NCBI GenBank assembly: GCA_020630095.1
Contig: JAHDCD010000005.1
Span: forward strand, 81,358 to 145,357
DNA length: 64,000 nucleotides
Source of the DNA: Rickettsiales bacterium
GTDB lineage: Bacteria; Pseudomonadota; Alphaproteobacteria; Rickettsiales; UBA8987
Reading direction: 5' to 3'
In this document: in pieces, positions 1-64,000 of the stretch
Layout of the letters: each line of letters begins with the position of its first letter
How positions within the stretch are numbered: the first letter of the stretch is position 1
The notes under the pieces: model-generated
Databases searched by the model: none
Told to the model about the DNA's origin: nothing
The model's input: the letters and a program-made list of their open reading frames with translations, nothing else
Position numbers and translations under genes: made by a program

Positions 1-399
1 GCTGAAGAAAATGTTGGTGCATTTATTGATACCGATAGAGGTTCAAAGAAGCTTAAGATTTCAAAGCGTAACGAGTTAGATACTCTGCTTATTTCATGCT
101 ATATTCCTAAAACGGAAAAGGGTGGCAAGTACTTTACTACATTGCCCTATAGAAGGCGTGTTTTAGGTTGTGCGGCATTAGAATTGGCTTACTTAGCTGC
201 GGGTAAAATTGACGGTTTCTATGATGCTGGCTTAAAGCAATGGGATATTGCCGCGGGTTCATGCATTGCGGAGCAGGCTGGTGCAGTAATTAAGAATATT
301 GATGGTACGGATATTACATACCCTGATGGTAATATATTCGGTGCTACGCCTCATGTGGATAAGGAGTTCTCAAAAGATGTTGCAGAGGTTTTTGCATAA
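1..399 (+). CDS. suhB: Inositol monophosphatase family protein, C-terminal part (5' end outside window)
   Basis: Frame 1 is open from base 1. The translated tail contains the IMPase-family WDIAAG motif. Confidence 0.7.
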   Translation, partial: AEENVGAFIDTDRGSKKLKISKRNELDTLLISCYIPKTEKGGKYFTTLPYRRRVLGCAALELAYLAAGKIDGFYDAGLKQWDIAAGSCIAEQAGAVIKNIDGTDITYPDGNIFGATPHVDKEFSKDVAEVFA

Positions 400-1609
400 G
401 ATAGCTTATTTGGCTATGCTATTTCTAGCTACTGATGCAGTGGCTGAAGATGCTATTTATGTTTATGAGGATAATCTTATCGCTCAGGGCAGTTCAGTTG
501 ATGATATTTTAAGAGCACAACAAGCGCAATTAAATAGAAATGCTAGAACAATTCAGCAGAATGACCCCTTCTTTTATGCCCCTACCAATGAAGTTAATGA
601 ACCAGAAGGTGAAGTAATATATGCACCGGGTAGGGATCAAGAATTACAGAACGAGCAGTTACCTAATGAAGTAAGATATAATAACTATAATCCCCCGTCT
701 TTAGATGAAGCTGATGATTATAATGTTCCAGATGGGCGTGCACCAGTAGATCAAGTTATTGGGCAGATTATTAGGCAGGAAATTATAGAAGAGAATCCTC
801 AGTTAGATAGGCCAGCAAATGTAGAGCAGATTACTAGTTCGGATGAAGATACTTCTATTCAATATTATGGTGATGGTCAGGTTGTTGAAGGTTTACCTTG
901 GCAGAACTTGGATAGAGATGTTAGGCCGGATAATTGGCGTAGATATGAAGAGCCTTCTTATGGTAGAAGTTCAATTGAAGAAGAGGATATTTATGAACAA
1001 AATCTAGCTGAGCCTATACAGGTGCAAGATAATGACTCGGTATTTTCTCCCTATGATGAGACTCAATATGGGGATTATACGGGTGAAAAAGATATTAAAG
1101 AATATGGCACTTATGGTGGTGATGGTTCTTATTTCCATTATAATACTGAATATAGTAATCAGGAATTACCAGCAGATGAAAATGTTATAGTTGAAGAAGA
1201 GGATTTAGGGATAGGCTTTAACTCTGCTAACATTGATGTTGAAGAGGAAAGTTTAGGTGGTGATGTGATAGAAGAGGAGAATGCATCTCTTCTTAGAATC
1301 GCGTTTGAAGGTAAATTTTTAGATGATAAATATAAAAGTAATTTAGATCTAATTGCTAACGATATGCTGGCAGATACGTCTAAAACTTTGATTTTACAAA
1401 GCCAAGCAGGTTCAGATGGTGATGAACGTTTTTCAGGTTATAGGCGTGCTAATCAGATAGCTTTAAAGAACGCGCTTAAGGTTAAGAATTATTTAGTTTC
1501 TAAGGGTGTTAGTTCTACCCGCGTTTTTAATAAAATTATCGGAATTGTGCCTTCAAAACTTGAGAAGCAAAGAATCGTCCAAAGCCGTGTTGAGCTTTAT
1601 ATTAACTAG
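377..1609 (+). CDS. Secreted, highly acidic protein with OmpA-like C-terminal domain
   Basis: The ATG at 377 gives a signal-like N-terminus (MLQRFLHKIAYLAMLFLATDAVA). The Asp/Glu-rich middle is followed by a C-terminal segment (RRANQIALKNALKVKNYLVSKGV) resembling OmpA/MotB peptidoglycan-binding domains. The 299 start in the ORF track overlaps suhB and is unlikely. Confidence 0.55.
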   Translation: MLQRFLHKIAYLAMLFLATDAVAEDAIYVYEDNLIAQGSSVDDILRAQQAQLNRNARTIQQNDPFFYAPTNEVNEPEGEVIYAPGRDQELQNEQLPNEVRYNNYNPPSLDEADDYNVPDGRAPVDQVIGQIIRQEIIEENPQLDRPANVEQITSSDEDTSIQYYGDGQVVEGLPWQNLDRDVRPDNWRRYEEPSYGRSSIEEEDIYEQNLAEPIQVQDNDSVFSPYDETQYGDYTGEKDIKEYGTYGGDGSYFHYNTEYSNQELPADENVIVEEEDLGIGFNSANIDVEEESLGGDVIEEENASLLRIAFEGKFLDDKYKSNLDLIANDMLADTSKTLILQSQAGSDGDERFSGYRRANQIALKNALKVKNYLVSKGVSSTRVFNKIIGIVPSKLEKQRIVQSRVELYIN

Positions 1610-2880
1610 GGTCTAGTTTGGCCGTTGCCGTAAACTTTATATTTAAAAGTATTTAGCTGTTCTAAGCCAACTGGGCCACGCGCGTGTAATTTGCCAGTAG
1701 AGATACCAATTTCAGCGCCCATGCCGAACTCGCCACCATCGGCGAATTGAGTAGATGCGTTTAGCATTACTATGGCGCTATCAATTTGGTTTAAGAAATT
1801 TTCTGCCGCTTCGGTATTTTCAGTTACAATACAATCAGTATGGGCAGATGAGTATTTTTGTACCCAAGCTATGCCTTCATCAATGTCATCAACGATTTTT
1901 AGTGAAACTATTGAATCTAGATATTCAGTTCCCCAGTCGTCAGCATTAGCTTTTTGAATGCGGTTATCAATTCTAATTGCTTGATCTTCACCACGGATTT
2001 CAACGTCTTCTAAAGCTTCGCATAAATCTGGAATTATACGTGGGGCGATTGCTTTATCTATTACAATGCTTTCGGTTGCGCCACAAACACCGGTACGGCG
2101 AGTTTTAGCATTTTTAACAATCTCTAGGGCTTTGTTAATGTCCGCATCGGTATGGATATAAGTATGGCAGTTACCATCTAAGTGCTGGATAGTTGGGATA
2201 GAGCTATCCTCCATGATGCGTTTGATTAGGCCTTTACCACCGCGTGGCACTATAAGATCAATATATTGATTTTGGCGAAGCATTATGCCTACGCCTTCTC
2301 TGGCTTGAGAAGGTAGAGCTTGGATTGCTTCTTTAGGTAGGCCAGCTTTTTCTAGGCCATCTTGTAAGCATTGTAGAATTGCTTTTGAAGATAATGCAGA
2401 TTCCGAGCCGCCGCGTAATATTGCGCAATTGCCTGATTTTAGGGCTAATGCGCCAGCATCCGCCGTTACGTTTGGACGGCTTTCGTATATAATGCCAATT
2501 ACACCAATAGGTACAGATACGCGCTTGATATTTAATCCGTTAGGGCGTTTGAATTTTGCTAATTCACGGCCTACAGGGTCTGGTAGTTTAACGATATCTT
2601 CTAAGGCTTTTGCCATAGATTCAAGGCGATCATCGTTTAAAATTAACCTGTCTAGGAATGAGCCTGAAATGCCGTTTTCTTTGGCAATTTGAACATCTTG
2701 TTCGTTAGCATTTATTATTATTGCCGCGTTTTTACGAATAGAATTTGCGGCCTGTTTTAGCGCGTTATTTTTTTGCTCTTCATCAGCATTGGCGATAATT
2801 GAAGCTACTTTTTTAGCGTTAGCTGCAATTTCAATTATTTGCTCTTCAAGTGATAGAATATTTACAGCTGCGTTTGACAT
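1606..2880 (-). CDS. proA: Gamma-glutamyl phosphate reductase
   Basis: 424 aa with full-length family resemblance, e.g. GVIGIIYESRPNVTADAGALALKSGNCAILRGGSE. Confidence 0.93.
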   Translation of the reverse strand: MSNAAVNILSLEEQIIEIAANAKKVASIIANADEEQKNNALKQAANSIRKNAAIIINANEQDVQIAKENGISGSFLDRLILNDDRLESMAKALEDIVKLPDPVGRELAKFKRPNGLNIKRVSVPIGVIGIIYESRPNVTADAGALALKSGNCAILRGGSESALSSKAILQCLQDGLEKAGLPKEAIQALPSQAREGVGIMLRQNQYIDLIVPRGGKGLIKRIMEDSSIPTIQHLDGNCHTYIHTDADINKALEIVKNAKTRRTGVCGATESIVIDKAIAPRIIPDLCEALEDVEIRGEDQAIRIDNRIQKANADDWGTEYLDSIVSLKIVDDIDEGIAWVQKYSSAHTDCIVTENTEAAENFLNQIDSAIVMLNASTQFADGGEFGMGAEIGISTGKLHARGPVGLEQLNTFKYKVYGNGQTRP

Positions 2881-3425
2881 TATAGGGCGTTCTTAACAAG
2901 GTTAAGGCGACCTTTTATTGAAGTGTCGATTAATTCTGAGCCTGCTTTAACAACGAAGCCAGCGATTAATGATTCATCAATTTCAGAAGTGATTTCAACT
3001 TTCTTATCAAATTTCTTTTCTAAGATTTTGATGATATCCTTTTCTTCTGTGGCAGTTAATTTCTTTGCAGAAGTAACAATTGCTTCAACTGTTTTATTAG
3101 CTTCGCGGTATAATTTTTGGAACTCAACAATGATTTCAGATGTTAAGTTTAATCTGCTTTTTTCAGCTAGAAGTTCAAGGAAGTTTGAAGTGATAGTTTG
3201 CTTTTTTGCCTTTGAAGAAAGTTCTTTAACTAAGGCAGACTTTTCTTGTAAGCTAGCTATTTGAGAAGAAAGTGCAGATTTAAGCTCAGCGCTATTTTCG
3301 ATTGCTTCTTGTAAAGTAACTAAATCAGCTAGTACTTTAGCTTCAGATTTAGATTCTTGTGCGGCACCAAGTAATGCACCAGCGTAGCGTTTAGCGATGA
3401 TATTTTTATTAGCTTTCTTACCCAT
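2880..3425 (-). CDS. atpH: F1Fo ATP synthase subunit delta (OSCP)
   Basis: 181 aa. It has an ARRYA-like N-terminus (AKRYAGALL), NFLELLAEKSRL, and a C-terminal LIAGFVVKAGSELIDTSIKGRL typical of AtpH. Confidence 0.85.
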   Translation of the reverse strand: MGKKANKNIIAKRYAGALLGAAQESKSEAKVLADLVTLQEAIENSAELKSALSSQIASLQEKSALVKELSSKAKKQTITSNFLELLAEKSRLNLTSEIIVEFQKLYREANKTVEAIVTSAKKLTATEEKDIIKILEKKFDKKVEITSEIDESLIAGFVVKAGSELIDTSIKGRLNLVKNAL

Positions 3426-3440
3426 GGGTAAGAAGATAGC

Positions 3441-3920
3441 TTAATTTTCGTTTGCCTCAATGATTTTTTTAAGACGTTGCTCAGCTTCAATTAGCGCAAT
3501 TTTAGCATCGCGTATTTCATGTGCGCCAGAGGTATTAATTTCGTTGTTTAATTTACCATGGGCAAGGTTCTGGGCGATATCACGAATTTGGATTAAATGG
3601 CTAACTTGTTTGCGCATGTAACCCCATGCAATTAGAATGAAAATTAAACCAAAACCCACACTCCATACAATGAAGATATATTTTCTATCATGGTGGTAAA
3701 TATTGGCTAAATCTTTTTGTGGAATGGTTATTTCAGTGCCGTTTTGTTTTTCAATGGTCTGAATTGTTCGTTCAACTGAGCGTTCAATGGCGCTTTCAGA
3801 GCGCTCAGTGAATATTATAGCCGATACAATTTGTAAAAGGATAAGCGGTAGGATTAAAATTAAAATGAAACGGCTGGCAAGTTTCTTAGGTTTAATTTTC
3901 TTTAATAAGCGAGCTAGCAT
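3441..3920 (-). CDS. Two-TM membrane protein with HAMP-like C-terminal helix (no kinase domain)
   Basis: There are two hydrophobic segments, followed by an amphipathic helical tail. No catalytic motif was seen. Confidence 0.4.
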   Translation of the reverse strand: MLARLLKKIKPKKLASRFILILILPLILLQIVSAIIFTERSESAIERSVERTIQTIEKQNGTEITIPQKDLANIYHHDRKYIFIVWSVGFGLIFILIAWGYMRKQVSHLIQIRDIAQNLAHGKLNNEINTSGAHEIRDAKIALIEAEQRLKKIIEANEN

Positions 3921-5254
3921 TATTCTATAATTGTTAGCGTACCTTGCTCTGAGATTAGATAAATTTTACCATGGCCTATAACTGGCTCTAGGTGGGTGTT
4001 ATTAATAATATTCATGCGGTTTATATATTCGCCATTTTTAGGGTTATACATATGTAGTTTACCATCAGATGATGTAAGTAGCATGGTTGAGTTTGCAATT
4101 ACAGGGGCTGAAAATTGAGGAACTTTACGTGGGTCAATATTTGCTTTTAATAAAGGTGTTACCCATTTAATTGCACCTGAACTTTTATTAATTGCAGTAA
4201 GTTCTTGGTTGCGGGTAATCATGAATAAATGGTTTGCCATTATCCATGGCGTAGAATGTGCAGAAAGGGTTCTATTCCAGATTTCTTCGCCTGTATTAAC
4301 ATTTAAAGCGTAGAATGAACCTTGATTAGAGCCGGTAAAGACCACATTGCCACTTAATATTGGGCGGGCGGTGATATCTGCTACGTTTAGTAAAGATGAG
4401 TTTTTGAATGAGCGTAGGCTTAAATCTTTATCCCAAATTTCACGGCCGTTACGTTTGTTTAGTGCATGAATTTGGCCGTTAGAATATGTGGTAATAACTT
4501 TATCAGTTGTAACTAAGGGCGGTGGTGAGCCGTAAATTCCGATATTAGTTTTAATGCCTTCGTGTATCCATTTAGTTGTACCATCACGAGCGCTTAGTGC
4601 ATAAGTGTGGTTTTCACGAGTTACGAAGAATACCATGCCAGAATCAATGTTAGGTGCAGATGCAATTGGGACTTCTAACTGTCTTTTCCAGATAACGGCC
4701 TGATTTCTAGCGTCTATAGCGTAAACTCTGCCACGCTTGGTTGTTACATATAAAATGTTGTTTCCATATGCGATATCGCCACCTAAGAAGGGTTGTTTCT
4801 GAAGGCTTTCGCCAAGTATTCCATTTGCAGTTACTTCATTTTGTGGAAGTAGTTTTTGCCATAGTAAGGCGTTTGTATCAGCTGATACAGCGGTTAATTT
4901 ACCCTTAGAAGATAAGGTGAAAACTTTGCCATCACCAAGTACGGGAGCGGAAGTTATTTCACCAGATGCACCGATATTAATTTTGGTTTCATTGTTAAAA
5001 CCACTGAAAGCTACGTTACTAGATGAGCGGTAATTCTGAATAGGAACTTTGTATCTGTAGCTTGGAGAAGTTACGTTGACACCAATAGTTTGTGTTGAAG
5101 CTTCAGGAGCTAGAACATTACCACCACCTAATGCCGATGCGGTACTGTTGGTTTTAAATTCATTATTTTCTACAGGACCAGAGCCAAGTACATCTAAAAC
5201 TGTTTCACAGCTAGATAATGCTAAAATACAGAAAATGTACGACAGTACTCGCAT
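3920..5254 (-). CDS. bamB: PQQ-like beta-propeller lipoprotein, BamB-like outer membrane assembly factor
   Basis: It has a lipobox (LALSSC) and repeated beta-propeller blades. It sits directly downstream of a YfgM-like gene, as in the conserved yfgM-bamB arrangement. Confidence 0.7.
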   Translation of the reverse strand: MRVLSYIFCILALSSCETVLDVLGSGPVENNEFKTNSTASALGGGNVLAPEASTQTIGVNVTSPSYRYKVPIQNYRSSSNVAFSGFNNETKINIGASGEITSAPVLGDGKVFTLSSKGKLTAVSADTNALLWQKLLPQNEVTANGILGESLQKQPFLGGDIAYGNNILYVTTKRGRVYAIDARNQAVIWKRQLEVPIASAPNIDSGMVFFVTRENHTYALSARDGTTKWIHEGIKTNIGIYGSPPPLVTTDKVITTYSNGQIHALNKRNGREIWDKDLSLRSFKNSSLLNVADITARPILSGNVVFTGSNQGSFYALNVNTGEEIWNRTLSAHSTPWIMANHLFMITRNQELTAINKSSGAIKWVTPLLKANIDPRKVPQFSAPVIANSTMLLTSSDGKLHMYNPKNGEYINRMNIINNTHLEPVIGHGKIYLISEQGTLTIIE

Positions 5255-5261
5255 TTGAAAA

Positions 5262-5897
5262 TTAGTTTACTCTGTTAAAGTAGTTTGAAAGCTTAGTTAA
5301 TCTTTTACGAAGAGTAACGGGTAAGGCTTCATCTTTTAATAATTCACCAGTTAACTCGAACGCTTTTTCATTGTTCTTTTTGCTAATGAAGTAATCAATT
5401 TGAAGTTCTTTGGCAGAGTAGTGATAAGTAGCGTTATTATCTGTAGCTTTGCTTAAACGTTCTTGAAGAGTTGAATTGTCAGGGTCAGTGATAATTAATG
5501 CTTTAATGGCCTTAATTTGAGCTAGGTCTTTAATTTTAATATCACCGCTAGAGTTTATAACTTGATCGTAATAGTCAATTGCCTCAGGAATATTTAATTG
5601 AGTGATTTCTCTATCACCTAATTTAATTAAAGCTAAATCGCGGTAGCCAGAATTTGAGTTCTCAACTATTTCTTTTAAATCTTTCTCAGCAGCATTTTCA
5701 TTGAATGAAGTTTGGTAGAATTTAGCACCAACTTTTTGAGCCTGAGTATGAGTATATTGTTGGTAAAACTTAATACCAGCCGCCGCTGCGATTGATAAAA
5801 TACCAATTACAAGAGCGTATAACCCATATTTCTTAAATGTTTTTTCAAACTTTTCTCTGCGAATATCTTCTTGCGTTTCTTTTAAAATGTCTGCCAT
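5262..5897 (-). CDS. YfgM-like N-terminally anchored TPR-like protein
   Basis: It has a single N-terminal TM segment (YGLYALVIGILSIAAAAGIKFY) followed by a helical repeat region. It lies upstream of bamB. Confidence 0.5.
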   Translation of the reverse strand: MADILKETQEDIRREKFEKTFKKYGLYALVIGILSIAAAAGIKFYQQYTHTQAQKVGAKFYQTSFNENAAEKDLKEIVENSNSGYRDLALIKLGDREITQLNIPEAIDYYDQVINSSGDIKIKDLAQIKAIKALIITDPDNSTLQERLSKATDNNATYHYSAKELQIDYFISKKNNEKAFELTGELLKDEALPVTLRKRLTKLSNYFNRVN

Positions 5898-5933
5898 AGT
5901 AGTAATACGTGTTCTTAATCGTAATAATGTTAA

Positions 5934-6506
5934 GTGAAGAATTTAGGGCAAATATCGCTATTGTTAATAGTTTTTTTGAGCTTTAGTGCGCAAGCGGTAG
6001 AGTTATGCAAAAATGGCAAGCTTAGATGTCGTGAATTAATTAAGCATAGCAAGCCTGTTTATGGAGTTTGTATCAAAGAAACTTGTGCTAATTCTAAAAA
6101 GGGTGACTTTAGATGTAAGACAGGTTCTAACTCATGTAAAGGCGCGCGTAATAGCTATAATGCTTGTCTGGAAATTAACTGTGGTGCGCAGAAAGGTTGT
6201 GCCGTTGGTAAGAAAGAGTGTAAGGCTTTAGGCTTGAAATATTGGGATTGTGTTTCACAAGCCTGTTTGGGTTCAATTGATAGATACCTAACTATGGTGG
6301 GCAAAGTTAACAAAAAAGTTGCTCAGAAAAAGATTATAAAACAAAAGGATATAGCTAAACGCACCATTAGAACCAAGCGCGTAGGTGCTAATATTCGTAA
6401 TAATTTACGCTGTAAAAACCCAAGCGATACGTTATTTTGTACATCTACTAATATAGCTTCATGTAAGTGTGGTATTTATGGGAATCTGCCCATTTTTGTT
6501 AAGTAA
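5934..6506 (+). CDS. Secreted cysteine-rich, lysine-rich protein of unknown function
   Basis: GTG start and signal peptide (LLLIVFLSFSAQA). Many Cys residues occur in CK/CR contexts. Confidence 0.5.
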   Translation: MKNLGQISLLLIVFLSFSAQAVELCKNGKLRCRELIKHSKPVYGVCIKETCANSKKGDFRCKTGSNSCKGARNSYNACLEINCGAQKGCAVGKKECKALGLKYWDCVSQACLGSIDRYLTMVGKVNKKVAQKKIIKQKDIAKRTIRTKRVGANIRNNLRCKNPSDTLFCTSTNIASCKCGIYGNLPIFVK

Positions 6507-6542
6507 TTGCAATTCTTTAAATTGGGTTTAGGCTCGATTTTT

Positions 6543-8522
6543 ATGAATTTTGAAGAGTATAAGGATCTATATAATCAATCTATTTCAAACCCTGATGAGT
6601 TTTGGTTAAGTCAAGCAAAGCAAAGGCTTATATGGGATAAAGAGCCATTACAAGCTGGTGAATATTCATTTAAGAAACCTGTTAACATTAAGTGGTTTGA
6701 AGATGGGCAGATGAATATCTGTTATAATGCGGTTGATAGGCATGCTTCAGCGACTCCAGATAAAACTGCTATTATTTGGGAGGGGGATTCACCGGATGTT
6801 GATGCCAAGGTTAGTTATGCGGAGTTGAAAGATGAAGTTTCTAAGTTTGCAAATGCGCTTAAAGAGCTTGGCGTTAAGAAAGGTAATGTTGTTACTATTT
6901 ATATGCCGATGATATTGGAATCTGCCTATGCGATGCTTGCTTGTGCAAGAATTGGTGCAGTTCATTCGGTTGTTTTTGGTGGTTTCTCGCCAGAATCTTT
7001 AAAAGATAGGGTGATTGATTGTGATTCTAAACTAATTATTACCGCAGATGAAGGTAGGCGAGGTGGTAAAAAAGTGCCGTTAATGGCTAATGCACTAGAT
7101 GCTGTTAAAGGCTTGGGTGATGTTGACATATTATGTATTGAGAATACTGGAGAATTAACCCAGATTTGTCATTCCCGCGCAGGCGGGAATCTCATTAGAG
7201 ATTTAAGAGAGATCCCCGATCAAGTCGGAGATGACAAGTCTTATAATATATTTTCTTATGATTCAGTCAAACAAACAGTTTCAAGTGATTGTGATTGCGA
7301 GGTTATGGATTCAGAGGACCCGTTATTTATTTTATATACGTCTGGGTCTACTGGTAAGCCAAAGGGAGTTCTACATTCTACAGCAGGTTATGCGTTATAT
7401 ACTTCGTTAACACATGAAACAGTATTTAATATTCAAAGTGATTCTATTTACTGGTGTACTGCAGATATTGGATGGATTACAGGTCATTCATATATAATTT
7501 ATGGTCCATTAATTAATGGCGCAACTAGTGTTATGTTTGAAGGTGTGCCAACGTATCCAGATGCTTCGCGTTGTTGGGATGTAGTAGATAAGCACAAAAT
7601 TACTGAATTTTATACCGCGCCAACGGCTATTCGCGCGCTTATGGCGGCAGGTGATGAGTTTGTAACTAAAAGTTCTAGAGAGTCTATTAGGGTTCTTGGT
7701 ACTGTGGGTGAACCGATTAATCCTGAAGCGTGGCGTTGGTACAATGAAATTGTGGGTCAGAGCAGGTGTGATATTGTTGATACTTATTGGCAAACAGAAA
7801 CTGGTGGCTTTTTAATTACTCCGCTAGCTGGCGCTACTCCCTTAGATGGCAAAGGCGGTTCTGCCACATTGCCGTTCTTTGGTATTAAGCCTGTTATTGT
7901 TGATAATGAAGGCAATGAATTAGAGGGTGAGGCTGAGGGTAATTTATGTATATCCGCTTCTTGGCCTAGTCAAATGCGTAGCGTTTATAAAGACCATGCA
8001 CGTTTTGAGGATACTTATTTTAGCCAGTTTGCGGGGTATTATTTTACTGGTGATGGTGCAAGGCGCGATGCGGATGGTTATTATTGGATAACTGGCCGTG
8101 TGGATGACGTATTAAATGTTTCGGGTCATAGGCTTGGTACAGCAGAAGTTGAAAGCGCGCTTGTATTGCATGAAGCTGTTGCGGAGGCCGCGGTGGTTGG
8201 TTTTCCGCATGATATAAAAGGGCAGGGCATATATTGTTATGTTCGTTTAATGGGTGGAGTTGGTCGCTCGGAAGAATTGCGTGCGGAGCTTGTTGCACAA
8301 GTTCGTAAGGAAATTGGGGCAATTGCTAAGCCGGATGTAATTAAATTTACACGTGATTTACCAAAAACGCGTTCTGGTAAGATTATGCGTAGAATATTGC
8401 GTAAGATTGCCGAAGGTGAACGTGATATTAATAATTTAGGTAATATATCTACCTTACTTAACCCAGACATTGTTCAAGAGCTCATAGAGGCCGCCTCTGA
8501 GAAAGAAGTCATGGCTTCATAA
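6543..8522 (+). CDS. acs: Acetyl-CoA synthetase (AMP-forming) carrying an in-frame 72-bp palindromic element
   Basis: Full-length match to the Acs family: [63 protein letters not shown]. The ATG at 6543 gives the canonical MNFEEYK N-terminus. Confidence 0.95.
7167..7238. repeat. Palindromic element family A, copy 1 (inside acs, in frame)
   Basis: TGTCAT-TCCCGC..GCGGGA-...-TCCCCGATCAAGTCGGAGA-TGACAAG. Near-identical copies lie at 20251-20324 and 27248-27318. Confidence 0.85.
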
Positions 8523-8532
8523 TTTAGGCAAT

Positions 8533-8565
8533 AAAAAAGGCGGTCAATGAACCGCCTTTTTCTTT
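8533..8565. terminator. Bidirectional intrinsic terminator between acs and the autotransporter gene
   Basis: An A-run, the stem GGCGGT/ACCGCC and a T-run lie between convergent genes. Confidence 0.6.
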
Positions 8566-8580
8566 TAATATTTTGGTTTA

Positions 8581-11500
8581 CTAGAAGCCGAAGCGTACGC
8601 CAGCATTAGCATCGAAACCTTCTTGGTCACCCATTACTATGTCACCACCAGCGAATAGTTCTAGGCTGTTAGACAGAGTAGCAGCTACTCTACCACCTAA
8701 GAAGTAAGTTAAGATACCATCTTCATCACCTTTGTAGTCCATGAAGCTTTGAGAACCTAAACCAGCAGGTGTACCATCATTTACGAAGTGTGCACCGCCG
8801 TAATTTCTGTCGCCGTTAAGGTCAAAACCAATACCAGCTCTACCTTGTGGAGTTAGGATAAAGTTCTCAGAGAATACCATTGGCTTAGAAAGCTTACCTT
8901 GTAACTTACCATATAAAGATGAAGTCTCAGACTCACCGAATTGTAAGTTAGCACCAGTAGCACCAGTTTCAGCAAAACCATCTAAAGTTACAGTAGTATA
9001 GTCTAATGAACCTTCACCAGTTAATAATAAGCCTCTACCAAGGTCATTCTTTAAACCAGCTGTTACGTTAAGGTTTGAAGTTGAACCTTCATGGTCGGCG
9101 TTAGCAATACCAGAATAAGTACCAAAGTTCATGTTACGAGTAGTGTTATACTCATTATCATATAAACCATATGAAGCACCTACGTATATATTGCCCATAT
9201 CGTAGTTACCATATACACCGTAACCAGTAGTATCTGATTCACCATCTAGATTAAGAACTGAAGTTTCGCCTGATAACATTGCTAAGAATGCACCAACACG
9301 TAATTCGTTATCGTAACCACCCATAATTGGTAAGTCAGCACCAACTACGAAACCAGATGTAGAAGTTTCTTGGTCTAAGTATGGAGAGTGGCCACCGAAG
9401 TCTCTTTCAGACATTAAGTATTTACCCCATACAGCGATACCTTCATCTTCAGTACAGTCACATAATAGACCGCCGTTAGTAGCATCCATAATATTGCCAG
9501 ATACTTGACGAGCTTCGTTTAAGCCTAAAGTTTTGTAACCATCATAAGTTTCAGGTCCAATTTGATCCATTGCATTTAATCTGTCAGCTACAGTTGGCAA
9601 GCCGTTGATCGCCGCAATTGGAATTAATGATGGGTGTGAAGTGTTACCTGGTACGTTAGCATCAAGAACATCATCAATATATTCTAAACCAGCATTTTGG
9701 TTAGGTGTACCACCTGGGTTCGATGCTAAGAAAGAATCAGGAGTGATATTTAAATAGTAGCTATCACCACGGTTTTGCTGCCATAATAATGGCTGACCTG
9801 CCGTTGGAGTAGATAGGTTTAAACTATCAGTAATTGTAGTGAAATCACCAGTAATGCCATTAGCATCATCAATTACTTTCCATTCGAAGCCACCAGCTGA
9901 ATAGTCAGTTGCATTACCATCAATTACTACGTCAATAGTTGAACCAGAAGCAATTGTAGTAGTACCATTTGTTACTGTTACTAGGTCAGCAATATTTTGT
10001 GGATTAACGCCGCCAGTCTGAACTAGCTCTTCAATATCAACATTGTAAGTTGAGCCAGATTGGAAATCTAGGTTACCATTGTTAATGTTTAAGTCACCGT
10101 AAGCTACAGTTGCACCGTTATTACCGGGTTGCAGTATACCACCGCTTTCAACTGTTAAAGTACCGCCATTTAGGTTAATTGCATCTGAGTTAAAGCCATC
10201 AGATTCAAGGATACCACCGTTTTCAACGTTCAACCCGTTAGTAGTGATTGTATTAACACCACCAGTTGTTTGCATTGAAACTCTACCAGAAACAATATCA
10301 AATTGTTCAGTAGTAATTGGAGCAAATACTTCTAAATCGTTAGTAGCAGTTGTAGCATTCGTATCTGCATTAATTAGATTAGTTGGGAATGCAGCATTAA
10401 TATCTGAAGGATTAGTTGGAAGGGCTGTATTATTTAATGTGCCGTCAACATCTACAGTTACTAATTCGAAGTCTGTTACAGTTTGCGTTAAGTTAATGTT
10501 ACCATCTGTGAAGATAATTTCATCGCCGTTAGCCACTGTATCACTACCTGTAATAGCTGCAGTTGGTGCATTTTCATCACCACCATCAATAGTACCGCCA
10601 GTTGGTAAGCCAATGCCACCAGTAATGATTACTGTATCGTCATCAACGCCTGTTTCAACGTTACCAAGTAATGTACCGCCACTTAGAACTACTAAGTCAT
10701 CATCTGTAGTTGTAGTAGAAGCAACACCTGGTGTAATATTATTCACTGTACCGCCAGTAACAATTACAGCATCGTCATCGATACCTGTTGTAATGTCGTC
10801 TACAATACCACCAGTAATAGTTGCAACGTCAACGTCAGTGCCAGAAGCACCAAGGTCTGCAGTTGTAGGAATACCTAGTTCAATATCACCAATTTGACCA
10901 CCAGTTACTAGGGCTGTATCGTCGTCAGTACCAGTTTCAATGTCTTCATTGTTAGTACCACCAGCAACAATAACAGTATCTACGTCTGATGTAGAGCCTG
11001 GAGAAGTTAAGCTAATAGTTTCAATAACTGTACCGCCATTACCATCAGGAGAGCCAATAGTACCGCCGTTAATAATTAAAGTATCGTCACCACCAGAAAG
11101 TAAGATATCACCTAAGATTTCTGCACCTGGATTAATTGTAACGATTTCGTTTGAATTTGTTGGTGTGCCATTTTCAGTTTGAGCATCAATTGCGATACCT
11201 TCACCTGGGTTTGAAGTACCTGGAGAAGTGTTACCTGGAATTAAAGTTCCTGAAACAGTTAATGTATTTGTACCAGTTCCGTTATGGAAATCAATTGCAT
11301 CATCAACTGTTGATTCAACCACAGCACCAGGGCCAATATCAATTGTATTTCCAGAGTTAAGTACGGTAATACCATCACCATCATCATTTATTACTTCACC
11401 ATCAATATCTAAGCCTTCAGAAGTTTGATCAAGAACTGCACCACATGGAGCAGAACCACCGGCGCCTACAGCACCAGTACCTGAAGTAACAGTTAAAGTA

Positions 11501-12315
11501 TCACAACCATTGATTGGGCCTTCTAGGTTAACAGTGTTACCTGCGCCAGCATCAATAATAATATTTTCCCAGTTTCTTAATTCTGCAGTAACTGTACCTG
11601 TACCTTGGAAAGTAAGATCGTCACCTGCGGTAGTGTTAACACCACCATCATATACTGGAGCAAATGTACCAGTTGATGTATCTAAAGTAATACCAGAAAG
11701 GTTAAATACTGCATCATCATCGCCTGCGCCAGTATCAATATCACCTAGGAATGTACCTGAATTGAATGTTAGAACATCAATATCTGCACCTGTGAAGATA
11801 TCATCATTCATAGTACCACCATTAAAAGTAACGATATCTGCGCCGCCTTCTAGGTCAATATCACCTGTGATATTTGAACCTGTATTAAATAACACAGTTT
11901 CAGCGCCAGAGCCACCATCGATCGCTGTTAACGGAGCACCACCGTTCGTGCCTTGGATAGTACCATTTAAATTTATTATATTAGCAGATGAATTTGGATC
12001 TAAAGAGATCGCATCTGCTGTACCGGTAGTAATGCTACCGTTTAAATTAACAGTATTACCACCTGAACCATGAAGTTCGATTACGTTTGTACCATCATTT
12101 CTGGATACATCCACGCCGCTATCTATATTTAGCGTAATCGAATTCGATGTTGTTGAGAAGCCGTCAGTATCAGTTGCGGAACATGTTACAGTGCTCCCTG
12201 ATGTTGCAGAATCTGGAGTACATTGTGCCAAAGCATTTGTGCTGGCACTAGTACTGCATAATAATGCTAATACGGCTAAAGTTGACTTTCTTACAAAATT
12301 TTTCGTTACGTTCAT
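8581..12315 (-). CDS. Autotransporter (type Va) with about 950-aa Gly/Thr/Asp-rich beta-helix-like passenger
   Basis: Signal peptide. The passenger repeats TG.DDD...TGG-type units. The C-terminal region of about 280 aa has alternating beta-strand patterns and ends in GVRFGF (terminal aromatic). Confidence 0.85.
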   Translation of the reverse strand: MNVTKNFVRKSTLAVLALLCSTSASTNALAQCTPDSATSGSTVTCSATDTDGFSTTSNSITLNIDSGVDVSRNDGTNVIELHGSGGNTVNLNGSITTGTADAISLDPNSSANIINLNGTIQGTNGGAPLTAIDGGSGAETVLFNTGSNITGDIDLEGGADIVTFNGGTMNDDIFTGADIDVLTFNSGTFLGDIDTGAGDDDAVFNLSGITLDTSTGTFAPVYDGGVNTTAGDDLTFQGTGTVTAELRNWENIIIDAGAGNTVNLEGPINGCDTLTVTSGTGAVGAGGSAPCGAVLDQTSEGLDIDGEVINDDGDGITVLNSGNTIDIGPGAVVESTVDDAIDFHNGTGTNTLTVSGTLIPGNTSPGTSNPGEGIAIDAQTENGTPTNSNEIVTINPGAEILGDILLSGGDDTLIINGGTIGSPDGNGGTVIETISLTSPGSTSDVDTVIVAGGTNNEDIETGTDDDTALVTGGQIGDIELGIPTTADLGASGTDVDVATITGGIVDDITTGIDDDAVIVTGGTVNNITPGVASTTTTDDDLVVLSGGTLLGNVETGVDDDTVIITGGIGLPTGGTIDGGDENAPTAAITGSDTVANGDEIIFTDGNINLTQTVTDFELVTVDVDGTLNNTALPTNPSDINAAFPTNLINADTNATTATNDLEVFAPITTEQFDIVSGRVSMQTTGGVNTITTNGLNVENGGILESDGFNSDAINLNGGTLTVESGGILQPGNNGATVAYGDLNINNGNLDFQSGSTYNVDIEELVQTGGVNPQNIADLVTVTNGTTTIASGSTIDVVIDGNATDYSAGGFEWKVIDDANGITGDFTTITDSLNLSTPTAGQPLLWQQNRGDSYYLNITPDSFLASNPGGTPNQNAGLEYIDDVLDANVPGNTSHPSLIPIAAINGLPTVADRLNAMDQIGPETYDGYKTLGLNEARQVSGNIMDATNGGLLCDCTEDEGIAVWGKYLMSERDFGGHSPYLDQETSTSGFVVGADLPIMGGYDNELRVGAFLAMLSGETSVLNLDGESDTTGYGVYGNYDMGNIYVGASYGLYDNEYNTTRNMNFGTYSGIANADHEGSTSNLNVTAGLKNDLGRGLLLTGEGSLDYTTVTLDGFAETGATGANLQFGESETSSLYGKLQGKLSKPMVFSENFILTPQGRAGIGFDLNGDRNYGGAHFVNDGTPAGLGSQSFMDYKGDEDGILTYFLGGRVAATLSNSLELFAGGDIVMGDQEGFDANAGVRFGF

Positions 12316-12651
12316 ATTAAACTCACATTTACAATCTACTCTTTCAGTTATAGCTATACTTAGTTAAGAAAGTGTTAAAGATTTTAAGTTTTTTAGTTAT
12401 TTTACTATTTTTATTTAATCAGAGCCTACTCATTACCCTGAAGTTTGGAGTTAGTAATTTGCAATTTTAACTACAAGTTGAGGCGATATAGCATAAAATT
12501 TAGGGTGGAACAAGTGCTAAAGTGTAATTAATGGCGGTTTTCTGCCATTTTAACTAAATATTAACCTTTTAAATGTGTTTTTTATAATTTTCACTCTTCC
12601 GCGGATGTATTATATCTAAATATATTAGGCTTCTATTTAATATTAGTTAAA

Positions 12652-13809
12652 ATGAAGCTTTTCAGAAAAGGATTACAGAGAAATGAAACTAAAGCATATT
12701 CGGGTTTTGGCTCGATAGTGCAGAATATTAACTCGGCAAAGTGGGGTGTTAGAAACTATTCCGCATTTGCAGATGAGGCATATAGGAAGAATGTAATAGC
12801 GAATAGATGCATTAATTTGATTGCTACTTCCATTGCAGGAGTTGAACTAAAACTTAGTTCAAAGGAGTTAAATAATGATCAATTATTATCACATCCACTA
12901 ACTAGGATTTTAAAGAAGCCTAATAATAATGACAATATAAAGGAGTTTATTGAACGCTTAACGGCATATAAGTTATTATCGGGTAATGCATATATATGTG
13001 CAGTTAGGAATGGCGAAGGTAGAATTTGGGAGCTTGTAGCGCTTAGACCAGATAGGGTTCAGATAGAAGAAAATGCGCGTGGAAATAGAACCTATATATA
13101 TAATAGTGGTTCTAAAGGTACTTCGCGTAAGTTTTCAGCGCAAGATATTTTGCACTTAAAATCATTTTCACCGACTGATGAAATATATGGAATGAGTTCG
13201 CTTGAAGCGGCATCTTATGCCATAGATCAGCATAATCAGGCGGGCGCATGGAATCAGGCATTGTTACAAAATGGTGCAAAACCTTCTGGTGCATTAGTAG
13301 TAAAAGCTAGTGATGGTGGATATGCAGAACTTTCAGAAGAGCAGTTTGAACGCATGAAAGCTCAAATAGAGGAGCAGTTTACAGGATCTATTAATGCAGG
13401 TCGTCCATTATTGCTTGAAGGTGGCCTAGATTGGAAGGAGATGAGCTTATCGCCAAAAGATATGGATTTCATAGAATCTAAGAATAGTTCGGCACGGGAT
13501 ATTGCGCTTGCCTTTGGTGTGCCACCACAAATGTTGGGCATTCCGGGGGACAACACCTATTCTAACTTAATTGAAGCGCGTATGGGTTTATGGGAGCAAA
13601 CTTTACTACCTATGTTAGATAATGTGGTTACTGCGCTTAATAATTGGCTAGTTGCTGAATATGATATTAATGGCGAGCTGGGCTTGAAAATATCTTATGA
13701 TGCAGATTCTATTACTGCCCTTGCACCTAGGCGTGAGGCTTTATGGAAAAGAATTAATGATGCAAACTTCTTAACAGATCAAGAAAAGAAGCAGATGCTA
13801 GGGTTATAA
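12652..13809 (+). CDS. Phage portal protein, HK97 / gene-transfer-agent type (orphan)
   Basis: 385 aa containing GMSSLEAA, NAGRPLLLEGGLDWKEMSLSPKDMDFIESKN and IALAFGVPPQMLGIPGDNTY, typical of HK97-family/GTA portals. Confidence 0.9.
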   Translation: MKLFRKGLQRNETKAYSGFGSIVQNINSAKWGVRNYSAFADEAYRKNVIANRCINLIATSIAGVELKLSSKELNNDQLLSHPLTRILKKPNNNDNIKEFIERLTAYKLLSGNAYICAVRNGEGRIWELVALRPDRVQIEENARGNRTYIYNSGSKGTSRKFSAQDILHLKSFSPTDEIYGMSSLEAASYAIDQHNQAGAWNQALLQNGAKPSGALVVKASDGGYAELSEEQFERMKAQIEEQFTGSINAGRPLLLEGGLDWKEMSLSPKDMDFIESKNSSARDIALAFGVPPQMLGIPGDNTYSNLIEARMGLWEQTLLPMLDNVVTALNNWLVAEYDINGELGLKISYDADSITALAPRREALWKRINDANFLTDQEKKQMLGL

Positions 13810-14253
13810 AATTCTCTGAAAGTATTTTAGTTTAATTGCTTCTTGGGCGGCGATATCATAATCTTGCTTATTTAGATGGTTACCTAGTTTTTTGGTAATA
13901 TGGGCGATTTCAGAGTTAATATTATTGATAATCGCTGTTTTATCTTCCGCTTCCATTAAGGACTCACGAATTTCCATTACTTGCACTAAAGTTTCATGGT
14001 CTACTTTTATGCCACCTTCTTCGATTGTGAGGTCTATGCCGTTAAGTAGTAGAATGTGTTCAGCACGTTTATAATTATCTTTTAAGGTAATATAGGCATT
14101 GTTTATATCTGCCGAGAAAGAGATTTTCTTGATATCATTGCCAACTTTATCAGGGTGGTACTCTAGCTGAAGCTGGAGATATTTATTTTCAATATCATTT
14201 ACATCGACCTCAAACTCTAATGGAAGGCTAAAAATTTCAAAAAAATTAATCAT
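13804..14253 (-). CDS. hscB: Fe-S cluster co-chaperone HscB-like J-domain protein
   Basis: N-terminal J-like domain with HPDK (LQLEYHPDK), and a C-terminal helical bundle pattern as in HscB. Confidence 0.75.
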   Translation of the reverse strand: MINFFEIFSLPLEFEVDVNDIENKYLQLQLEYHPDKVGNDIKKISFSADINNAYITLKDNYKRAEHILLLNGIDLTIEEGGIKVDHETLVQVMEIRESLMEAEDKTAIINNINSEIAHITKKLGNHLNKQDYDIAAQEAIKLKYFQRIL

Positions 14254-15131
14254 TACTTTTTATTACTTTGAAACCTTTTAAGCATTGCATCGGGGATTTT
14301 GGGGATATTAGGCTTTTTTGCTCCGATACATTCATCTAAGGTGTCGCAGAATTTATCTAGTGAAACAGTGGCTAAGCCTTTGCCGGTATCTGCCGTTATA
14401 ATAACAGGCCAAAGCATTTCATCTTGAGTTAAGTATAAAGTTACGGGTGCTTCACCCTTTTTAAAGCGACGTATTTCGCTTTCTTTAAAGCCTGAAACTG
14501 GAATTCTAGTTGCCATAACCTTGTGAAGCTTTTGGAAGTAGCCATTATAATTCATATTTTCTTCGCCTACGTAATCTACTTGAATGTCGAAGCGTTGCTT
14601 TCCAGTGTAAGCTGGTATTTTCCAACCTTTGTTGCCACCTTTTATAGATTCTCTAATTAATTCACGGCCAAGTACAATGGCACTTACAGGATCAATGGTG
14701 CGCTTTTTATCTGCATCTTCAACCTTTGGACGCTTCTTGTAGTTATTAGGTGGAAAGATATCTTCTTTATCAGGAGAGCCATTTTTGTACCAAATGTGAG
14801 TTGAATGTTCTTTATCCTTTTTAGCGTAGTAGAACTCATATTTTAAAGGTGCTATTTTAGTACCTTTTTTAAGACCTTCAGTTTTTACTTCAGCTCCAAT
14901 ATTAAAAAATAAAGATGCTAACCCGCCAGCTTTTAATCTAGAATATAAAAGATATTGTTCGCCGCGCTCATGGTATGCGGTGTATATATTGCCTACAAAT
15001 AGCCCTCTAAAATACATGCCGTAGCGAGATGCTATTGTTTCTGTTTCGCTTTTGGCCTTTTCTTCAGATGCCATAGTAGGAGCAGATATAAGCAGTATAA
15101 TGGTAGCAAGTATTTGAAGTGTTTTTCTCAT
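14253..15131 (-). CDS. Secreted protein of unknown function
   Basis: The ATG at 15131 gives the signal peptide MRKTLQILATIILLISAPTMA. The ORF track start at 15161 is less likely. Confidence 0.5.
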   Translation of the reverse strand: MRKTLQILATIILLISAPTMASEEKAKSETETIASRYGMYFRGLFVGNIYTAYHERGEQYLLYSRLKAGGLASLFFNIGAEVKTEGLKKGTKIAPLKYEFYYAKKDKEHSTHIWYKNGSPDKEDIFPPNNYKKRPKVEDADKKRTIDPVSAIVLGRELIRESIKGGNKGWKIPAYTGKQRFDIQVDYVGEENMNYNGYFQKLHKVMATRIPVSGFKESEIRRFKKGEAPVTLYLTQDEMLWPVIITADTGKGLATVSLDKFCDTLDECIGAKKPNIPKIPDAMLKRFQSNKK

Positions 15132-15270
15132 TTTCTTCTTATTTTTACAGTTACTTATCAATTATTCCTTCTATTGAGGCAATAAATTTCATTTTAGGGG
15201 TTGCATTATAGTTCCAAATTTGTAAAAATATGCACATAAACAGTAGTTCTACGTATTTGGAATTATAAAA

Positions 15271-15510
15271 ATGAGAGTTAATTTAAAATATTTTATTTGT
15301 TTAGTATCTTTAGTAGCAAGCATGTTATTTGCAAGTGAAGCTTCGGCTAGGTCTTCTTATAACGGCTATATTCAAACTGCTTTTGATAGAGATTTCATGG
15401 CTTGTAGCAACTTAGCTAGGCAGAAGTCAGTTGGTCGTTCAGATGCATTATACCTAGGTTATTTCTATGGTTGTATGATGAGCATGGGCCACGACACTTC
15501 TATGCTATAG
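15271..15510 (+). CDS. Small secreted protein of unknown function
   Basis: 79 aa with signal peptide (LVSLVASMLFASEASA). Confidence 0.35.
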   Translation: MRVNLKYFICLVSLVASMLFASEASARSSYNGYIQTAFDRDFMACSNLARQKSVGRSDALYLGYFYGCMMSMGHDTSML

Positions 15511-15546
15511 AATAGAAGTATAAGTTTAAAAAACTACTACGCTTGT

Positions 15547-16326
15547 TTAGTGCTTTTTTATTCTTGAGTTTATCCCTTCAGTTTTTAAATATTGTTTAAC
15601 TTCGGGTACTGTAAATTTTCCAAAGTGGAATACTGATGCTGCCAGTAGCGCATCTGATTTTCCTAATGTTACACCTTCTTTAAAATGTTCTAGTTCACCA
15701 ACACCACCAGAGGCTATTACAGGAATATTAACGGCATCAGCGATAGCTGAATTTAGTTCATTATTATAGCCATCTTTTGTGCCGTCTTTATCCATTGAGG
15801 TAACTAGCAATTCGCCAGCGCCATAATTTTCGGCAAGTTTGGCATATTCTATTGCATCAATGCCAGTCTCTTCACGACCGCCATGGGTATAAATTTCAAA
15901 CTTTCCGGTTTCTTTATTTCGTTTAGCATCAATGGCAATTACTATGCATTGTGAACCAAACTTTTGTGAGGATTCTTTTATGAAGTCATGGTTCTTAACT
16001 GCGGCAGAATTTATAGATACTTTATCTGCGCCGGCTTTTAATAGATTAGAAATATCTTGCAGGTTTTTAATGCCACCACCAACTGTTAGTGGAATAAAGC
16101 AAACTGAGGCAACTTGGCTTACAACATCCAAAATAGTTCCTCTATTTTCTACGGATGCGGTAATGTCCAAAAAGCATAATTCATCTGCGCCTGCATCCGA
16201 GTAGATTTTAGCTTGCGCAACTGGGTCACCAGCATCAATAAGGTCAACGAAGTTAACGCCTTTTACCACTCGGCCATTTTCAACGTCTAAGCATGGAATG
16301 ATACGTATTTTTAAATTGTTTTTCAT
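15547..16326 (-). CDS. hisF: Imidazole glycerol phosphate synthase cyclase subunit
   Basis: [17 protein letters not shown] and the full (beta/alpha)8 HisF pattern. Confidence 0.93.
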
Positions 16327-16919
16327 ACTGCTTTTCGGGCATTAAAGGCGAAGCCGATGGTTGAGTTATCTAAATATTCTAGTTCACCGCCGATAGGTAG
16401 CCCGTGCGCTAGGCGCGTGATATTTATATTATAATCTTCTAAAATATCAGAAATATAATGGGCGGTGGTTTCGCCTTCTATAGTGGCATTTGTTGCTAAG
16501 ATTACTTCGGTAACTTGACCTTTATTCATTATCGATTTTAGGCCGTTAATTCTAAGGTTATCGGGTGTTATGCCATCTATTGCGGAAAGTACGCCGCCAA
16601 GCACTAAATACTTGCCAGAGAATGATGCAGATTCTTCAATTGCCCATAAGTCGGCTACAGTTTCTACGATACATAAAACGCTGGAATCGCGCTTTTCATT
16701 TGCGCAGATTGGACAGGTTTCGTATTCAGAAATATTACCGCATGTGGAGCAATTTTTAACTTCTTCTGCGGCATTTGATAGCGCCTTTGAAAGCATTGTT
16801 ATTTCATCACGAGAGCCAGAATTAAGTAAGTGTAGCGCGATGCGTTTTGCACTGCGCTTTCCTAAGCTAGGTAGCTTAGATATGCGCTGAATTAGATTAT
16901 CTATAAGGTTCTCGTTCAT
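16323..16919 (-). CDS. recR: Recombination protein RecR
   Basis: [15 protein letters not shown] HhH segment, C4 zinc finger (CSTCGN..CPIC) and Toprim region. Confidence 0.93.
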
Positions 16920-17719
16920 TAACTAGGGCGGTAGGCTTTTTTGAATAGATTGAAGAAATTATCAGTAGTCATTTTTTCAATTAATTCATAATCAAATTCT
17001 TTTAAGTCAGCTAGAAACTCTGCCGTGTGGCGCGTATATGCGGGTTGATTTACTTTCCCACGATGCGGTGCAGGCGCTAGGTACGGAGCATCTGTTTCTA
17101 CTAGAACTCTATCTAGCGGGAGCCATTTTGCGGTGGCTTGAATTTCTTTAGCATTTTTGAAAGTTAAAATTCCAGAAAGCGAGATATATCCGCCAAGTTC
17201 TATAGCCTGTTCGGCCAGCCAATCGGTTGATGTAAAGCAGTGAATTAAGAACGGAAAAGGTTGTTCTTGTGAGTGCTCTTTAATAATGGCAATGGTATCT
17301 TCTTCAGCATCACGAGTATGTACAATTACCGGCAACCCTGTTTCTTGTGAGGCTAATATATGTTCTCTAAAACTTTGTTGTTGTAGGTCTTTATGAGCAA
17401 TATTTTCTTCGCGGTAATAGTCTAAACCAGTTTCGCCTAGTCCGATGCATTTATTGGATGAATTAGCGAGTGCGATTAGTTGTTCTGCGGTAACCGGTTG
17501 GTATTGTTCATCGTCTTGAACATGGCATGGGTGAATGCCGACAGAACAGAAAATTTGTGGGTTAGTTTCTGCGATTCTTTTTATATTAGGAAATTCAGAT
17601 AATTTAACGCAGATAGTTTGTAGAAGTTTAACGTTATTATCGTTAGCGGTTTTTAAAACTTCATCAAGTTTACCTTCAAATTCGGGGTAGTTTAAATGAC
17701 AATGTGAATCTACTAACAT
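16919..17719 (-). CDS. tatD: TatD family metal-dependent hydrolase
   Basis: N-terminal DSHCHL motif and conserved His/Asp pattern. Confidence 0.9.
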   Translation of the reverse strand: MLVDSHCHLNYPEFEGKLDEVLKTANDNNVKLLQTICVKLSEFPNIKRIAETNPQIFCSVGIHPCHVQDDEQYQPVTAEQLIALANSSNKCIGLGETGLDYYREENIAHKDLQQQSFREHILASQETGLPVIVHTRDAEEDTIAIIKEHSQEQPFPFLIHCFTSTDWLAEQAIELGGYISLSGILTFKNAKEIQATAKWLPLDRVLVETDAPYLAPAPHRGKVNQPAYTRHTAEFLADLKEFDYELIEKMTTDNFFNLFKKAYRPS

Positions 17720-17750
17720 AGTGATCCTAGGATAGTTATATAAATTGAAA

Positions 17751-18404
17751 TTACCAGCCCATTACGCCACCTAATGCAGGTGATCCAAATACATTAGATC
17801 CAGCACCGGTAACATCTGCCATAGAGCTTTGAGTTTCAAACATTGCTGCACCCCAATTACCACCTGTAATGTTCCAGTCCATTACGCCACCAGAGTTCCA
17901 TAATGAATCAGCATCAGCACCTGGAATTGAGAAGCCATTGGTACCTGGCATAAATTCTACACCTTCACCGGTTTGTGTTTCATTTCTGTATGAATTTTGA
18001 GTAAAAGGTGATGAGAAGCCAGCGTTTAAGCCTTGAGCTACATTTAGTGGGTCATTATTAGAAATTGCATGGCTATTAAATTGGAATAGACCAAACATAT
18101 TATGACGTGAGGCATGGTGACGACAGAAATTATATGAATCTATCCAAATACGATCATATAATTTACTCTCAGAATATTTTGGATCACGAGTAATTTTATG
18201 AATTGAACGATCAATATCGTTACCATAAGTGGCTAAACCAGTTTGACAACCATCAGCATAAGCTTTCTGGTAGATAGGATTATCATTCCCAGTCTCTAAA
18301 CCCATCAAAGTAGCGCCACCTTTTGTATCATCGTACACGTATGAACAGGCAGAGCCTATAAAGCTTAGCGCTATAATTGATAATATTTTAATTAATTTAT
18401 TCAT
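17751..18404 (-). CDS. Lipoprotein, paralog family member 1 (with Gly-rich C-terminal extension)
   Basis: Lipobox (FIGSAC). Shares the DGCQTG ... C motif pair with the four downstream paralogs. Confidence 0.6.
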   Translation of the reverse strand: MNKLIKILSIIALSFIGSACSYVYDDTKGGATLMGLETGNDNPIYQKAYADGCQTGLATYGNDIDRSIHKITRDPKYSESKLYDRIWIDSYNFCRHHASRHNMFGLFQFNSHAISNNDPLNVAQGLNAGFSSPFTQNSYRNETQTGEGVEFMPGTNGFSIPGADADSLWNSGGVMDWNITGGNWGAAMFETQSSMADVTGAGSNVFGSPALGGVMGW

Positions 18405-18441
18405 TTCTTATTTTCAGTATAACATAAAACTGTGTTTTTTC

Positions 18442-18828
18442 CTAATATGAGGTCCAATTATATACATGATAACGGCAATATGTGTATGCGTCTTTCCAAG
18501 CTCTGTAATAGTCTAAGTTATTGATTAACTTAGGATCTTGGTAAAATTTATAGGCATTTTTATATACCGAGTTACCATATGCGTTTAGTCCTGTTTCACA
18601 GCCATGAGTCCAGCCTTTCTCATATTCTGGGCTATAGTTTTCAAAGTTTGGTTTATTTAAACTCTTTGGTTTAGGTGAAATGCCTAGAATCTGTTTCCAG
18701 CTTAAATTACGTGAGTTTGTTTCACTTTGCCATTTAAGCATGTTTGAAAATTCACCACCACAAGAAGTAAGGGCAAAACTTATTAAACATATTTGTAATA
18801 AACGTTTCAAATTTATGATCCGCATCAT
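18442..18828 (-). CDS. Lipoprotein, paralog family member 2
   Basis: The ATG at 18828 is preceded by AGGTGG. Lipobox LTSC. Motifs GWTHGCETG and YYRAWKDAYTYC. Confidence 0.6.
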   Translation of the reverse strand: MMRIINLKRLLQICLISFALTSCGGEFSNMLKWQSETNSRNLSWKQILGISPKPKSLNKPNFENYSPEYEKGWTHGCETGLNAYGNSVYKNAYKFYQDPKLINNLDYYRAWKDAYTYCRYHVYNWTSY

Positions 18829-18900
18829 CCACCTGTAATAGATGGATGACAAAGGGAGGTTAATATAAATTCTAGTCTAGAAGGTTAATCCTTTTTCTTA

Positions 18901-18969
18901 TGTAAAATTGCCTAAGCAATTTTACATATATTCGCTACGTGGTGCAAAGCCAACTCAAGTTGGCTTTGA
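18901..18969. repeat. Bipartite-hairpin intergenic element, copy 1
   Basis: TGTAAAATTGC/GCAATTTTACA hairpin, then CGCTACG core, then AAAGCCAACT/AGTTGGCTTT hairpin. It is flanked by the 14-bp direct repeat CTAGAAGGTTAATC (18877 and 18978). Confidence 0.75.
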
Positions 18970-18977
18970 GAGATTAA

Positions 18978-19310
18978 CTAGAAGGTTAATCTCTTCTCAT
19001 ACTGCCAGATATAGCGTTGGCAATAGTCGAATGCGTCTTTCCAGCCTTTATAATAAACTCTGTTTTGTGCCTTAATTGGGTCTTGTTTCCAGCCAAAGAA
19101 GGGCTTGTAAATAATAGCAGTATTTGTGTGTACTCCTGTATGACAGCCATCTTTCCAACCTTCTAAGTATAAAGGCGGTAAGGTGGAGTTATCACCAGGA
19201 GGTCCTTCATACATCCACGCTTGCCAAGGAGGTCCTGGTTTTAGCCATGAGCATGAAGTTACCAATAATGCTGTCAATAATATGACAGATATGTTTCTTA
19301 TATTTGTCAT
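18978..19310 (-). CDS. Lipoprotein, paralog family member 3
   Basis: Lipobox LVTSC. Motifs GWKDGCHTG and YYKGWKDAFDYC. Confidence 0.65.
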   Translation of the reverse strand: MTNIRNISVILLTALLVTSCSWLKPGPPWQAWMYEGPPGDNSTLPPLYLEGWKDGCHTGVHTNTAIIYKPFFGWKQDPIKAQNRVYYKGWKDAFDYCQRYIWQYEKRLTF

Positions 19311-19313
19311 ATT

Positions 19314-19637
19314 TTATAGTTTCTTGTCTCTGTAGTTATCGGCAAAGAATGTGCAGTAGTAGAAAGCATCTTTCCATACTCGATAGTACATTGGGTTATC
19401 TTTTAGTTCAGGGTCTTGTCTCCAGCCATATGAGTTTGTACCTGCATAGAATCTGTCAACATATGAGCCATAACCTGTTATACAGCCATCTTTCCAACCC
19501 TTTCTATATTCAGGTGGGCCTGGTGGCGGGTCAAAGTCTAAAAGTGATGTTTTACGAAGGTCTAAAAGTCCGTCAGTGAACGCTCCTGAACATGATGTTA
19601 GGAGGAATGGGATTGATATGTAAATGAACCATTTCAT
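19314..19637 (-). CDS. Lipoprotein, paralog family member 4
   Basis: Lipobox LLTSC. Motifs GWKDGCITG and YYRVWKDAFYYC. Confidence 0.65.
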   Translation of the reverse strand: MKWFIYISIPFLLTSCSGAFTDGLLDLRKTSLLDFDPPPGPPEYRKGWKDGCITGYGSYVDRFYAGTNSYGWRQDPELKDNPMYYRVWKDAFYYCTFFADNYRDKKL

Positions 19638-19716
19638 TTTTTAAAACCTTCTTTTTTATTATTAACTTTTTAGCCTACGCCAAAGCTTTGGCTTTAGTTA
19701 ATAACCTATTTTTTTG

Positions 19717-19781
19717 GTAAAATTACTGGTGTAATTTTACATTTATTGCTACGCAATGCAAAACCAGCTTGAGCTGGTTTT
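19717..19781. repeat. Bipartite-hairpin intergenic element, copy 2
   Basis: GTAAAATTAC/GTAATTTTAC hairpin, then GCTACGC core, then AAAACCAGCT/AGCTGGTTTT hairpin. It is flanked by the 12-bp direct repeat TATTAACTTTTT (19660 and 19787). Confidence 0.75.
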
Positions 19782-19806
19782 ATGGTATTAACTTTTTGCT
19801 TATGTT

Positions 19807-20112
19807 TTAGTTAATACCATGCGAGAATACGAATACGCATGTATTGAAGCCAGTTTTGTAGCCTTTGTAATATTGCTGATTCTCAATGCCTTTTTCTACA
19901 TCGTAAGACATTCCATAGACTCTCATTACACTCTCGCCAATGATTCCTGAGCCAGTTTGACAACCATCACGGAAACCAACTGAAAAGTCATCATCGCCTT
20001 CTGGCATATCTACCAATGGAGGGCGTGGATTAAATACTCCCCAGCCTCTTCCAAATAAAGAACCACAGCTAGATAGAAGTAATATTACTAGACAACTCAA
20101 AACCACCTTCAT
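19807..20112 (-). CDS. Lipoprotein, paralog family member 5 (most divergent)
   Basis: Lipobox LLSSC. Motifs GFRDGCQTG and YYKGYKTGFNTC. Confidence 0.6.
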   Translation of the reverse strand: MKVVLSCLVILLLSSCGSLFGRGWGVFNPRPPLVDMPEGDDDFSVGFRDGCQTGSGIIGESVMRVYGMSYDVEKGIENQQYYKGYKTGFNTCVFVFSHGIN

Positions 20113-20221
20113 AGATAGTAAGTTAGCCTAAAATAGTTAAGAAATGGTTAAAATATTGGGATTTATTAAGGTTTTACTAGAAGTAACCTTCCAGAATGAA
20201 ATATAAATTATAAAATCTATT

Positions 20222-20361
20222 TATAGCAAATTAACTTGAAGTCTTAAGTATGTCATTCCCGCGAAAGCGGGAATCTCCTCTAAGATCTTTTTATGAGATC
20301 CCCGATCAAGTCGGGGATGACAAGAACAGAGATTCTCTAAACTTCAACTTAATTTGCTATA
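20222..20361. repeat. Composite nested palindrome: 21-bp outer inverted repeat enclosing family A copy 2 (20251-20324)
   Basis: Outer arms TATAGCAAATTAACTTGAAGT / ACTTCAACTTAATTTGCTATA match at 20 of 21 positions. The inner 74-bp element is near-identical to 7167-7238. Confidence 0.8.
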
Positions 20362-20396
20362 TATTGTGAATCTGAGTAAAAGAGGTGAGGATTTAT

Positions 20397-20585
20397 GTCA
20401 TAAAATCGTCATTTTTTGATAAAAAATCGTTAAAAATCGCTAGTTTTTTGCAGTTTTTTAACAGTTTTTAGAGCGTTTTTTGCTATATGCCTATTGATAT
20501 ATAAGGATATTCCGTGTTTTAGGGGCTTGAAAATGATTTTTTTAGAAAATTTGGGAGCGTTCAAAAATTCTCAAATATAGAAATT
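20397..20585. repeat. AT-rich phased A/T-tract element, copy 1 (inverted relative to copies 2 and 3)
   Basis: Shares TATAAGGAT and the A5-6/T5-6 tracts interspersed with CG(T)T with 26207-26396 and 60943-61101. Confidence 0.65.
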
Positions 20586-21325
20586 TAGTATCTATAATAT
20601 TCTTTGCCGGCAGATTTATACTCTGATTTATCTTCTAAAAGTGGGTGAAGAATTTTCTTTTCTTCTTTCTCGCGGTCACGATGAGGTAGAATTTGCATCA
20701 TCCAGCCAACAAATTGCTGACGAGAATCAAGGATTACACGAATTTGTCCTTTTTGTGGATTAACTACAATTCTGCCATCGGCGGATATATATTTCCAGTA
20801 ATCACTAGATTTATGTTCTAGCATTTTAAGATTAAAGTAGCTGTCATAAAATTTTATATTTTCGTTTTCTATAAGTAGAGCAATCCTATTGGGAGATGCC
20901 TTAATAATATTAAATATGCCATCGGTGGATTTTTGAGAGTCGTAATACTCGCCATTAATCCATACAGTCCAGTTGTTCGAGTCGTTATGAATAACTGAGT
21001 TGATATAATAGTTCTTTAGCTCGAGTGGTTTTTTTACACCTCGTTCGTTGGCATATTTTTTTTCATTATCACTAAGTTGAACCACAGGCTTCTTTGCCGT
21101 TATAGGTTTTCCATCAGCTCCGTATTGAGTATTAATACCACGGGCCTTTTGACGCTCAAGTTCTTGAAGGCGCGTAGGAGACAAGAATTTCTTTTCACCA
21201 CTTAGGGCCATATATAAGTCGCTTAGGCGCTCTGTGTTTCTGAAGAATAAATCTTTAGCTAATGCGCTATCTACTAATTGAGTTAGCATTGAAGTTATAA
21301 GAAGTAATTTAATAATATATTTCAT
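20585..21325 (-). CDS. Secreted protein of unknown function (last gene of tatC-linked envelope operon)
   Basis: Signal peptide (LLLITSMLTQLVDSALA). Overlaps the upstream gene by 1 nt. Confidence 0.5.
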   Translation of the reverse strand: MKYIIKLLLITSMLTQLVDSALAKDLFFRNTERLSDLYMALSGEKKFLSPTRLQELERQKARGINTQYGADGKPITAKKPVVQLSDNEKKYANERGVKKPLELKNYYINSVIHNDSNNWTVWINGEYYDSQKSTDGIFNIIKASPNRIALLIENENIKFYDSYFNLKMLEHKSSDYWKYISADGRIVVNPQKGQIRVILDSRQQFVGWMMQILPHRDREKEEKKILHPLLEDKSEYKSAGKEYYRY

Positions 21326-22032
21326 TATTTATTACCTCCTTTTTCTTCATATTTTGAAATGGCTCTTGAGAAGTCACGAACAGTAGTCCAAGTAAAAATT
21401 AAGTCTGCTTTTAGCAGTGGCTCAAATATATTATAGTCACCTGTTTTATGAAGATAATCTTGGTCTATTGAGGCTATCTTAGTAACTTGAAAGTTGTTTA
21501 TTTTTAAATAACCAGGTAGATCGGAGTTCATTAGCTCTTTAATGAAGTCTAAAATATAACTGTCAGTTAGCGCGTTAAAGCTTATTTGAACTTTTCCGTT
21601 AGCAACTTTTAAATTTGGGTTTGTTTTATATTCTTCAACCATCTCGAATTCAGCCATTTTTAGAGATAGGTCTTGAAGTCCATATTTATCTTTTAATTTA
21701 GATATTTTGGGTTGTAGAACGCGGATTCTTGAGGCCTCGGTAACATAGCCTAGTGGATCGGGTTTAAATAAAGGGTCTATGGTTTTGAATTCTTCATGAG
21801 CTTTGTGGAAGTCACCTAGCTGTTTCTTTAATTCAGTAAATTTCTTTTTAACTTTGCGTGATTCGCGGGCGTTCTTTGCAGTTACAGATTTGCTATCCGA
21901 AACCATGCCAGAAGTATATTGATACCCGATGTATAGGCCTATCATGATAATAAAGAAAAGCACTACTTGCTTAATTAGCTTTTGGGTGGAGCTATAATCT
22001 CTTTTCTTTTTATTTACTTTCGGCTCTGCCAT
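21325..22032 (-). CDS. N-terminally anchored bitopic membrane protein of unknown function
   Basis: Single TM segment (VVLFFIIMIGLYIGYQY) followed by a soluble domain. Tight coupling to its neighbours. Confidence 0.5.
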   Translation of the reverse strand: MAEPKVNKKKRDYSSTQKLIKQVVLFFIIMIGLYIGYQYTSGMVSDSKSVTAKNARESRKVKKKFTELKKQLGDFHKAHEEFKTIDPLFKPDPLGYVTEASRIRVLQPKISKLKDKYGLQDLSLKMAEFEMVEEYKTNPNLKVANGKVQISFNALTDSYILDFIKELMNSDLPGYLKINNFQVTKIASIDQDYLHKTGDYNIFEPLLKADLIFTWTTVRDFSRAISKYEEKGGNK

Positions 22033-22035
22033 AAT

Positions 22036-23574
22036 TTAGTTTTTACCTAGTATTTCATCGCTTTCTACTGGGCCTTGTATATTAAGTAATATTTTTACGT
22101 CTTCACGTTCTTCGTCATTGTTAAGGATGTTTTTGCTAAGTATTTCATCCTTATAATCTTCTGCGCCAATTATATAATTAGGCATTGCTACTTTTGTTCT
22201 TTCTATAAAATCAGTAATTTCGTCTAGTGAGCCAGCTACGTTTGATAAATCAACTTCACTAAATTTTATATCGAAGCGGGCAACATATGCAGGACCTATG
22301 TCTTTCTTTGCATTTCTAATATTTAAATTACTTAAGAAGGTTGTTGTGTCTAAAACTTCTGCAAATTCATCAATAATATTAATAGGTAGAAGCCTTTCGT
22401 TATTGTAAGTGTTATGTATTGTATTGTAATCTATAACAGATTTTTGGTAGTCTTCAGGATAGACTTTTAACTGTTCTTTTAGCTCATCATATTTGCGCTG
22501 ATTAGACCTTTTTTCTTTTATTACACGAGAATTTTTTTCCTGAGTTTCTTTATTATCAAGGTAATTTGATAATATAAGGTAGCCCATGTAGCCAAATATT
22601 AAAAAGGCTGCGATGAAGAAAATTAGTCCGTATTTTTTTAAGTTTTCTTTTTCACGCGCTTGTTCAGATTGAACTGGCAAGCGTGGTTTAGCTCCACTTA
22701 AAATATGGGCTAAAATTCTATCAGCTGAATTTTCTTGAGAACTTTTGCCAACTGATAGCTTAAGTTTTTTATCAATATCACTTGCGCCAAGATACAATTC
22801 TTCACCGGCATAGCGTGGTTTATCTAATGCTTTTAGCGCTGTTGCAAGTTCGTTAGAGGAAATCGCGGTTATATTAATTTTACCAGATTCACCAAGCCCT
22901 AAACGGCGGATATATTCTACGGTATTATCTGTTTCGGTGCGGATATATTTTGCTAATGATTCACGTGAATCAAATTGGTTAGTAATTATTCGGGTGATAA
23001 CTACGTTCTCATCATCATATACCGTGATGCGGATATTAGATGTTTTTGTTTCGGTAATTAATAAGTGCCAACCACTTAAACCTTTTGAGACTTTTATGGC
23101 GCGTAAAGCTTCAACCTGCTCAACAGGCATTAGGTAAGGGCCAATTAACTGATTGGGTAATTCATCTAGTTTCTTTAGCCACGTGCCGTAAGGTTCGCCG
23201 TCATTTAATGCGATTAAATTATATTTTGCTTTAGTATCCTTTACCTTCTTTTTGCCAGTTTGGATTTTAGAAAATTTATGATACGCGGTTAAGTGGTCTA
23301 GCCCGAAATCTTTGCGGATTTGGTTTTGAATTAATTTTTCTAGGTTTTTACCTTTAACTGGTGGGAATTCATGGTTCTTGTATATCTGGTCAGTGATATC
23401 CATAAGAACCAAAATTGGCGTGCGCTCATCCTTCTTTAGGCGTGCTAATATTTTGTTATCAACAGGGGAATCGGCGATAATGGTTTCTTGGAGTTTGCCT
23501 TTATGAACATAGAAGAAGCATGAGGTGCTATCACCTACTGTAATTATGAACTTCTTGTTCTTGCTTCCAACCAT
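22036..23574 (-). CDS. Bitopic membrane protein: about 320-aa cytoplasmic domain, one TM, about 165-aa C-terminal domain (PilM-PilN / GspL-like topology)
   Basis: Central TM segment YGLIFFIAAFLIFGYMGYLIL. The topology resembles PilMN or GspL, but I could verify no diagnostic motif. Confidence 0.45.
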   Translation of the reverse strand: MVGSKNKKFIITVGDSTSCFFYVHKGKLQETIIADSPVDNKILARLKKDERTPILVLMDITDQIYKNHEFPPVKGKNLEKLIQNQIRKDFGLDHLTAYHKFSKIQTGKKKVKDTKAKYNLIALNDGEPYGTWLKKLDELPNQLIGPYLMPVEQVEALRAIKVSKGLSGWHLLITETKTSNIRITVYDDENVVITRIITNQFDSRESLAKYIRTETDNTVEYIRRLGLGESGKINITAISSNELATALKALDKPRYAGEELYLGASDIDKKLKLSVGKSSQENSADRILAHILSGAKPRLPVQSEQAREKENLKKYGLIFFIAAFLIFGYMGYLILSNYLDNKETQEKNSRVIKEKRSNQRKYDELKEQLKVYPEDYQKSVIDYNTIHNTYNNERLLPINIIDEFAEVLDTTTFLSNLNIRNAKKDIGPAYVARFDIKFSEVDLSNVAGSLDEITDFIERTKVAMPNYIIGAEDYKDEILSKNILNNDEEREDVKILLNIQGPVESDEILGKN

Positions 23575-23595
23575 CTGTTTGAAACTAAACCGCGC

Positions 23596-24315
23596 CTATG
23601 TTTTAGCAAGGACTTTATTGCCTAATAATATTGAAATCTCAAAGAGTAGGTAAATTGGTAACGCTAAAGATATCTGACTTACAATATCTGGTGGAGTAAG
23701 GATAGCGCTTGCGATGAAGCTTAGAATAAATGCGTATCTGCGTTTAGATCTTAGCCAATTTGGTTCTATGATTTCTAGTTTAATTAAAATTAGTAGAATT
23801 ATTGGTAGTTGAGCGGCAAGGGCGAATACGAAAATAAAATTAATCGAAAGGCTTAAATATTTTTGCGCAGTTATGTTGTGGCTTAGTTCAAAGTTTTCAC
23901 TGCCATAATTGAACGATAGGAAAAAGTCCCATGCGTTGGGAATTACTACTGAATATGCAAAGAATGCGCCTAAGAAAAATAATATTGGTGACCATATTAT
24001 ATATGGACGGATAACGCGTTTTTCAGTATCGTATAAAGCTGGATTTACAAAGCCTGCCATAACAAAGGCGATAATTGGAAATGCTAGTAAAACCCCTGAA
24101 AGTAGGGTGATTTTGAAGAATAGCATGAAGCCATCCTCAACACCTAGGAATTGTAGATTTTTGGCGCTGAGTGCGTTTGAATTTATTAGTGGTTGAACTA
24201 AGAATTGTAATATTTCGTCGGTGAATTGGGCGGTAATTACGCATGAAATTAGCATAATTACTAATGCCCATATAAGCCTAGTTTTAAGCTCTGAAATATG
24301 TTCAATTAGATTCAT
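23596..24315 (-). CDS. tatC: Twin-arginine translocase subunit TatC
   Basis: 239 aa with a six-TM pattern and the N-terminal HISELKTRLI segment typical of TatC. Confidence 0.9.
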   Translation of the reverse strand: MNLIEHISELKTRLIWALVIMLISCVITAQFTDEILQFLVQPLINSNALSAKNLQFLGVEDGFMLFFKITLLSGVLLAFPIIAFVMAGFVNPALYDTEKRVIRPYIIWSPILFFLGAFFAYSVVIPNAWDFFLSFNYGSENFELSHNITAQKYLSLSINFIFVFALAAQLPIILLILIKLEIIEPNWLRSKRRYAFILSFIASAILTPPDIVSQISLALPIYLLFEISILLGNKVLAKT

Positions 24316-25574
24316 TCTGTAACTCGTTCAATATTTGCACCAAGGTTAGAAAGTTTTTGTTCTAGCTCTTCATAGCCTCTATCAAGATGGTAAATTCTAT
24401 CAACAATAGAAGTGCCTTCGGCCGCTAAGCTGGCAATTACTAAAGATGCTGAGGCGCGCAAGTCTGATGCCATAACTTGAGCTGAGCCTAGTTTATCTAC
24501 ACCACGAACTATGGCGCTGTCGCCATCAATTGTTATATCTGCGCCCATGCGAACGAGTTCAGGAACATGCATGAAGCGGTTTTCAAATATTTTCTCAGAT
24601 ATAATACATTCGCCTTTACAAAGGGTCATGAATGCCATGAATTGGGCTTGCATATCTGTTGGGAAGTACGGGTATTCCTTTGTAACTATAGATACGGGTT
24701 TAGGCTTACCTTCGGAAGGGCCTTTAATATTTAGTGAATATTCATCGCGGTCAATTTTACAGCCGGCGCGCTCAAGCTCTACCAATACCGATGAAAGTAA
24801 GTCTGGGCTTACATTATTAAGCGTTACATCGCCACCGGTTATCGCTGCCGCTATTGCATAAGTTCCAGCTTCTATCCTATCTGGTATTACGTTTAGGTCA
24901 CAGCCGTTTAGTTTTTTAACGCCATCAATAACTAAATTATGTGTGCCGATGCCTTTAATTCTAGCACCCATTATGCGTAACATTCCAGCTAAGGCGGTTA
25001 CTTCAGGTTCTAGCGCTACGTTTTTTAATATTACTCTGCCTTCGGCCATAGATGCGGCAAGTATGGCATTTTGTGACGCGCCAACAGATACAATCGGAAA
25101 TTCATAAGTGCCCGCTTGAGGTCTACCTTTGGCGAGTATGTAGCCGTCCTTTAATTCAATATTTACACCCATAGCTTCTAAGGCTTTTAAGTGTAAATCT
25201 ACAGGGCGAGTGCCAATTGCACAGCCACCAGGTAGGCTTACTTCAGCTTCACCGAAGCGCGCTAACAAAGCACCTAGTACAATTACGCTGGCGCGCATTT
25301 TCTTTACAATATCATATTCTGCGCGGGTAGAGTTTACGTTTGAATTGTTAAATTCAATTTTACCCTCCTCAAGGTTGCGTGTGATATTTGCACCTAGGCT
25401 TTCTAGTAATTCGCACAGAGTATTAACATCCGATAAGTTAGGAACGTTATCCAGCTTTACTTTTTGTTCAGAAAGTAATGAGCAAACTATTAGCGGTAAT
25501 GCCGCATTTTTAGCGCCAGATATGCGCACGTTGCCATTTAATATATTTCCACCTTTAATGCGTAATTTTTGCAT
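24312..25574 (-). CDS. murA: UDP-N-acetylglucosamine 1-carboxyvinyltransferase
   Basis: Full-length match: SGAKNAALP, the catalytic-loop region PGGCAIGTRPVDLH, and the C-terminal IYHLDRGYE. Confidence 0.95.
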   Translation of the reverse strand: MQKLRIKGGNILNGNVRISGAKNAALPLIVCSLLSEQKVKLDNVPNLSDVNTLCELLESLGANITRNLEEGKIEFNNSNVNSTRAEYDIVKKMRASVIVLGALLARFGEAEVSLPGGCAIGTRPVDLHLKALEAMGVNIELKDGYILAKGRPQAGTYEFPIVSVGASQNAILAASMAEGRVILKNVALEPEVTALAGMLRIMGARIKGIGTHNLVIDGVKKLNGCDLNVIPDRIEAGTYAIAAAITGGDVTLNNVSPDLLSSVLVELERAGCKIDRDEYSLNIKGPSEGKPKPVSIVTKEYPYFPTDMQAQFMAFMTLCKGECIISEKIFENRFMHVPELVRMGADITIDGDSAIVRGVDKLGSAQVMASDLRASASLVIASLAAEGTSIVDRIYHLDRGYEELEQKLSNLGANIERVTE

Positions 25575-25589
25575 TTTTGTTATATATCC

Positions 25590-26198
25590 TTAAACGGATA
25601 TTAGTTCAATGGTTTCTCCAAAGTCTAATGAATCTGAATGAGAGGTTGAGATGCAAATACCACCAGCATCGCAGTAGCCTACTATCATAGATTTTAATTG
25701 CCCTATAGATTCTTTGTCTAAATTGGCGGTGGGTTCATCTAGAAGCCAAATAGGTTTCTCAGCGGATAACATTATGCGTGCAAGCGCTGTGCGGCGCTTT
25801 AAGCCAGCGGAAAGGTCGCGCACTTTTTTATGGGCATGGTAGTCTAGTTTATAATGTTCAATGGCAGACGGAATAGCGAGTTGCGTATTATGAAATGCCG
25901 AAGCTAGTTCTAAATTCTTTGCCACGCTTAATTCTTCATAAATGCCATTTTTGTGGCCTAAATAAGATACTTGTTTGCGCCATTGGTTAGCGTCTGAGCG
26001 GATTTCTATATCGTCATAAAAAATATCGCCATCGTATTTATCGTATAATCCACTTAAGGATTTTAGCATGGTAGACTTGCCGATGCCATTAGCCCCTTTT
26101 ATTTGAACAAAAGTATTTTTAGCTATTTGAAAAGATAAGGGGCTAAATAGCGGTCCTTTGCCATCAATAGTTGGAGTAAATTTGTTTAAATTAAGCAC
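25590..26198 (-). CDS. ccmA: Heme exporter ATP-binding protein CcmA
   Basis: About 200-aa ABC ATPase with Walker A GANGIGKST, signature LSAGLKRR and Walker B WLLDEP. Confidence 0.8.
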   Translation of the reverse strand: MLNLNKFTPTIDGKGPLFSPLSFQIAKNTFVQIKGANGIGKSTMLKSLSGLYDKYDGDIFYDDIEIRSDANQWRKQVSYLGHKNGIYEELSVAKNLELASAFHNTQLAIPSAIEHYKLDYHAHKKVRDLSAGLKRRTALARIMLSAEKPIWLLDEPTANLDKESIGQLKSMIVGYCDAGGICISTSHSDSLDFGETIELISV

Positions 26199-26206
26199 GA
26201 TTCTAT

Positions 26207-26396
26207 AATATAGAAAGTTTTGGGAATGTAAAATTCTCAGAAAAATAATATTTTCAGCCCAATTTTAATAAAAATCCATATATTTCAATAGCACTTAGGA
26301 TTAATTCGTTAAAAAACGTTTCAAAAAACGTTAAAAAACGAGCAAAAAATGACGATTTTTTAACGTTTTTGAATAAAAATCATAATTTTTTAGGCA
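26207..26396. repeat. AT-rich phased A/T-tract element, copy 2
   Basis: AATATAGAAAG ... AAAATCCATATATTTCAATAG ... CGTTAAAAAACG repeats ... AATTTTTTAGGCA. Aligns with 60943-61101. Confidence 0.7.
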
Positions 26397-26485
26397 GATA
26401 AACGATGTAATTTTAATATAAAATCCAATGGCTTACGCCATTCGTATTTGAATTTAGTATAATCAGAGCCTAATTCTCTGGAAGG

Positions 26486-27253
26486 TTATTTCTTACTAAA
26501 TAGTGTAAAATATAGCCAGTAGGGTAGGAGTCTGATTAGGCGGATGATTTGACCGAATAGGAATGGAAAGCGGATTTCAAAGCGGTTAGATTTCATGCCT
26601 TTTAGGATTTTCTTAGCAGCTTGTTCTGCGCTGATACGCATGGGCATTTTGAAATTGTTTTTATCTGTTAAGCGAGTTTTTACAAAACCAGGGGAGACAA
26701 GTTGAACCTTTAAACCTTTCTTGCCGTATGCGCCTTTTAAGCCTTCAGTAAAATTAATAAGGGCGGCTTTTGATGCGCCATATGCTCGTGCCTCTAACCC
26801 TGTATAACCGGCAATTGATCCTACTATTACCACGTGCTTAAATATTCCGTTGTTTAGAAAATTATCTAGTGGGGTATCTAGGCATTTGAAGGCGCCGGTT
26901 AGATTTACATCTATTGTTTTAATGGCATCTTCTAAATCATATTTGGTAGTATCACCTGCTGGAGTATAAACGCCGGCATTATAAATTATAATATCGAAGC
27001 CGTTATGCTTGTTGAAAATGTGTGCGGCATCTGTTTCGTTTTGAACATCTAGCGGTTCGGCAGTAGCACCGATAGACTTTGCTAATTTAGATAGTTTATT
27101 TTCTGAACGGGCAGAGATTACTAATTGTTTGCACTCTTTAGAAAGTAATTTGGCTAGTTCTTCACCGATTCCGTATGAAGCACCGATGAGCCATACCTTC
27201 TTATGTTGCAGATAATTTTTGTTAGTGTTAAACATAAAAAATTGAGTTGTCAT
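26486..27253 (-). CDS. Short-chain dehydrogenase/reductase family oxidoreductase
   Basis: GASYGIGEE cofactor motif, NAG, and YGASKAAL catalytic Y-x3-K. The start codon at 27253-27251 lies inside repeat A copy 3, with an alternative ATG at 27235. Confidence 0.85.
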   Translation of the reverse strand: MTTQFFMFNTNKNYLQHKKVWLIGASYGIGEELAKLLSKECKQLVISARSENKLSKLAKSIGATAEPLDVQNETDAAHIFNKHNGFDIIIYNAGVYTPAGDTTKYDLEDAIKTIDVNLTGAFKCLDTPLDNFLNNGIFKHVVIVGSIAGYTGLEARAYGASKAALINFTEGLKGAYGKKGLKVQLVSPGFVKTRLTDKNNFKMPMRISAEQAAKKILKGMKSNRFEIRFPFLFGQIIRLIRLLPYWLYFTLFSKK

Positions 27254-27318
27254 TCATGCGAAAGCGGGAATCTATTGTGTGATCTTATTATAAGATCCCC
27301 GTCTGCGCGGGGATGACA
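27248..27318. repeat. Palindromic element family A, copy 3 (degenerate left hairpin, compensated right hairpin)
   Basis: TGTCATTCATGCGAAAGCGGGAATCT...AGATCCCCGTCTGCGCGGGGATGACA. Confidence 0.8.
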
Positions 27319-27331
27319 CCGCGAGGTAATT

Positions 27332-28375
27332 ATGAAGAAAGTTCTATATACTTTATTATTCTTAGTTTTGGGCGTATCGGGTTACGTTTTATTTTCAGAA
27401 AATTCAAAAACTAAAATTTCTAAGTCAATCGTGGCGAGTGCCTCTAAAGATTCATTCCAGCGTAAAATTTTAGTTCAAGCAATTAATAAATTAAGAAAAG
27501 ATCCTAGCTCTACTCATATGAAGATAATTACTTCTATTGAAGATGGTGAAATTTATAGGGCGATTAATTATTTGAAGAATGCGTATTCGAAGGATTCAGT
27601 TCAGCGTTCGGCGCGTGGTTTGGCTTTAGCTAATTTACATTTATATAATGGTGATTATGAACCGGCCATTAAGGAATATACTGAGATTTTATTAGATAAT
27701 AATGCCTCGCTAGATGCTCTTAATAACAGGGCGTATTGTTATAATAAATTGGGTAAGAAGGTTAATGAGTTGGATGATTATAATTCGATTCTTGATTTGC
27801 AGCCGTCTAATAAAATTGCGCGTAAAAATAGAGCGCAGTTGAATGACGAGTTGGGGAATCCATATGAAGCGATTGATGATTTAAACATTCTTATTGAAAA
27901 TGCAGGGGAGCTTAATTTAAGTGAGTTATTAATTATGCGTGCGCAGAGCTATAGTGCTATTGGTGTGTTTGATGATGCTACCGATGATATTGAGAAATCT
28001 ATTGAGCTAGATGGTGGTAACGCGACATCGTATATATCTATGGCGGGTAATATGACGCGTTTACAGCAATTTGAAGGGGCGCTTGAATATTATAATATGG
28101 CGGTGGAATTGGAGCCTAAGAATTATAATCATTATTATGCGCGTGGGTTGAATTATGCTTTTATGAATAATAAGGCAAAAGCGATTGATGATTTTACTTA
28201 TACGCTTAATTTGAGCCCGAACTATGTGCCTGCATTGCAGAATAGGGCGGTAACGTATCAGGCTATAGGCGATAAAGAATCTGCTATGGCGGATGTTAAT
28301 AGGATTTTATCTATCAATCCTACTTACCAAAATGCCATTAGTTTTAAGCAGTATTTAAGTGAAGGTTCTCGTTAG
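27332..28375 (+). CDS. Tetratricopeptide repeat protein, N-terminally anchored or secreted
   Basis: Hydrophobic N-terminus and multiple 34-aa TPR-like units (A..Y...L.L.P.N pattern). Confidence 0.75.
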   Translation: MKKVLYTLLFLVLGVSGYVLFSENSKTKISKSIVASASKDSFQRKILVQAINKLRKDPSSTHMKIITSIEDGEIYRAINYLKNAYSKDSVQRSARGLALANLHLYNGDYEPAIKEYTEILLDNNASLDALNNRAYCYNKLGKKVNELDDYNSILDLQPSNKIARKNRAQLNDELGNPYEAIDDLNILIENAGELNLSELLIMRAQSYSAIGVFDDATDDIEKSIELDGGNATSYISMAGNMTRLQQFEGALEYYNMAVELEPKNYNHYYARGLNYAFMNNKAKAIDDFTYTLNLSPNYVPALQNRAVTYQAIGDKESAMADVNRILSINPTYQNAISFKQYLSEGSR

Positions 28376-28432
28376 AGGATTTTCTACTTTTATTTTATTT
28401 TGTAATAAGTTATAAGGTGTGCACCTTTAATT

Positions 28433-28509
<77 letters not shown>

Positions 28510-28819
28510 TTAAATTATACCTCACTCCCTATTTTACATTTTATTAGTTAAACCATGGCTGTCATAGCCAGTTACCGCGTGTTAAATGTACAAATATACA
28601 ATATCTCTTTGACTAAATTGGCCATTTTATAGCGCTTTTTAAACAAAACCCTCTTATTGAAAAATCTGTACTGCAAATAATTTTTGAGCAGTGTAATAAT
28701 ATACAAAAGTTCGTTTTTTAGGATGGTAGGCAGTATGCTATTAGACTTGCCTGAAATAGCAATCTGATATTCGCATGATAAAATGCGGTGAATAGGGGCG
28801 TTATTTACCGCATCCCATA

Positions 28820-30406
28820 TTAAGCTGCTAGAATTTCATTTTGAATATTCCAGTCTAGTTCAGTAATTTGAGATAATTGCCTGAACGATAATTTTGCAGG
28901 AAGAGAGCCTCTGATTATAGAAGCCTGAATTTGAGGTGATAAAAAAGTCAAATTGAATAATTTTCTTAAATCTGAGTTATGAATATTCTTAGTTGCCGCA
29001 AACTCTTTAAGCATAAGATTTGAATCATAAAATTCTCTTTTCCATTTTTTAGCTTTAACTAATTTTGCTAAAATATAGTCTGATTTCGGGTTCAGCTCTT
29101 TTACATTATTTGTGGTAAAATCTTTAGGTGTAATATCACCTTTAACGGTAAGAATATTACCGTTCTCTAAAATGCTTAAGTTCCCCAACTTTTCAAAGTG
29201 AATATCGTTAGCTGCATGGTGGTAATTTTCTAATTCAGTATCTAATTTAGATCTATTAAACTTTACCTGAACCCAGCTGATATCAGCTACTATATCCAAA
29301 TCTATATTCAGCAAAATATCATTAAATTTCCTGTCATTATTTATATATCTCAGCTTTGGATTATTATGAGATGAGCAGATAATATCTTTAACCAATCGCT
29401 CAATTTTCTTGGCATTAACATTTGCTAATATTTTTGCTGATGAGCAAGATTTATAACCTTGCTTTAGCGCATGCTGAGAGGTGTAATAATAGTATTTCTT
29501 AGACCCTTTATTTGCATGAGTTCCTTGCATCAGATAATTATCAGTGGTTCTAATTAAGCCTTTAAGTAAATAATTATGCTTTGATGATTTATTATTTATC
29601 CCAGTTTGAGTTTTTAGCAATTTCTGCTGCACTTTCTCAAAGGTTTCATCAGCAATAATTGCTTCATGCTCACCTTCATAAACTTCTCCCTTATGACATA
29701 TTTTACCGTTTACCAATTTATTAGCGAGCAGCGTTTTAAGAGTAATCTTATTATATGAGTTGCCCTGAGATGTCTTGATATGCTCAATCTTTTCAAGTGT
29801 GTCAATAAAGCCTTTAGATTTCAAAAAGGTCTTAAAAATGAATATTAAGTCATCTTTATGTATCGAATTTATCAAAAGTTTTCTATCTTCAACTTTATAA
29901 CCTAGCGGCACAGGGCCACCCATCCACATTCCTTTCTTTTTTGATGCTGCGAACTTATCTCTAATTCTCTCAGATGTTACTTCACGTTCAAATTGAGCAA
30001 AGCTGAGTAGCACGTTTAGCGTCAATCGCCCCATTGAAGATGTGGTGTTAAATTGTTGAGTAATGGATACAAAACTTACTTCATGCTTATCAAACACCTC
30101 AATCATCTTAGCAAAATCTGCAAGTGCGCGTGTTAGCCGATCAACTTTATAAACAACCACTATATCAACCAACCCCGCCTCAATATCTTTCAATAGTTGC
30201 TGTAGCGCTGGCCTATTCATATGACCACCTGATATTCCACCATCATTATATTGAGTTTTAACCAACTGCCAGCCTTCATGCTTATGCGCCTGAACATATG
30301 CTTCACCAGCCTCTCTCTGTGCATCTAGGGAATTAAACTCCTGCTCTAATCCTTCCTCAGAAGATTTACGAGTATATATTGCACATTTAAGTTTCTTAAC
30401 TGCCAT
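28820..30406 (-). mobile_element. Large serine recombinase (integrase) CDS
   Basis: The ATG at 30406 is preceded by GGAGG. The N-terminal resolvase domain has AIYTRKSS, VVVYKVDRLTR and SFAQFERE. A long C-terminal recombinase/zinc-ribbon-like region follows. Confidence 0.9.
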
Positions 30407-30836
30407 TCTTACCTCCCCCAAGATTAAAGAATTTAGGCCCAGATTGATGCACTCCTGTAATATCTTTGGCGACTGCACTCAAGGATTTATAACTCTGATT
30501 ATTATACTCAAATTTAGATTTACCTTTATAAGTTACCTCAATTTGTATACCCTTATATCTCTTTCTAAGAATCTGCCCTTCGCTAAATAACTCGGTGTCT
30601 TTTTTAGTAGTTTTTAGAGATTCTTTATCACCTGGATCTTTCATTAGCCTTGCTATTTTCAAGCGTTCACTGTCCTTAAGCCCTCCATTTTCTCTTCGCT
30701 GCAACTCATATGCAATCTCTTGTCGTAGTAGCGATAATATTGATGGCGGTTTATAATTAAAATTAAGCTTAGACCAAATTAACTCCAGCTCTTCACGATT
30801 TATATTCTCAATTTCTGATATAAATATATTCTTCAT
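30396..30836 (-). CDS. DUF2924-like protein, usual partner of large serine recombinases
   Basis: ATG at 30836. It overlaps the recombinase start by 11 nt. The C-terminal YNNQSYKSLSAVAKDITGVHQSGPKFF matches my recollection of DUF2924. Confidence 0.65.
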   Translation of the reverse strand: MKNIFISEIENINREELELIWSKLNFNYKPPSILSLLRQEIAYELQRRENGGLKDSERLKIARLMKDPGDKESLKTTKKDTELFSEGQILRKRYKGIQIEVTYKGKSKFEYNNQSYKSLSAVAKDITGVHQSGPKFFNLGGGKNGS

Positions 30837-30932
30837 AGCAAGCGCATACACGCTCTGCTTCAACGGTAAGTCAAGTTGTTACTTTTACTTATTCTACTTG
30901 ATACGCATATTTATCTGATTTAAACTGTGTTT

Positions 30933-31134
30933 AGCACTAATAAATGTGCTGGGGCTTCAAAACCTCTTTCCAGACGCGGTAGACTGCAGCTACCGTTATC
31001 AAAACTGCTATCATCTCGATTTTAAGTCGGGGTGGTGGCGTAATACAAGAACTGCTCGCAGTAAAAGCGTCGCGGTCGCTCGTTTGGACGACTTTTGAAC
31101 ACCCCGGCACCAAGAAATTGGTGCCTTTATTTTA
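30933..31134 (+). ncRNA. Candidate structured small RNA (unclassified)
   Basis: A TTGATA-N17-TAAACT promoter lies at 30898-30926. The stretch is visibly GC-enriched, with hairpins at 30977-30995 and a long-range CGGGGTG/CACCCCG pair. It ends in a GGCACC/GGTGCC stem plus T-run at 31106-31134. Confidence 0.3.
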
Positions 31135-31382
31135 TATTATGTTGGGCGTTCTAAAATTCTTATTTGTAATAATCCTTATCTTGCTATCACCAGCAATAAT
31201 TCTGGTTTATATTATTGGATTCTTAGTGAAGGAGTTTTTTGTAAAAATTAAGATAGCAATAAAAGGTAATTTTTAACCCCCGCAACCTAAACACGACATA
31301 AACGGAGATAAATTAACGTACCAAGACATAATTACATTACTTTATCCTCGCTTTCGTGAAAAACAGCTTCTATCTTCATTAT

Positions 31383-32939
31383 ATGAGTAATAACAATGAT
31401 TCACTTTCTAACGAAATTAAGCAAACATTATGGAAAACGGCAGATAAGCTACGTTCAACCATGAGCCCATCAGAATATAAGCACGTGGTGCTTGGCTTAA
31501 TATTCTTAAAGTATATTTCAGACTCATTTGAAGTTCGCCGCTCAACCCTAGAAAATAATTTCCGCAATCCCGACCACGCAGATTATGAAGCTGATGAAGC
31601 AGAAATATTAGAGCTATTGGAAGAAAAAGATTATTACACCATGGATAATATATTCTTCGTACCCAGCAACTCACGCTGGCAAGCAATCCAAAATTCAGCA
31701 AAACAAGCCGGCCTAGGTAAACGCATAGATGACGCCCTGCTAGAAATTGAAAATGAAAACCAATCATTAAAAGGCATCTTAAACCGCAATTACGCACGCT
31801 TACCAATTGAAGATGATAAACTAGCTGGCCTAATTGATTTAATATCTACCATAGGCTTCAATGAAGGCGATAAATCCACCGACATATTAGGGCAAGTTTA
31901 CGAATATTTCCTAGGACAATTCGCATCAGCCGAAGGTAAACGTGGCGGCGAGTTCTACACATCAGCTTCAATTGTAAAAACCCTTGTTGAAGTGCTAGCC
32001 CCATATAAAGGTAAAATTTACGACCCTTGCTGTGGCTCTGGTGGTATGTTCGTTCAATCAGAAAAATTCATCAAAGCTCATGGCGGTAAAATTGCCGATA
32101 TCTCCATTTACGGGCAAGAGATGAACTCAACCACATGGAAGCTGGCCGCAATGAACCTAGCAATTCGTGGCATAGATTATAATCTAGGGCGTGAACCGCA
32201 AGATAGCTTCTTCAAGAACCAACACCCAGATTTACGTGCAGATTTCATAATGGCTAACCCTCCATTTAACGTTTCAGATTGGGGCGGCGATAAGCTAGAG
32301 AGTGATAATCGCTGGAAATATGGCACTCCGCCAGCAGGTAATGCCAACTTCGCTTGGATTCAGCACATGATACACCATCTGAACGCCAACGGTAGAGCCG
32401 GCATAGTGCTTGCTAATGGTTCAATGAGCTCCACCACATCAGGCGAAGGAGAAATTCGCAAAAGCCTAGTTGAAGGAGATGTTGTAGAGTGCATGGTGGC
32501 ACTTCCGGGGCAATTATTCTTCAACACGCAAATTCCCGTTTGCTTATGGTTTTTAGCCAAGCAAAAGAAACGCAAAGGCGAGGTGCTATTTATTGACGCG
32601 CGCAATTTAGGCGAAATGGAAACCAGAGTACAAAAAGTTTTCTCTGATTCCGATATATCAGAAATTGCCAACACATACCATAATTGGGCGGCAGCTAATG
32701 ATGAATATGAAGATATAAAGGGGTTTTGTAAATCTGCCAGCTTAGCTGATATTGAAAGCCATGATTTTGTGCTAACCCCCGGCAGATATGTTGGCGTTGC
32801 CGATGAAGAAGATGATGGCATACCATTTGAAGATAAAATGCGAGATTTAACGCAAAACCTAAAGACTCAATTTGAAACCTCCGCCGAACTTGAACTGCGA
32901 ATTAAAGATAACCTTTCTAAATTGGGTTATGCGATATAA
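31383..32939 (+). CDS. hsdM: Type I restriction-modification system methyltransferase subunit
   Basis: N-terminal LWKTADKLR, AdoMet motif DPCCGSGGMF and catalytic NPPFN. Confidence 0.95.
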   Translation: MSNNNDSLSNEIKQTLWKTADKLRSTMSPSEYKHVVLGLIFLKYISDSFEVRRSTLENNFRNPDHADYEADEAEILELLEEKDYYTMDNIFFVPSNSRWQAIQNSAKQAGLGKRIDDALLEIENENQSLKGILNRNYARLPIEDDKLAGLIDLISTIGFNEGDKSTDILGQVYEYFLGQFASAEGKRGGEFYTSASIVKTLVEVLAPYKGKIYDPCCGSGGMFVQSEKFIKAHGGKIADISIYGQEMNSTTWKLAAMNLAIRGIDYNLGREPQDSFFKNQHPDLRADFIMANPPFNVSDWGGDKLESDNRWKYGTPPAGNANFAWIQHMIHHLNANGRAGIVLANGSMSSTTSGEGEIRKSLVEGDVVECMVALPGQLFFNTQIPVCLWFLAKQKKRKGEVLFIDARNLGEMETRVQKVFSDSDISEIANTYHNWAAANDEYEDIKGFCKSASLADIESHDFVLTPGRYVGVADEEDDGIPFEDKMRDLTQNLKTQFETSAELELRIKDNLSKLGYAI

Positions 32940-32967
32940 CTTTTTTGTCGTTCGTTGACGCAGTAAT

Positions 32968-32997
32968 TGTCATTCGCCGACTTGATCGGCGAATCCA
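32968..32997. repeat. Half-size palindromic element related to families A/B
   Basis: TGTCAT-TCGCCGA-CTTGA-TCGGCGA-ATCCAG. It has the same GTCAT terminus and the ATCCAG of family B. Confidence 0.55.
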
Positions 32998-33012
32998 GAA
33001 ATAAAAATAATT

Positions 33013-33618
33013 ATGAAAAATTTATTAAAAATAGAAAAGTGGATTAAAGAAAAACTTATCTCACTAAAAAGTCAAGTTAAGCCTTTTTGTCATTTAATAG
33101 GTTTGTTGGGCGCATTCTTATTGCTTATTATTTTTTTACTATCTTCAAAGAAGATAGATATTCTCATTATTTATACTCAAATGTTTGTTGGCATAGGCTT
33201 GATATACTTTGCAGGTAAGCAATATCAAAATCAAAAGATACAAAGAGAAGATGCACTTTTTGATAAGAGGTTAAATCTTATTAAAAAGATAGATAGTCAG
33301 TTTATAAAGCTAAGTTTAGAAATAAATTCCGCTCAAAAAGAAGAGATTAATTTAGAAAAACTTTATCATGATGCTACAAGCCTTATGGGTTTACTAACCT
33401 TTGAAAGAAAAGAGTTTGAATATCTATTCCCTGATAATAAAAACCAAGGAGTAATTAATTTTTTTACATTAATGAAGCTATCAACAGACTTTGTAAGTAA
33501 TGGATTAGATAAGTGTAAAGATAATAATTCTATAAGAAGTAAATTTATTGCTGATATACGAGATATAATGATGAACCTTCCTTTTGAAGATTTAACAAAA
33601 TTTATAGAAAATGAATAA
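33013..33618 (+). CDS. Two-TM membrane protein of unknown function nested between hsdM and hsdS
   Basis: Hydrophobic segments LIGLLGAFLLLIIFLL and IIYTQMFVGIGLIYFA, followed by a helical cytoplasmic tail. The stop overlaps the hsdS start by 8 nt. Confidence 0.6.
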   Translation: MKNLLKIEKWIKEKLISLKSQVKPFCHLIGLLGAFLLLIIFLLSSKKIDILIIYTQMFVGIGLIYFAGKQYQNQKIQREDALFDKRLNLIKKIDSQFIKLSLEINSAQKEEINLEKLYHDATSLMGLLTFERKEFEYLFPDNKNQGVINFFTLMKLSTDFVSNGLDKCKDNNSIRSKFIADIRDIMMNLPFEDLTKFIENE

Positions 33619-34894
33619 TTGGCAAGAAAAGACGCTAGGCGAAGTTTGTTTTAATGCATCAGAAACATTTGATCTAAAAAAACAAGATGAAGTCATTTTT
33701 ATAAATACAGGAGACGTATTAAAGAATAAATTCTTACACAATAATCTATCCAAAGTTAAAGGATTGCCGGGGCAGGCAAAAAAATCAATTATTATAAACG
33801 ATTTGTTGTATAGTGAGATAAGGCCGCAAAATAGCCGGTATGCATTAGTAGATTTCGATTGTGAAAACTACGTTGTTTCAACTAAGTTTATGATTTTGAG
33901 ATCATACAATAATATACTGCCTAAATATTTACTTTTATTACTTAGCTCAAATATTTATTTAAAAGAGTTTCAACTAATAGCAGAATCAAGATCTGGAACA
34001 TTTCCTCAAATCACGTTTGACTCAATATCTTATTTTCCAATTAACTTACCACCTATAGACGAGCAGGAGAGGATAGCGGAGGTGCTGGGGAGTTTAGATG
34101 ATAAGATAGAGAATAATAACCGCATGAATAAAAGCCTTGAGCAGATGGCGGAGGCGATATTCAAATGTTGGTTCATTGACTTTGAGCCGGTAAAGGCAAA
34201 AATGGCTGGCGAAAGCGAGGAGTCTATTTGCGCTAGGTTAAACATCACCCCTGAAATTCTAACCCTCTTCCCTAACTCCCTCACCGAATCCGAACTAGGC
34301 AAAATCCCTACAGGCTGGGAAGTTAAAACTTGCGGCGAAGTATTTGATATTTGTGGTGGCACCACTCCAAGCACGAAGAATGAAGCTTTTTGGAATGGGG
34401 ATATAAACTGGGTAACTCCAAAAGATTTATCTAGGTTAAATTCAATAATTTTAACAAATAGTGAAAGAAAGATAACAGAAGCTGGGCTTATGAAAATCAG
34501 CTCTGGATCGCTCCCTGTTAATACAGTTCTGATGTCTTCAAGAGCACCTGTTGGGTACTTATCAATAACGGCAATTGAAACAGCCATTAATCAAGGATTT
34601 ATTGCATTTAAAGAAAATACAAACTTACCATCAGAATATACACTAAACTGGTTGAAGCATAATATGGAAGAGATTAAGAACCGTTCGGGCGGCTCAACCT
34701 TTTCAGAGATTAGCAAAACTGTTTTTAGATCAATTGATAAAATTTTACCCGAAAGTGAAATAATTAATTCTTACGTGGGTATAGCAAAAGCCATGTATCA
34801 AAAAATTAATGAGAATCAGAAACAATCGGAGGAGTTGGCGAAGGCAAGAGATGCGCTTCTGCCAAAACTAATCTCCGGCGAAATAAGGGTATAG
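33611..34894 (+). CDS. hsdS: Type I restriction-modification system specificity subunit
   Basis: Two target-recognition domains are separated by a conserved helix (PPIDEQERIAEVLGSLDDKIENN). The C-terminal conserved helix is LPKLISGEIRV. Confidence 0.93.
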   Translation: MNNWQEKTLGEVCFNASETFDLKKQDEVIFINTGDVLKNKFLHNNLSKVKGLPGQAKKSIIINDLLYSEIRPQNSRYALVDFDCENYVVSTKFMILRSYNNILPKYLLLLLSSNIYLKEFQLIAESRSGTFPQITFDSISYFPINLPPIDEQERIAEVLGSLDDKIENNNRMNKSLEQMAEAIFKCWFIDFEPVKAKMAGESEESICARLNITPEILTLFPNSLTESELGKIPTGWEVKTCGEVFDICGGTTPSTKNEAFWNGDINWVTPKDLSRLNSIILTNSERKITEAGLMKISSGSLPVNTVLMSSRAPVGYLSITAIETAINQGFIAFKENTNLPSEYTLNWLKHNMEEIKNRSGGSTFSEISKTVFRSIDKILPESEIINSYVGIAKAMYQKINENQKQSEELAKARDALLPKLISGEIRV

Positions 34895-34897
34895 GTT

Positions 34898-35296
34898 ATG
34901 AATGAGGTTAGATATAATTTACAAAATATATCTTTAGCAGTTGAAGGGCTTATTATTGGATCGGGCTCAATTGGCAAACGTCTTGCTAATGAATGCACTA
35001 TGGGCAACCCTTTAGATAAGATTGATTGGGAGTATTTACATAATCATTGTGATGCTTGGATTAAAGAAGATGTTGAATACTTGAAAAATAAATTTGAGGA
35101 GATTGAGGCACTTTCTAAAAAAAGAATTAAAGATGAGATAGAAATGCAAGGTATTATGTATGAAAGAGGAATTAGGTATAATAACAGCGTTGAAGCTCTA
35201 ATATCTAGAATGAAGGGGCAGGCAAAAGAAATCGCAAAGCATCTTCACAACATACATATGTATAATTGTTATAAAGAAAGGTGGGGGAATGAATAA
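34898..35296 (+). CDS. Hypothetical 132-aa protein (first gene of nested cassette)
   Basis: The ORF starts 3 nt after the hsdS stop. No recognisable motif. Confidence 0.5.
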   Translation: MNEVRYNLQNISLAVEGLIIGSGSIGKRLANECTMGNPLDKIDWEYLHNHCDAWIKEDVEYLKNKFEEIEALSKKRIKDEIEMQGIMYERGIRYNNSVEALISRMKGQAKEIAKHLHNIHMYNCYKERWGNE

Positions 35297-35299
35297 GTA

Positions 35300-36016
35300 A
35301 TGAGTAAAAAGTTTAACATATATTGCGATGAGAGCTGTCATTTGCTGCCGAAAACTATCATAGAAGAAAATAGATATATGGTGCTTGGTGGTATTGAATG
35401 TCCTGAAAATATTAAATCTGAAATCTTTAATAGAATTAAAGAAATTAAAGAAAACAATGGGATTAAATATTCTACAGAACTTAAATGGACTAAGGTTTCT
35501 AAGGGTAAAGTTGAAGCTTATAAAGATATTATAAATTATTTCTTTGATAAAGATGGCCTTAAATTTAGAGCAGTTGTTGTTGATAAATCTAAACTTAAAG
35601 AAGGCGAAGATAAAAAGTCATTTAACGAGCTATATTATAAAATTTACTACCAACTTCTTAATTGGTTTTTAGATGATAGCCATTTGTATAATATCTATAT
35701 TGACATTAAAGACACCCAGGGTGTTGAGAAAATAGATAAATTAAAAGATGTTCTTCGAAATAAACTCTACGATTTTGATGGTAATTGCTTGAAGAAGATT
35801 CAGCAAATTCGCTCTCATGAAGTAGCTACAATGCAGATGGTTGATATAATAATTGGTGCTGTATCATACGCCAATAGATATGGCGATAAAGGCAAGAGTG
35901 ATGCTAAGAATGAATTGGTTGATCTTATCCGTAGTAAATCTGGATTAAGCTTAGTTAAAAGTTCTACTCAAGGGGCTAAAAAATTTAATATTTTCTGCTG
36001 GGAGGGTAAGCGATAA
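35300..36016 (+). CDS. DUF3800-like protein
   Basis: The N-terminal IYCDESCH and C-terminal MQMVDIIIGAVSYA segments match my recollection of the DUF3800 signature. Confidence 0.6.
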   Translation: MSKKFNIYCDESCHLLPKTIIEENRYMVLGGIECPENIKSEIFNRIKEIKENNGIKYSTELKWTKVSKGKVEAYKDIINYFFDKDGLKFRAVVVDKSKLKEGEDKKSFNELYYKIYYQLLNWFLDDSHLYNIYIDIKDTQGVEKIDKLKDVLRNKLYDFDGNCLKKIQQIRSHEVATMQMVDIIIGAVSYANRYGDKGKSDAKNELVDLIRSKSGLSLVKSSTQGAKKFNIFCWEGKR

Positions 36017-36513
36017 TGGATTTACCCGATCTTTTAGAAATTGAGCATTTTGGTGGCTCATGGGATAATTATCTTGATGCAGCATATAAAATCTATTGCG
36101 ATGAAGTTGTTAATGGTAATTTAGATTTTATGGGAATTGAGATTAAGTGTCCTTGGCACCCACCTTTTAATGATAAGCACTTTTCTTTCTGGCATATTAT
36201 ATCTCAAGCTAGTTCGGCATCAACTAAAGAAGAAGATAGAGAGCCTGACTTTGAAAGAATAAAAAGAATAAGGTGGATACCATTTATTTTAAAAATTAGT
36301 AAGAATCAAAATGAAGTTTTATGCTGGAATAAAATTGTAAAAACCAAACGAGGGCGAAAAACACATTTACAGATTTTACATAAAAATTCTGGATTTATGA
36401 TCGTACTAAGGAAGGCAAAAAATAGATATGATATAGTAACAGCGTACAGGATAAAAAACCCTGGAAGAAAAATTGCTGAGTATGATAAGGTAATGGATCC
36501 GAGAAAAGCATAG
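36016..36513 (+). CDS. Hypothetical 165-aa basic protein, translationally coupled to the DUF3800-like gene
   Basis: 1-nt stop/start overlap (TAATG) and a GGAGG about 10 nt upstream of the ATG. No recognisable motif. Confidence 0.55.
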   Translation: MDLPDLLEIEHFGGSWDNYLDAAYKIYCDEVVNGNLDFMGIEIKCPWHPPFNDKHFSFWHIISQASSASTKEEDREPDFERIKRIRWIPFILKISKNQNEVLCWNKIVKTKRGRKTHLQILHKNSGFMIVLRKAKNRYDIVTAYRIKNPGRKIAEYDKVMDPRKA

Positions 36514-36604
36514 GGCATAAATGCCCTAAGTAGCTCCTCTTACACTAGGCAAGTGAGACTAGGTACACTATAACACATAATTAACGTAAATAGCAAGTGG
36601 AAAA

Positions 36605-39600
36605 ATGAGAATAACAGAAGATACATTAGAGCAAGCATTGATTGAATGGCTTGGTGAGCTGGGTTTTGGTTATGAGCATGGCTCTAATTTTACGCCAGAT
36701 AGTAGCGATGAACGTACGAGCTATAAGCAAGTTATCCTTGAACAAAAATTGCGTAATGCGTTAGAGCGAGTTAATCCGAATTTGCCAGCAAAAGCTATTG
36801 ATGATGCGTTATATCAGATAATAAATCCATCGCACCCCAGCTTACTTCAACGCAATAGAGAGTTCCAAAAGTTATTATCTACCGGTATTAAAGTTGAATA
36901 TGATAATGGCGATGAAGAAGTGGGTGATATTGCCTATTTAGTGGACTTCGAGAATGTTGATAATAATGAGTGGTTAGTTGTTAATCAGTTTACTATTGAA
37001 GGCACTTACGCTAACCGCCGCCCTGATGTTATAATTTTCGTTAATGGTTTGCCGTTATTTGTATTTGAATTGAAAAATCCAGCCGATGAAGAAGCTGATA
37101 TTTGGAAGGCTTATGAGCAAATTCAATTTTACAAAGAACGTATAGAGGATTTATTCAATAGTAATATTGCGTGCATTATATCTGATGGCATAGATGCACG
37201 AATAGGCTCTTTAACGGCCAATAAAGAACGCTTTATGGCTTGGCGTGCAGGTGATGAAGATGAAGCATCTGCAGCATTAGAACTTGAGAAATTCACAAGG
37301 GCATTTTTTATCAAAGAAAATCTGCTTTCTTATATGCAGTATTTCATATTATTTGAAGAAGATGAAAAAAATATAATTAAGAAAATTGCCGGCTATCATC
37401 AATTTTACGCTGTGCAAGCGGCAATGAAAAGTACATTAGCCGCTACATCTGAAAATGGTGATAGGCGCGCAGGCGTTGTTTGGCATACTCAAGGTTCGGG
37501 TAAATCTATTTCTATGACGTGCTATGCTTCAATGGTAATGAGGCATAAAGGAATGAATAACCCTACTCTTGTTATTGTTACGGATAGAAACGAGCTAGAT
37601 AACCAACTATTCGAGCAATTTTGTAAAGCTAAAGATGCATTAGGAGAATTACCTCAAAAAGCCGATAGTAGAGAAGAAGTAAAAGAACTTTTAGCTAACA
37701 GGCCTTCTGGTGGCGTTATATTTACTACAATACAAAAGTTTGGTTTGAATGAGGATAGTAATGAATATCCAGCATTATCAGAGCGTAAAAATATTGTAGT
37801 TATTTCTGATGAAGCTCATAGAAGTCAATATGGTCATAAAGCCAGAGTTGATAAAGAAACTGGAAAGGTGAAATATGGCTATTCTAAATATCTTCGTGAT
37901 GCATTGCCAAATGCCTCATTTATAGGTTTTACGGGTACTCCAGTTGAAATGGAAGACAGAGATACAAGAGCTGTATTTGGTGGGTATGTTCATATTTATG
38001 ATATTAAACAAGCCGTAGAAGATGGCGCAACTGTTACACTTCATTATGAGCCACGCTATATTCCGTTAACTGCCGATGAAGAAATGCTCGCCAAACTTGA
38101 TGAAGAGCTAGATGAGATATTAGAAGATGAGGAAGAAGAATCTTCGGAAAAACATAAATCTAACTGGTCTACCATGGCGCGCTTAGCTGGCGCAGAACCT
38201 AGGGTAAAACTTTTAGCTAAAGATATTGTTGAACATTTTGAAGAGCGCACATCTGCATTAGATGGTAAAGCAATGGCCGTATGCATGACTCGTGATATAT
38301 GCGCCGATTTATATGAGGAGATAATAAAATTACGCCCAGATTGGCATGATGACGACCCTATGAAAGGCGTTGTTAAAGTAATTATGACATCTAACGCTTC
38401 TGATAGTGAAAAGCTACGTCGTCATAATTATGGCTCGAAGGTTAAGAAGGATATGGAGAAAAGAGCCAAAAATCCCGATGACCCTCTTAAAATTGTTATT
38501 GTACGTGATATGTGGCTCACTGGCTTTGATGCACCTTCTATGCATACAATGTACATTGATAAACCAATGAAGGGGCATAATTTAATGCAGGCTATAGCTA
38601 GAGTTAATAGGGTGTTTAAAGATAAGCCTAGTGGCCTGATTGTTGACTATATTGGAATTGCTAATGAGCTAAAACTTGCGAAAGAAACTTATACTGCAAG
38701 TAACGGTAAAGGCGATATTATCATCGATTCTCAAAAGCAGCTAGAATTACTTAAAGAAAAAATGCACGTGGTAAGAGATATGCTTCATGGAGTTGATTAC
38801 TCTTCATATCAACAAAATGCTCTATCTGTAATGCCTTTGATGATGGATCATATACTAGGTCTTGACGATGGTAAAAAACGTTTTGCAGATGCAGTTTTAA
38901 TAGCGTCTAAAGCAATGGCTATATGTGGCACTTTAGATGAAGCGACTGATTACAGAGATGAATTAGCATTATTTCAAGCGGTAAAATCAGCATTATCCAA
39001 AAAAGCTGGTGGTAAACTCAGAAGTAAAGATGATATTGATAACGCTATGCGTCAAATAATATCAAATGCGGTAATTACCGATGATATTGTTGATATATTT
39101 GATGCATCAGGGGTAAAAAAGCCAGATATTTCTATTTTATCAGATGATTTCTTAAAAGAGTTTAGCAAAATGCCACAAAAGAATTTGGCAGTTGAATTGC
39201 TTGAACGCATAATGGCAGATAAAATTAAATCTAAAGCTGATAGCAATATTACTACGGCAAAAAAATACTCCGATAGACTGAAAGAAGTTATTAGCAGATA
39301 CCAATCTAGAACGGTTGATACCTCTGAAATTATTGAAGAGCTAATATCAATGGCTAAAGAATATAATCAAGCCGAAAAACGTGGGGATAATTTAGGTTTA
39401 AATTCAGATGAATTGTCATTTTATGATGCATTAGAAACTAATGAAGCAGCTGTTAGAGAATTAGGCGATGAAGTTTTAGTTACCATTGCTAGAGAGCTTA
39501 CGGATAAACTTCGTAAATCTGTAACTATTGATTGGCAAAATAGAGAATCTGTAAGAGCTAAAATTAGAATTGCCATCAAACGCATTCTTAAAACTCATAA

Positions 39601-39682
39601 ATATCCACCTGATAAGCAAGAAAAGGCAATTGAAACTGTTTTAAAACAAGCTGAATTATTATCTCATAGTTTAGTGCAATAG
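36605..39682 (+). CDS. hsdR: Type I restriction enzyme endonuclease/translocase subunit
   Basis: N-terminal PD-(D/E)XK (RRPDVIIFVNGLPLFVFELK), Walker A TQGSGKS and DEAH box (ISDEAHRSQ). 1025 aa. Confidence 0.95.
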   Translation: MRITEDTLEQALIEWLGELGFGYEHGSNFTPDSSDERTSYKQVILEQKLRNALERVNPNLPAKAIDDALYQIINPSHPSLLQRNREFQKLLSTGIKVEYDNGDEEVGDIAYLVDFENVDNNEWLVVNQFTIEGTYANRRPDVIIFVNGLPLFVFELKNPADEEADIWKAYEQIQFYKERIEDLFNSNIACIISDGIDARIGSLTANKERFMAWRAGDEDEASAALELEKFTRAFFIKENLLSYMQYFILFEEDEKNIIKKIAGYHQFYAVQAAMKSTLAATSENGDRRAGVVWHTQGSGKSISMTCYASMVMRHKGMNNPTLVIVTDRNELDNQLFEQFCKAKDALGELPQKADSREEVKELLANRPSGGVIFTTIQKFGLNEDSNEYPALSERKNIVVISDEAHRSQYGHKARVDKETGKVKYGYSKYLRDALPNASFIGFTGTPVEMEDRDTRAVFGGYVHIYDIKQAVEDGATVTLHYEPRYIPLTADEEMLAKLDEELDEILEDEEEESSEKHKSNWSTMARLAGAEPRVKLLAKDIVEHFEERTSALDGKAMAVCMTRDICADLYEEIIKLRPDWHDDDPMKGVVKVIMTSNASDSEKLRRHNYGSKVKKDMEKRAKNPDDPLKIVIVRDMWLTGFDAPSMHTMYIDKPMKGHNLMQAIARVNRVFKDKPSGLIVDYIGIANELKLAKETYTASNGKGDIIIDSQKQLELLKEKMHVVRDMLHGVDYSSYQQNALSVMPLMMDHILGLDDGKKRFADAVLIASKAMAICGTLDEATDYRDELALFQAVKSALSKKAGGKLRSKDDIDNAMRQIISNAVITDDIVDIFDASGVKKPDISILSDDFLKEFSKMPQKNLAVELLERIMADKIKSKADSNITTAKKYSDRLKEVISRYQSRTVDTSEIIEELISMAKEYNQAEKRGDNLGLNSDELSFYDALETNEAAVRELGDEVLVTIARELTDKLRKSVTIDWQNRESVRAKIRIAIKRILKTHKYPPDKQEKAIETVLKQAELLSHSLVQ

Positions 39683-39702
39683 TATTATAATAAGTTTTAC
39701 CT

Positions 39703-40671
39703 ATGCGATTAGAAAAAGCAGAGAATTTATTGAAATTAGCCATCCTTATGCAAACAAAGGAGGATGGAGTCAGCTTAATTGATATTCAAGAAGAGTTCGA
39801 CGTTGGTAGGCGAACTGCAGAAAGAATGCGCGACTCTATCCAAAGGTTAATTCCATCAACCCATTCTATTGGACGTGAAGGTAGGATAAAGAAGTGGAAA
39901 ATATCAGATAATAAATTTGGCTCATTAATTAACTTTTCAGCTGATGAGTTAGCTCAAGTAAAAGCATCTGCAAATAAATTACGTGAGACAAAATTAGATA
40001 GTGATGCTGATACTCTTGATGAGGTTTATGCTAAAATTAAATCATCACTGCCATTAAATCAAAATGTACGTTTAGAACCTGATATAGAAGCTATTATTGA
40101 GGCTGAAGGTTACGATACAAGAGTTGGTGTTAAGAATAAAATTTCCAGCGATATTTTAAATATTCTGCGCGAGGCCATTAAATCATGTAAAAAAGTTAAA
40201 ATCACTTATCAAAATAGCCAAGATAAGCAATCTACCAGAACTGTTGCGCCTTATGGATTCCTTTATGGAAATAAGCATTATATTATCGCTATGTGCTCAA
40301 AGGCTGATGGTATTAGAACATTTAATTTAAGTAAGATTGTTAAAGCTACGCTTACAGAAATTTCATACGAGATACCTTCGGATTTTAACTTGAAAGCTTA
40401 TAATCAGCGCTCTTTTGGAGTATTCCAAGAAATACCACACGAGGTAATTTGGAGGTTTAGCCCTGAAGTAGCAAATGCAGCTAATGAATATGAGTTTCAC
40501 CCATCTCAAGAAACGGAAATTTTAGAAGATGGTTCATTACTGGTTTCATTTACTGCAGGTGGCTTAAAGGAAATGTGCTACGAACTCTTCAAATGGGAAG
40601 GTGCTGTTGAAATTATAGCGCCGGAAGAGTTGAAAGACGAATTTAGAGAAATTATGAAGTCTAACCTTTAA
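39703..40671 (+). CDS. WYL-domain transcriptional regulator (HTH-WYL-WCX architecture, BrxR/CapW-like)
   Basis: N-terminal wHTH (IDIQEEFDVGRRTAERMRDSI). The central WYL-like segment is RTVAPYGFLYGNKHYIIAMCSKADGIRTFNLSKI. Confidence 0.8.
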   Translation: MRLEKAENLLKLAILMQTKEDGVSLIDIQEEFDVGRRTAERMRDSIQRLIPSTHSIGREGRIKKWKISDNKFGSLINFSADELAQVKASANKLRETKLDSDADTLDEVYAKIKSSLPLNQNVRLEPDIEAIIEAEGYDTRVGVKNKISSDILNILREAIKSCKKVKITYQNSQDKQSTRTVAPYGFLYGNKHYIIAMCSKADGIRTFNLSKIVKATLTEISYEIPSDFNLKAYNQRSFGVFQEIPHEVIWRFSPEVANAANEYEFHPSQETEILEDGSLLVSFTAGGLKEMCYELFKWEGAVEIIAPEELKDEFREIMKSNL

Positions 40672-41749
40672 TACTATAATTCCTTAAAAAATCTGCAAAT
40701 GTAACACACCTATTTTTAGGAATCATCGCAGCAATCCAACCTTTGCCTCTTCCTTTCTTTCCACTTTTATCCTTTAAAAGATTCGCCTGTAATTTAACTG
40801 GACTATCTAGGAAATAATATGTTGCATCTTCACCCTGAATATCATTCTCAATCTCTAGCGCAGCCTGCCATTTAGGTAGCAATTCTTTTTTCTTCAGAGG
40901 AAACTCCTCATTAGAAAAGGAATTTTCAATCAACTTCTCACAAGTATCTTGTACAAGCTCCCATTTGATATTTTTAATAGTGATTATGCCTAATATTTTA
41001 GAAAGACTTGGTATTCCTTCATCTAGATTGGCTAAATTACCTCGTGTAAAATAGGGTGCGAAATATAAAGGTGAGCCATTCACTTTGCCCCTTCTATAGA
41101 CACCATTCTGGTATCTTCTAATCTCACTATCCAAGCCAACATCTTGTATTAATATTTCTTTTTGATTTGCCATTCCATAACTCCTTTCATAATATTTTAA
41201 AAACTCATCTAATTCTTCTCCAGCATTTGGATTTTGATCCGCCAACTCATTTATTAATTCACGCCATGTGATATCAATAATATTCAAATTATTGTCACCG
41301 CCATGAAGGTTGATTCCTGATTGATGAGATAAGAAAACAAAGAATTTTTTATACTTATCATCCTCTTTCTTATCATAGATAGGTTTGTATAATTCGAATT
41401 GCTCTCTGGTAGCTTTTCCCGAACCGACCTTACATTCTATAATTAGAAAATATCTCGTTTCCTTATCTGTAAATTCAATTTCTATATCGGTGCGTCCACC
41501 TTTGTCTGAATCATTTAGTTCTGCAGCCTTATATGATTTCTCAATTTTAATATCTAAACTCTTAAACCACGAACTTGATTTTTGTTCTAATTTTATATCT
41601 AGCAACTTGCATAAAGCCCTAATTACTTTTGGGTCAACTCCTGCCAGATAAGCTAAAACTTTTGATAGATTAGTTTCCTTTCTAGTAGAGTCTAAAATAT
41701 CAAATAAGTTCAAATAGCTCTTTTTATTTTCTGCGCTTTTAATCTGCAT
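40661..41749 (-). CDS. PD-(D/E)XK nuclease-family N-terminal domain protein with unknown C-terminal domain
   Basis: The N-terminal NLFDIL..ETNLSKVLAYL and GRTDIEIEF....FLIIECKVGS segments give a D...E-x-K pattern. Confidence 0.6.
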   Translation of the reverse strand: MQIKSAENKKSYLNLFDILDSTRKETNLSKVLAYLAGVDPKVIRALCKLLDIKLEQKSSSWFKSLDIKIEKSYKAAELNDSDKGGRTDIEIEFTDKETRYFLIIECKVGSGKATREQFELYKPIYDKKEDDKYKKFFVFLSHQSGINLHGGDNNLNIIDITWRELINELADQNPNAGEELDEFLKYYERSYGMANQKEILIQDVGLDSEIRRYQNGVYRRGKVNGSPLYFAPYFTRGNLANLDEGIPSLSKILGIITIKNIKWELVQDTCEKLIENSFSNEEFPLKKKELLPKWQAALEIENDIQGEDATYYFLDSPVKLQANLLKDKSGKKGRGKGWIAAMIPKNRCVTFADFLRNYSIKG

Positions 41750-43223
41750 AACTCTTCACCACCTCCAAAAGTTTAACCATAGCATAAGTGTCCAGTTTGC
41801 AATATTCTAATAGGTCTGGAATTGAAGCTTTAAAGTCTTTATCAGTCAATTTGCCTTTAACAAAATTAGAGAAGCAGCTCATAGCATCTGCACCGTTAGA
41901 TATTTCCATATCAGCATATGAAAACTTAGTAAATGCAGGTAAAACCTTTTTAATTGAATAAGAGCCTTCCTGATTAGGATGGTAAAGATGCCTTGATCTA
42001 AAAGGAATTGCTAAATCTACCATGCGTGAATTTATATTATCAATCACATCGGCATATTCAGGCAGGAATTTTGCGAGCTCATTATTGCGCGCTTCTTCAA
42101 ATGACTGATTATAAACAATAACACTGCCGCTATTACCCAACGCATCTACTAAAACTTTAGCAAAATCACACCTTGGGTCAGATTTCTTATCATGTAGAAA
42201 TTCAATATGCTCTAGCTTACCATTTTCCTCTTTTTGTATATGAAGTGAAAATTGAAATGGTATCTGTTGATACGGGCGAGAGCCATTAAATGGAGGAATT
42301 GCCTCACCGAAAGTTTCGTAATCGAGATAATATAATGGATATTCCAATTTAGATGCAAAAGCCTTTAACTCATTTTTATCAATAAAAGCTTCACCATTCA
42401 TATATGAGTTATAATCAACAGATTTATTGCCATTGGGCGCACCGGATTCTGGTAAATCCAGAATATCAAAGCTCCCAGATTCATTTCCAATTTCAAAACC
42501 TCTTTTTGCACCCAGTAATTCAATAATTGAATATTGAGGGATATTATCCCAACAGTAATCTTTGTAATCACACTCAAATGGTTTTAAGCAATGCGTGCCG
42601 TTATTGATTTTCGGCTCCTCACTTGATGCCAAAACTTCTAATAAAGGTTTAACCCTAGCCTCAACCTCATCCTGTTTGGCTAAAGTTTCATCTGTTATAT
42701 CATGAAGTTTAAATATCTTTTGTGGATCAATATCACCATCACGCACATATTCATTATTAATTACCATCATGTAGCAATTGCGGATATTATACCCCGCACC
42801 TTTAAACGCATAATATTGCAGCGACATATCATCATAATGATAATCTTTAACGCTAGTGCTAGATTTAACCTCAATAAGATCTACTGATTTATCAAGATTA
42901 ACTTTTAAAATATCAATTTTTGAGTACGCACCGGTGTCGCGGTGAATTGCAGTTGCCTCAAATATTACTCGATAATCAGCATCTATATAATCTTTAGTTA
43001 GAGATACTGCTTCAGCAACTTTCCAATAAGGGGCTTCAACCTCTATAGATTTTAACTCAAAATATTCTTTTGCTAACTCGCCAACTTCGTGACCTGTATC
43101 AAATAACGCCTGTTGTTCTGGTGTGATTTCAGGCTTTAAATCTTTTCTATTTCTAAACAGCCATAACGCTTTTGGGCATTGCTTACCCTTCACATATTGA
43201 GATTTTGATATTGTGTGACTCAT
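41739..43223 (-). CDS. Cas4/RecB-like PD-(D/E)XK nuclease fused to DEDD-like exonuclease domain (DUF2779-like)
   Basis: The ATG at 43223 lies 4 nt after the upstream stop. The four-Cys pattern is C(QCP)...HC-x5-C-x5-C. Nuclease motifs are IDILK...DLIEVK. The C-terminal half has YLDYET, YNQSFE and KLDTYAM. Confidence 0.65.
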   Translation of the reverse strand: MSHTISKSQYVKGKQCPKALWLFRNRKDLKPEITPEQQALFDTGHEVGELAKEYFELKSIEVEAPYWKVAEAVSLTKDYIDADYRVIFEATAIHRDTGAYSKIDILKVNLDKSVDLIEVKSSTSVKDYHYDDMSLQYYAFKGAGYNIRNCYMMVINNEYVRDGDIDPQKIFKLHDITDETLAKQDEVEARVKPLLEVLASSEEPKINNGTHCLKPFECDYKDYCWDNIPQYSIIELLGAKRGFEIGNESGSFDILDLPESGAPNGNKSVDYNSYMNGEAFIDKNELKAFASKLEYPLYYLDYETFGEAIPPFNGSRPYQQIPFQFSLHIQKEENGKLEHIEFLHDKKSDPRCDFAKVLVDALGNSGSVIVYNQSFEEARNNELAKFLPEYADVIDNINSRMVDLAIPFRSRHLYHPNQEGSYSIKKVLPAFTKFSYADMEISNGADAMSCFSNFVKGKLTDKDFKASIPDLLEYCKLDTYAMVKLLEVVKSYAD

Positions 43224-43227
43224 AATA

Positions 43228-43944
43228 TTAACTTTTATAATGTGTAAATCTTTCAATATATTCAGGGTTCATTAGAAGCTCTTTTGCACTTTCTAAATCT
43301 TCCATAACGCATCTAGGAATATCTATATTTTTAGGTAAATTTTTATGTCTATATATAAAATGAGGTGCAAACTTATTAAAACTATCTCTATTTCTCATTG
43401 ATGATTTAATATTGTCCGAAAATCTGACTAACCATTTTTCTTGATCTGTTTGACTTATAATTTCATTTATATCGATATTAGATAATCTTAATCTAAACTT
43501 ACCACATTGAATAAATTTACGGTACTGTCCTTCTTGAATTTGAATACCTAACTCTAGTTCATTATCGTTATCTAACTTTTTAATTAAAGAACACCCAACC
43601 AAAGGTAATTTTCTTGTTAAACCATAATAGAAGTTTGTTTTTATTTCATCTTCATTTACCGAAAAATTATTTTCTTTGAAGTGAGCCTCAATTCTATCTA
43701 AAAGTTTACTTGCTAGATATTTCTCAATTGTTTCAGCAAAGCGTATCCCGTTAAGATGATCATATGTATCTCCCTCATCTTTGCTACGCAACAAAAATGG
43801 AAATTCACTATCATCACCTATTAATTTTATTTTAGTTAACTTATTTAAAACTCTTAATAAATCGGTGTAGTCTTTATGATATTCTGTGCGCCAATTTATA
43901 TCGTCTAACTTATCAGATAAATCACCAAAGCTAATATCTGCCAT
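43228..43944 (-). CDS. Hypothetical 238-aa protein
   Basis: The ORF is tightly packed between the truncated methyltransferase and the nuclease-exonuclease gene. No recognisable motif. Confidence 0.5.
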   Translation of the reverse strand: MADISFGDLSDKLDDINWRTEYHKDYTDLLRVLNKLTKIKLIGDDSEFPFLLRSKDEGDTYDHLNGIRFAETIEKYLASKLLDRIEAHFKENNFSVNEDEIKTNFYYGLTRKLPLVGCSLIKKLDNDNELELGIQIQEGQYRKFIQCGKFRLRLSNIDINEIISQTDQEKWLVRFSDNIKSSMRNRDSFNKFAPHFIYRHKNLPKNIDIPRCVMEDLESAKELLMNPEYIERFTHYKS

Positions 43945-44947
43945 TCTTGCCTAGATTGATATTATTAGTGTGCGGTGCTTTGCCATTTTTATAAACACAA
44001 ACCATCTCATGCTTTGAGCGATATAATGAACCCATACCACCATTATTCTTATTCCAAACGCAGATATTTTTATGTTCGCTATAATATTCTTTAGCAGCAC
44101 TTATTAGTTCGTAGAGATGTCGCCAATCCATAAAGATATAATGAAGAGAGCCGTCTTTAGAGAATTTTACAGCTTGATTTATGAATTTAGAGAGAAACTC
44201 AATAAATTCATTCTCAGACATTTCTCCTGATGCCATAGCAAATTCATCATGCTTAATTGAGCCATTGCCGCAAACATGATTATCTATATTAACATTAAAC
44301 GGGGGGTCACTCAGAAGGGCATCTGCCTTTTCATTTTCTTTGAAAAGTTGCTGATAAGATTCTTCTTCAGTAGAGTCACCACATATTAAAATATGCCTAC
44401 CCAGAATTATAACATCACCAAGCTTCGTAATAGGTGCTAAGTTATCATCTGCTTCCGGAATATATTCAGGCTCAGGTTCTTTATCAGAATCATCATCTGC
44501 ACCAGCCATAATTACCTCAAGCTCATCATTATCAAAACCCGGAATAATGAACTCCTCATCTAGCTCCATAACCTCATCAAGTATAATAGTTAGCTCTTCA
44601 GCCAAAGCTTCTTCATCAAGGCCTGTCATTAATGATATTTTATTATCAATAATTCTAAGTGCCTTCACCTGATGTTCAGATAAGTGATCTACATAAATTA
44701 CAGGGATTTTTTTATATCCTGCTAATTTAGCCACTTCCAGACGCGCATGACCAGCTATAATAATATTCTCTCTATTTAACAATATGGGAAATAAGAAGCC
44801 GTACATACTAACCGAATTTAGTAATGCCCGCTCTTGTTCCTTATCATGCTCTTTGGTGTTATTCTGATAGGCTATTGGTATATCAACTGAGACATACTCA
44901 ATCTGGATATTTAAATCCTTATAAAGGGTATCTATTTTATTGTTCAT
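43931..44947 (-). CDS. ParB-like N-terminal domain fused to an N6/N4 DNA methyltransferase that is truncated before the AdoMet-binding motif (possible pseudogene)
   Basis: ParB/Srx box IIAGHARLEVAKLAG, then catalytic motif IV SDPPFN, then GGMGSLYRSKHE. The ORF stops right after GKNGRY, with no HPT.KP or F/G-x-G-S-G motif. Confidence 0.7.
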   Translation of the reverse strand: MNNKIDTLYKDLNIQIEYVSVDIPIAYQNNTKEHDKEQERALLNSVSMYGFLFPILLNRENIIIAGHARLEVAKLAGYKKIPVIYVDHLSEHQVKALRIIDNKISLMTGLDEEALAEELTIILDEVMELDEEFIIPGFDNDELEVIMAGADDDSDKEPEPEYIPEADDNLAPITKLGDVIILGRHILICGDSTEEESYQQLFKENEKADALLSDPPFNVNIDNHVCGNGSIKHDEFAMASGEMSENEFIEFLSKFINQAVKFSKDGSLHYIFMDWRHLYELISAAKEYYSEHKNICVWNKNNGGMGSLYRSKHEMVCVYKNGKAPHTNNINLGKNGRY

Positions 44948-45075
44948 AATTAAAAACTTTGTTTCAAAGCTCTAAATATGATGCCCTTTCACCCTCCGGA
45001 AGTGCCTAAAATAACTTTTTTATAAATTTCTTAGAAAGTTAAAAAGTTATGCTGACACTTAATTGACTTTCTAAA

Positions 45076-47334
45076 TCACCTCAAATCAAATCTATCTGCA
45101 TCCATAACTTTCACCCAGGCGTTTATGAAGTCGTTCGTGAACTTCTCTTTTGAGTCATCCATGGCATAAACTTCAGCGATAGCTCTAAGCTCGGAGTTTG
45201 AGCCAAAGATTAAATCAACAGGAGTAGCAGTATATTTAACGTTGCCAGCTTTACGGTCAATGCCTTCATAGATTCCATCTCCAGATGACTTTTGCCATTT
45301 AGTAGACATATCAAGTAAGTTAACAAAGAAATCATTATTTAATGTTCCAACTTTATCAGTGAATATACCATGTTTAGAACCATAACTATTAGCGCCAAGT
45401 GAACGCATACCGCCAATAAGCACAGTCATTTCAGGAACTGTTAGACCAAGCTGATCTGCTTTATCAACTAGCATTTCTGTTGGAGAACGATAAGATTCAG
45501 ACTCGTCATAAAAATTTCTAAACGCATCAGCTGTTGGTTTAAGTAAGTTGAAAGAATCAATATCAGTTTTTTCTTGTGTGGCATCACCACGACCAGTTGA
45601 AACTTCAACTTCTACATCATCAAAGCCTGCATCTTCTGCAGCCTTTTCAATTGCTGCTGCACCACCAAGAATGATTAGATCAGCAAGTGATACATCATCT
45701 TTGCCATAATCATCTTGAATTTCTTTCAACTTAGTTAAAACCTTACCCAGCTCTTTAGGATTATTTGCTTCCCAAGATTTCATAGGCTCTAATGCAATTC
45801 TTGCGCCATTAGCACCACCTCGCATATCAGAATCACGATATGATGAGGCTGAAGCCCAAGCTGTTCTAACTAGTTCCTGCACAGTCAAGTTAGAATCTAA
45901 AATACGTTTCTTTAATTTACGAACCTGACTATCAAGCAATTCTTTACCTTCAGGAATAGGATCTTGCCAAATTAGCTCTTCAGAGGGTAGCTCTGAACCA
46001 TGATAATTGGCAACAGGCCCCATATCGCGATGAGTTAACTTATACCAAGCTTTGGCGAAGCTTAAGCGATATTCTTCAGGATTAGCCAAAAAGCGCTCAG
46101 CAATCTTCTTATATTCAGGGTCAGCCTTTAATGCTAAATCTGCTGTAGTCATCACAGGTGGGTTATACTTCCCCTCAATATGCGCATCTGGCACAGATTC
46201 ATGCATATCTTTATCAGTTGGTATCCATTGTTTAGCACCAGCTGGGCTTTGAGTTAATTCCCATTCATTGTTGAGTAAATTCTCTAGATATAGAGTTGTC
46301 CATTGCGTTGGAGCTTGTGTCCATGCACCTTCTAAACCCGAAGTCACAGTATCTTCAGAGTGACCTTTACCGCATTTATTCTTCCAACCTAAACCTTGCT
46401 CTTCAATTGATGCTCCACCAGGCTCAACACCAACACAATCAGATGGTTTATGCGCACCATGCATTTTGCCGAATGTGTGACCACCAGCAATTAGGGCAAC
46501 TGTCTCTTCATCATTCATTGCCATACGACCAAATGCTACACGGATATTTTTTGCAGATGCGGCAGAATCAGGCTTGCCCCTAGGACCTTCAGGATTAACA
46601 TAAATTAATCCCATATGCATTGCACCTAATGGTCGCTGTAGCTTACCATCTCTATCTTCACGGTCAGAAGCAAGCATCTCTAATTCAGGCCCCCAATATA
46701 CTAAATCTGGCTCCCAATCATCGGCTCTACCGCCGGCAAAACCGAATGTTTTAAAACCCATATTCTCCAATGAAACATTACCTGCAAGAATCATTAAGTC
46801 AGACCAAGATAGTCTTTTACCATATTTCTTTTTCAACGGCCAAAGTAAGCGCTTAGCTTTATCTAAATTGCCATTATCAGGCCAGCTATTTAAAGGATCA
46901 AAACGCATTTGACCGCCACCGCCACCGCCACGACCATCAAGCGTTCTATATGTTCCTGCACTATGCCAAGATAGGCGAATGAAGAATGGGCCGTAATTAC
47001 CAAAATCAGCAGGCCACCAATCTTGAGAGGTGGTAAGAATTTTATCTAAGTCTTTTTTTACAGCAGCCAAATCAAGTTTCTTAAATTCTTCAGCATAGTT
47101 AAAGTCTTTGCCATAAGGGTTTGAGCGTGAATCATGGTCACGAAGTGAAGATAAATCTAACTGATCAGGCCACCAAAAACTATTTGGCTTTGCTTGAAAT
47201 GCCTTAACCATCTTATTCATTTTAATCTTATCACTACCTACAGGGCATTCAGGCTCACTAATTTTTGCATTAGCTGAGCTCACTGATAATCCAGCTGTTA
47301 GCAGTGAAATAATAATTAAGCTTTTGATTCTCAT
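45076..47334 (-). CDS. katG: Catalase-peroxidase with N-terminal signal peptide (periplasmic type)
   Basis: 752 aa. [18 protein letters not shown] and GGHTFGK motifs. The N-terminus [23 protein letters not shown] is signal-like. Confidence 0.95.
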
Positions 47335-47393
47335 AATTTTATATTAGTTATAAATTTAGATTAATTTCTTATTTTCATAAAAACTACTGTTTT

Positions 47394-48296
47394 TTAACCA
47401 GTATTGCGTTTCTTATATGGCTTTGCATGTTTAGCTAAATGGTCAATCATCATTCCAGCAACGTCTTTACCAGTGGCCTTTTCAATGCCCTCTAAGCCAG
47501 GGGAAGAATTTACCTCTAATACTAATGAGCCATGTTTAGAGCGGAGTAAGTCAACACCTGCAACATCAAGGCTTAATGCTTTAGCCGCACGGACAGACAT
47601 AGAACGTTCTTCTGGTGTAATTTTAACCTGATTAACTTCTGCACCTAAATGGTAGTTAGCTCTAAACTCGCCTTCTTTAGCCACACGCTCCATGCTAGCC
47701 ACCACCTTATCGCCTACAACAAAGCAACGAATATCACGTCCTGCCGATTCCTTAATATATTCCTGCGTCATAATATTTGCGTTCATCTGCTTAAACGCCC
47801 CCATTACAGAACTTGCCGCAGAATGAGTTTCAGCAAGAACCACGCCCACACCTTCTGTGCCTTCTACTAACTTAATAATTAACGGAGCTCCACCAACTGA
47901 TTCAATTACAGCCTCACTATCTAATGGAGAGTGGGCAAAGCCAGTTGAAGGCATTGGAATACCATGCTTTGCTAATATTTGTAATGAGCGTAATTTATCC
48001 CTAGCTCTTGCAACGGATAATGAATTATTAAGAGGGTAGACACCTGACATCTCAAACTGTCTTAAAATAGCTGTTCCGAAGAACATGATAGAAGGTTCTA
48101 TACGAGGGATAACCGCATCTATGCCAGTTACTTCTTCACCACCTCTATAGAATACTTTTGGACTATTATGAGAAACATTTAGGTAACATTCCGTTAAATT
48201 TAATATCCTTAGTTCATGGCCTCGCTCTTCTGCGGCCTGCTTAAACCTTTCATGTGAATATAATCCCTGTTCGGATACTAAAACGGCTATCTTCAT
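47394..48296 (-). CDS. rimK: RimK-family alpha-L-glutamate ligase (ATP-grasp)
   Basis: 300 aa with the ATP-grasp pattern, the SSRGL-type loop region and EVNSSPGLEGIE. Confidence 0.88.
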   Translation of the reverse strand: MKIAVLVSEQGLYSHERFKQAAEERGHELRILNLTECYLNVSHNSPKVFYRGGEEVTGIDAVIPRIEPSIMFFGTAILRQFEMSGVYPLNNSLSVARARDKLRSLQILAKHGIPMPSTGFAHSPLDSEAVIESVGGAPLIIKLVEGTEGVGVVLAETHSAASSVMGAFKQMNANIMTQEYIKESAGRDIRCFVVGDKVVASMERVAKEGEFRANYHLGAEVNQVKITPEERSMSVRAAKALSLDVAGVDLLRSKHGSLVLEVNSSPGLEGIEKATGKDVAGMMIDHLAKHAKPYKKRNTG

Positions 48297-48380
48297 TTAT
48301 GTTTACCTTAAAAATTGTTTTATATATAACTCTTGGGTTGAATTAATATTGGTTAGTTCTGCAATCTTATATGACCGAAA

Positions 48381-49202
48381 ATGCAAAATACTAGAAGAAA
48401 AATAGCTATTACAAATGACACAACAATTATGCGATGCAGATTGCTTGTTAAGCTTATTGAGATGGCAGGTGCAGAGCCAGTTTTGATGGATATTAAAACT
48501 AATGGTAAATCTATTGAACAGCACTTAAAAGACATAAGAGCCTCACTTAAAGAATGTTCAGCTATTATTTTACCTGGAAATAAATATGATGTTCATCCGA
48601 AGAATTACAATGAGTCATTTATTCATGATGAAACAGAGCAGAGATTAGACCATAAAAATGGTGATACTCGTTTTGAGATTGAGAAGCTGATGCTTGAATA
48701 TGCAATGCAGAACCAACTGCCAATTCTTGGTATTTGCGGAGGCTTTCAAACAGCTAATGTGGTTCTAGGGGGTAAATTAACGCAACATATCCCTGATATA
48801 GTTAATCATAGGCTTCATAGAGATAATAATATCTCTGACTTAACTAAAGAAGATAATGCTGAATTTGAGCGTAACTTTGAAGGTTTTATTACTAATGGCA
48901 AAGGTAAGCAAATATTCGGTGCTAGCCATGATTTTAAAGTAAAGCCTAATAATATTATCGCTGATTTATATGATAATAAAAACCTTGGTAGTATAGGTGA
49001 GTTAAATCTTCATCATCAAGGAATGTTTGAATCTGATTTATCTGATAGGCTTGAAGCTGTTGGAATTTCAGATGATGGAGTTATTGAAGCGGCTGTAATC
49101 AAAGATTATCCATATGGAATCTTCTTCCAACCTCATATTGAATGTAATGTTAATGGAATTGCATTCAAAGCTGTTAGCTCGCTATTAAGTTCAAACAGAT
49201 AA
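48381..49202 (+). CDS. Class I glutamine amidotransferase-like gamma-glutamyl hydrolase (peptidase C26 / PuuD-like)
   Basis: Nucleophile elbow GICGGFQ, and downstream HHQ and QPH segments. Confidence 0.7.
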   Translation: MQNTRRKIAITNDTTIMRCRLLVKLIEMAGAEPVLMDIKTNGKSIEQHLKDIRASLKECSAIILPGNKYDVHPKNYNESFIHDETEQRLDHKNGDTRFEIEKLMLEYAMQNQLPILGICGGFQTANVVLGGKLTQHIPDIVNHRLHRDNNISDLTKEDNAEFERNFEGFITNGKGKQIFGASHDFKVKPNNIIADLYDNKNLGSIGELNLHHQGMFESDLSDRLEAVGISDDGVIEAAVIKDYPYGIFFQPHIECNVNGIAFKAVSSLLSSNR

Positions 49203-49241
49203 TACCCACCTCCCTCACTCTATCTTTTTCTGATTAGCCAG

Positions 49242-50330
49242 CTAGGCAGTTAGGAAATAGCGAGTTGCTTTTAGCTCTCCTTTTCTAATCATTATATTTT
49301 TAGACACTAAATCGTTCAAATCTCTGTTTGCTGTAGCAGGTGAGGTATTGGTAATTTTAATATACTTCTTAACGCTAACGCCATTTTCAAAGCCATTCAT
49401 ACCCGCTTTAAAAATAAGATTCAGCATCTTAACCTGCCTATCATTTAGGGTATCTTTATGCTTATTAAATATTTTTGCTTTCTTAAGTATAAACTCAATT
49501 GATGCGATAGAATTTTGCTGAGCCGCAATTACCATTTTACAAAAATATTCTAACCAATTTTGAATATCATTTGTTTTGTTCGCTTGTTCTAGTGACTCAT
49601 AATAGGCCTTTTTGTTGCTAAGGATTGTTTTTGAAACGGCAATCAGTGTGGGTTTGCCTAAAGATTTAGCCAAAGATTTCTCAATTAAAGCCCTGCCAAT
49701 TCTGCCATTACCATCTTCAAATGGGTGAATAAGCTCAAAATATAAATGGGCAATACCAGCGTGAATAATTGAATGCTCATTAGAGCTGTTGAAAAACTCA
49801 ATAAACTTAGACATCTCAGCTTGCATATTCTTCGATGGCGGCGCTTCATAATGCACTTTTGGCTTATCTATCCTGCCGGATATTATCTGCATCGGCTCAT
49901 CATGAAATCTATACTCGCCAATTGCATCAAGATCAGTCCTGCCATTCATAAGCATTTTATGCCATGAATATAATGTATTATGGCTTAGCGGTTGCTGAAA
50001 ATTATTATATAAATCCACCATCATCTGAGCGATTCCATTCTCTCGTGGGTAATTTTTAGAAATATTCGCCTTCAGGCCAAGATAACGCTTTATCGAAGAT
50101 TGCAAACTATCCCTATCTAATATCTCCCCCTCAATTTCAGATGTTGTAATAGCCTCATCAGATAAAAAGCCTATTTTTATATCTTCTTTTTCTTCATCGG
50201 ATAATGATTTGAGTACGCCAATAGATATTCCTGAAATATGGGCAAACTCATTGCAGTAGCCCTCAAGAGATTTCTTATCATAAGAAAACTTTCCCCAATC
50301 TGGTTTTTGCCACGCATATTTTTGAGTCAT
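49242..50330 (-). CDS. Fic family protein (class II, internal inhibitory helix) with C-terminal wHTH-like tail
   Basis: Active-site motif HPFEDGNGRIGR. The upstream TSEIEG fits the (S/T)xxxE(G/N) inhibitory motif. The ATG at 50330 gives MTQKYAW. Confidence 0.88.
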   Translation of the reverse strand: MTQKYAWQKPDWGKFSYDKKSLEGYCNEFAHISGISIGVLKSLSDEEKEDIKIGFLSDEAITTSEIEGEILDRDSLQSSIKRYLGLKANISKNYPRENGIAQMMVDLYNNFQQPLSHNTLYSWHKMLMNGRTDLDAIGEYRFHDEPMQIISGRIDKPKVHYEAPPSKNMQAEMSKFIEFFNSSNEHSIIHAGIAHLYFELIHPFEDGNGRIGRALIEKSLAKSLGKPTLIAVSKTILSNKKAYYESLEQANKTNDIQNWLEYFCKMVIAAQQNSIASIEFILKKAKIFNKHKDTLNDRQVKMLNLIFKAGMNGFENGVSVKKYIKITNTSPATANRDLNDLVSKNIMIRKGELKATRYFLTA

Positions 50331-50346
50331 GATAGATAAATATAAC

Positions 50347-50385
50347 ACTTATCTATCAAAAAGTAAAGGGATATGATAGATAAGT
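50347..50385. promoter_or_regulatory. 12-bp perfect inverted repeat immediately upstream of fic (candidate operator)
   Basis: ACTTATCTATCA-N15-TGATAGATAAGT. A third GATAGATAA copy lies at 50331-50339. Confidence 0.3.
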
Positions 50386-50737
50386 ACAAAGCTTATCCAT
50401 CATGAATATATTTTTAAGCCCTTCCGAGTAAATATTCATCTAATATGGTAGAAGCGGCACTACTTCTAAAAATTCTCTATTAATCAACGATCTAAACTTA
50501 CTGTAAAAACCTTCAATTTGCAGATAGCTTTCTATTGCCATTTTAGAAGCTAGAAACACTAAAATTCCCATTAAATTTGCTATATTTCCCTATAGATTTT
50601 CCAATTAGACAAAATAGAGGCTTAAGAATTAAGTTAATATTTTCGTTGTTTTTGGAATTAATTTAGTTAATAGATGCTACTAGTTCAGTAGAGTAGCATC
50701 TACTGCACCATTCTTTGAAAATTACACATTATTTATT

Positions 50738-51997
50738 ATGTCTATTATATCTGATATTCACGCTAGAGAAATTATTGATTCACGAGGTAACCCAACTATT
50801 GAAGTTGAAGTGGCACTAGAAGATGGCTCGTTTGGTAGAGCTGCAGTTCCTTCGGGGGCATCTACTGGTTCGTTAGAAGCGCTTGAGCTTCGCGATGGTG
50901 ACAAGGCACGCTTTGGTGGTAAAGGTGTTGAGAATGCCGTTGATAATGTAAATGGCGAGATTGCTAGCGAGTTAATCGGTTTTGATGCTACAGAGCAGCG
51001 TGTTATTGATAATGTTTTAATTGAACTTGATGGTACAGAAAATAAAGCCCGTTTAGGTGCAAATGCTATTTTAGGTGTATCTTTAGCATGTGCTAAGGCG
51101 GCGGCTGAGTATCATGGTCAGGCATTGTTTGAATATATTGGGGGTAAGAATGCGAATATTTTACCAGTGCCAATGATGAATATTATTAATGGTGGCGAGC
51201 ATGCTAATAATGCTATCGATATTCAAGAATTTATGATTATGCCGTTAGGTGCGCCAACTATGTTGGATGCGGTGCGTTGTGGTTCTGAAATTTTCCAAAA
51301 ATTAAAGGCTAACTTAGCTAAGGATGGATTTTCTACAGCGGTAGGCGATGAGGGTGGCTTTGCACCAGATTTTGGCTCTACTACGCAAGCGTTAGATTAT
51401 ATTATGAAATCTATTGAAGATGCTGGTTATAAAGCAGGTGATGAAGTTGCTTTGGCATTAGATTCCGCTGCTACTGAGTTTTACAAAGATGGTAAGTATC
51501 ACTTAAAAGGTGAAGATAAAGTTTTAACTTCAGATGAAATGATTAGCTATTACGAGGAGCTTGTTGATAAGTATCCGATAGTTTCAATTGAAGATGGTTT
51601 AGATGAAAAAGATTATGCAGGTTGGGAAGAGTTAACTAAGCGCATAGGTGCTAAAGTTCAGCTTGTAGGTGATGATTTATTTGTAACTAATCCGGCAATT
51701 TTAGCTGAAGGTATTGAGAATGAGCGTGCTAATGCTTTATTAGTTAAGTTTAACCAAATTGGCACATTATCTGAAACTTTGGACGCTATTAATATGGCGC
51801 ATGGTGCGGGTTATAATTGCGTATTATCGCATCGTTCAGGTGAAACTGAAGATACAACTATTGCTCATTTAGCGGTTGCTACAAATTGTGGCCAAATTAA
51901 AACTGGTTCGCTTTGTAGGTCTGATAGAACTGCAAAATATAACGAATTAATACGTATTGAAGAGCATTTAGGCGAAGCCGGTGTTTACGGCGTTTAG
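50738..51997 (+). CDS. eno: Enolase
   Basis: Full-length match: [26 protein letters not shown] and the IKTGS..RSDR region. Confidence 0.97.
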
Positions 51998-52041
51998 ATA
52001 AATTAATTTATCTTGAAAGTTTCTTCAATATAGTTCTTTCT

Positions 52042-52114
52042 AATTTACAAGACAATTGTCTTGTAAATTAGGTACGCTCGCTTCGCGGCGGCAAGTAAGC
52101 TAAAGCTTACTTGC
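52042..52114. repeat. Bipartite-hairpin intergenic element, copy 4
   Basis: AATTTACAAGACA/TGTCTTGTAAATT hairpin, then CGCTCGCTTCGCGG core, then GCAAGTAAGCT/AGCTTACTTGC hairpin. Confidence 0.7.
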
Positions 52115-52184
52115 ATAGTAAATCCAAATTTAAATGCTACCGCGTTGTAAATTAGAATTTACTACATACAACAATAACAATATT

Positions 52185-52775
52185 ATGACTATTACATTAC
52201 CTCCATTACCTTACGCAGATAACGCGCTAGAGCCTCACATTTCAGCAGAAACAATTAGTTTTCACTATGGCAAGCATCACAATGCTTACGTGGTTAACTT
52301 AAATAAGTTAATTGAAGGTACTGCGGATGAAGGTAAGAGTTTAGAGGATATTGTTAAGTCGTCTACTGGTGGTGTGTTTAATAATGCTGCACAAGTTTGG
52401 AACCATACTTTTTATTGGAATTCTATGGCACCTAATGGTGGCGGTGCGCCAAGTGGTGCAATTGCAGATAAGATTAATGCGGATTTCGGTTCTTTCGAGA
52501 AGTTTGCTGAAGAGTTTAAAGCTGCGGGTGCGACTCAGTTTGGTTCTGGTTGGGCATGGCTTGTTGTTAATGCTGATGGCAAATTAGAAATTCGTAAAAC
52601 ACCTAACGCGGAAACGCCATTAACAGAAGCAGGTGTTACGCCAATTATCACTATGGATGTTTGGGAGCATGCTTACTATTTAGACTATCAAAATAAGCGC
52701 CCTGAATATATGGGTGTATTCCTTGATAAATTAGTTAACTGGGATTTCGCTAATGAGAATTTAGCTAAGGCTTAA
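52185..52775 (+). CDS. sodB: Fe/Mn superoxide dismutase
   Basis: The ATG at 52185 gives MTITLPPLPYADNALEPHIS. Also FNNAAQVWNHTFYW and DVWEHAYYLDYQN. Confidence 0.93.
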   Translation: MTITLPPLPYADNALEPHISAETISFHYGKHHNAYVVNLNKLIEGTADEGKSLEDIVKSSTGGVFNNAAQVWNHTFYWNSMAPNGGGAPSGAIADKINADFGSFEKFAEEFKAAGATQFGSGWAWLVVNADGKLEIRKTPNAETPLTEAGVTPIITMDVWEHAYYLDYQNKRPEYMGVFLDKLVNWDFANENLAKA

Positions 52776-52782
52776 CTAGCCG

Positions 52783-52890
52783 CGTCATTGCGAGGAGCGT
52801 AATGAAATGAAGCGACGAAGCAATCCAGAAACCTATTTGCTTGGCAAGATCACTGGATTGCTTCGCTCCTTTCAGTCGCTCGCAATGACG
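52783..52890. repeat. Palindromic element family B, copy 1 (108 bp)
   Basis: CGTCATTGCGAGGAGCG...GAAGCAATCCAG ... CTGGATTGCTTCGCTCC...CTCGCAATGACG. It resembles Rickettsia-type palindromic elements. Confidence 0.85.
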
Positions 52891-53673
52891 GTTATTATTT
52901 TATTTCCTGTAAACGCGTATTCTGCAGCATGGCTTATAGATAAAGGTAAGAGCCAGAATGTTTATTCATTATCTTTCTATTCATCGGATCATTTTTATGA
53001 CCAACAAGGTAATAGGATAAATATTGCCGACAGATACGATAAGCGATCATTTTCAAACCTATATGAATATGGCTTAACAGATGGTTTAACTGTTGGGTTT
53101 AATTATAATTTTGATTGGGCAAGTCAAGGTACAGAGGAGGAGCTAGGATATAGCGGTTCAGAATTTTTTTTAAGATCATATCTATATGAGGGTGAGGCTG
53201 GAGTTTTATCTGTACAGCCATTGATAAAATTGCCAGCGTTTGAGGCGCCTAATATTAATTTGCCATTATCTAATAATGAAATTGAAGCAGAAATACGTTT
53301 GCTTTACGGCAAGGGTTATAAGCATGATGGGGTGAATAATTTTATCAATGCGGAAGTGGCATATAGGCGTGCGATATATGATCATATTGATGGAGTTAAG
53401 AATAAGAGCGAACTTATATTGGATTTATCAGCGGGTTTTAGGGCGAATAAGAATCGTATGGTTTTAGCGCAAGTTTTTAGTAAATATTCACTATCGGATT
53501 TTGATAATTTATCTTTATTCCAGAGTAATAACCATCATGTGAAGGCGCAATTAAGTTATGTGTTTAAGGTAACGCGCAATAACTCAATTCAAATAGGTGG
53601 CTATGCAGATATTTACGCGCGTAATACAGGTAAGGGAAAAGGTTTTTTTGTTAGTTTATGGAGAGAATTTTAA
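52885..53673 (+). CDS. Outer-membrane beta-barrel-like protein of unknown function
   Basis: The signal-like MTVIILFPVNAYSA starts at the ATG within the element terminus (alternative ATG at 52807, inside the element). Alternating hydrophobic strands and a C-terminal ...SLWREF. Confidence 0.55.
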   Translation: MTVIILFPVNAYSAAWLIDKGKSQNVYSLSFYSSDHFYDQQGNRINIADRYDKRSFSNLYEYGLTDGLTVGFNYNFDWASQGTEEELGYSGSEFFLRSYLYEGEAGVLSVQPLIKLPAFEAPNINLPLSNNEIEAEIRLLYGKGYKHDGVNNFINAEVAYRRAIYDHIDGVKNKSELILDLSAGFRANKNRMVLAQVFSKYSLSDFDNLSLFQSNNHHVKAQLSYVFKVTRNNSIQIGGYADIYARNTGKGKGFFVSLWREF

Positions 53674-53682
53674 GTTAGAAGG

Positions 53683-55062
53683 ATGGAAGGATTGAAGGAA
53701 AGAAGGATGGAGAGGGTTATTTTAGCCTCTGAGGCTTTGGTGGATATTGATCCTAAGCTTTCGGCTAAAGGGGCAATTAAGAATCCAATAAGATTTATTT
53801 TATCATTTTTGTTATTATTAGCATTGCTAACTATTTTTGTGCCGGAAGGGTTATTTTTAAGTTTAGTTATAATATTCAACTTTTTCTTCCTTGCTAATTT
53901 TTTGCTTAAATTTGTTATTTTTATATTCTCAGCTTTCTTAAATAAGGCATCTGAAATTATGGATGTAGCAGATGATGAATTGCCGATATATACAATTCTC
54001 GTGCCGTTATATAAGGAGAATCAGAAAACTGTGAATCAGGCAATTAAGGCCTTGGAAGATATAGATTACCCAGCGGATAAGAAAGATATTAAGCTGATTC
54101 TAGAAGAATCAGATAATGAAACTGTTAAACATATTCCAAGTAATTTAAGCCAAGAGTTTAATGTGGTGATAGTGCCGGACTCTCAGCCGCGTACGAAGCC
54201 AAAAGCTTGTAATTATGCTTTGCAGGAAGCGCATGGTGAGTATGTTTGTATTTATGATGCGGAGGATATTCCTGATAAGAATCAGTTAAAGATAGCATTA
54301 GCGGCGCATAAAAAGAGCAATATAGTTCAGGGGCAATTAACTTATTATAATTGGCAGAAGAACTGGCTTACGAAGCTGTTCTATATTGAATATGAGTGTT
54401 TGTTTAAATATTACCTGCCTGCGCTTGAATATTTTAGGCTTCCTATTCCTCTTGGTGGAACGTCTAACCATTTTAAGGTTGCAGAGCTTAATGAACTTGG
54501 CGGGTGGGACGCCTATAATGTTACGGAAGATGCTGACTTAGGCATTCGTTATTATAGGGCGAGTAAGAATGTTTCGGTTATTAATTCCGAAACGCGTGAG
54601 GAAGCACCAGCGCGCTTAAAGAGTTGGATGTATCAGCGAAGTAGATGGATAAAGGGTTTTATACAGACTTTAATAGTGCATTTACGTGAGCCGTTCAAAA
54701 TGATGCGAGAGCTTGGCTTTGGTAAGTTTTTTGGTTTTCTTTTCTTTATGGGTGCGCCTACGCTTACATTTTTAATTATGCCGCTTGCATTGGTGCTATC
54801 CGTTATGGTGTTGGCAGGTTATGTTGTATTGCCTAATTCGTTGGAGTGGCTAACGGCGATTAACTTATTTGGTGGTTTTATATTCCACGTTGTAATTGGA
54901 ATTATTGTTGCGGTGCGCTCTGGTAAAATGAGCTTATTGCCGTACTCAATTTTATATCCGTTTTATTGGTTGCTGCACCCTATAGCGGCGATGATTTCAT
55001 TATATGAGATTTTCTTTAGGCCGTATTACTGGCACAAAACCAGCCATGGTGAGGAGGGCTAA
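53683..55062 (+). CDS. Membrane-embedded family 2 glycosyltransferase (processive type)
   Basis: IYDAEDIPD (D-x-D region), QRSRWIKG (QxxRW), and multiple N- and C-terminal TM segments. Confidence 0.8.
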   Translation: MEGLKERRMERVILASEALVDIDPKLSAKGAIKNPIRFILSFLLLLALLTIFVPEGLFLSLVIIFNFFFLANFLLKFVIFIFSAFLNKASEIMDVADDELPIYTILVPLYKENQKTVNQAIKALEDIDYPADKKDIKLILEESDNETVKHIPSNLSQEFNVVIVPDSQPRTKPKACNYALQEAHGEYVCIYDAEDIPDKNQLKIALAAHKKSNIVQGQLTYYNWQKNWLTKLFYIEYECLFKYYLPALEYFRLPIPLGGTSNHFKVAELNELGGWDAYNVTEDADLGIRYYRASKNVSVINSETREEAPARLKSWMYQRSRWIKGFIQTLIVHLREPFKMMRELGFGKFFGFLFFMGAPTLTFLIMPLALVLSVMVLAGYVVLPNSLEWLTAINLFGGFIFHVVIGIIVAVRSGKMSLLPYSILYPFYWLLHPIAAMISLYEIFFRPYYWHKTSHGEEG

Positions 55063-55590
55063 GGAGTCCTTTCTTGCTTCTCACTTTGCAAACGTTCAAC
55101 TTCTAAGTTAACTTGCTTCTCAACACCAAGTTCTTTGGCTGCAAGTTTTAGACATTTTATTTTAATAGGGTTAATTACTTTATGGTGAGCTAAAACGTTG
55201 AAGAATGGTAATGGCATTTTTGGGTTATCAGCTATTTGTTTATTGCTAGATTCAACGTCAGCCTTGGATATTGAAATATATTCAGCAATAGATTTAACCG
55301 CCACTTTATCATCCTTTTCATTTAATTCAGATATAAAACTTTTTATAAGAAATTTAGTTACTGATGCATGCTTTCCTTCAAGTACGAAGGCGTAGTTTCC
55401 ATTTCTAGCGACTTCTTCGGCGGCTTGCGCCCATTCATCTCTGCCTTTTCTTGCAAAGGTGCGAGCTAACACCCCCCCCCTGCATCTTTAAGTTGGCATC
55501 TTCAGCTTTTAGCCTTTCAATTTCAGAATCAACTAACTTCATGCATTTTGAAGTAATTTCATCTACTTGTTCTTTGCTGATAGTGTCCAT
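55059..55590 (-). pseudogene. Gene split by a frameshift at a C9/G9 homopolymer (51-codon 5' ORF plus 137-codon 3' ORF); pseudogene, phase-variable gene or sequencing error
   Basis: The ATG at 55590 opens a frame that reaches the G9 run (55480-55472 on the minus strand) and stops 12 codons later. The 55472-55059 ORF would be in frame if one G were removed. Confidence 0.55.
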
Positions 55591-55634
55591 CTATTTGGAT
55601 TATATAGTGTATAGGTTAAGGAAGGGTTAAGTTT

Positions 55635-55738
55635 TGTCATTGCGAGCGTAGCGAAGCAATCCATCAACAGATCTTTCTATAGTTATCAATCTCTTGATGG
55701 ATCGCCGCGTCGTCGTTTCACTCCTCCTCGCGATGACG
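55635..55738. repeat. Palindromic element family B, copy 2
   Basis: TGTCATTGCGAGCGTAGCGAAGCAATCCATCAA ... TTGATGGATCGCCGCG...CTCGCGATGACG. Confidence 0.8.
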
Positions 55739-55740
55739 TT

Positions 55741-56979
55741 TTAATCTTCATCCAAGCCGTAGGCGGTGTGTAGGCTGCGGATGGCAAGTTCTAGGTATTC
55801 TTCGTCTATCAGTACTGAGATTTTGATTTCAGAAGTTGAGATAACATGAATGTTAATGCCTTTATCAGCCAGTGTTTGGAACATTTTCTGTGCCGTACCT
55901 GCATGGCTTTGCATACCAACACCTATTGCTGAAACTTTAGCTACTTCCTCGTTAAAAATTGCGTTCTTAGCTTTAATGCCTCCTAATAATTCCTTAGCAC
56001 GTGCAAGGTCGGTTTTTGGTAGCGTGAAGGTCATATCCGTATGAGTGCCGCCTTCGGAGATATTCTGTACGATCATGTCAACGTTGATTTCAGCGTCGGT
56101 TAATGGTTTTAGAACGTCCGCTGCTACACCTGGAGTGTTTTCTACGCCAACAAGTGTTACTTGGGCATCGTTACGAGAATATGCAATTCCTGTTATAATT
56201 CTTCTTTCCATAACTTCTTCTTCGGATACTAGAAGGCTTCCGCCCTTTTCTAGGTTGAACTCAAAATCATCTACCATAGATGAGCGTACCATTAGCGGTA
56301 CGTTATATTTCATAGCTAATTCTACGCAGCGAGTTTGTAGAACTTTTGCACCAAGTGATGCCATTTCTAGCATTTCTTCGTAGCCAACTTTTTTAATTCT
56401 GCGGGCTTTTGGTGCAATGCGCGGGTCGGTTGTGTATACGCCGTCAACATCTGTATATATATCGCACCTGTCCGCGTTTATTGCGGCAGCTACTGCCACG
56501 GCGGAGGTATCCGAGCCACCACGACCTAATGTGGTAATTCTATTCTCAGCTGATACGCCTTGGAAGCCGGGGATAATAACAACTTCATTGTTATTGGTGG
56601 ATTCTAAAATGGCTTTGTCGTCAATTTCGGTAATGCGTGCCTTGCTATGCTTACCTTCAGTTTTGATAGGTAATTGCCAGCCTAAATATGAGCGGGCCTT
56701 AACGCCTCTTTCTTGTAATATTAATGAAAGTAGACCAACTGTTACTTGCTCGCCGGTTGAAACTACAACGTCATATTCAGCAGCTTTTTCATCCGTTGTT
56801 AGTTCAGATACTTCATCAACATAGCCTACTAATGTGTTAGTTACTCCACTCATGGCAGATAGAATAACTACGCATTTATTGCCTTGAGATTGCTCATACT
56901 GTACTCTGTCCGCTACTTTGCGGATTTTTTCAATATTGGCTACCGAAGTGCCACCAAATTTCATTACGATTAAGGCCAT
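55741..56979 (-). CDS. lysC: Aspartate kinase
   Basis: MALIVMKFGGTSV N-terminus, GRGGSDT, and two C-terminal ACT domains. Confidence 0.95.
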   Translation of the reverse strand: MALIVMKFGGTSVANIEKIRKVADRVQYEQSQGNKCVVILSAMSGVTNTLVGYVDEVSELTTDEKAAEYDVVVSTGEQVTVGLLSLILQERGVKARSYLGWQLPIKTEGKHSKARITEIDDKAILESTNNNEVVIIPGFQGVSAENRITTLGRGGSDTSAVAVAAAINADRCDIYTDVDGVYTTDPRIAPKARRIKKVGYEEMLEMASLGAKVLQTRCVELAMKYNVPLMVRSSMVDDFEFNLEKGGSLLVSEEEVMERRIITGIAYSRNDAQVTLVGVENTPGVAADVLKPLTDAEINVDMIVQNISEGGTHTDMTFTLPKTDLARAKELLGGIKAKNAIFNEEVAKVSAIGVGMQSHAGTAQKMFQTLADKGINIHVISTSEIKISVLIDEEYLELAIRSLHTAYGLDED

Positions 56980-56981
56980 TT

Positions 56982-58250
56982 TTATAATGCTCTGTGGGCG
57001 ATATCTTTACGGAAATATGCGTTATCCCACTTAATTTTTTCAACAGCTTTATACGCATTTTTTACGGCAGATGCAAGGGAATCATCTAGTGCGGTAACGC
57101 CTAGTACGCGTCCGCCTGTTGCGGTTAGATTGTTGGAATCGTCTAATTTTGTGCCGGCATGGTATACAATTACATTATCTTCTTGTGTGCCTAGGCTTTT
57201 GATTATTGTGCCTTTTTTATAAGATTCAGGGTAGCCTTTTGATGCTAGAACTACGCATACTGCGTTTTTAGTTTTGAATTTAACGGGTTCAGCAAGAGTA
57301 TTTAATTCTTGATTAACGGCCTTGTGTGTAAGGGTTACAAGGTCCTCATTTAGTAATGGCATAATAACTTGAGTTTCAGGGTCGCCCATGCGTACGTTGT
57401 ACTCTAGTACTTTAATTTCGCCGTTTTTAATCATTAGTCCAGCGAATAGGAATCCTTTATATTCTATGCCGTCTTTTGCTAGCCCTTCGATTAATGGTGT
57501 TATGGCGATATCCATTATTTGTTGCTCTAAGCCGTTTGCCACCGGTGCAGGTGAGTAGGTACCCATGCCACCAGTGTTTAAGCCTGTATCGCCTTCGCCA
57601 ATGCGTTTATGGTCTTGTGCGCTACCTAGTGGAATGGCGGTTTTACCATCGCAGAATGCGAAGAATGAAAGTTCCTCGCCATCAAGGAAGTCTTCAATGA
57701 TGATTTTTCGTCCTGCTGTGCCAAATTTGCCAGCAAACATTTCATCGATAGCATCTTTAGCTTCTTGCTCACTTAACGCGATGATTACGCCTTTACCTGC
57801 AGCTAATCCGTCCGTTTTTACAACGATAGGAGTGGCATGACCTTCGCAGTATTTTTTGGCTTCATCTGCATTGTCAAATTTAGCGTAAGATGCGGTTGGG
57901 ATGTTATATTTTTTTAAGCAATCTTTCATGAATTGCTTTGAGCCTTCAATTTCGGCAGCGGCTTTACTTGGGCCAAAAGCCCTGATGCCAGCGGATTCTA
58001 AGTCGTCAGTTAGACCATCTACCAATGGTTGTTCAGGGCCTATTATAACTATATCAATTTGGTTTTCTTTGCAGAAAGATATAATATCTGAATGGGATTT
58101 TAAGTTAACTGCGTTTGCATCTTGCGCTATGCCGGCATTTGCGGGGGAGCAAAATAATGTGCCTAAATTGGGAGATTCATTTAATTTTTTAATGATTGCG
58201 TGTTCTCTTCCGCCACTACCAATTACAAGAATATTTTGTTTATTTTCCAT
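56982..58250 (-). CDS. purD: Phosphoribosylamine-glycine ligase
   Basis: VIGSGGREHA N-terminus and the ATP-grasp core. 422 aa. Confidence 0.95.
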   Translation of the reverse strand: MENKQNILVIGSGGREHAIIKKLNESPNLGTLFCSPANAGIAQDANAVNLKSHSDIISFCKENQIDIVIIGPEQPLVDGLTDDLESAGIRAFGPSKAAAEIEGSKQFMKDCLKKYNIPTASYAKFDNADEAKKYCEGHATPIVVKTDGLAAGKGVIIALSEQEAKDAIDEMFAGKFGTAGRKIIIEDFLDGEELSFFAFCDGKTAIPLGSAQDHKRIGEGDTGLNTGGMGTYSPAPVANGLEQQIMDIAITPLIEGLAKDGIEYKGFLFAGLMIKNGEIKVLEYNVRMGDPETQVIMPLLNEDLVTLTHKAVNQELNTLAEPVKFKTKNAVCVVLASKGYPESYKKGTIIKSLGTQEDNVIVYHAGTKLDDSNNLTATGGRVLGVTALDDSLASAVKNAYKAVEKIKWDNAYFRKDIAHRAL

Positions 58251-58285
58251 TTGTTAACTTTTTGGTAACATTTATATATTAGTTT

Positions 58286-58361
58286 TACAAAATTACAAAA
58301 TATACATTTTGTAATTTTACGCACTCGCTAATGCGGTGTAAAACCACCTCAAGTTGGTTTT
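58286..58361. repeat. Bipartite-hairpin intergenic element, copy 3
   Basis: CAAAATTACAAAAT/ATTTTGTAATTTT hairpin, then CGCACTCGCTAATGCGG core, then AAAACCA../..TGGTTTT hairpin. Confidence 0.65.
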
Positions 58362-58429
58362 AATGCTATTTTTAAAAAATAGCATTTTTATGCTTGAGCT
58401 TATGCAACGTAAATACTAACGTAATTCCT

Positions 58430-59806
58430 ATGACAGAAGATACTACTAAAAAGGGTAAAAAGAAAGTTAGCGAAGAAGCTAACAAGAAAACTAAAAAAAC
58501 TGGCGGTAACGGCGGTGGCGGTAATGACTCAGGTGATGGCGGCGACGATGAAGGTACGCTACTTTGTTCATTCTGTGGAAAGTCACAGCACGAAGTTAAA
58601 AAATTAATTGCCGGTCCTAATGTGTTCATTTGTAATGAGTGCGTACAGTTATGTGTAGATATTATCCGCGAAGAAACTCAAGCGCCATTATCGGTTGAAG
58701 GGCCGAATGGTATGCCTACGCCAGAAGAAATATTTAATGTTCTTCAGGATTATGTAATTGGGCAAGAGCGTGCGAAGAAGGTTTTAGCCGTTGCGGTTTA
58801 TAATCATTATAAACGTAATGAGCATATGGCAAAAGGGGCGGAGCCTGAGATTGCTAAATCAAATATTTTATTAGTTGGGCCTACTGGTTGCGGTAAAACA
58901 TTATTAGCGCAAACGTTAGCGCGCGTACTTGATGTGCCGTTTACAATGGCGGATGCTACAACGTTAACCGAAGCGGGTTATGTTGGTGAAGATGTTGAGA
59001 ATATCATACTTCGTTTATTACAAGCTTCTGACTATAACGTTGAGAAAGCTCAGCGCGGTATAGTGTATATTGATGAGATTGATAAGATTTCTAGGAAGTC
59101 TGAGAATCCATCTATTACGCGTGATGTTTCTGGTGAAGGTGTTCAGCAGGCATTATTAAAATTAATGGAAGGTACTGTGGCTTCAGTTCCACCGCAAGGG
59201 GGCAGAAAGCACCCTCAACAGGAATTTTTACAAGTTGATACTTCCAATATTCTATTCATTGCGGGTGGTGCGTTTAGTGGCATTCAGAAAGTAATTGAAC
59301 GTAGAATTTCAGGTAACTCTATTGGTTTCGGTGCTTCAATTAAAGAAGCAGTTGAAATGAAAACTGGTGAAGCGTTAGCTCATATGGAGCCAGAAGATTT
59401 AGTAAACTATGGTTTAATTCCAGAATTTATTGGTCGTATGCCAGTGTTAGCTACGCTTGGTGATTTAGATGAAGATGCGTTAATTCAGATTCTAACTGAG
59501 CCTAAGAACGCTCTTGTTAAGCAGTATCAAGCATTGTTCAAAATGGACGATACTGAGCTTAAATTTACTAATAAGGCGCTTGTTGAAATTGCTAAAAAGG
59601 CAATTGAACGTAAGACTGGTGCGCGTGGTTTACGTGCTATTATGGAAGAGGTTCTTCGTGAGCTTATGTTCGATATTCCAACGCGTGAAGATGTTAAGTC
59701 TGTTACGATTACGGATAAGTCTGTTCTTGGTAAAGCTAAGCCATTATTAGAGCTTCAGAAGGCGGAAAAGAAAGCGCCCGCTAAAAAGAAAGCAAGTGTG
59801 AGCTAG
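58430..59806 (+). CDS. clpX: ATP-dependent Clp protease ATP-binding subunit ClpX with Lys/Gly/Asp-rich N-terminal extension
   Basis: Zinc-binding [11 protein letters not shown]...CNEC, Walker A GPTGCGKT, and the GYVGEDVEN pore loop region. Confidence 0.95.
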
Positions 59807-59818
59807 TTAGATATTTTT

Positions 59819-60889
59819 CTAGTCGGTATTAATTTTACCCTCAGTTCTATTGTATAGAGACAGAACTTTTGCGCGCTTGAACCATCTTTGTGATTCTTTT
59901 AAATTTCTAGGTACGCCATAGCCATTATAGTAGAAGTAGCCCATGTTCCATGCGGCTGTTGGAGAGCCATTATCGGCACTATTTGAGAACCATTTTATGG
60001 CTTGTGTAAGGTCTTGGTCTAGTCCGTTTAAGCCGTTTGTATAAATATAGCCTAAGTGATCCATTGCATGAATATTACCAAGCCTAGCTGCGTTAAGATA
60101 CCATTTTACGGCCTTTTCATTATCCATTTCAACGCCGTTACCATTTGAATATGCGTTTGCTATATAAATCATGGAATAAGAGTCGCCGGCAAGTCCGGCT
60201 ATTTTGTGCCAGTAGAAAATATCTTCCTTAAATTTTTCAGCATCAATTGATTGGTATAAATTGGCGATTCTAATTGCTAACGGGATTTTTAATTCCTTAC
60301 GAGTAATGCGATTTGCAATGCGCTCATTATATTCGGCAGCTTTTAAAAGGTCTTTTTCAACGCCGATGCCTTTCATGTAAAAGTCCGCAAGTTTATATTC
60401 AGCTTTAGCGTAGCCGGCCTTCGCCGATTTCTCGTAGTACTTAAACGCTTTGCCTAAATTTTTAAATACACCCTCACCTTTTTGATACGCAACACCAAGT
60501 TCGTAAGTGGCAATAGGGTGATTTTCCTTATTAACGGCTCTGTTTAAATAGCTTATGCCGTTTTTGTAACTGCCAAGTTCGCGGTATAATTTACCAATAC
60601 GTGCTAATGAAGGAACATGCTCATATTTAGCGGCCTTCTTGTACCATTTAATTGCACGTTTTTTAGGGTTCTTTACTTTGTCATCTTTTAGACGACCATA
60701 TTCGTAATAATAACCTATGGTGAATAAAAGGCGGGGGTCATTGGTGCTCTGAGCTTCAGATAACTTACCTTGTAGACGTTTTTCTGAGATAAGATAAATA
60801 TCATCCTTTTCATCATAGTAGCCGTTAAATGCGAATGCATTGCTAGATACTAATATAAGGCATAATGCTATGTATTTGAAAAACTTCAT
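59819..60889 (-). CDS. Sel1-like repeat (SLR) protein, secreted
   Basis: Signal peptide and repeated A..WY.KAA..G...A...LG..Y units. Confidence 0.8.
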   Translation of the reverse strand: MKFFKYIALCLILVSSNAFAFNGYYDEKDDIYLISEKRLQGKLSEAQSTNDPRLLFTIGYYYEYGRLKDDKVKNPKKRAIKWYKKAAKYEHVPSLARIGKLYRELGSYKNGISYLNRAVNKENHPIATYELGVAYQKGEGVFKNLGKAFKYYEKSAKAGYAKAEYKLADFYMKGIGVEKDLLKAAEYNERIANRITRKELKIPLAIRIANLYQSIDAEKFKEDIFYWHKIAGLAGDSYSMIYIANAYSNGNGVEMDNEKAVKWYLNAARLGNIHAMDHLGYIYTNGLNGLDQDLTQAIKWFSNSADNGSPTAAWNMGYFYYNGYGVPRNLKESQRWFKRAKVLSLYNRTEGKINTD

Positions 60890-60942
60890 AAATTAAGGTT
60901 AAAAGGTTAAAAGATCAAAAGGTCAAAAGGTTTATTTTCTCA

Positions 60943-61101
60943 AATATAGAAAGTTTTTATTTCTCTCAAATTCTTAAAAAATAATATTATTGGCTATATT
61001 TCTCTAAAAATCCTTATATTTCAACGGTTGTGTTTTATTTATACTATAAAAACAGCTAAAAAATCGTTAAAAAATGGACGTTTTTTGCAATTTTTTAGGC
61101 A
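60943..61101. repeat. AT-rich phased A/T-tract element, copy 3
   Basis: AATATAGAAAG ... AAAATCCTTATATTTCAACGG ... AAAAATCGTTAAAAAATGGACGTTTTTTGCAATTTTTTAGGCA. Confidence 0.7.
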
Positions 61102-61131
61102 TTTTTGATACAAATTCTGTCATCACGTATC

Positions 61132-61183
61132 GTAATTTAGGCTCACTCGCTTCGCGGTACAACAAAAGCTCAAGCTTTTGTTG
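61132..61183. repeat. Bipartite-hairpin element, copy 5 (partial: core plus second hairpin)
   Basis: GTAATTTAGG, then CTCACTCGCTTCGCGG core, then AACAAAAGCT/AGCTTTTGTT hairpin. Confidence 0.55.
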
Positions 61184-61266
61184 ATAGCAAATTCCAATTA
61201 CTCTATCAAATAGACACCTATTAGGAAGGTGTTAAAATTCTTACGCCTGAGTTAAGCAATTTCCTT

Positions 61267-62160
61267 TTAATGAGGCGGTGTGTTAGGTGAATCTATTTCT
61301 GTATCAATGTGCGCTGTTGCTTCAGGTTGTTGAGCTTGAATGGCTGGTATTATTTTATTTCTTACATGTTTATGCACACATTTATTGAATACTTTGCCAG
61401 CAATTACTGTTCGTGTTTTTCTATCGCCATAGGCTTTTTCAGAAATTTTTGCGTACATCTCCCATAAAGCTGCTTTATCCTCAATCGCAGGGTCAATATC
61501 TGATCTATCGATGCAATCAATTAAGTTGTGAAATGTATCTGGTGAGGGGATTACTGAGCCATCTATAAATTTATATATTGAAGGCATTGATGTACTACAA
61601 TTTTTAGATAGTATCTTTATCGAAGGAAAATGGTGTACGGCTTTCTTAAAGAGTGATGTTACAGATTCTATATCCTCCCATTTTTTTGAGAATAAATCGA
61701 ATTCTGGATGTTTACCAATTAAAGTTCTTAGTGGTAACTTGCAGGAATCTTTGATTGGTAAAGTACAAATTGAAGATGAATATTTATGTGCAATTAAATC
61801 ATTTGTAATGCTCTCAAAATTAGAAACACCAATAATGTCAGCTATAGATCTTTTGGTAATTCCAGAGATCTCAGCGGCTGCTAATAAGCCATCAATTGCT
61901 TCGGTGGTGTTTTCTAGTATTTCCCATGGGCTTTGTTGACCTATTTCAGTTGAATATTCTTTCCATAATTCTTTTCTTTCTTCTTGGTTGTATTCTAATA
62001 AGTCAAATAGATTCTCCAAGTGATGGCTAGGCCAAGGCTGTTCCGGATTGTTAAACCAGTTAGATACGTTGGAAATATTACAGCCTATATGTTTTGCAAT
62101 TTCAGCCCTAATCAAGCTTAGGCTTTCATATTTAGCTCTTATTTGGTCATTAAAGCTCAC
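61267..62160 (-). CDS. Hypothetical protein with repeated HTH-like modules
   Basis: IAKHIGCNISNVSNWFNN and IADIIGVSNFESI resemble XRE-type HTH. An internal repeat ends in LWKEY / LWEMY. Confidence 0.45.
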   Translation of the reverse strand: MSFNDQIRAKYESLSLIRAEIAKHIGCNISNVSNWFNNPEQPWPSHHLENLFDLLEYNQEERKELWKEYSTEIGQQSPWEILENTTEAIDGLLAAAEISGITKRSIADIIGVSNFESITNDLIAHKYSSSICTLPIKDSCKLPLRTLIGKHPEFDLFSKKWEDIESVTSLFKKAVHHFPSIKILSKNCSTSMPSIYKFIDGSVIPSPDTFHNLIDCIDRSDIDPAIEDKAALWEMYAKISEKAYGDRKTRTVIAGKVFNKCVHKHVRNKIIPAIQAQQPEATAHIDTEIDSPNTPPH

Positions 62161-62198
62161 ATGGTTACTATAGGATATATAGATTAAAAAAAGGTTAA

Positions 62199-62873
62199 CT
62201 AATCTCTTTTGCCGAAGACATCGGTTCCGACTCTTACATAGGTAGCGCCGAGTGCGGTAGCTAGTTCATAGTCAGCACTCATGCCCATAGAAAGTTCTGT
62301 TAAATTATGCTTATCAGCTAATTTTTTAAGGTAAGTAAAGTGCAAAGCGGGGTTATCGTTTGCAGGTGGAATGCACATTAGCCCTGCGATATTTAGTTTA
62401 AGCTCGTTAATGCAATATATGATGAACTCATCGGCATCATTTGGTAGTATGCCTGATTTTTGCTCTTCTTCGCCGGTGTTAACTTGGATGAAAAGTTTTA
62501 TATCTTTTGGATTCTTGAGAAGCTCTTTAGCGATTTCTTTGGCAAGCTTTTCGCGGTCTATTGTGTGGATAGCATCAAACAGATTTATGCAATCTTTAAC
62601 CTTATTAGTTTGTAGGCCGCCGATAAAGTGAAGTTCAAGCTTTGGATTGTTTTGTTTTAATTGTTCAAAATGTTCGTAACCTTCTTGAACTTTATTTTCG
62701 CCATAAATTAAATGACCTGCTTCAATGGCGGTTTGGATTTTTTCTGTGGGTTGGCGTTTAGATACGGCGATTAGTTTTGTATCTTGCGGTTGCTTAGGTT
62801 TTATATGAAATTTTGAATATGCATTTCTTATATTTTTATAAACTTGCCCGATATTTTCTTTAATATTATTCAC
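62199..62873 (-). CDS. yggS: YggS-family pyridoxal phosphate homeostasis protein
   Basis: LIAVSKRQP (PLP lysine), FGENKVQE-like YGENKVQE, HFIGGLQTNK and C-terminal RVGTDVFG. Confidence 0.9.
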   Translation of the reverse strand: MNNIKENIGQVYKNIRNAYSKFHIKPKQPQDTKLIAVSKRQPTEKIQTAIEAGHLIYGENKVQEGYEHFEQLKQNNPKLELHFIGGLQTNKVKDCINLFDAIHTIDREKLAKEIAKELLKNPKDIKLFIQVNTGEEEQKSGILPNDADEFIIYCINELKLNIAGLMCIPPANDNPALHFTYLKKLADKHNLTELSMGMSADYELATALGATYVRVGTDVFGKRD

Positions 62874-62975
62874 TTAATATGTTTTTATTAACCTTATTTT
62901 AAGGGTTTGTGATGTATTTTAGGTTGATTATCCAATTTTGCCAACTTAAGAATTAAATATAAACTACAGTAAATT

Positions 62976-63695
62976 ATGAAAAAACTAAATCTTATTATTG
63001 CTTTATCAACTGTAATGGCCGTTTCTGCTTGTTCATCTTCTGGTGACGAGGAGATTGAGTTAGTAACTGAGAAAAGGGTAACGCCTATCGCTCAGAATGC
63101 TAGCTTATCGGTTAACCAACCTCAGCTTGATTTAAATGTTCAAACTTCAACGCCTACAGTTCCTGTGACTGCAAATGTTTTGCCTGCGCTTCAACAGCCA
63201 GCAGGTTATCAGATGCCAGAAGTTTCAGTAAATATACCTAGGGTAGCTACAAGTATTGCAACACCTTCTGCGGCTACTACATCGTATGCAGCGCCTCAAG
63301 TAACTACAACTAGTTACTCAGCGCCAACTGCAAGTGTTCAAACTGGTTCATTCCAAGTTCCAGCGGGTGTTAAGCCTCAAGTAGTTTCTAGACAAGTTTA
63401 TAGAGTGAACCCAGGTCAAGGCGTTCCTTATTTAGTGCCTTCAAATGCTTCAACTAGAACTGTATCTGGTACTACAAGCGTAGTTACTGGTCAGCCGATT
63501 GTTTCGCATCATGGTGGTGCAGTGCATACTGGTACAGTTCAAACTGGAACTGTTAGAGTTAATGAGCCAGTTGTTCAATCAGGTAATGTTCAGTATATAC
63601 AAACGCCAACTAATGTAGTTACTACGTCTGGTGTTTACCCTACAGTTTCGGGTTCTACTACAGTTACTGAAACAACAGTAACTGAACAACAATAA
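62976..63695 (+). CDS. Thr/Val/Ser/Gln-rich lipoprotein
   Basis: Lipobox (MAVSAC). Low-complexity body with TGTVQTGTV-type repeats. Confidence 0.6.
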   Translation: MKKLNLIIALSTVMAVSACSSSGDEEIELVTEKRVTPIAQNASLSVNQPQLDLNVQTSTPTVPVTANVLPALQQPAGYQMPEVSVNIPRVATSIATPSAATTSYAAPQVTTTSYSAPTASVQTGSFQVPAGVKPQVVSRQVYRVNPGQGVPYLVPSNASTRTVSGTTSVVTGQPIVSHHGGAVHTGTVQTGTVRVNEPVVQSGNVQYIQTPTNVVTTSGVYPTVSGSTTVTETTVTEQQ

Positions 63696-63810
63696 TATCC
63701 AATCTCAAAGGCTGTAAATTCCTTTCATTTTGCGTATGTAGCTTATCTACATGGCGCTCAATAAAAGAAATTTTTGCACTATGAGATATGAATATTAAAA
63801 TGGCAGATTA

Positions 63811-63842
63811 GCCCCGCCTATGTGCGGGGTTTTTTCTTTTTT
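63811..63842 (+). terminator. Intrinsic terminator
   Basis: CCCCGC-CTATGT-GCGGGG stem-loop followed by TTTTTTCTTTTTT. Confidence 0.75.
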
Positions 63843-64000
63843 ATGAGAATTTCAAAATACATAGCAGATTGTGGGGTGGCATCTAGGCGCGAGGCGGAGC
63901 GTTTACTATTGACTGGTAAAGTTAAGGTAAATGGCAAGCTATGGGTTGATGGCGACAGTTGGCAGGTGGAGGAGTCTGATAAAGTTGAAATTGATGGTAA
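63843..64000 (+). CDS. Pseudouridine synthase, N-terminal S4 domain (3' end outside window)
   Basis: MRISKYIADCGVASRREAERLLLTGKVKVNG is the typical RsuA/RluB-family S4 N-terminus. Confidence 0.7.
   Translation, partial: MRISKYIADCGVASRREAERLLLTGKVKVNGKLWVDGDSWQVEESDKVEIDG

What the first reader, a model, noticed from the sequence alone, without database searches (positions are those of the whole stretch)
7167..7238. 72-bp palindromic element inserted in frame inside acetyl-CoA synthetase
Seen in the sequence:
- The element begins TGTCATTCCCGCGCAGGCGGGAATCT and ends GAGATCCCCGATCAAGTCGGAGATGACAAG. It is 24 codons long and starts on a codon boundary of acs.
- It translates without stops as [24 protein letters not shown].
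- Nearly identical intergenic copies lie at 20251-20324 and 27248-27318.
- The insertion lies between the ...NTGELTQ and YNIFSYD... segments. This corresponds to a variable region upstream of the conserved [17 protein letters not shown] motif when compared with my recollection of E. coli Acs.

Established knowledge: Rickettsia palindromic elements (described by Ogata and colleagues) insert in frame into protein-coding genes and are tolerated in surface loops.

Inference: the same selfish-DNA-in-protein phenomenon occurs here, in an enzyme that is probably still functional.
Basis: partly seen in the sequence, partly recalled or inferred. Interest (0 to 1): 0.65.

Follow-up and report, generated by a model that had tools for sequence, protein, structure and literature searches.

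The report
REP hairpin pair inside acs gene
A 72-bp selfish palindromic repeat, from the hairpin family that includes Neisseria dRS3 and Rickettsia RPE-6, sits in frame in a surface loop of acetyl-CoA synthetase in an uncultured alphaproteobacterium; such insertions are already documented, but tracing the family showed that its hairpins usually flank a tiny GIY-YIG nuclease gene, a candidate for the unidentified enzyme that moves them.

Summary
Window 7167-7238 is a 72-nt palindromic element lying in frame in an intact acs gene (6543-8522). Related copies are at 20251-20324 (85% identical) and 27248-27318 (about 70%).

None of the 20 nearest Acs homologues has these 24 residues. In an AlphaFold model they form a disordered loop on an otherwise normal Acs fold.

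The element is an inverted pair of CGTC-tagged REP hairpins (Di Nocera et al. 2013). That family covers Neisseria dRS3/REPINs and R. conorii RPE-6, and in-frame dimers encoding 20-30 aa are already described.

A related genome's acs carries an independent in-frame dimer about 12 residues away.

One result goes beyond the finding. The hairpin module occurs across many phyla. In 80 metagenome loci chosen only for encoding a ~95-aa GIY-YIG nuclease, outward-facing modules flank the gene in 64-67% of cases, against 1.2% in controls. I found no paper reporting this, and the 2013 paper says these repeats "lack a dedicated transposase". Whether this nuclease or a RAYT moves the element is unresolved. 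Neither gene is in the window.

The parts
6543..8522 (+). acs, AMP-forming acetyl-CoA synthetase, 659 aa, intact ORF that contains the element
   Evidence: ORF. PDB Salmonella Acs 2p2f E = 4e-236. Pfam ACAS_N, AMP-binding and AMP-binding_C. The AF2 model superposes on Acs structures with TM about 0.8. Motifs [38 protein letters not shown] and [11 protein letters not shown] are invariant.
7167..7238 (+). 72-nt inverted dimer of CGTC-type REP hairpins (REPIN-like), translated as [24 protein letters not shown], residues 209-232 of Acs
   Evidence: It is the only one of the three copies with a length divisible by 3, and it is open in exactly the frame acs uses.
7167..7192 (+). Left module: tag TGTC (7167-7170), 8-bp stem ATTCCCGC/GCGGGAAT, 4-nt loop GCAG, tail CT. 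The core 7171-7191 is identical to the Neisseria REP 21-mer ATTCCCGCGCAGGCGGGAATC
   Evidence: The 21-mer is quoted from bioRxiv 10.1101/2021.07.10.451892. The geometry follows PMC3733652.
7193..7209 (+). AT-rich spacer between the two modules, poorly conserved between copies
   Evidence: Alignments.
7210..7236 (-). Right module in inverted orientation: tag TGTC, stem ATCTCCGA/TCGGGGAT with one mismatch, 5-nt loop
   Evidence: 7 of 8 pairs. The intergenic copy at 20298-20321 has the perfect stem.
20251..20324 (+). Intergenic copy, 74 nt, 85% identical to the acs copy, lying between two minus-strand genes
27248..27318 (-). Intergenic copy, 71 nt, 68-72% identical, filling a 78-nt divergent gap. 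Its terminal ATGACA supplies a possible ATG for the SDR gene 26486-27253 (-)
32969..32994 (+). Singleton module of the same superfamily, TGTCATTCGCCGACTTGATCGGCGAATCCA
   Evidence: 8 of 8 stem pairs. nhmmer gives a weak hit, E = 0.21.
52783..52890 (.). A second, different CGTC-tagged palindrome (CGTCATTGCGAGGAGC...GCTCGCAATGACG). A homologous GIY-YIG gene in L073 is flanked by termini of this type

Best explanation
The 72-bp segment is a non-coding mobile repeat that landed inside acs. It is not an ancestral part of the enzyme.

Anatomy (shown): two hairpin modules of about 26 nt lie in inverted orientation around a spacer of about 17 nt. Each module has an unpaired TGTC tag, an 8-bp GC-rich stem starting with AT, a 4-5 nt loop and a short tail. 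The tags point outward, so the whole unit can fold into one long hairpin. This is the CGTC-tagged REP superfamily in its usual dimer form. That superfamily includes Neisseria dRS3/REPINs and, according to the literature, R. conorii RPE-6.

History (inferred from comparison): the dimer inserted after this lineage split from all sampled relatives. The site is a variable loop next to a beta-strand of the N-terminal domain. The copy survived because it is 3n long, is open in the frame acs uses, and sits in a loop where 24 extra, probably disordered, residues do not disturb the fold. A single module is open in 5 of 6 frames, and dimer lengths show no 3n bias, so selection picks out the tolerable copies. 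The enzyme is most likely still active (inferred, not shown).

Mobilisation (inferred): the element encodes nothing and has no target-site duplication, so an enzyme encoded elsewhere in the genome must move it. My preferred candidate is a ~95-aa stand-alone GIY-YIG nuclease of the UPF0213/YhbQ type. Its gene usually sits between two outward-tagged modules of this same superfamily, in the way RAYT genes sit between their REPs. A Group-2 RAYT, as proposed for Neisseria, is the main alternative.
For: The element and its copies stand well above chance.

It is absent from the 20 nearest Acs homologues, and the spacing is restored when the block is removed.

Its 21-nt core is identical to a repeat reported at 241 copies in N. 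meningitidis, although Acs itself is at most 66% identical to any homologue. The insert is therefore much younger than the gene's divergence.

The geometry matches the published CGTC-1 definition, and that paper reports in-frame dimers of 20-30 aa.

The insert lies in the pLDDT 31-45 segment between conserved secondary-structure elements. The rest of the model matches Acs structures with TM about 0.8.

The acs of GCA_030429625.1 has an independent in-frame CGTC dimer of 90 nt about 12 residues away.

Members of the family sit in frame, in the same reading frame, in unrelated proteins of other phyla: L026, L082, L017, L023.

Only the acs copy is 3n long and open in the frame used. Dimer length modulo 3 is flat and there is no TSD.

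Both junctions are present in three run assemblies.

The GIY-YIG link rests on these results:
- 8 small GIY-YIG ORFs occur in 120 module-selected loci, 5 of them within 100 nt of a module.
- In 80 loci selected only by GIY-YIG homology, outward modules lie within 150 nt upstream in 48/72, downstream in 47/74 and on both sides in 36/66. Controls score 3/243 windows and 17/1440 shuffles.
- The two flanks of a gene match each other better than flanks of different loci, with 0 of 5000 permutations reaching the observed value.
- All ten Methylotenera glyQ-GIY-YIG-glyS loci keep the flanking modules.

No RAYT homologue was found in the 120 loci or the window.
Against: There is no empty-site allele and no close relative, so the insertion cannot be dated or polarised at the nucleotide level.

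There is no RNA or protein evidence that the gene is expressed or the enzyme active.

The window has neither a GIY-YIG nor a RAYT gene, and the rest of the genome could not be reached.

Flanking of the GIY-YIG gene is an association and does not demonstrate catalysis. In Methylotenera the gene sits at one fixed place, so it is not itself seen to move.

Bertels and Rainey link this same 21-mer to a RAYT in Neisseria through a correlation between RAYT integrity and REPIN decay.

The 80 GIY-YIG loci are not phylogenetically independent.
Confidence: 0.85

Rival explanations
1. The element is a REPIN moved by a Group-2 RAYT (an IS200/IS605-like Y1 transposase), as proposed for the identical Neisseria 21-mer. 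On this view the GIY-YIG genes are bystanders, or a nuclease that merely lodges in REP dimers.
For: The same master 21-mer is reported for Neisseria, and REPIN decay tracks RAYT frameshifts there. The absence of a TSD fits single-strand Y1 transposition. The architecture is that of a REPIN.
Against: No RAYT homologue occurs in 120 module-bearing loci or in the window. Di Nocera et al. checked tyrosine-transposase genes in many CGTC-positive species and found none flanked by CGTC repeats. The module carries a CGTC/TGTC tag and not the GTAG tag typical of RAYT-associated REPs. GIY-YIG genes are flanked far above control rates.
Confidence: 0.25
2. The 24 residues are an ancestral or lineage-specific loop of Acs, and the intergenic copies only resemble it.
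For: The nearest homologue is only 66% identical, so no close relative is available to show an empty site.
Against: All 20 homologues lack the block. The DNA is 85% identical to an intergenic copy 13 kb away, and its core is identical to a repeat found across many phyla. It folds as a hairpin with z = -5.6. A different dimer sits at a different nearby site in a relative's acs.
Confidence: 0.02
3. The insertion has inactivated acs, leaving a young pseudogene that is still an open reading frame.
For: There is no expression or activity data. A stable hairpin inside an mRNA could hinder translation. The right-arm stem mismatch could be simple decay.
Against: The 659-codon frame is uninterrupted and all catalytic motifs, including the active-site Lys motif, are invariant. 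The insert lies in a variable loop and is modelled as disordered, outside the core. A second lineage tolerates a 30-aa insert beside it. The literature reports RPE-bearing proteins that are expressed.
Confidence: 0.1
4. The element is an assembly artefact: a repeat-induced misjoin or a collapsed repeat.
For: Logan unitigs break inside the element, because it is a repeat.
Against: One unitig joins the 5' half of acs to the first 29 nt of the element. Another carries the whole element joined to the 3' half. Both are seen in three runs. The two gene halves continue each other in frame and align colinearly with Acs.
Confidence: 0.02
5. The copy has been co-opted. It might act as an mRNA structure that tunes acs expression, or as a new protein loop with a function of its own.
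For: REPs are proposed to act as RNA elements. Two other palindromes in the window supply possible ATG start codons for the downstream genes.
Against: Nothing in the data requires it. The spacer is not conserved between copies, and the insert is predicted to be disordered.
Confidence: 0.08

Closest known systems
CGTC-tagged REPs, family CGTC-1 (Di Nocera, De Gregorio and Rocco 2013, BMC Genomics 14:522)
   Same: Unpaired CGTC/TGTC tag, 8-bp stem beginning with AT, 4-nt loop, short tail and mostly inverted dimers. They predominate in Alphaproteobacteria. Intragenic in-frame dimers encode 20-30 aa.
   Different: The tail here is CTC/CTA/CTT and not the consensus CCA. The right arm has a 5-nt loop, which is CGTC-2-like geometry. 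The host is an uncultured alga-associated alphaproteobacterium. The module's occurrence in Patescibacteria, Fibrobacterota, Cloacimonadota and other phyla extends the five phyla listed in the paper.
Neisseria dRS3 / NIME repeats, treated as REPINs by Bertels and Rainey
   Same: The 21-nt core ATTCCCGCGCAGGCGGGAATC is identical. Inverted doublets fold into hairpins.
   Different: In Neisseria the repeats lie in large intergenic mosaics and are linked to a Group-2 RAYT. Here the dimers are isolated, one of them is inside a gene, and no RAYT is in view.
Rickettsia palindromic elements (Ogata et al.), especially RPE-6 and RPE-4
   Same: Palindromic repeats inserted in frame in housekeeping genes of an alphaproteobacterium and tolerated in loops. 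The literature equates RPE-6 with CGTC-1.
   Different: The host is not Rickettsia. The insert matches no curated NCBIfam family, RPE domain models included if the library holds them. RPE-1 is longer, at 100-150 bp. I did not compare the element directly with RPE-6.
REPIN-RAYT systems / REPtrons
   Same: A short hairpin doublet that encodes nothing, with no TSD. A resident, single-site, vertically inherited enzyme gene is flanked by its own hairpins. This is what the GIY-YIG loci look like.
   Different: The flanked gene encodes a GIY-YIG nuclease and not an HUH/Y1 transposase. The tag is CGTC and not GTAG.
Stand-alone GIY-YIG nucleases of the UPF0213/YhbQ/COG2827 type (PDB 1zg2, 1ywl); more distantly I-TevI, UvrC-N and Slx1
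   Same: The Pfam GIY-YIG domain matches at E = 1e-13 to 1e-18, and the best PDB matches are UPF0213 proteins.
   Different: This subfamily has a conserved C-terminal KKWxRxWKxxLIExxNPxWxDL tail and hairpin-flanked genes. I found no published function for it and no published link to repeats.

Membership tests
CGTC-1 REP (Di Nocera et al. 2013) | Unpaired terminal tag CGTC (TGTC or CCTC allowed) | tested here: met
   TGTC is at the outer end of both arms in all three copies. The definition is quoted.
CGTC-1 REP (Di Nocera et al. 2013) | 8-bp stem with A and T in the first two positions, and a 4-nt loop | tested here: met
   The left arm is ATTCCCGC-GCAG-GCGGGAAT with 8 of 8 pairs. The right arm has an 8-bp stem and a 5-nt loop, which is family-2 geometry.
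CGTC-1 REP (Di Nocera et al. 2013) | Short unpaired tail, consensus CCA | tested here: inconclusive
   A tail is present, but it reads CTC/CTA/CTT in the window. CCA is the usual tail in the metagenome loci.
CGTC-1 REP (Di Nocera et al. 2013) | Repeated in the genome, mostly as inverted dimers | tested here: met
   The window's 64 kb holds 3 dimers and 1 singleton. Depth inside the element is 50-115x against 6x in the flanks. The whole genome was not available.
REPIN (Bertels and Rainey 2011) | [quoted passage not shown] | tested here: met
   The fold has z = -5.6 and outer stems pair the two ends. 63 such dimers occur in the loci, most with spacers of 20-29 nt.
REPIN (Bertels and Rainey 2011) | A cognate RAYT gene in the same genome, flanked by the REP | not testable with these tools
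   No RAYT is in the window or in the 120 loci. The rest of the source genome could not be fetched.
Rickettsia palindromic elements (RPE) | Palindromic repeat inserted in frame in protein-coding genes | tested here: met
Rickettsia palindromic elements (RPE) | Sequence membership in a named RPE family | tested here: inconclusive
   The insert peptide matched no NCBIfam model at E <= 10, so it matches no RPE domain model the library may hold. The equation of RPE-6 with CGTC-1 comes from PMC3733652. I had no RPE-6 sequence for a direct comparison.
Classical MITE (derivative of a DDE-transposase IS) | Terminal inverted repeats plus a target-site duplication | tested here: not met
   TIRs are present, but there is no TSD. 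2-nt direct repeats occur at 4 of 63 dimers against 3.9 expected, and none flanks the acs copy.
AMP-forming acetyl-CoA synthetase (host gene) | ACAS_N, AMP-binding and AMP-binding_C domains, conserved core motifs and the Acs fold | tested here: met
GIY-YIG nuclease superfamily (the flanked gene in related loci) | GIY...YIG motifs with the conserved Arg and Glu of Pfam PF01541 | tested here: met
   Pfam E = 1.5e-18 to 2.5e-13, well above the gathering score. Y7, Y18-G20, R28 and E65 are invariant in A3.

The most novel reading that the evidence does not exclude
CGTC-tagged REPs, a superfamily that includes Neisseria dRS3, Rickettsia RPE-4/RPE-6 and this acs insert, are the non-autonomous partners of a widespread family of ~95-aa stand-alone GIY-YIG nucleases. 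The nuclease gene sits inside an outward-tagged hairpin pair, so the arrangement is a GIY-YIG counterpart of the REPIN-RAYT system. The nuclease would recognise and cut the hairpins or cruciforms and so drive their copying. That would name the enzyme said to be missing in 2013 and would be a new way of moving DNA in bacteria. The association itself is shown here. The catalytic role, and the claim that nobody has reported it, are not shown.
Probability: 0.4. Interest if true: 0.85.

Novelty: new member of a known kind. Interest (0 to 1): 0.55.

Why it matters
On its own, the acs insert is one more well-supported case of selfish hairpin DNA being translated inside a housekeeping enzyme. It comes with a second independent hit in the same surface region of the same enzyme in a related lineage, which marks that loop as permissive.

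The wider value is in what the element led to. Its hairpin module is shared across many bacterial phyla, and modules of this type flank a tiny, uncharacterised GIY-YIG nuclease gene at more than 50 times the control rate. The enzyme that moves CGTC-type REPs has been an open question since at least 2013 and bears on the origin of RPE-like inserts in proteins. This result turns that question into simple experiments.

Tried and rejected
- Exact look-up of the Acs protein found no record. Look-ups of genes at both window ends returned only Logan contigs of 2-4.5 kb with no further modules. A genome-wide census in the source organism was therefore impossible.
- Rfam at gathering thresholds found only a tRNA, so the element is not a curated RNA family.
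- The insert peptide has no NCBIfam match, including any RPE domain models the library may hold.
- jackhmmer seeded with E. coli RayT found nothing in the 120 loci or the window.
- No RNA runs hold the region.
- I looked for an identical GIY-YIG protein in different genomic contexts as direct evidence of mobility. P0332 was always between glyQ and glyS. I therefore dropped the idea of an actively hopping 'mini-IS' cassette in favour of a resident, RAYT-like gene.
- My first, strict module detector undercounted flanking (about 55%). Inspecting the 'negatives' showed variant stems and loops, so I replaced it with a more general detector plus controls. That general detector gives false positives in AT-rich DNA, so window counts use the strict GC-rich version.
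- The classical MITE reading was rejected because there is no TSD.
- The last protein search, meant to find a Neisseria GIY-YIG homologue, listed only Methylophilaceae among its top 120 hits. The Neisseria question stays open.
Full report
1. THE OBSERVATION

It is 72 nt, 24 codons ([24 protein letters not shown]), and begins on a codon boundary of a long ORF. That ORF is acs, 659 aa from the ATG at 6543 to the stop at 8522. It matches Salmonella Acs (PDB 2p2f) at E = 4e-236 and carries the three Acs Pfam domains.

A search with the first 26 nt, allowing up to 3 mismatches, finds three sites against 0.00 expected. An nhmmer profile finds the same three loci and nothing else convincing in the 64 kb. 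The copies are 85% (20251-20324) and 68-72% (27248-27318) identical to the acs copy. 'Nearly identical' is therefore fair for the arms but not for the spacer.

As RNA, the segment with short flanks folds at -34 kcal/mol, with z = -5.6 against dinucleotide shuffles.

Contigs from three sequencing runs of one 'algae metagenome' sample cover both junctions: acs 5' half into the element, and the whole element into the acs 3' half. None skips the element. Depth rises from about 6x in the gene to 50-115x inside the element, so the repeat is multi-copy in the sample.

2. INSERTION, NOT ANCESTRAL LOOP

The nearest Acs homologues are only 63-66% identical by BLASTP. In an alignment of the 20 best, none has the block. 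They read ...VLVVKRTGGxIxWxxxRDxWY..., and the window's protein matches that spacing once the 24 residues are removed. All core motifs are invariant, including [38 protein letters not shown] and [11 protein letters not shown].

An AlphaFold2 model built on that alignment (mean pLDDT 74.7, pTM 0.77) places the insert (residues 209-232) inside the only long low-confidence segment, 203-231 (pLDDT 31-45). That segment lies between strand 195-199 and strand 236-238/helix 239-243. The rest of the model superposes on Salmonella Acs structures with TM about 0.8.

One homologue, P0035, comes from a 379-kb NCBI contig that also carries one of the closest enolases. Its acs has its own extra 30 residues on the other side of the same strand. 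At the DNA level this is a 90-nt, in-frame inverted dimer of CGTC-type hairpins with a different stem: CGTC|ATTCTGCG...CGCAGAAT|CCA ... TGG|ATCCTGTG...CACAGGAT|GACA.

So two lineages acquired two different dimers at two sites about 12 residues apart. That fits a permissive surface region and is hard to reconcile with an ancestral loop.

3. WHAT THE ELEMENT IS

Each end is a module of about 26 nt: TGTC | ATTCCCGC | GCAG | GCGGGAAT | CT. The two modules are inverted with their tags outward and are separated by an AT-rich spacer.

This is the geometry Di Nocera, De Gregorio and Rocco (2013) define for CGTC-tagged REPs of family 1. They specify a CGTC tag (often TGTC), an 8-bp stem starting with AT, a 4-nt loop, a short tail and mostly inverted dimers, and they find the family mainly in Alphaproteobacteria. 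The same paper equates CGTC-1 with Neisseria dRS3 and with R. conorii RPE-6. It reports intragenic copies, more than half of them dimers or grouped repeats encoding 20-30 aa.

The core at 7171-7191 is identical to the 21-mer that Bertels and Rainey give as the Neisseria REP/REPIN master sequence, at 241 copies in one strain.

Enolase places the host among the Alphaproteobacteria. The best hit is 74% identical, and many named hits are 'Rickettsiales bacterium' MAGs. The window's GC content is 36.9%.

I did not make a direct sequence comparison with RPE-6. The insert peptide matches no curated NCBIfam model.

4. WHY THIS COPY SURVIVES IN A GENE

A single module is open in five of six frames. The acs copy is the only one of the three with a length divisible by three (72, against 74 and 71 nt). 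It is open in exactly one frame, the one acs uses.

Across 63 dimers in the fetched loci, length modulo 3 is flat (25/19/19) and there is no target-site duplication. In-frame genic copies are therefore what selection leaves, not a built-in property of the element.

The same reading frame (CHSR[AE][GS]GNL ... GDD) recurs inside long ORFs of unrelated bacteria: L026 in Patescibacteria and L082 in a membrane protein. Single modules sit in a P-type-ATPase-like ORF (L017) and a mutase-like ORF (L023).

The acs copy's hairpin is somewhat weaker than that of its closest intergenic relative, -26.8 against -33.3 kcal/mol, with one stem mismatch. I cannot tell whether that reflects selection or decay.

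5. HOW IT MOVES: THE OPEN STEP

The element encodes nothing and makes no TSD, so it must be moved in trans.

The 2013 paper states that CGTC repeats, unlike GTAG REPs, are not associated with transposase genes. Bertels and Rainey tie the Neisseria repeat to a Group-2 RAYT by a correlation.

The hits come from very different phyla: Patescibacteria, Bacteroidota, Fibrobacterota, Cloacimonadota, Spirochaetota and all proteobacterial classes, including 'Ca. Tisiphia', Coxiellaceae and Rickettsiales MAGs. Many are two-armed like the window element.

Several are directly followed by an ORF of about 95 aa that Pfam calls GIY-YIG at E = 1e-13 to 1e-18. There are 8 such ORFs in about 0.9 Mb, 5 of them within 100 nt of a module. 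A RayT-seeded jackhmmer search of the same data found none.

I then tested the link from the protein side. I fetched 80 metagenome loci selected only for encoding a relative of this protein. A structural detector (GTCA[TC], a 7-nt stem with at most 1 mismatch, and a loop of 3-35 nt) gave these rates:

- Outward-tagged module within 150 nt upstream of the gene: 48/72.
- Outward-tagged module within 150 nt downstream: 47/74.
- Modules on both sides: 36/66.
- Control windows more than 400 nt away in the same loci: 3/243.
- Shuffled flanks: 17/1440.
- Median gap between module and coding region: about 22-26 nt.

Stems differ between loci, but the two flanks of one gene match. The mean is 6.77 against 5.45 of 8 positions, and 0 of 5000 permutations reach the observed value.

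One homologue (L073) is flanked by GTCATTGCGAGG-type termini, the type of the window's second palindrome at 52783-52890.

In Methylotenera, the identical 94-aa protein always lies between glyQ and glyS, and the flanks are always CGTCATTCCCGCGTAGGCGGGAATCT ... TGGATTCCCGCCTACGCGGGAATGACG. The gene is thus a fixed, vertically inherited, hairpin-flanked resident. That is how RAYTs behave, and it is unlike a hopping cassette.

The closest solved structures are UPF0213 proteins of unknown function (1zg2, 1ywl), with weak matches to I-TevI, UvrC and SLX1.

Full-text searches found no paper combining GIY-YIG with 'extragenic palindromic', with REPIN or RAYT in a relevant sense, or with 'Rickettsia palindromic'. 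A search on the terms UPF0213, COG2827 and YhbQ returned ten papers, none on repeats judging by title and abstract. Subscription-only literature was not searched.

My reading is as follows. The association is shown. That the nuclease moves the hairpins is an inference, and I put it at about 0.4. The RAYT alternative is at about 0.25. The remainder covers an unknown enzyme or an inactive relic population.

6. VERDICT

As a phenomenon it is a new member of a known kind: in-frame CGTC-REP/RPE-type dimers in housekeeping genes. On that basis alone it would rate modest interest. The score is raised by the second independent acs insertion and, above all, by the GIY-YIG association, which makes an explicitly stated open question testable.

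Neither candidate enzyme is in the window, and the rest of this genome could not be reached. For this particular organism the mobilising step therefore remains unknown.

Noticed in passing
window 52783-52890: A second, different CGTC-tagged palindrome (CGTCATTGCGAGGAGC...GCTCGCAATGACG, 31-nt arms). It lies directly after the stop (52775) of the ORF at 52134-52775, which reads like a superoxide dismutase (not checked). It overlaps the N-terminus of ORF 52807-53673. The ATG of a signal-peptide-like start (MTVIILFPVNAYSA) lies in the element's terminal ATGACG. A homologous GIY-YIG gene in L073 is flanked by termini of this type.
   Followed up: partly
window 27248-27318 and the gene at 26486-27253 (-): The outward ATGACA terminus of the third copy supplies the first possible ATG of a short-chain dehydrogenase. 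The Pfam domain starts at residue 19, and an internal Met lies at residue 7. The element fills almost the whole 78-nt divergent gap to the TPR gene at 27332-28375, so it may carry or displace both promoters.
   Followed up: partly
L206 about 10644-10733 (acs of GCA_030429625.1): An independent in-frame 90-nt CGTC-type dimer in the acs of a related alphaproteobacterium, about 12 residues from the window's site. Its right arm contains a nested GAATGACAGTGTCATT palindrome.
   Followed up: yes
L054 about 5789-5900 (Ignavibacterium album MAG); L056 flanks of the GIY-YIG gene: L054 has head-to-tail tandem arrays of the single module with a 36-nt period, reading CHSRESGNLFFL repeated inside a long ORF. 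L056 has runs of half-modules (GGCTCGGGAATGACGAT repeated) outside the flanking hairpins of a GIY-YIG gene.
   Followed up: no
window 28433-28506 and 28820-30478 (-): A tRNA gene lies next to a large serine recombinase (Resolvase plus Recombinase domains, 552 aa). This is the usual signature of an integrated island or prophage boundary.
   Followed up: partly
window 18442-20112 (-): Four tandem paralogous small lipoprotein-like ORFs of 101-136 aa share a ...GWKDGC...YY+GWKDA..YC motif. The one scanned against Pfam (18978-19310) had no match; the other three were not scanned. The 20251 element copy sits just upstream of this cluster.
   Followed up: no
window 8581-12315 (-) and 5934-6506 (+): A 1244-aa autotransporter (beta-domain E = 2e-27) lies immediately downstream of acs. 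A Cys-rich secreted 190-aa ORF with no Pfam match lies immediately upstream, and its stop abuts the acs ORF.
   Followed up: partly
window 50327-50405: A 32-nt-arm AT-rich palindrome (TCATGATAGATAAATATAACACTTATCTATCA / TGATAGATAAGT...) lies about 330 nt upstream of the enolase gene. It is unrelated to the CGTC elements.
   Followed up: no
L027 and L040 ('Ca. Tisiphia' endosymbiont, Rickettsiaceae): CGTC-1 dimers with almost no spacer (TGTCATTCCCGCGTAGGCGGGAATCTAGATACCTGCTTTCGCAGGTATGACA), several per 8 kb. This shows the family is abundant in Rickettsiaceae beyond Rickettsia proper.
   Followed up: no

Follow-up and report, generated by a model that had tools for sequence, protein, structure and literature searches.

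Three small open reading frames, closely packed between hsdS and hsdR of a type I restriction-modification (R-M) operon, raise the question of whether they constitute a single defence cassette, and whether such a cassette would depend on the restriction system that surrounds it. The first-pass annotation of the window, the whole 64,000 nt stretch of Rickettsiales DNA analysed here, had interpreted them as a three-gene module that the R-M complex might mask or license. Comparison with related loci instead reveals a conserved unit of two genes, which looks to be autonomous and may itself be a defence system.

Organisation of the locus

The host operon lies on the forward strand, within the region spanning positions 31356 to 41749, the nine proteins of which were scanned with Pfam. 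The methyltransferase subunit is encoded by hsdM (31356 to 32939; Pfam N6_Mtase, E = 6.6e-112, and HsdM_N, E = 2.5e-25; PADLOC MTase_I, E = 9.9e-191). It is followed by hsdS (33611 to 34894), encoding a specificity subunit with two target-recognition domains, which matches Pfam Methylase_S in two stretches (E = 1.3e-38) and PADLOC Specificity_I (E = 3.1e-103). The restriction subunit encoded by hsdR (36605 to 39682) is of the HindI-like C-terminal family, having HSDR_N, SWI2_SNF2 and T1RH-like_C domains (E = 1.7e-115 for the last), and matches PADLOC REase_I with E = 0. As all three have full-length family matches, the R-M system is intact.

Between hsdS and hsdR, the layout originally described, of three tightly packed ORFs starting at 34898, 35300 and 36016 on the forward strand, was confirmed. 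The first, ORF132 (34898 to 35296), encodes a small protein of 132 aa with a pI of 6.2, and is separated by 3 nt both from hsdS upstream and from the following gene, A (35300 to 36016). This in turn overlaps gene B (36016 to 36513) by 1 nt, in the sequence TAATG, and a 91 nt spacer (36514 to 36604) then separates B from hsdR.

ORF132 is probably a real gene: its frame spans the entire 405 nt space available to it, and an equally long frame arose in only one of 2000 dinucleotide shuffles. A word search against 5.8 billion proteins returned the self-match only, and a HMMER scan of 1.84 billion representatives found one weak relative (P0125; E = 2.9e-4, 27-30% identity), which has dapA and SLT next to it and, farther along the same contig, rnc, era and recO, a non-defence context. 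Nothing rose above the curated cutoff in any of the Pfam, NCBIfam, PADLOC and PHROGs libraries, and there was no homologue in the 86 loci searched. Judging from these comparisons, ORF132 is an orphan unrelated to the pair, not otherwise found with it and no conserved partner of it. It could conceivably be the true third component of a lineage-specific three-gene system, acting as a regulator, antitoxin or R-M adaptor, and its 3 nt spacings on either side, a Shine-Dalgarno-like AAGGG that precedes its start by 8 nt, a frame unlikely to be open by chance and a GC3 of 0.28, near the values for A (0.26) and B (0.24), are all consistent with such a role. However, its absence from all 86 loci, and the unrelated context of its sole relative, make this the least probable of the readings considered here; furthermore, the pair lies directly 3' of hsdS in three other type I loci (L014, L032 and L047), and in a fourth (L001) the gap is occupied by different genes, ORF189 and AbiP2. 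A cassette of three genes, as proposed, is not supported.

A conserved pair of genes

Gene A encodes a protein of 238 aa which, as the first-pass annotation had suggested from its motifs, belongs to the DUF3800 family (Pfam PF12686; score 58.3 bits, with the gathering cutoff at 21, E = 1.8e-15, residues 6 to 190), and which is also matched by the PADLOC profile PDC-M04A (E = 7.5e-81). The motifs IYCDESCH, containing D10 and E11, and MQMVDIIIGAVSYA are both present, with Q179-M-V-D182 towards the C-terminus; the signature of the family is an N-terminal DE and a C-terminal QxxD (PMC7736814). Residues D10, E11, H14, K62, D135, K137, D138 and D182 are invariant in all 83 sequences compared, 68 of which also retain Q179. 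When the AlphaFold model of A (pLDDT 88.8) was used as a Foldseek query, the top six matches were to RNase HII or RNase H2A structures (probability 1.0, TM 0.42-0.53), including 1eke, 2dfe, 1io2 and 3puf. Mestre et al. 2020 (PMC7736814) likewise assigned DUF3800 an RNase H-like fold of the RNase HII type, as did Altae-Tran et al. 2023 (PMC10910872). The predicted fold and the invariance of the candidate catalytic carboxylates D10, E11, D135, D138 and D182 make A look like an active nuclease, the putative effector of the pair, the choice of catalytic residues drawing on conservation and a predicted model at a TM of ~0.5 rather than on residue-level superposition. Homologues of A number in the thousands (~4800), the closest belonging to Legionellales and Alphaproteobacteria MAGs. 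A search of the literature found neither an experimentally characterised DUF3800 system, in agreement with the first-pass annotation, nor biochemical data on any member of the family.

There are dozens of homologues of B, and with these numbers of relatives neither A nor B can be put down to a chance reading frame. The product of B is a protein of 165 aa with a pI of 9.3, matching PADLOC PDC-M04B (E = 5e-38) and phrog_16230 (E = 8.2e-23). H60 is invariant, and P4, Y24, F58, R75, R81, E83, R84, W104 and T142 are at least 90% conserved. A scan of 71 members produced no match to Pfam, and none was found to NCBIfam, or between the profile of the family and PDB sequences. The AlphaFold model, built from three sequences, was poor (pLDDT 62.7); with Foldseek it had no match below an E value of 0.2 in the PDB and a single match in BFVD, to an uncharacterised viral relative. 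Although neither of the proteins flanking A had originally been given a nameable motif, this now holds for ORF132 alone, as B can be recognised as PDC-M04B and a relative of RlfB from phage P1. B is a small, basic protein, translationally coupled to A; as it has no detectable fold or family, any role ascribed to it is a guess. No toxin or antitoxin domain was detected in either A or B with Pfam, NCBIfam or PADLOC.

The co-occurrence of the DUF3800 gene and the 165 aa gene, which the first-pass annotation had put forward as a check, is borne out by the survey of genomic neighbourhoods. B is found directly downstream of A, on the same strand, in all 81 genome loci, which represent many phyla and in which a 4 nt overlap is the commonest junction (31 loci), and in 77 of the 80 viral loci. 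The partner is as constant as the nuclease, and the conserved unit consists of two genes, A and B, not three.

This unit is already known, and widespread: it was catalogued as PDC-M04, an untested phage defence candidate, by Payne et al. 2024 (bioRxiv 10.1101/2024.01.29.577857; Table S8, cassette CAS_00034, FAM_00014>>FAM_00043), who proposed it on the basis of its embedding in R-M, BREX and DISARM loci. The same reasoning had led the first-pass annotation to an accessory defence module. Since both profiles match, and B comes next after A with the same orientation, the pair is assigned by sequence to PDC-M04, with which it shares gene order and embedding in type I R-M; the orphan ORF132 chained in front of it is an addition in this copy. 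Membership tells nothing of mechanism, and no phage, plasmid or toxicity phenotype has been published for any member of the family. As PADLOC would flag the pair automatically, the locus alone adds little.

The pair is also related to the rlfA and rlfB genes of phage P1 (rapA and rapB in P7). In tblastn comparisons, A aligns with RlfA over 99% of the query at 42.8% identity (E = 1e-57), and B with RlfB over 88% at 31.5% (E = 6e-20); gene order, the 1 nt overlap of stop and start codons and the invariant residues of both proteins are common to the two pairs. A link between PDC-M04 and RlfAB was not found stated in the literature searched. On the P1 phage-plasmid the pair comes after kilA-repL, within the region of immunity and the lytic replicon; here it lies inside a chromosomal hsd operon, flanked by hsdS, ORF132 and hsdR, and is not linked to any lytic replicon of the RepL type. 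The P1 genes are annotated as 'possibly associated with lytic replication', a label that PHROGs passes on to B; it is positional only, and has been in place since 2004.

Across the 81 genome loci, type I or type III R-M genes were found near the pair in 31, and in 17 of the 35 loci with at least 5 kb of sequence on both sides, as compared with an expectation of ~1-2% that was estimated, rather than computed from a genome-wide background. They were absent from the fetched flanks of the remaining 50 genome loci, and are rare in viral loci (1-2 of 80). The pair is nested within type I systems in nine loci and between the mod and res genes of type III systems in three, whilst four loci have it near both an SNF2 helicase (DrmD-like) and type III mod-res genes, directly between them in L025, L063 and L074. 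The hsd slot of L001 also carries AbiP2, a known defence gene, and it is this that accounts for the adjoining reverse transcriptase, which is not that of a retron. The pair is common on prophages, in many cases with no R-M genes nearby, and on P1-like phage-plasmids. The nested A sequences are no closer to one another than the family average (likeness of 0.539 vs 0.532), and the copies most closely related to them often lie outside R-M loci; on this measure of sequence likeness the R-M-nested copies are polyphyletic, and form no clade. They accompany at least two HsdR families in addition to type III systems. The embedding is broad, taking in type III and SNF2-helicase-linked R-M operons as well as those of type I, and it came about several independent times. 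The module looks autonomous.

Proposed function of the pair

DUF3800 turns up repeatedly in defence loci, where it is presumed to be the effector. Its RNase H-like domain and DE...QxxD residues are found in type VII retrons, in TPR-DUF3800 proteins encoded next to Cas12a2/a3 and some type VI-F loci, and alongside the DUF3800-I to XI RNA motifs; the locus described here differs in that it lacks a reverse transcriptase, a TPR domain and a CRISPR array, and in its subfamily the constant partner is B. A type VII retron, composed of a reverse transcriptase, a non-coding RNA and DUF3800, was considered and rejected, there being no RVT match in the nine proteins scanned. An Rfam search of the window, which by its nature reaches described RNAs only, detected no retron RNA or DUF3800 motif; the DUF3800 motifs (Weinberg 2017) were absent from the window whether at the gathering threshold or at E values of up to 10, and from 20 related loci.

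On a narrow balance of probability, we consider the pair to be a self-contained, two-gene anti-phage or anti-plasmid nuclease module that is independent of its host operon. It would be a mobile cargo that has repeatedly landed, or been retained, in R-M operons, acting as an exclusion or abortive-infection module against phage or plasmids. A would be the nuclease effector, with RNA-DNA hybrids or replication intermediates that contain ribonucleotides as its plausible substrates, and B may control or target it. One point against this reading is a C1 operator upstream of P1 rlfA, which could mean expression in the lytic phase and not in the lysogen, a poor fit to prophage defence.

The position of the pair nevertheless raises the possibility that it is coupled to the restriction complex. 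PrrC, a single ABC-ATPase anticodon nuclease that is kept latent by the R-M complex, occupies the hsdS-hsdR slot of a type I operon at the E. coli prr locus (EcoprrI). The cassette occupies the same slot as prrC, the case cited by the first-pass annotation. By analogy, the pair would be silenced by, or would sense, the restriction complex, either firing when a phage inhibits restriction or acting on the translocation products of the R subunit. It does recur between modification and restriction genes, in type I and type III systems and always in one orientation, and in the window it is translationally chained to hsdS. However, embedding is close to universal for PrrC, as noted by Payne et al. 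(bioRxiv 10.1101/2024.01.29.577857), but not for the pair, which is often outside R-M loci, has no sequence or domain similarity to PrrC, and yielded no match to the PADLOC models of PrrC and RloC in ORF132, A or B. The many genome and viral loci without type I or III genes, together with the P1 pair, which lies away from P1's own R-M genes, also argue against such coupling, and the polyphyly of the nested copies, amongst different HsdR families and type III systems, means that a specific fit between proteins would need to have evolved repeatedly. The masking or licensing that had been suggested is thus not upheld, and a PrrC-like guard or licensed effector appears quite improbable. The best functional analogy for the nested arrangement is instead TgvAB, two co-dependent genes within the type I R-M system of V. 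cholerae VPI-2, which work without their R-M host; the proteins, which have DUF262 and DUF1524 domains and make up a GmrSD-like type IV restriction system, are unrelated to A and B, and in their case a phenotype has been demonstrated. We give less credence still to a restriction-linked second line of defence, in which the pair would use or monitor the restriction motor of type I, type III and helicase-linked systems, the nuclease finishing off, for instance, R-loop or hybrid-containing DNA on which the translocating R subunit stalls, or firing on inhibition of R-M. Were this true, the pair would be an analogue of PrrC that is independent of R-M type, and P1 rlfAB would have a first function.

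A role in maintaining or replicating mobile elements, with A processing primers or R-loops in the manner of an RNase H, or with the pair as a toxin-antitoxin-like addiction module stabilising the island or prophage, is a minority possibility that we take more seriously than any link to restriction. The P1 pair is situated just past repL and oriL, under its lytic replication label, and two small overlapping genes common on prophages and P1-like phage-plasmids might be expected of such a module. In addition, a strain-specific DUF3800 gene of L. pneumophila, of unspecified subfamily, was scored as essential by Tn-seq and listed beside antitoxins (bioRxiv 10.1101/2020.10.01.323287). Against a replication function, rlfA and rlfB are non-essential by CRISPRi and dispensable for the lytic growth of P1 (PMC10695390), their slot is taken by other cargo in P1-like plasmids (PMC6906374), and of the 161 loci checked for a RepL homologue none has one near the pair. 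Nor would replication explain the repeated embedding in chromosomal R-M operons, whilst addiction finds no support in any known toxin or antitoxin domain. Addiction and defence are, however, mutually compatible roles.

Should the pair prove to act in defence, no stand-alone DUF3800 system would have been characterised before it, and it would bear on the DUF3800 effectors found in type VII retrons and on the accessory proteins of Cas12a2/a3. As the pair is kin to RlfAB, the family can be tested in E. coli straight away, with the P1 genetics already available.

Other features of the island

A tRNA-Arg gene and a serine recombinase gene form one boundary of the island that contains the hsd operon. 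A direct repeat of the 3' end of the tRNA-Arg, or another att-like repeat, that would define the far boundary was sought without success. At the junction of B and hsdR, both the 91 nt gap and the hairpin reported by the first-pass annotation are present. The hairpin (36511 to 36528), a 7 bp palindrome formed by TAGGGCAT and ATGCCCTA, overlaps the stop codon of B and opens the spacer; it is no convincing terminator of forward-strand transcription, as it has no U-tract on that strand and its fold z-score of -1.5 is not significant, a T-rich tail being found in the reverse-strand reading only. Promoter-like matches were fewer than in shuffled sequence.

The GC content of the hsd genes is 36-42%, and that of A and B is 30-32%, with a GC3 of about 0.25, no different from that of hsdR; base composition is a clear sign of insertion only for ORF201 (33013 to 33618, forward strand; 25.6% GC). 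This fourth nested gene, absent from the first-pass annotation, lies between hsdM and hsdS, overlapping the start of the latter by 8 nt, and encodes a protein with two N-terminal hydrophobic segments, the hydropathy peaks of which fall at residues ~22-44 and ~48-68. It had no match in Pfam or PHROGs, nothing but matches far below cutoff in NCBIfam, only a weak match in PADLOC (PDC-M24A, E = 0.0084) and no homologue in the 86 loci searched. ORF201 is a foreign-looking gene, and no part of the RlfAB-type pair. At the other end of the operon, 20 nt past hsdR, starts a gene encoding a WYL-WCX protein (39703 to 40671, forward strand; Pfam WYL, E = 1.6e-14, and WCX, E = 6.5e-12; PADLOC WYL, E = 8.1e-30), which is possibly a regulator of the island.

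Genes nested in the hsd operon

The first-pass annotation described three ORFs between hsdS and hsdR of a type I restriction-modification (R-M) operon as a cassette; its observations were confirmed and its interpretation is partly supported. The hsdM, hsdS and hsdR genes are full length, with strong matches to their families, and the layout proved exact. The end of hsdS, at 34894, is followed on the forward strand, after 3 nt, by a 132 aa ORF (ORF132; 34898-35296), after another 3 nt by a 238 aa ORF (A; 35300-36016) and, through a 1 nt TAATG overlap, by a 165 aa ORF (B; 36016-36513), with hsdR (forward strand) starting at 36605 beyond a 91 nt spacer. This spacer opens with the hairpin noted previously, a 7 bp stem at 36511-36528 overlapping the stop codon of B, which lacks a U-tract on the coding strand and has no significant fold (z = -1.5). 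All motifs quoted for protein A were found in its sequence, and its earlier assignment to DUF3800 is borne out by Pfam (58.3 bits against a threshold of 21). Absent from the first-pass annotation is ORF201 (33013-33618, forward strand), a second embedded gene in the same hsd operon, which lies between hsdM and hsdS, shares 8 nt with the start of hsdS and is directly preceded by a 9 bp hairpin (ATTCGCCGA...TCGGCGAAT). It has 25.6% GC, encodes two hydrophobic segments at the N terminus and has as its sole family match a weak hit to the PADLOC profile PDC-M24A (0.0084).

The constant partners are A and B only. Among 80 genome loci from many phyla coding for close relatives of A, a B relative lies directly 3' of A in 76 by single-sequence search; by profile search, with one metagenome locus included, the two genes are adjacent in 81 of 81. 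The commonest junction in these 81 loci is a 4 nt overlap (31 loci). In a viral set, made up of the 80 best of 217 contigs, B immediately follows A in 77 loci. The three-gene cassette does not hold at this scale, as no relatives of ORF132 were found in the 86 loci searched, nor any of ORF201. ORF132 matched only itself among 5.8 billion proteins, and a scan of 1.84 billion representatives yielded a single marginal relative (E 2.9e-4, 27-30% identity); dapA and SLT are neighbours of that relative, and its contig carries rnc, era and recO at a greater distance. The ORF132 frame extends over the entire interval from hsdS to A, an extent equalled in one of 2000 shuffles; it is probably a real gene, and is not a conserved component of the A-B unit. 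In type I loci L014, L032 and L047 the pair directly follows hsdS.

In an alphaproteobacterial MAG (L001; DAOMYX010000023.1, 7777-11219), the slot between hsdS and hsdR contains an uncharacterised 189 aa ORF, an AbiP2-type reverse transcriptase, a known defence protein (PADLOC E 5e-204), and then A-B, several independent modules being stacked within one R-M operon.

Identity of the two proteins

PADLOC profiles, suggested previously as a check, name A as PDC-M04A (7.5e-81) and B as PDC-M04B (5e-38); none matches ORF132. PDC-M04 belongs to a set of 145 'phage defence candidates' from 'guilt-by-embedding', in which cassettes located inside BREX, DISARM and type I R-M loci were gathered and those otherwise explained were dropped; Table S8 of that study lists FAM_00014>>FAM_00043, with a count of 679, under 'Assign as candidate PDC-M04' (Payne et al., bioRxiv 10.1101/2024.01.29.577857). 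Payne et al. themselves term the candidates untested, and a later paper leaves them out as 'unvalidated'. A full-text literature search returned no paper naming PDC-M04, and no DUF3800 phenotype was apparent among the papers listed. The feature is a new member of a catalogued, uncharacterised candidate family, not novel in kind. Added here are the redefinition of the unit as a pair, the finding that embedding also occurs in type III and helicase-linked systems and is polyphyletic, and a connection to rlfAB of phage P1 that provides an immediate experimental route.

The predicted structure of A (pLDDT 88.8, from 27 sequences) has six significant Foldseek matches, a search also proposed earlier, all to archaeal RNase HII or human RNase H2A (probability 1.0, TM 0.42-0.53); two publications predict a fold for DUF3800 that agrees (PMC7736814, PMC10910872). 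All of 83 sequences, P1 RlfA among them, have D10, E11, H14, K62, D135, K137, D138 and D182. In the model, D10/E11 stand at the end of the first strand, D135 comes after the strand spanning 129-134 and the long C terminal helix contains D182, from which we infer, by position rather than residue-level superposition, that D10/E11, D135 and D182 would be the RNase H-type carboxylates. B is basic (pI 9.3); one of its histidines, H60, is invariant, and the stretch R-x-P-D-x-x-R-x-E-R-I-x-W is conserved. It has no match in Pfam, NCBIfam or PDB, and a structure search with its poor model (pLDDT 62.7) gave nothing informative.

Distribution and likely role of the pair

A tblastn search against phage genomes relates the pair to P1 rlfA/rlfB (rapA/rapB of P7): A has 42.8% identity to RlfA over 99% of its length (E 1e-57) and B 31.5% to RlfB over 88% (E 6e-20). 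Gene order and the 1 nt overlap are the same, and the P1 proteins carry the invariant residues of both. The P1 record annotates these genes as 'possibly associated with lytic replication', wording that reflects only their position after repL and from which RefSeq and PHROGs take the label 'replication protein'. In P1-like plasmids the rlfA-rlfB-pmgF segment is swapped for other genes (PMC6906374), and within PLSDB nearly all occurrences of the pair are on P1-like phage-plasmids from E. coli and Salmonella.

In P1 (AF234172.1, 51575-52908) the C1 repressor operator Orlf, formerly Op55, precedes rlfA, around 100 nt upstream of its predicted promoter, which bears on whether rlfAB is expressed in lysogens and so on a prophage-defence role. 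KilA- and Ant1-like genes lie near the pair in 34 of 80 IMG/VR viral loci, many of them near-duplicates from one group of 30-40 kb contigs; these echo the ant-kilA-repL-rlfAB arrangement of P1, but without RepL.

The commonest immediate neighbours of the pair are R-M components (type I M/S/R, type III Mod and Res, SNF2 helicases) and integrases. Type I genes flank the pair in 20 of 81 genome loci, on both sides in nine, and the flanks of 11 contain type III genes. Three of these 11 (L018, L060 and L068) have the order mod-A-B-res, and in four further ones a DrmD-like SNF2 helicase and mod-res are both near the pair, which lies directly between helicase and mod in L025, L063 and L074 (helicase-A-B-mod-res). 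The pair thus takes two different positions within type III operons carrying such a helicase. Where at least 5 kb is available on each side, 17 of 35 loci are R-M associated, against roughly 1-2% for a random gene, a rough estimate rather than a computed control.

Type I-nested A proteins do not cluster, and their mean pairwise identity (0.539) equals that of the family (0.532); for A in the window, and for several other copies, the nearest relatives are next to integrases or at loci that lack R-M genes. This scattered context, with the unclustered nested copies, indicates a mobile unit rather than a co-evolving R-M subunit, one that has come to lie, time and again, in the gap separating the modification from the restriction transcription unit.

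The reading with most support, on genomic context and precedent, is that the two proteins form an autonomous module directed against phages or plasmids. On this reading B would sense for, regulate or target A, itself a putative metal-dependent nuclease of the RNase HII-like type, and their tight translational coupling suggests a stoichiometric complex. TgvAB, a different pair likewise nested in type I R-M, acts independently of its host system. A substrate for A can be proposed only from its fold, from the presumed effector role of DUF3800 in type VII retrons and from the association of DUF3800 with structured RNAs. No DUF3800-associated structured RNA motif was found with this subfamily, in the window or in 20 related loci, consistent with B in the partner role.

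The distribution of the pair weakens the earlier proposal of a guard masked or licensed by the R-M complex, as R-M neighbours are rare in the 80 viral loci and nested copies are unclustered. A replication or addiction function is weakened by the missing RepL linkage (no homologue near the pair in 161 loci checked) and by a CRISPRi screen across the P1 genome in which rlfA and rlfB were non-essential (PMC10695390). In Legionella pneumophila, HL77S_00079, a strain-specific DUF3800 gene, scored as essential in Tn-seq and is listed with antitoxin genes (bioRxiv 10.1101/2020.10.01.323287), which leaves room for toxin-antitoxin-like behaviour. The orphan status of ORF132 similarly weakens a three-gene system including it.

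The surrounding island

The hsd operon lies within an island starting at tRNA-Arg(ACG) (28433-28509) and a large serine recombinase (28820-30478, reverse strand), a region likely to be its integration end; a search for att-like direct repeats across 28300-52000 found none. Past hsdR, defence-type genes continue over 39703-50348, with a WYL-WCX regulator (39703-40671) and, all on the reverse strand, a PDC-S26-like PDDEXK_4 (PD-(D/E)XK) protein (40661-41749), a 504 aa Cas4-like nuclease (41739-43256), a ParB-DNA methyltransferase fusion (43931-44947), a 751 aa protein without assignment (45076-47334) and a SoFic homologue (49242-50348). Around 240 nt upstream of hsdM, a forward-strand stretch at 31026-31116 matches the full Rfam sRNA-Xcc1 model at 41.4 bits (E 1.2e-4), below the gathering score of 53, with a terminator-like hairpin at its end (31106-31125).

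What the first reader, a model, noticed from the sequence alone, without database searches (positions are those of the whole stretch)
40661..43944. Tightly coupled three-gene nuclease module: unknown 238 aa, Cas4-like nuclease fused to a DEDD-like exonuclease, and a PD-(D/E)XK protein
Seen in the sequence:
- Three minus-strand genes are packed with a 4-nt gap (43224-43227) and an 11-nt overlap (41739-41749).
- Gene 2 has one N-terminal Cys (KGKQCP) plus HC-x5-C-x5-C, and the motifs IDILK...DLIEVK. Its C-terminal half has YLDYET, YNQSFE and KLDTYAM.
- Gene 3 has NLFDIL..LSKVLAYL and TDIEIEF...FLIIECK.

Established knowledge:
- A D...(D/E)xK core with a four-Cys cluster is the Cas4/AddB-type iron-sulfur nuclease layout.
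- D-x-E plus downstream acidic motifs is the DEDD 3'-5' exonuclease layout.
- From memory, the gene 2 fusion matches the DUF2779 family.

Inference: this is a DNA-end-processing or degradation module sitting in a defence island next to a type I R-M system and a WYL regulator, and it matches no named defence system I know. The 238-aa first gene could be the sensor or specificity partner.
Basis: partly seen in the sequence, partly recalled or inferred. Interest (0 to 1): 0.8.

Follow-up and report, generated by a model that had tools for sequence, protein, structure and literature searches.

The report
Patchwork of nuclease genes, not one system
The three tightly packed genes are real, but they are a broken remnant of one nuclease gene, an intact DUF2779 double nuclease and an unrelated solo nuclease sitting together in a mobile defence island, not a new conserved three-gene immune system.

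Summary
The ORFs, the 4-nt gap, the 11-nt overlap and all quoted motifs are present.

- **Gene 2** is a typical DUF2779 protein, a Cas4-like Fe-S nuclease fused to a DEDDy exonuclease. This architecture is already published.
- **Gene 3** is a PDDEXK_4 nuclease with a possibly ASCH/PUA-like C-terminal domain. None of the 40 loci of its family examined carries DUF2779.
- **Gene 1** is not a sensor. It is the C-terminal 55% of a ~415-aa PDDEXK_4 nuclease whose catalytic domain is gone. Its ATG lies inside the last codons of a 3'-truncated ParB-methyltransferase gene, so a single deletion probably created both stumps.

The trio occurs in none of 175 DUF2779 loci, 40 gene-3-family loci or 14 distinct gene-1-family loci.

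What does recur around DUF2779 is facultative:
- WYL regulators, in about 15% of loci. The window's WYL gene (39703-40671) is the likely cognate regulator.
- PDDEXK_4 nucleases of various subfamilies, in about 5% of loci and often translationally coupled.
- Type I R-M, GmrSD and AAA ATPases.

One related island (L155) has the same R-M, then DUF2779, then an overlapping PDDEXK_4 gene.

Verdict: the annotation of the genes is largely right, but the "three-gene system" is not supported. Interest is modest.

The parts
43931..44947 (-). 3'-truncated ParB_N + N6_N4 DNA methyltransferase (338 aa). It keeps motif IV (DPPF) but lacks the C-terminal AdoMet motif I, so it is a probable pseudogene.
   Evidence: Pfam N6_N4_Mtase covers only profile positions 2-116 of 221. 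PADLOC MTase_II covers 10-307 of 436. No FxGSG or HPTxKP motif occurs anywhere in the window. Intact homologues (L031, 439 aa; L231) continue after '..GKHGRY' with 'RTNVW..HPTVKP..FLGSGTT', whereas the window reads '..GKNGRY*'.
43935..43953 (.). Inferred deletion junction joining the 5' part of the methyltransferase gene to the 3' part of a PDDEXK_4 nuclease gene.
   Evidence: The gene 1 ATG (43944-43942) lies inside the methyltransferase codons K-N-G, with an in-frame TAG three codons upstream. Homology of gene 1 to full-length relatives begins within its first few residues.
43228..43944 (-). Gene 1: 5'-truncated relic of a PDDEXK_4-family nuclease. Only the C-terminal domain of unknown fold remains and no catalytic domain is left.
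   Evidence: The word-indexed search finds only the protein itself. The exhaustive HMMER search finds 22 homologues of mostly ~400-457 aa; residues 24-237 of gene 1 align to residues 165-420 of the best hit, P0245 (E 9e-15). All 10 homologues tested carry an N-terminal PDDEXK_4 / PDC-S26-like nuclease domain. Alignment A3 shows that the motifs SLGSRELFHSNFLAWL / REKxNxDL / IENKVKD are absent from gene 1. The AF2 model has pLDDT 84 and no significant PDB match.
41739..43223 (-). Gene 2: intact DUF2779 protein. It has an N-terminal Cas4-like PD-(D/E)XK nuclease with a 4-Cys cluster and a C-terminal DEDDy-type 3'-5' exonuclease.
   Evidence: PF11074 scores 156.5 bits against a cut-off of 23.3; Cas_Cas4 and RNase_H_2 hits are weak. 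PADLOC Cas4 gives 7e-7 over model positions 13-159 of 161. There are more than 5900 homologues. The invariant residues are C16, D104, E118, K120, C212, C218, C224, D301, E303, E376, Y474 and D478. The architecture is described in PMC3985635 and PMC13621843.
40661..41749 (-). Gene 3: intact two-domain solo nuclease. It has an N-terminal PDDEXK_4 domain (D88, E105-x-K107) and a conserved C-terminal domain with a possible ASCH/PUA-like fold.
   Evidence: PDDEXK_4 scores 1.6e-9. PDC-S26 matches only the N-terminal half. There are at least 363 full-length homologues. Alignment A1 shows both domains conserved. The AF2 model has pLDDT 85. The top Foldseek hits are ZmASCH at 4e-4, then MspJI, McrB N-terminal reader domains and PD-(D/E)XK nucleases. 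None of 40 family loci has DUF2779, WYL or gene 1 nearby.
39703..40671 (+). wHTH-WYL-WCX (BrxR/CapW-like) regulator. It is convergent with gene 3, overlapping it by 11 nt, and lies 20 nt after hsdR. It is the probable cognate regulator of the DUF2779 gene.
   Evidence: WYL scores 1.6e-14 and WCX 6.5e-12. Its closest relatives in the sampled loci (45% identity) lie directly upstream of the closest DUF2779 relatives (51-55% identity) in L012, L013 and L015. WYL is the commonest DUF2779 neighbour: 13 of 88 loci within three genes, and 12 of 80 in the second sample. L231 has DUF2779 and WYL convergent and adjacent with nothing between them.
31356..39682 (+). Context: a type I R-M operon (hsdM, hsdS, hsdR) with DUF3800/PDC-M04A and PDC-M04B embedded between hsdS and hsdR.
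   Evidence: PADLOC and Pfam. Locus L155 has the homologous R-M (hsdM 58%, hsdR 52.5% identity) with embedded DUF3800, followed directly by DUF2779 (54% identity) and an overlapping PDDEXK_4 gene.
28433..30863 (.). Context: tRNA-Arg, a large serine recombinase and a DUF2924 gene, the probable integration end of the island.
   Evidence: ARAGORN and Pfam Resolvase + Recombinase and DUF2924. Homologous recombinase (46.5%), DUF2924, ParB-methyltransferase (43%) and DUF2779 all occur together in L031 next to a terminase module.

Best explanation
The region is a patchwork at the cargo end of a roughly 16-kb mobile defence island, not a dedicated three-gene system. The island runs from tRNA-Arg and a serine recombinase, through a type I R-M system, to a relic of a ParB-methyltransferase gene.

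1. A single deletion fused the 5' part of the ParB-methyltransferase gene to the 3' part of a PDDEXK_4 nuclease gene. That left two dead stumps. Gene 1 is the second stump, and its 'tight coupling' to the upstream ORF is the scar of that deletion.
2. Gene 2 is a self-sufficient DUF2779 double nuclease. It combines a Cas4-like Fe-S 5'-end nuclease with a DEDDy 3'-5' exonuclease. I infer that it degrades or resects free DNA ends on both strands, and that the adjacent BrxR-like WYL protein represses it until a phage or DNA-damage signal appears.
3. Gene 3 is an independent solo endonuclease: a PDDEXK_4 catalytic domain plus a possible ASCH/PUA-like reader. I infer that it cuts foreign, possibly modified, DNA in the manner of a type IV restriction enzyme.

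Shown here: the gene structures, the truncations, the family memberships, the conserved catalytic residues and the neighbourhood statistics. Inferred: the enzymatic activities, regulation by WYL, a defence role, and any hand-over of gene 3-generated ends to DUF2779.
For: Truncations:
- Gene 1 aligns only to the C-terminal ~55% of ~415-aa PDDEXK_4 proteins.
- Its ATG lies inside the methyltransferase stop region.
- The methyltransferase lacks its C-terminal ~110-130 aa and motif I.

No conserved trio:
- 0 of 175 DUF2779 loci contain a gene 1 or gene 3 homologue by tblastn.
- 0 of 40 gene-3-family loci contain DUF2779, WYL or gene 1.
- Only 1 of 14 distinct gene-1-family loci has DUF2779 and 1 has WYL.

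DUF2779 neighbourhoods are heterogeneous:
- 149 Pfam families were found among 150 neighbouring proteins.
- The leaders were WYL/WCX 7, AAA 5, GmrSD 5, C5-methyltransferase 3 and PDDEXK_4 2.

WYL pairing is described.

Mobile-element backbone:
- tRNA-Arg, serine recombinase and DUF2924 are present.
- The related element L031 has ParB-methyltransferase, DUF5681 and terminase.

Other points:
- BrxR-family WYL regulators co-localise with many defence systems (PMC9122601).
- DUF2779 is almost absent from phage genomes (6 partial hits in 50,697 records) but present on 33 plasmids.
Against: - DUF2779 lies directly beside a PDDEXK_4 gene more often than a purely random mosaic predicts. About 9 of 168 sampled loci, plus two Arcobacteraceae plasmids, show this. 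Many are translationally coupled: L028 has a 4-nt overlap, L148 a 1-nt gap and L155 a 20-nt overlap.
- The related island L155 repeats the order R-M, DUF2779, overlapping PDDEXK_4 gene.
- In the window DUF2779 is coupled on both sides to PDDEXK_4-type genes, which hints at a functional pairing.
- The gene 1 frame is still open over 238 codons, so it may retain some function.
- The ASCH-like assignment for gene 3 rests only on a borderline Foldseek match (4e-4). It has no sequence-profile support.
- No activity, regulation or phenotype has been tested.
Confidence: 0.7

Rival explanations
1. DUF2779 and a PDDEXK_4 nuclease form a real, modular two-component system, usually under a WYL regulator. 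The PDDEXK_4 protein uses its variable C-terminal domain to recognise and cut the target DNA. DUF2779 then chews both strands from the break. In the window the original upstream partner was destroyed by the deletion, and gene 3, which overlaps the end of the DUF2779 gene, now serves as the partner.
For: PDDEXK_4 genes adjacent to DUF2779 in independent lineages, with different C-terminal domains and in both orders:
- L028: WYL, PDDEXK_4, DUF2779, with overlapping genes.
- L087: DUF2779 followed by full-length PDC-S26 (2.5e-60).
- L069.
- L139: a gene-1-family protein followed by DUF2779.
- L132 and L148 on Arcobacteraceae plasmids. The two PDDEXK_4 partners are 42% identical, and L148 reads PDDEXK_4, DUF2779, WYL with a 1-nt gap.
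- L155: the homologous type I R-M, then DUF2779, then an overlapping PDDEXK_4 gene.
- L172, L184, L187 and L215.

In the window itself the genes are coupled, with a 4-nt gap and an 11-nt overlap.
Against: - Roughly 95% of sampled DUF2779 genes have no PDDEXK_4 gene within the fetched flanks.
- The gene 3 family is never next to DUF2779 (0 of 40), and the gene 1 family only once in 14 distinct loci.
- Unrelated defence genes are equally frequent neighbours: GmrSD in 5 of 88 loci and type I hsdM in 11 of 175. Ordinary defence-island clustering could therefore account for the adjacency.
- DUF2779 is quasi-essential on its own in minimal Mycoplasma.
Confidence: 0.22
2. The DUF2779 gene and its WYL regulator are a DNA-repair or mobile-element maintenance function, not an anti-phage defence. 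The WYL protein senses DNA damage, as PafBC and DriD do. DUF2779 then processes broken or stalled DNA ends for recombination, either for the host or for the element that carries it.
For: - The Mycoplasma DUF2779 member MMSYN1_0389 is quasi-essential in JCVI-syn3.0, and a transposon insertion in M. bovis Mbov_0804 was among the mutants studied for survival in cell culture.
- Some DUF2779 genes sit beside DnaB-like helicases, ParB-methyltransferase and terminase modules of mobile elements (L031, L231, L148).
- From established knowledge, the HTH-WYL-WCX architecture is shared by the DNA-damage regulators PafBC and DriD.
Against: - The commonest identifiable neighbours are defence genes: GmrSD, type I R-M, C5-methyltransferase, Qat, Schlafen/AlbA_2 and IetA-like ATPases.
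- The distribution is patchy and plasmid- or island-borne, not universal.
- In the window the gene sits in an R-M island.
Confidence: 0.15
3. One reading: a novel obligate three-gene defence system in which the 238-aa protein is the sensor or specificity subunit for the two nucleases.
For: The three ORFs are tightly spaced on one strand in a defence island. No PADLOC system model covers them.
Against: - The trio is found nowhere else.
- Gene 1 is a truncated fragment of a PDDEXK_4 nuclease that begins at a deletion scar.
- The gene 3 family is otherwise independent of DUF2779.
Confidence: 0.03

Closest known systems
DUF2779 / PF11074 (RNase H-like family F.17 of Majorek et al. 2014; MMSYN1_0389 of JCVI-syn3.0; NCBIfam UU173 family in Mollicutes)
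   Same: Gene 2 has the full architecture: a Cas4-like PD-(D/E)XK domain with D...ExK, and a DEDD(y) exonuclease domain. The Pfam score is far above the cut-off and all catalytic residues are conserved.
   Different: Unlike the Mycoplasma member, which keeps only two cysteines, gene 2 and its relatives keep all four Fe-S cysteines. It is about 150 aa shorter than the UU173 subfamily and scores 114.8 bits against a cut-off of 225. It is island-borne with a WYL regulator, not housekeeping. The function of the family is still untested.
CRISPR-associated Cas4 / AddB-type Fe-S nucleases
   Same: The N-terminal half of gene 2 matches PADLOC Cas4 models end to end (7e-7). It has the one-plus-three cysteine arrangement and the D/ExK catalytic motif.
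   Different: The Pfam Cas_Cas4 score is just below the gathering threshold (21.1 against 22.7 bits). None of the neighbouring ORFs scanned matched Cas1 or Cas2. The domain is fused to an exonuclease. This is a 'solo Cas4-like' domain, not a Cas protein.
PADLOC candidate PDC-S26 / Pfam PDDEXK_4 solo nucleases
   Same: Gene 3, and the ancestors of gene 1, share the N-terminal PDDEXK_4 nuclease domain with PDC-S26 models. They occur as single genes in variable regions.
   Different: The matches cover only the nuclease half of the ~400-aa PDC-S26 models. The C-terminal domains of gene 3, gene 1 and PDC-S26 are mutually unrelated. To my knowledge PDC-S26 itself is only a computational candidate.
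Type IV (modification-dependent) restriction enzymes with PUA-like readers (MspJI SRA-like; McrB N-terminal EVE/YTH; ASCH fusions)
   Same: Gene 3 combines a PD-(D/E)XK nuclease with a beta-rich domain. That domain's best structural matches are ASCH, MspJI and McrB reader domains.
   Different: The structural match is borderline (E 4e-4, target TM 0.42-0.54). No sequence profile supports it. The domain order is nuclease first and reader second, the reverse of MspJI. Modification dependence is untested.
BrxR/CapW-family WYL regulators of defence systems
   Same: The window's WYL protein has the wHTH-WYL-WCX architecture. Its relatives sit immediately beside DUF2779 genes. The family is known to accompany diverse defence systems (PMC9122601).
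   Different: In the window it lies at the 3' end of hsdR and is convergent with the nuclease genes, not upstream of them. No operator or ligand has been identified.

Membership tests
DUF2779 (PF11074) | Pfam model matched above the gathering score | tested here: met
   156.5 bits against 23.3, covering model positions 1-126 of 126.
DUF2779 (PF11074) | N-terminal Cas4-like PD-(D/E)XK core (D...E-x-K) conserved | tested here: met
   D104, E118 and K120 are invariant in 30 homologues. PADLOC Cas4 scores 7e-7.
DUF2779 (PF11074) | C-terminal DEDD-type exonuclease residues conserved | tested here: met
   D301, E303, E376, Y474 and D478 are invariant. The RNase_H_2 hit is weak at 4.2e-4.
DUF2779 (PF11074) | Fe-S cluster binding and exo/endonuclease activity | not testable with these tools
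   Only the four invariant cysteines C16, C212, C218 and C224 can be shown.
CRISPR Cas4 | Pfam Cas_Cas4 matched above the gathering score | tested here: not met
   21.1 bits against a cut-off of 22.7.
CRISPR Cas4 | Encoded with cas1/cas2 or next to a CRISPR array | tested here: not met
   PADLOC and Pfam scans of neighbouring ORFs between about 25.6 and 50.3 kb gave R-M, WYL, PDC-M04 and methyltransferase hits and no Cas1 or Cas2. A repeat-array search was not run.
PDDEXK_4 (PF14281), gene 3 | Pfam model above the gathering score, with a catalytic D...E-x-K | tested here: met
   38.4 bits against 22.3. D88, E105 and K107 are invariant in 30 homologues.
PDDEXK_4 (PF14281), gene 1 | Presence of the nuclease domain | tested here: not met
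   There is no Pfam hit. Gene 1 aligns only to the region after the nuclease domain of full-length relatives. It is a fragment of a family member, not a functional member.
PADLOC PDC-S26 | Full-length match to a PDC-S26 model | tested here: not met
   Gene 3 matches only model positions 23-198 of 400 at E 7e-8. By contrast the L087 neighbour matches 10-382 of 413 at 2.5e-60.
Type IV restriction enzyme with PUA-like reader | A PUA-superfamily (ASCH/EVE/SRA/YTH) reader domain | tested here: inconclusive
   Foldseek gives ZmASCH at 4e-4, then MspJI and McrB N-terminal domains. Pfam and PDB sequence-profile searches do not support it.
Type IV restriction enzyme with PUA-like reader | Cleavage depends on modified bases | not testable with these tools
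   This needs biochemistry, or challenge with phages carrying modified DNA.
BrxR/CapW-type WYL regulator | wHTH-WYL-WCX domain architecture | tested here: met
   WYL 1.6e-14 and WCX 6.5e-12; HTH_11 is weak.
BrxR/CapW-type WYL regulator | Located at the head of the operon it regulates | tested here: not met
   In the window it follows hsdR by 20 nt and is convergent with genes 1-3. The feature is met for its homologues in L012, L013, L015 and L043.
A conserved three-gene system (gene 1 + gene 2 + gene 3) | The three genes co-occur in other genomes | tested here: not met
   The trio was found in 0 of 175 DUF2779 loci, 0 of 40 gene-3-family loci and 0 of 14 distinct gene-1-family loci.

The most novel reading that the evidence does not exclude
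DUF2779 is the end-resecting effector of an undescribed, modular, WYL-controlled anti-mobile-element system. Its facultative partners are PDDEXK_4 endonucleases with swappable C-terminal recognition domains, or ~680-aa double-AAA ATPases; the partner makes or exposes the DNA break. The window would then show a locus where one partner was lost by deletion and another, gene 3 with a possible modified-base reader, sits translationally coupled downstream.
Probability: 0.22. Interest if true: 0.6.

Novelty: new member of a known kind. Interest (0 to 1): 0.3.

Why it matters
As submitted, the finding would have added a false "three-gene system" to the list of candidate defence systems. The value here is mainly corrective. 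One member is a gene fragment created by a deletion, and the other two belong to families that normally live apart.

A lead remains. DUF2779 is a very widespread double nuclease, with more than 5,900 relatives found across bacteria and archaea, and it is quasi-essential in the minimal Mycoplasma. It still has no known function. These data show that outside Mollicutes it lives in defence islands and on mobile elements. Its recurrent companions there are BrxR-like WYL regulators, PDDEXK_4 nucleases and type I R-M systems. That gives a concrete, testable context for working out its function.

Tried and rejected
- **Gene 1 as a true orphan or sensor.** The word-indexed search found only the protein itself. 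The exhaustive HMMER search overturned this.
- **A shared C-terminal domain between the gene 1 and gene 3 families.** Rejected: hhalign aligns only the N-terminal nuclease domains.
- **Fold of gene 1.** The model is confident (pLDDT 84) but has no significant PDB match; the best is 2e-2 to PebS.
- **Sequence-profile links to solved structures.** Genes 2 and 3 gave nothing at E<=1 and E<=10 respectively. The domain calls therefore rest on Pfam, PADLOC, conserved motifs, Foldseek and the literature.
- **Prophage replication or recombination module.** DUF2779 is almost absent from 50,697 phage records and gene 3 is absent from both phages and plasmids. A few DUF2779 loci do lie next to ParB-methyltransferase and terminase modules.
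- **Attachment-site repeats.** No shared word of 10 nt or more links the tRNA-Arg end and the katG end of the island.
- **The ~680-aa AAA partner seen elsewhere.** No homologue occurs in the window.
- **Context of the closest DUF2779 relative.** P0123 (83% identity) and the window's own gene 2 are not retrievable from the contig index. The organism was not identified.
- **DNA-level similarity of 39703-44947 to plasmids.** None.
- **L155's downstream PDDEXK_4 as a gene-1-family member.** Rejected: only the nuclease domain is shared.

Full report
**1. Observation**

The three minus-strand ORFs exist as described.

| Gene | Coordinates | Length |
|---|---|---|
| Gene 1 | 43228-43944 | 238 aa |
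| Gene 2 | 41739-43223 (from the ATG) | 494 aa |
| Gene 3 | 40661-41749 | 362 aa |

- Homologues of gene 2 start at the same ATG. A TTG at 43256 would give 505 aa.
- The 4-nt gap ('tatt', 43224-43227) and the 11-nt overlap (41739-41749) are confirmed.
- Every quoted motif is present.

**2. Gene 2**

- Pfam gives DUF2779 at 5e-46, with sub-threshold Cas_Cas4 and RNase_H_2 hits.
- PADLOC Cas4 models align over their full length at 7e-7.
- NCBIfam gives only a partial UU173-family match.
- More than 5,900 relatives were found, 50-56% identical across Proteobacteria and 37-41% identical into Bacteroidota, Chloroflexota and DPANN archaea.
- In a 30-sequence alignment the following residues are invariant:
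  - the proposed Fe-S ligands C16, C212, C218 and C224;
  - the nuclease triad D104, E118 and K120;
  - the exonuclease residues D301, E303, E376, Y474 and D478.
- The architecture is already published. Majorek et al. 2014 place DUF2779 in the 3'-5' exonuclease clade and note its fusion with DUF83/Cas4 (PMC3985635). A 2026 paper dissects the quasi-essential Mycoplasma member MMSYN1_0389 as a Cas4-like domain plus a DEDDh/y domain (PMC13621843).
- A profile search of PDB sequences found nothing.

**3. Gene 3**

- Pfam gives PDDEXK_4 at 1.6e-9. PADLOC PDC-S26 models match only the N-terminal half.
- At least 363 full-length homologues exist.
- The alignment shows two conserved domains:
  - the nuclease domain, with D88 and E105-x-K107;
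  - a C-terminal domain with the motifs QKEILIQD, YRR, PLYFAPYFT, SKILG, TYYFLD and GRGKNWIAAMIPKNRCVTF.
- The AlphaFold model is good (pLDDT 85).
- Its best PDB matches are the Zymomonas ASCH domain (4e-4), MspJI, McrB N-terminal reader domains and assorted PD-(D/E)XK nucleases.
- Sequence profiles do not confirm the ASCH/PUA assignment, so it remains a hypothesis.
- In 40 loci of this family there is no DUF2779, WYL or gene 1 homologue and no conserved neighbour at all. A few type I R-M genes appear.
- The gene is absent from the phage and plasmid collections.
- Gene 3 therefore belongs to a stand-alone family.

**4. Gene 1**

- The word-indexed search of 5.8 billion proteins returned only the protein itself.
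- The exhaustive HMMER scan found 22 distant homologues, most of them 400-457 aa long. Residues 24-237 of gene 1 align to residues 165-420 of the best hit, P0245.
- All ten homologues tested carry an N-terminal PDDEXK_4 / PDC-S26-like nuclease domain.
- The alignment shows gene 1 starting just after that domain. The motifs SLGSRELFHSNFLAWL, REKxNxDL and IENKVKD are all missing.
- At the DNA level the gene 1 ATG lies inside the last codons of the upstream ORF (..GKNGRY*), with an in-frame TAG three codons before it.
- The upstream ORF is a ParB_N + N6_N4 methyltransferase that stops at profile position 116 of 221, or 307 of 436 in the PADLOC model. It lacks motif I.
- Intact homologues continue '...GKHGRYRTNVW...HPTVKP...FLGSGTT' (L231 and L031).
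- The simplest reading is a single deletion that joined the 5' part of the methyltransferase gene to the 3' part of a PDDEXK_4 gene.
- Gene 1 is thus a relic without a catalytic domain.
- Its remaining domain models confidently but has no PDB relative. It is unrelated to the C-terminal domain of gene 3.

**5. Is there a conserved module?**

I fetched 88 genomic and 80 metagenomic DUF2779 loci, plus seven annotated plasmid loci.

- None contains a homologue of gene 1 or gene 3 by tblastn.
- Immediate neighbours are extremely diverse: 149 Pfam families among 150 proteins.
- The recurrent neighbours are:

| Neighbour | Frequency |
|---|---|
| WYL/WCX regulators | 13 of 88 within three genes; 12 of 80 |
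| AAA ATPases of ~680 aa | 9 of 88 |
| GmrSD | 5 of 88 |
| Type I hsdM | 11 of 175 |
| PDDEXK_4 proteins | about 9 of 168 |

- The window's WYL protein (39703-40671; WYL + WCX) is 45% identical to WYL proteins that sit directly upstream of the closest DUF2779 relatives (L012, L013, L015).
- L231 has DUF2779 and WYL convergent and adjacent, exactly the window's geometry without gene 3 between them.
- Rhodoferax, Diaphorobacter and A. butzleri plasmids have DUF2779 immediately followed by WYL.
- WYL and DUF2779 is therefore the best-supported pairing, and gene 3 looks like an insertion between them.

**6.

PDDEXK_4 genes of several subfamilies lie next to DUF2779, often coupled.

- L028: WYL, PDDEXK_4, DUF2779 with overlapping genes.
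- L087: DUF2779 followed by PDC-S26.
- L069.
- L139.
- Arcobacteraceae plasmids L132 and L148, whose partners are 42% identical.
- L155 carries a type I R-M homologous to the window's (hsdM 58%, hsdR 52.5% identity, with the same embedded DUF3800 gene). It is followed by DUF2779 (54% identity) and an overlapping PDDEXK_4 gene. That gene shares only the nuclease domain with gene 3 and gene 1.

This is compatible with a facultative functional pairing. The frequency is about 5%, and GmrSD and R-M neighbours are equally common. The gene 3 and gene 1 families are rarely or never next to DUF2779 (0 of 40 and 1 of 14 distinct loci). Ordinary defence-island clustering therefore remains an adequate explanation.

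**7. Wider setting**

- tRNA-Arg (28433-28509), a large serine recombinase and a DUF2924 gene (28820-30863) precede the type I R-M. katG follows the methyltransferase stump.
- L031 carries homologues of the recombinase (46.5%), DUF2924, ParB-methyltransferase (43%) and DUF2779. There the ParB-methyltransferase is followed by DUF5681 and a large terminase.
- The window's island therefore looks like a decayed relative of a phage-like integrative element that now carries defence cargo.
- No attachment-site repeat was found.

**8. Mechanism (inferred)**

- The BrxR-like WYL protein represses expression until a phage or damage cue appears. The family's behaviour is described in PMC9122601.
- DUF2779 degrades DNA ends through its Cas4-like and DEDDy domains.
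- Gene 3 acts independently as a solo endonuclease, possibly guided by a modified-base reader.
- Its breaks could feed DUF2779, but nothing here shows that.
- Gene 1 and the methyltransferase stump are non-functional.

**9. Verdict**

The system-level claim is not. Novelty is limited to new members of known, uncharacterised families. The DUF2779, WYL and PDDEXK_4 association is a modest lead.

Noticed in passing
window 28433-30863: tRNA-Arg (ACG) is followed by a large serine recombinase (Resolvase + Recombinase, 552 aa) and a DUF2924 gene on the minus strand. This is probably the integration end of a ~16.5-kb island that runs to the methyltransferase stump at 44947, with katG beyond it. No direct repeat of 10 nt or more links the two ends.
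   Followed up: partly
window 33013-36513: The type I R-M operon has extra genes inserted between hsdM, hsdS and hsdR. They are a 201-aa ORF, a 132-aa ORF, a DUF3800 protein matching PADLOC PDC-M04A (7.5e-81) and a PDC-M04B protein (5e-38). The related locus L155 also has DUF3800 between hsdS and hsdR.
   Followed up: partly
window 43931-44947: A ParB_N + N6/N4 methyltransferase is truncated after '..GKNGRY' and lacks the AdoMet motif. In L031 and L231 the intact homologue heads a DUF5681 and large-terminase packaging module.
   Followed up: yes
window 49242-50348: A Fic/DOC protein with an N-terminal DUF4172 lies just outside the island. Fic-like genes were also among the recurrent neighbours of DUF2779 elsewhere (5 of 88 loci).
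   Followed up: no
L043 6131-10666; L133 3851-8465; L151 1739-6473; L173 2454-7458: A ~680-700-aa double-AAA ATPase with weak IetA-like PADLOC hits recurs together with WYL and DUF2779 in tight clusters. This may be a separate undescribed three-gene cassette. No homologue of the ATPase is in the window.
   Followed up: partly
L149 1-5494 (A. cryaerophilus pACRY43158): DUF2779 starts one base after the TatD-family gene of a set comprising a P-loop NTPase, a hypothetical gene, QatC and a TatD-family hydrolase (a likely Qat system). It is followed by a large AAA-domain gene.
   Followed up: no
L139 6766-8268: The DUF2779 gene downstream of a gene-1-family PDDEXK_4 protein is split into three ORFs. 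This is either a frameshifted pseudogene or MAG assembly error.
   Followed up: no
L001 7043-7459; L002 7094-7624: In the two closest gene-3-family loci examined, a small ORF (138 or 176 aa, no informative Pfam hit) overlaps the 3' end of the gene 3 homologue. In the window that position is taken by the convergent WYL gene.
   Followed up: partly
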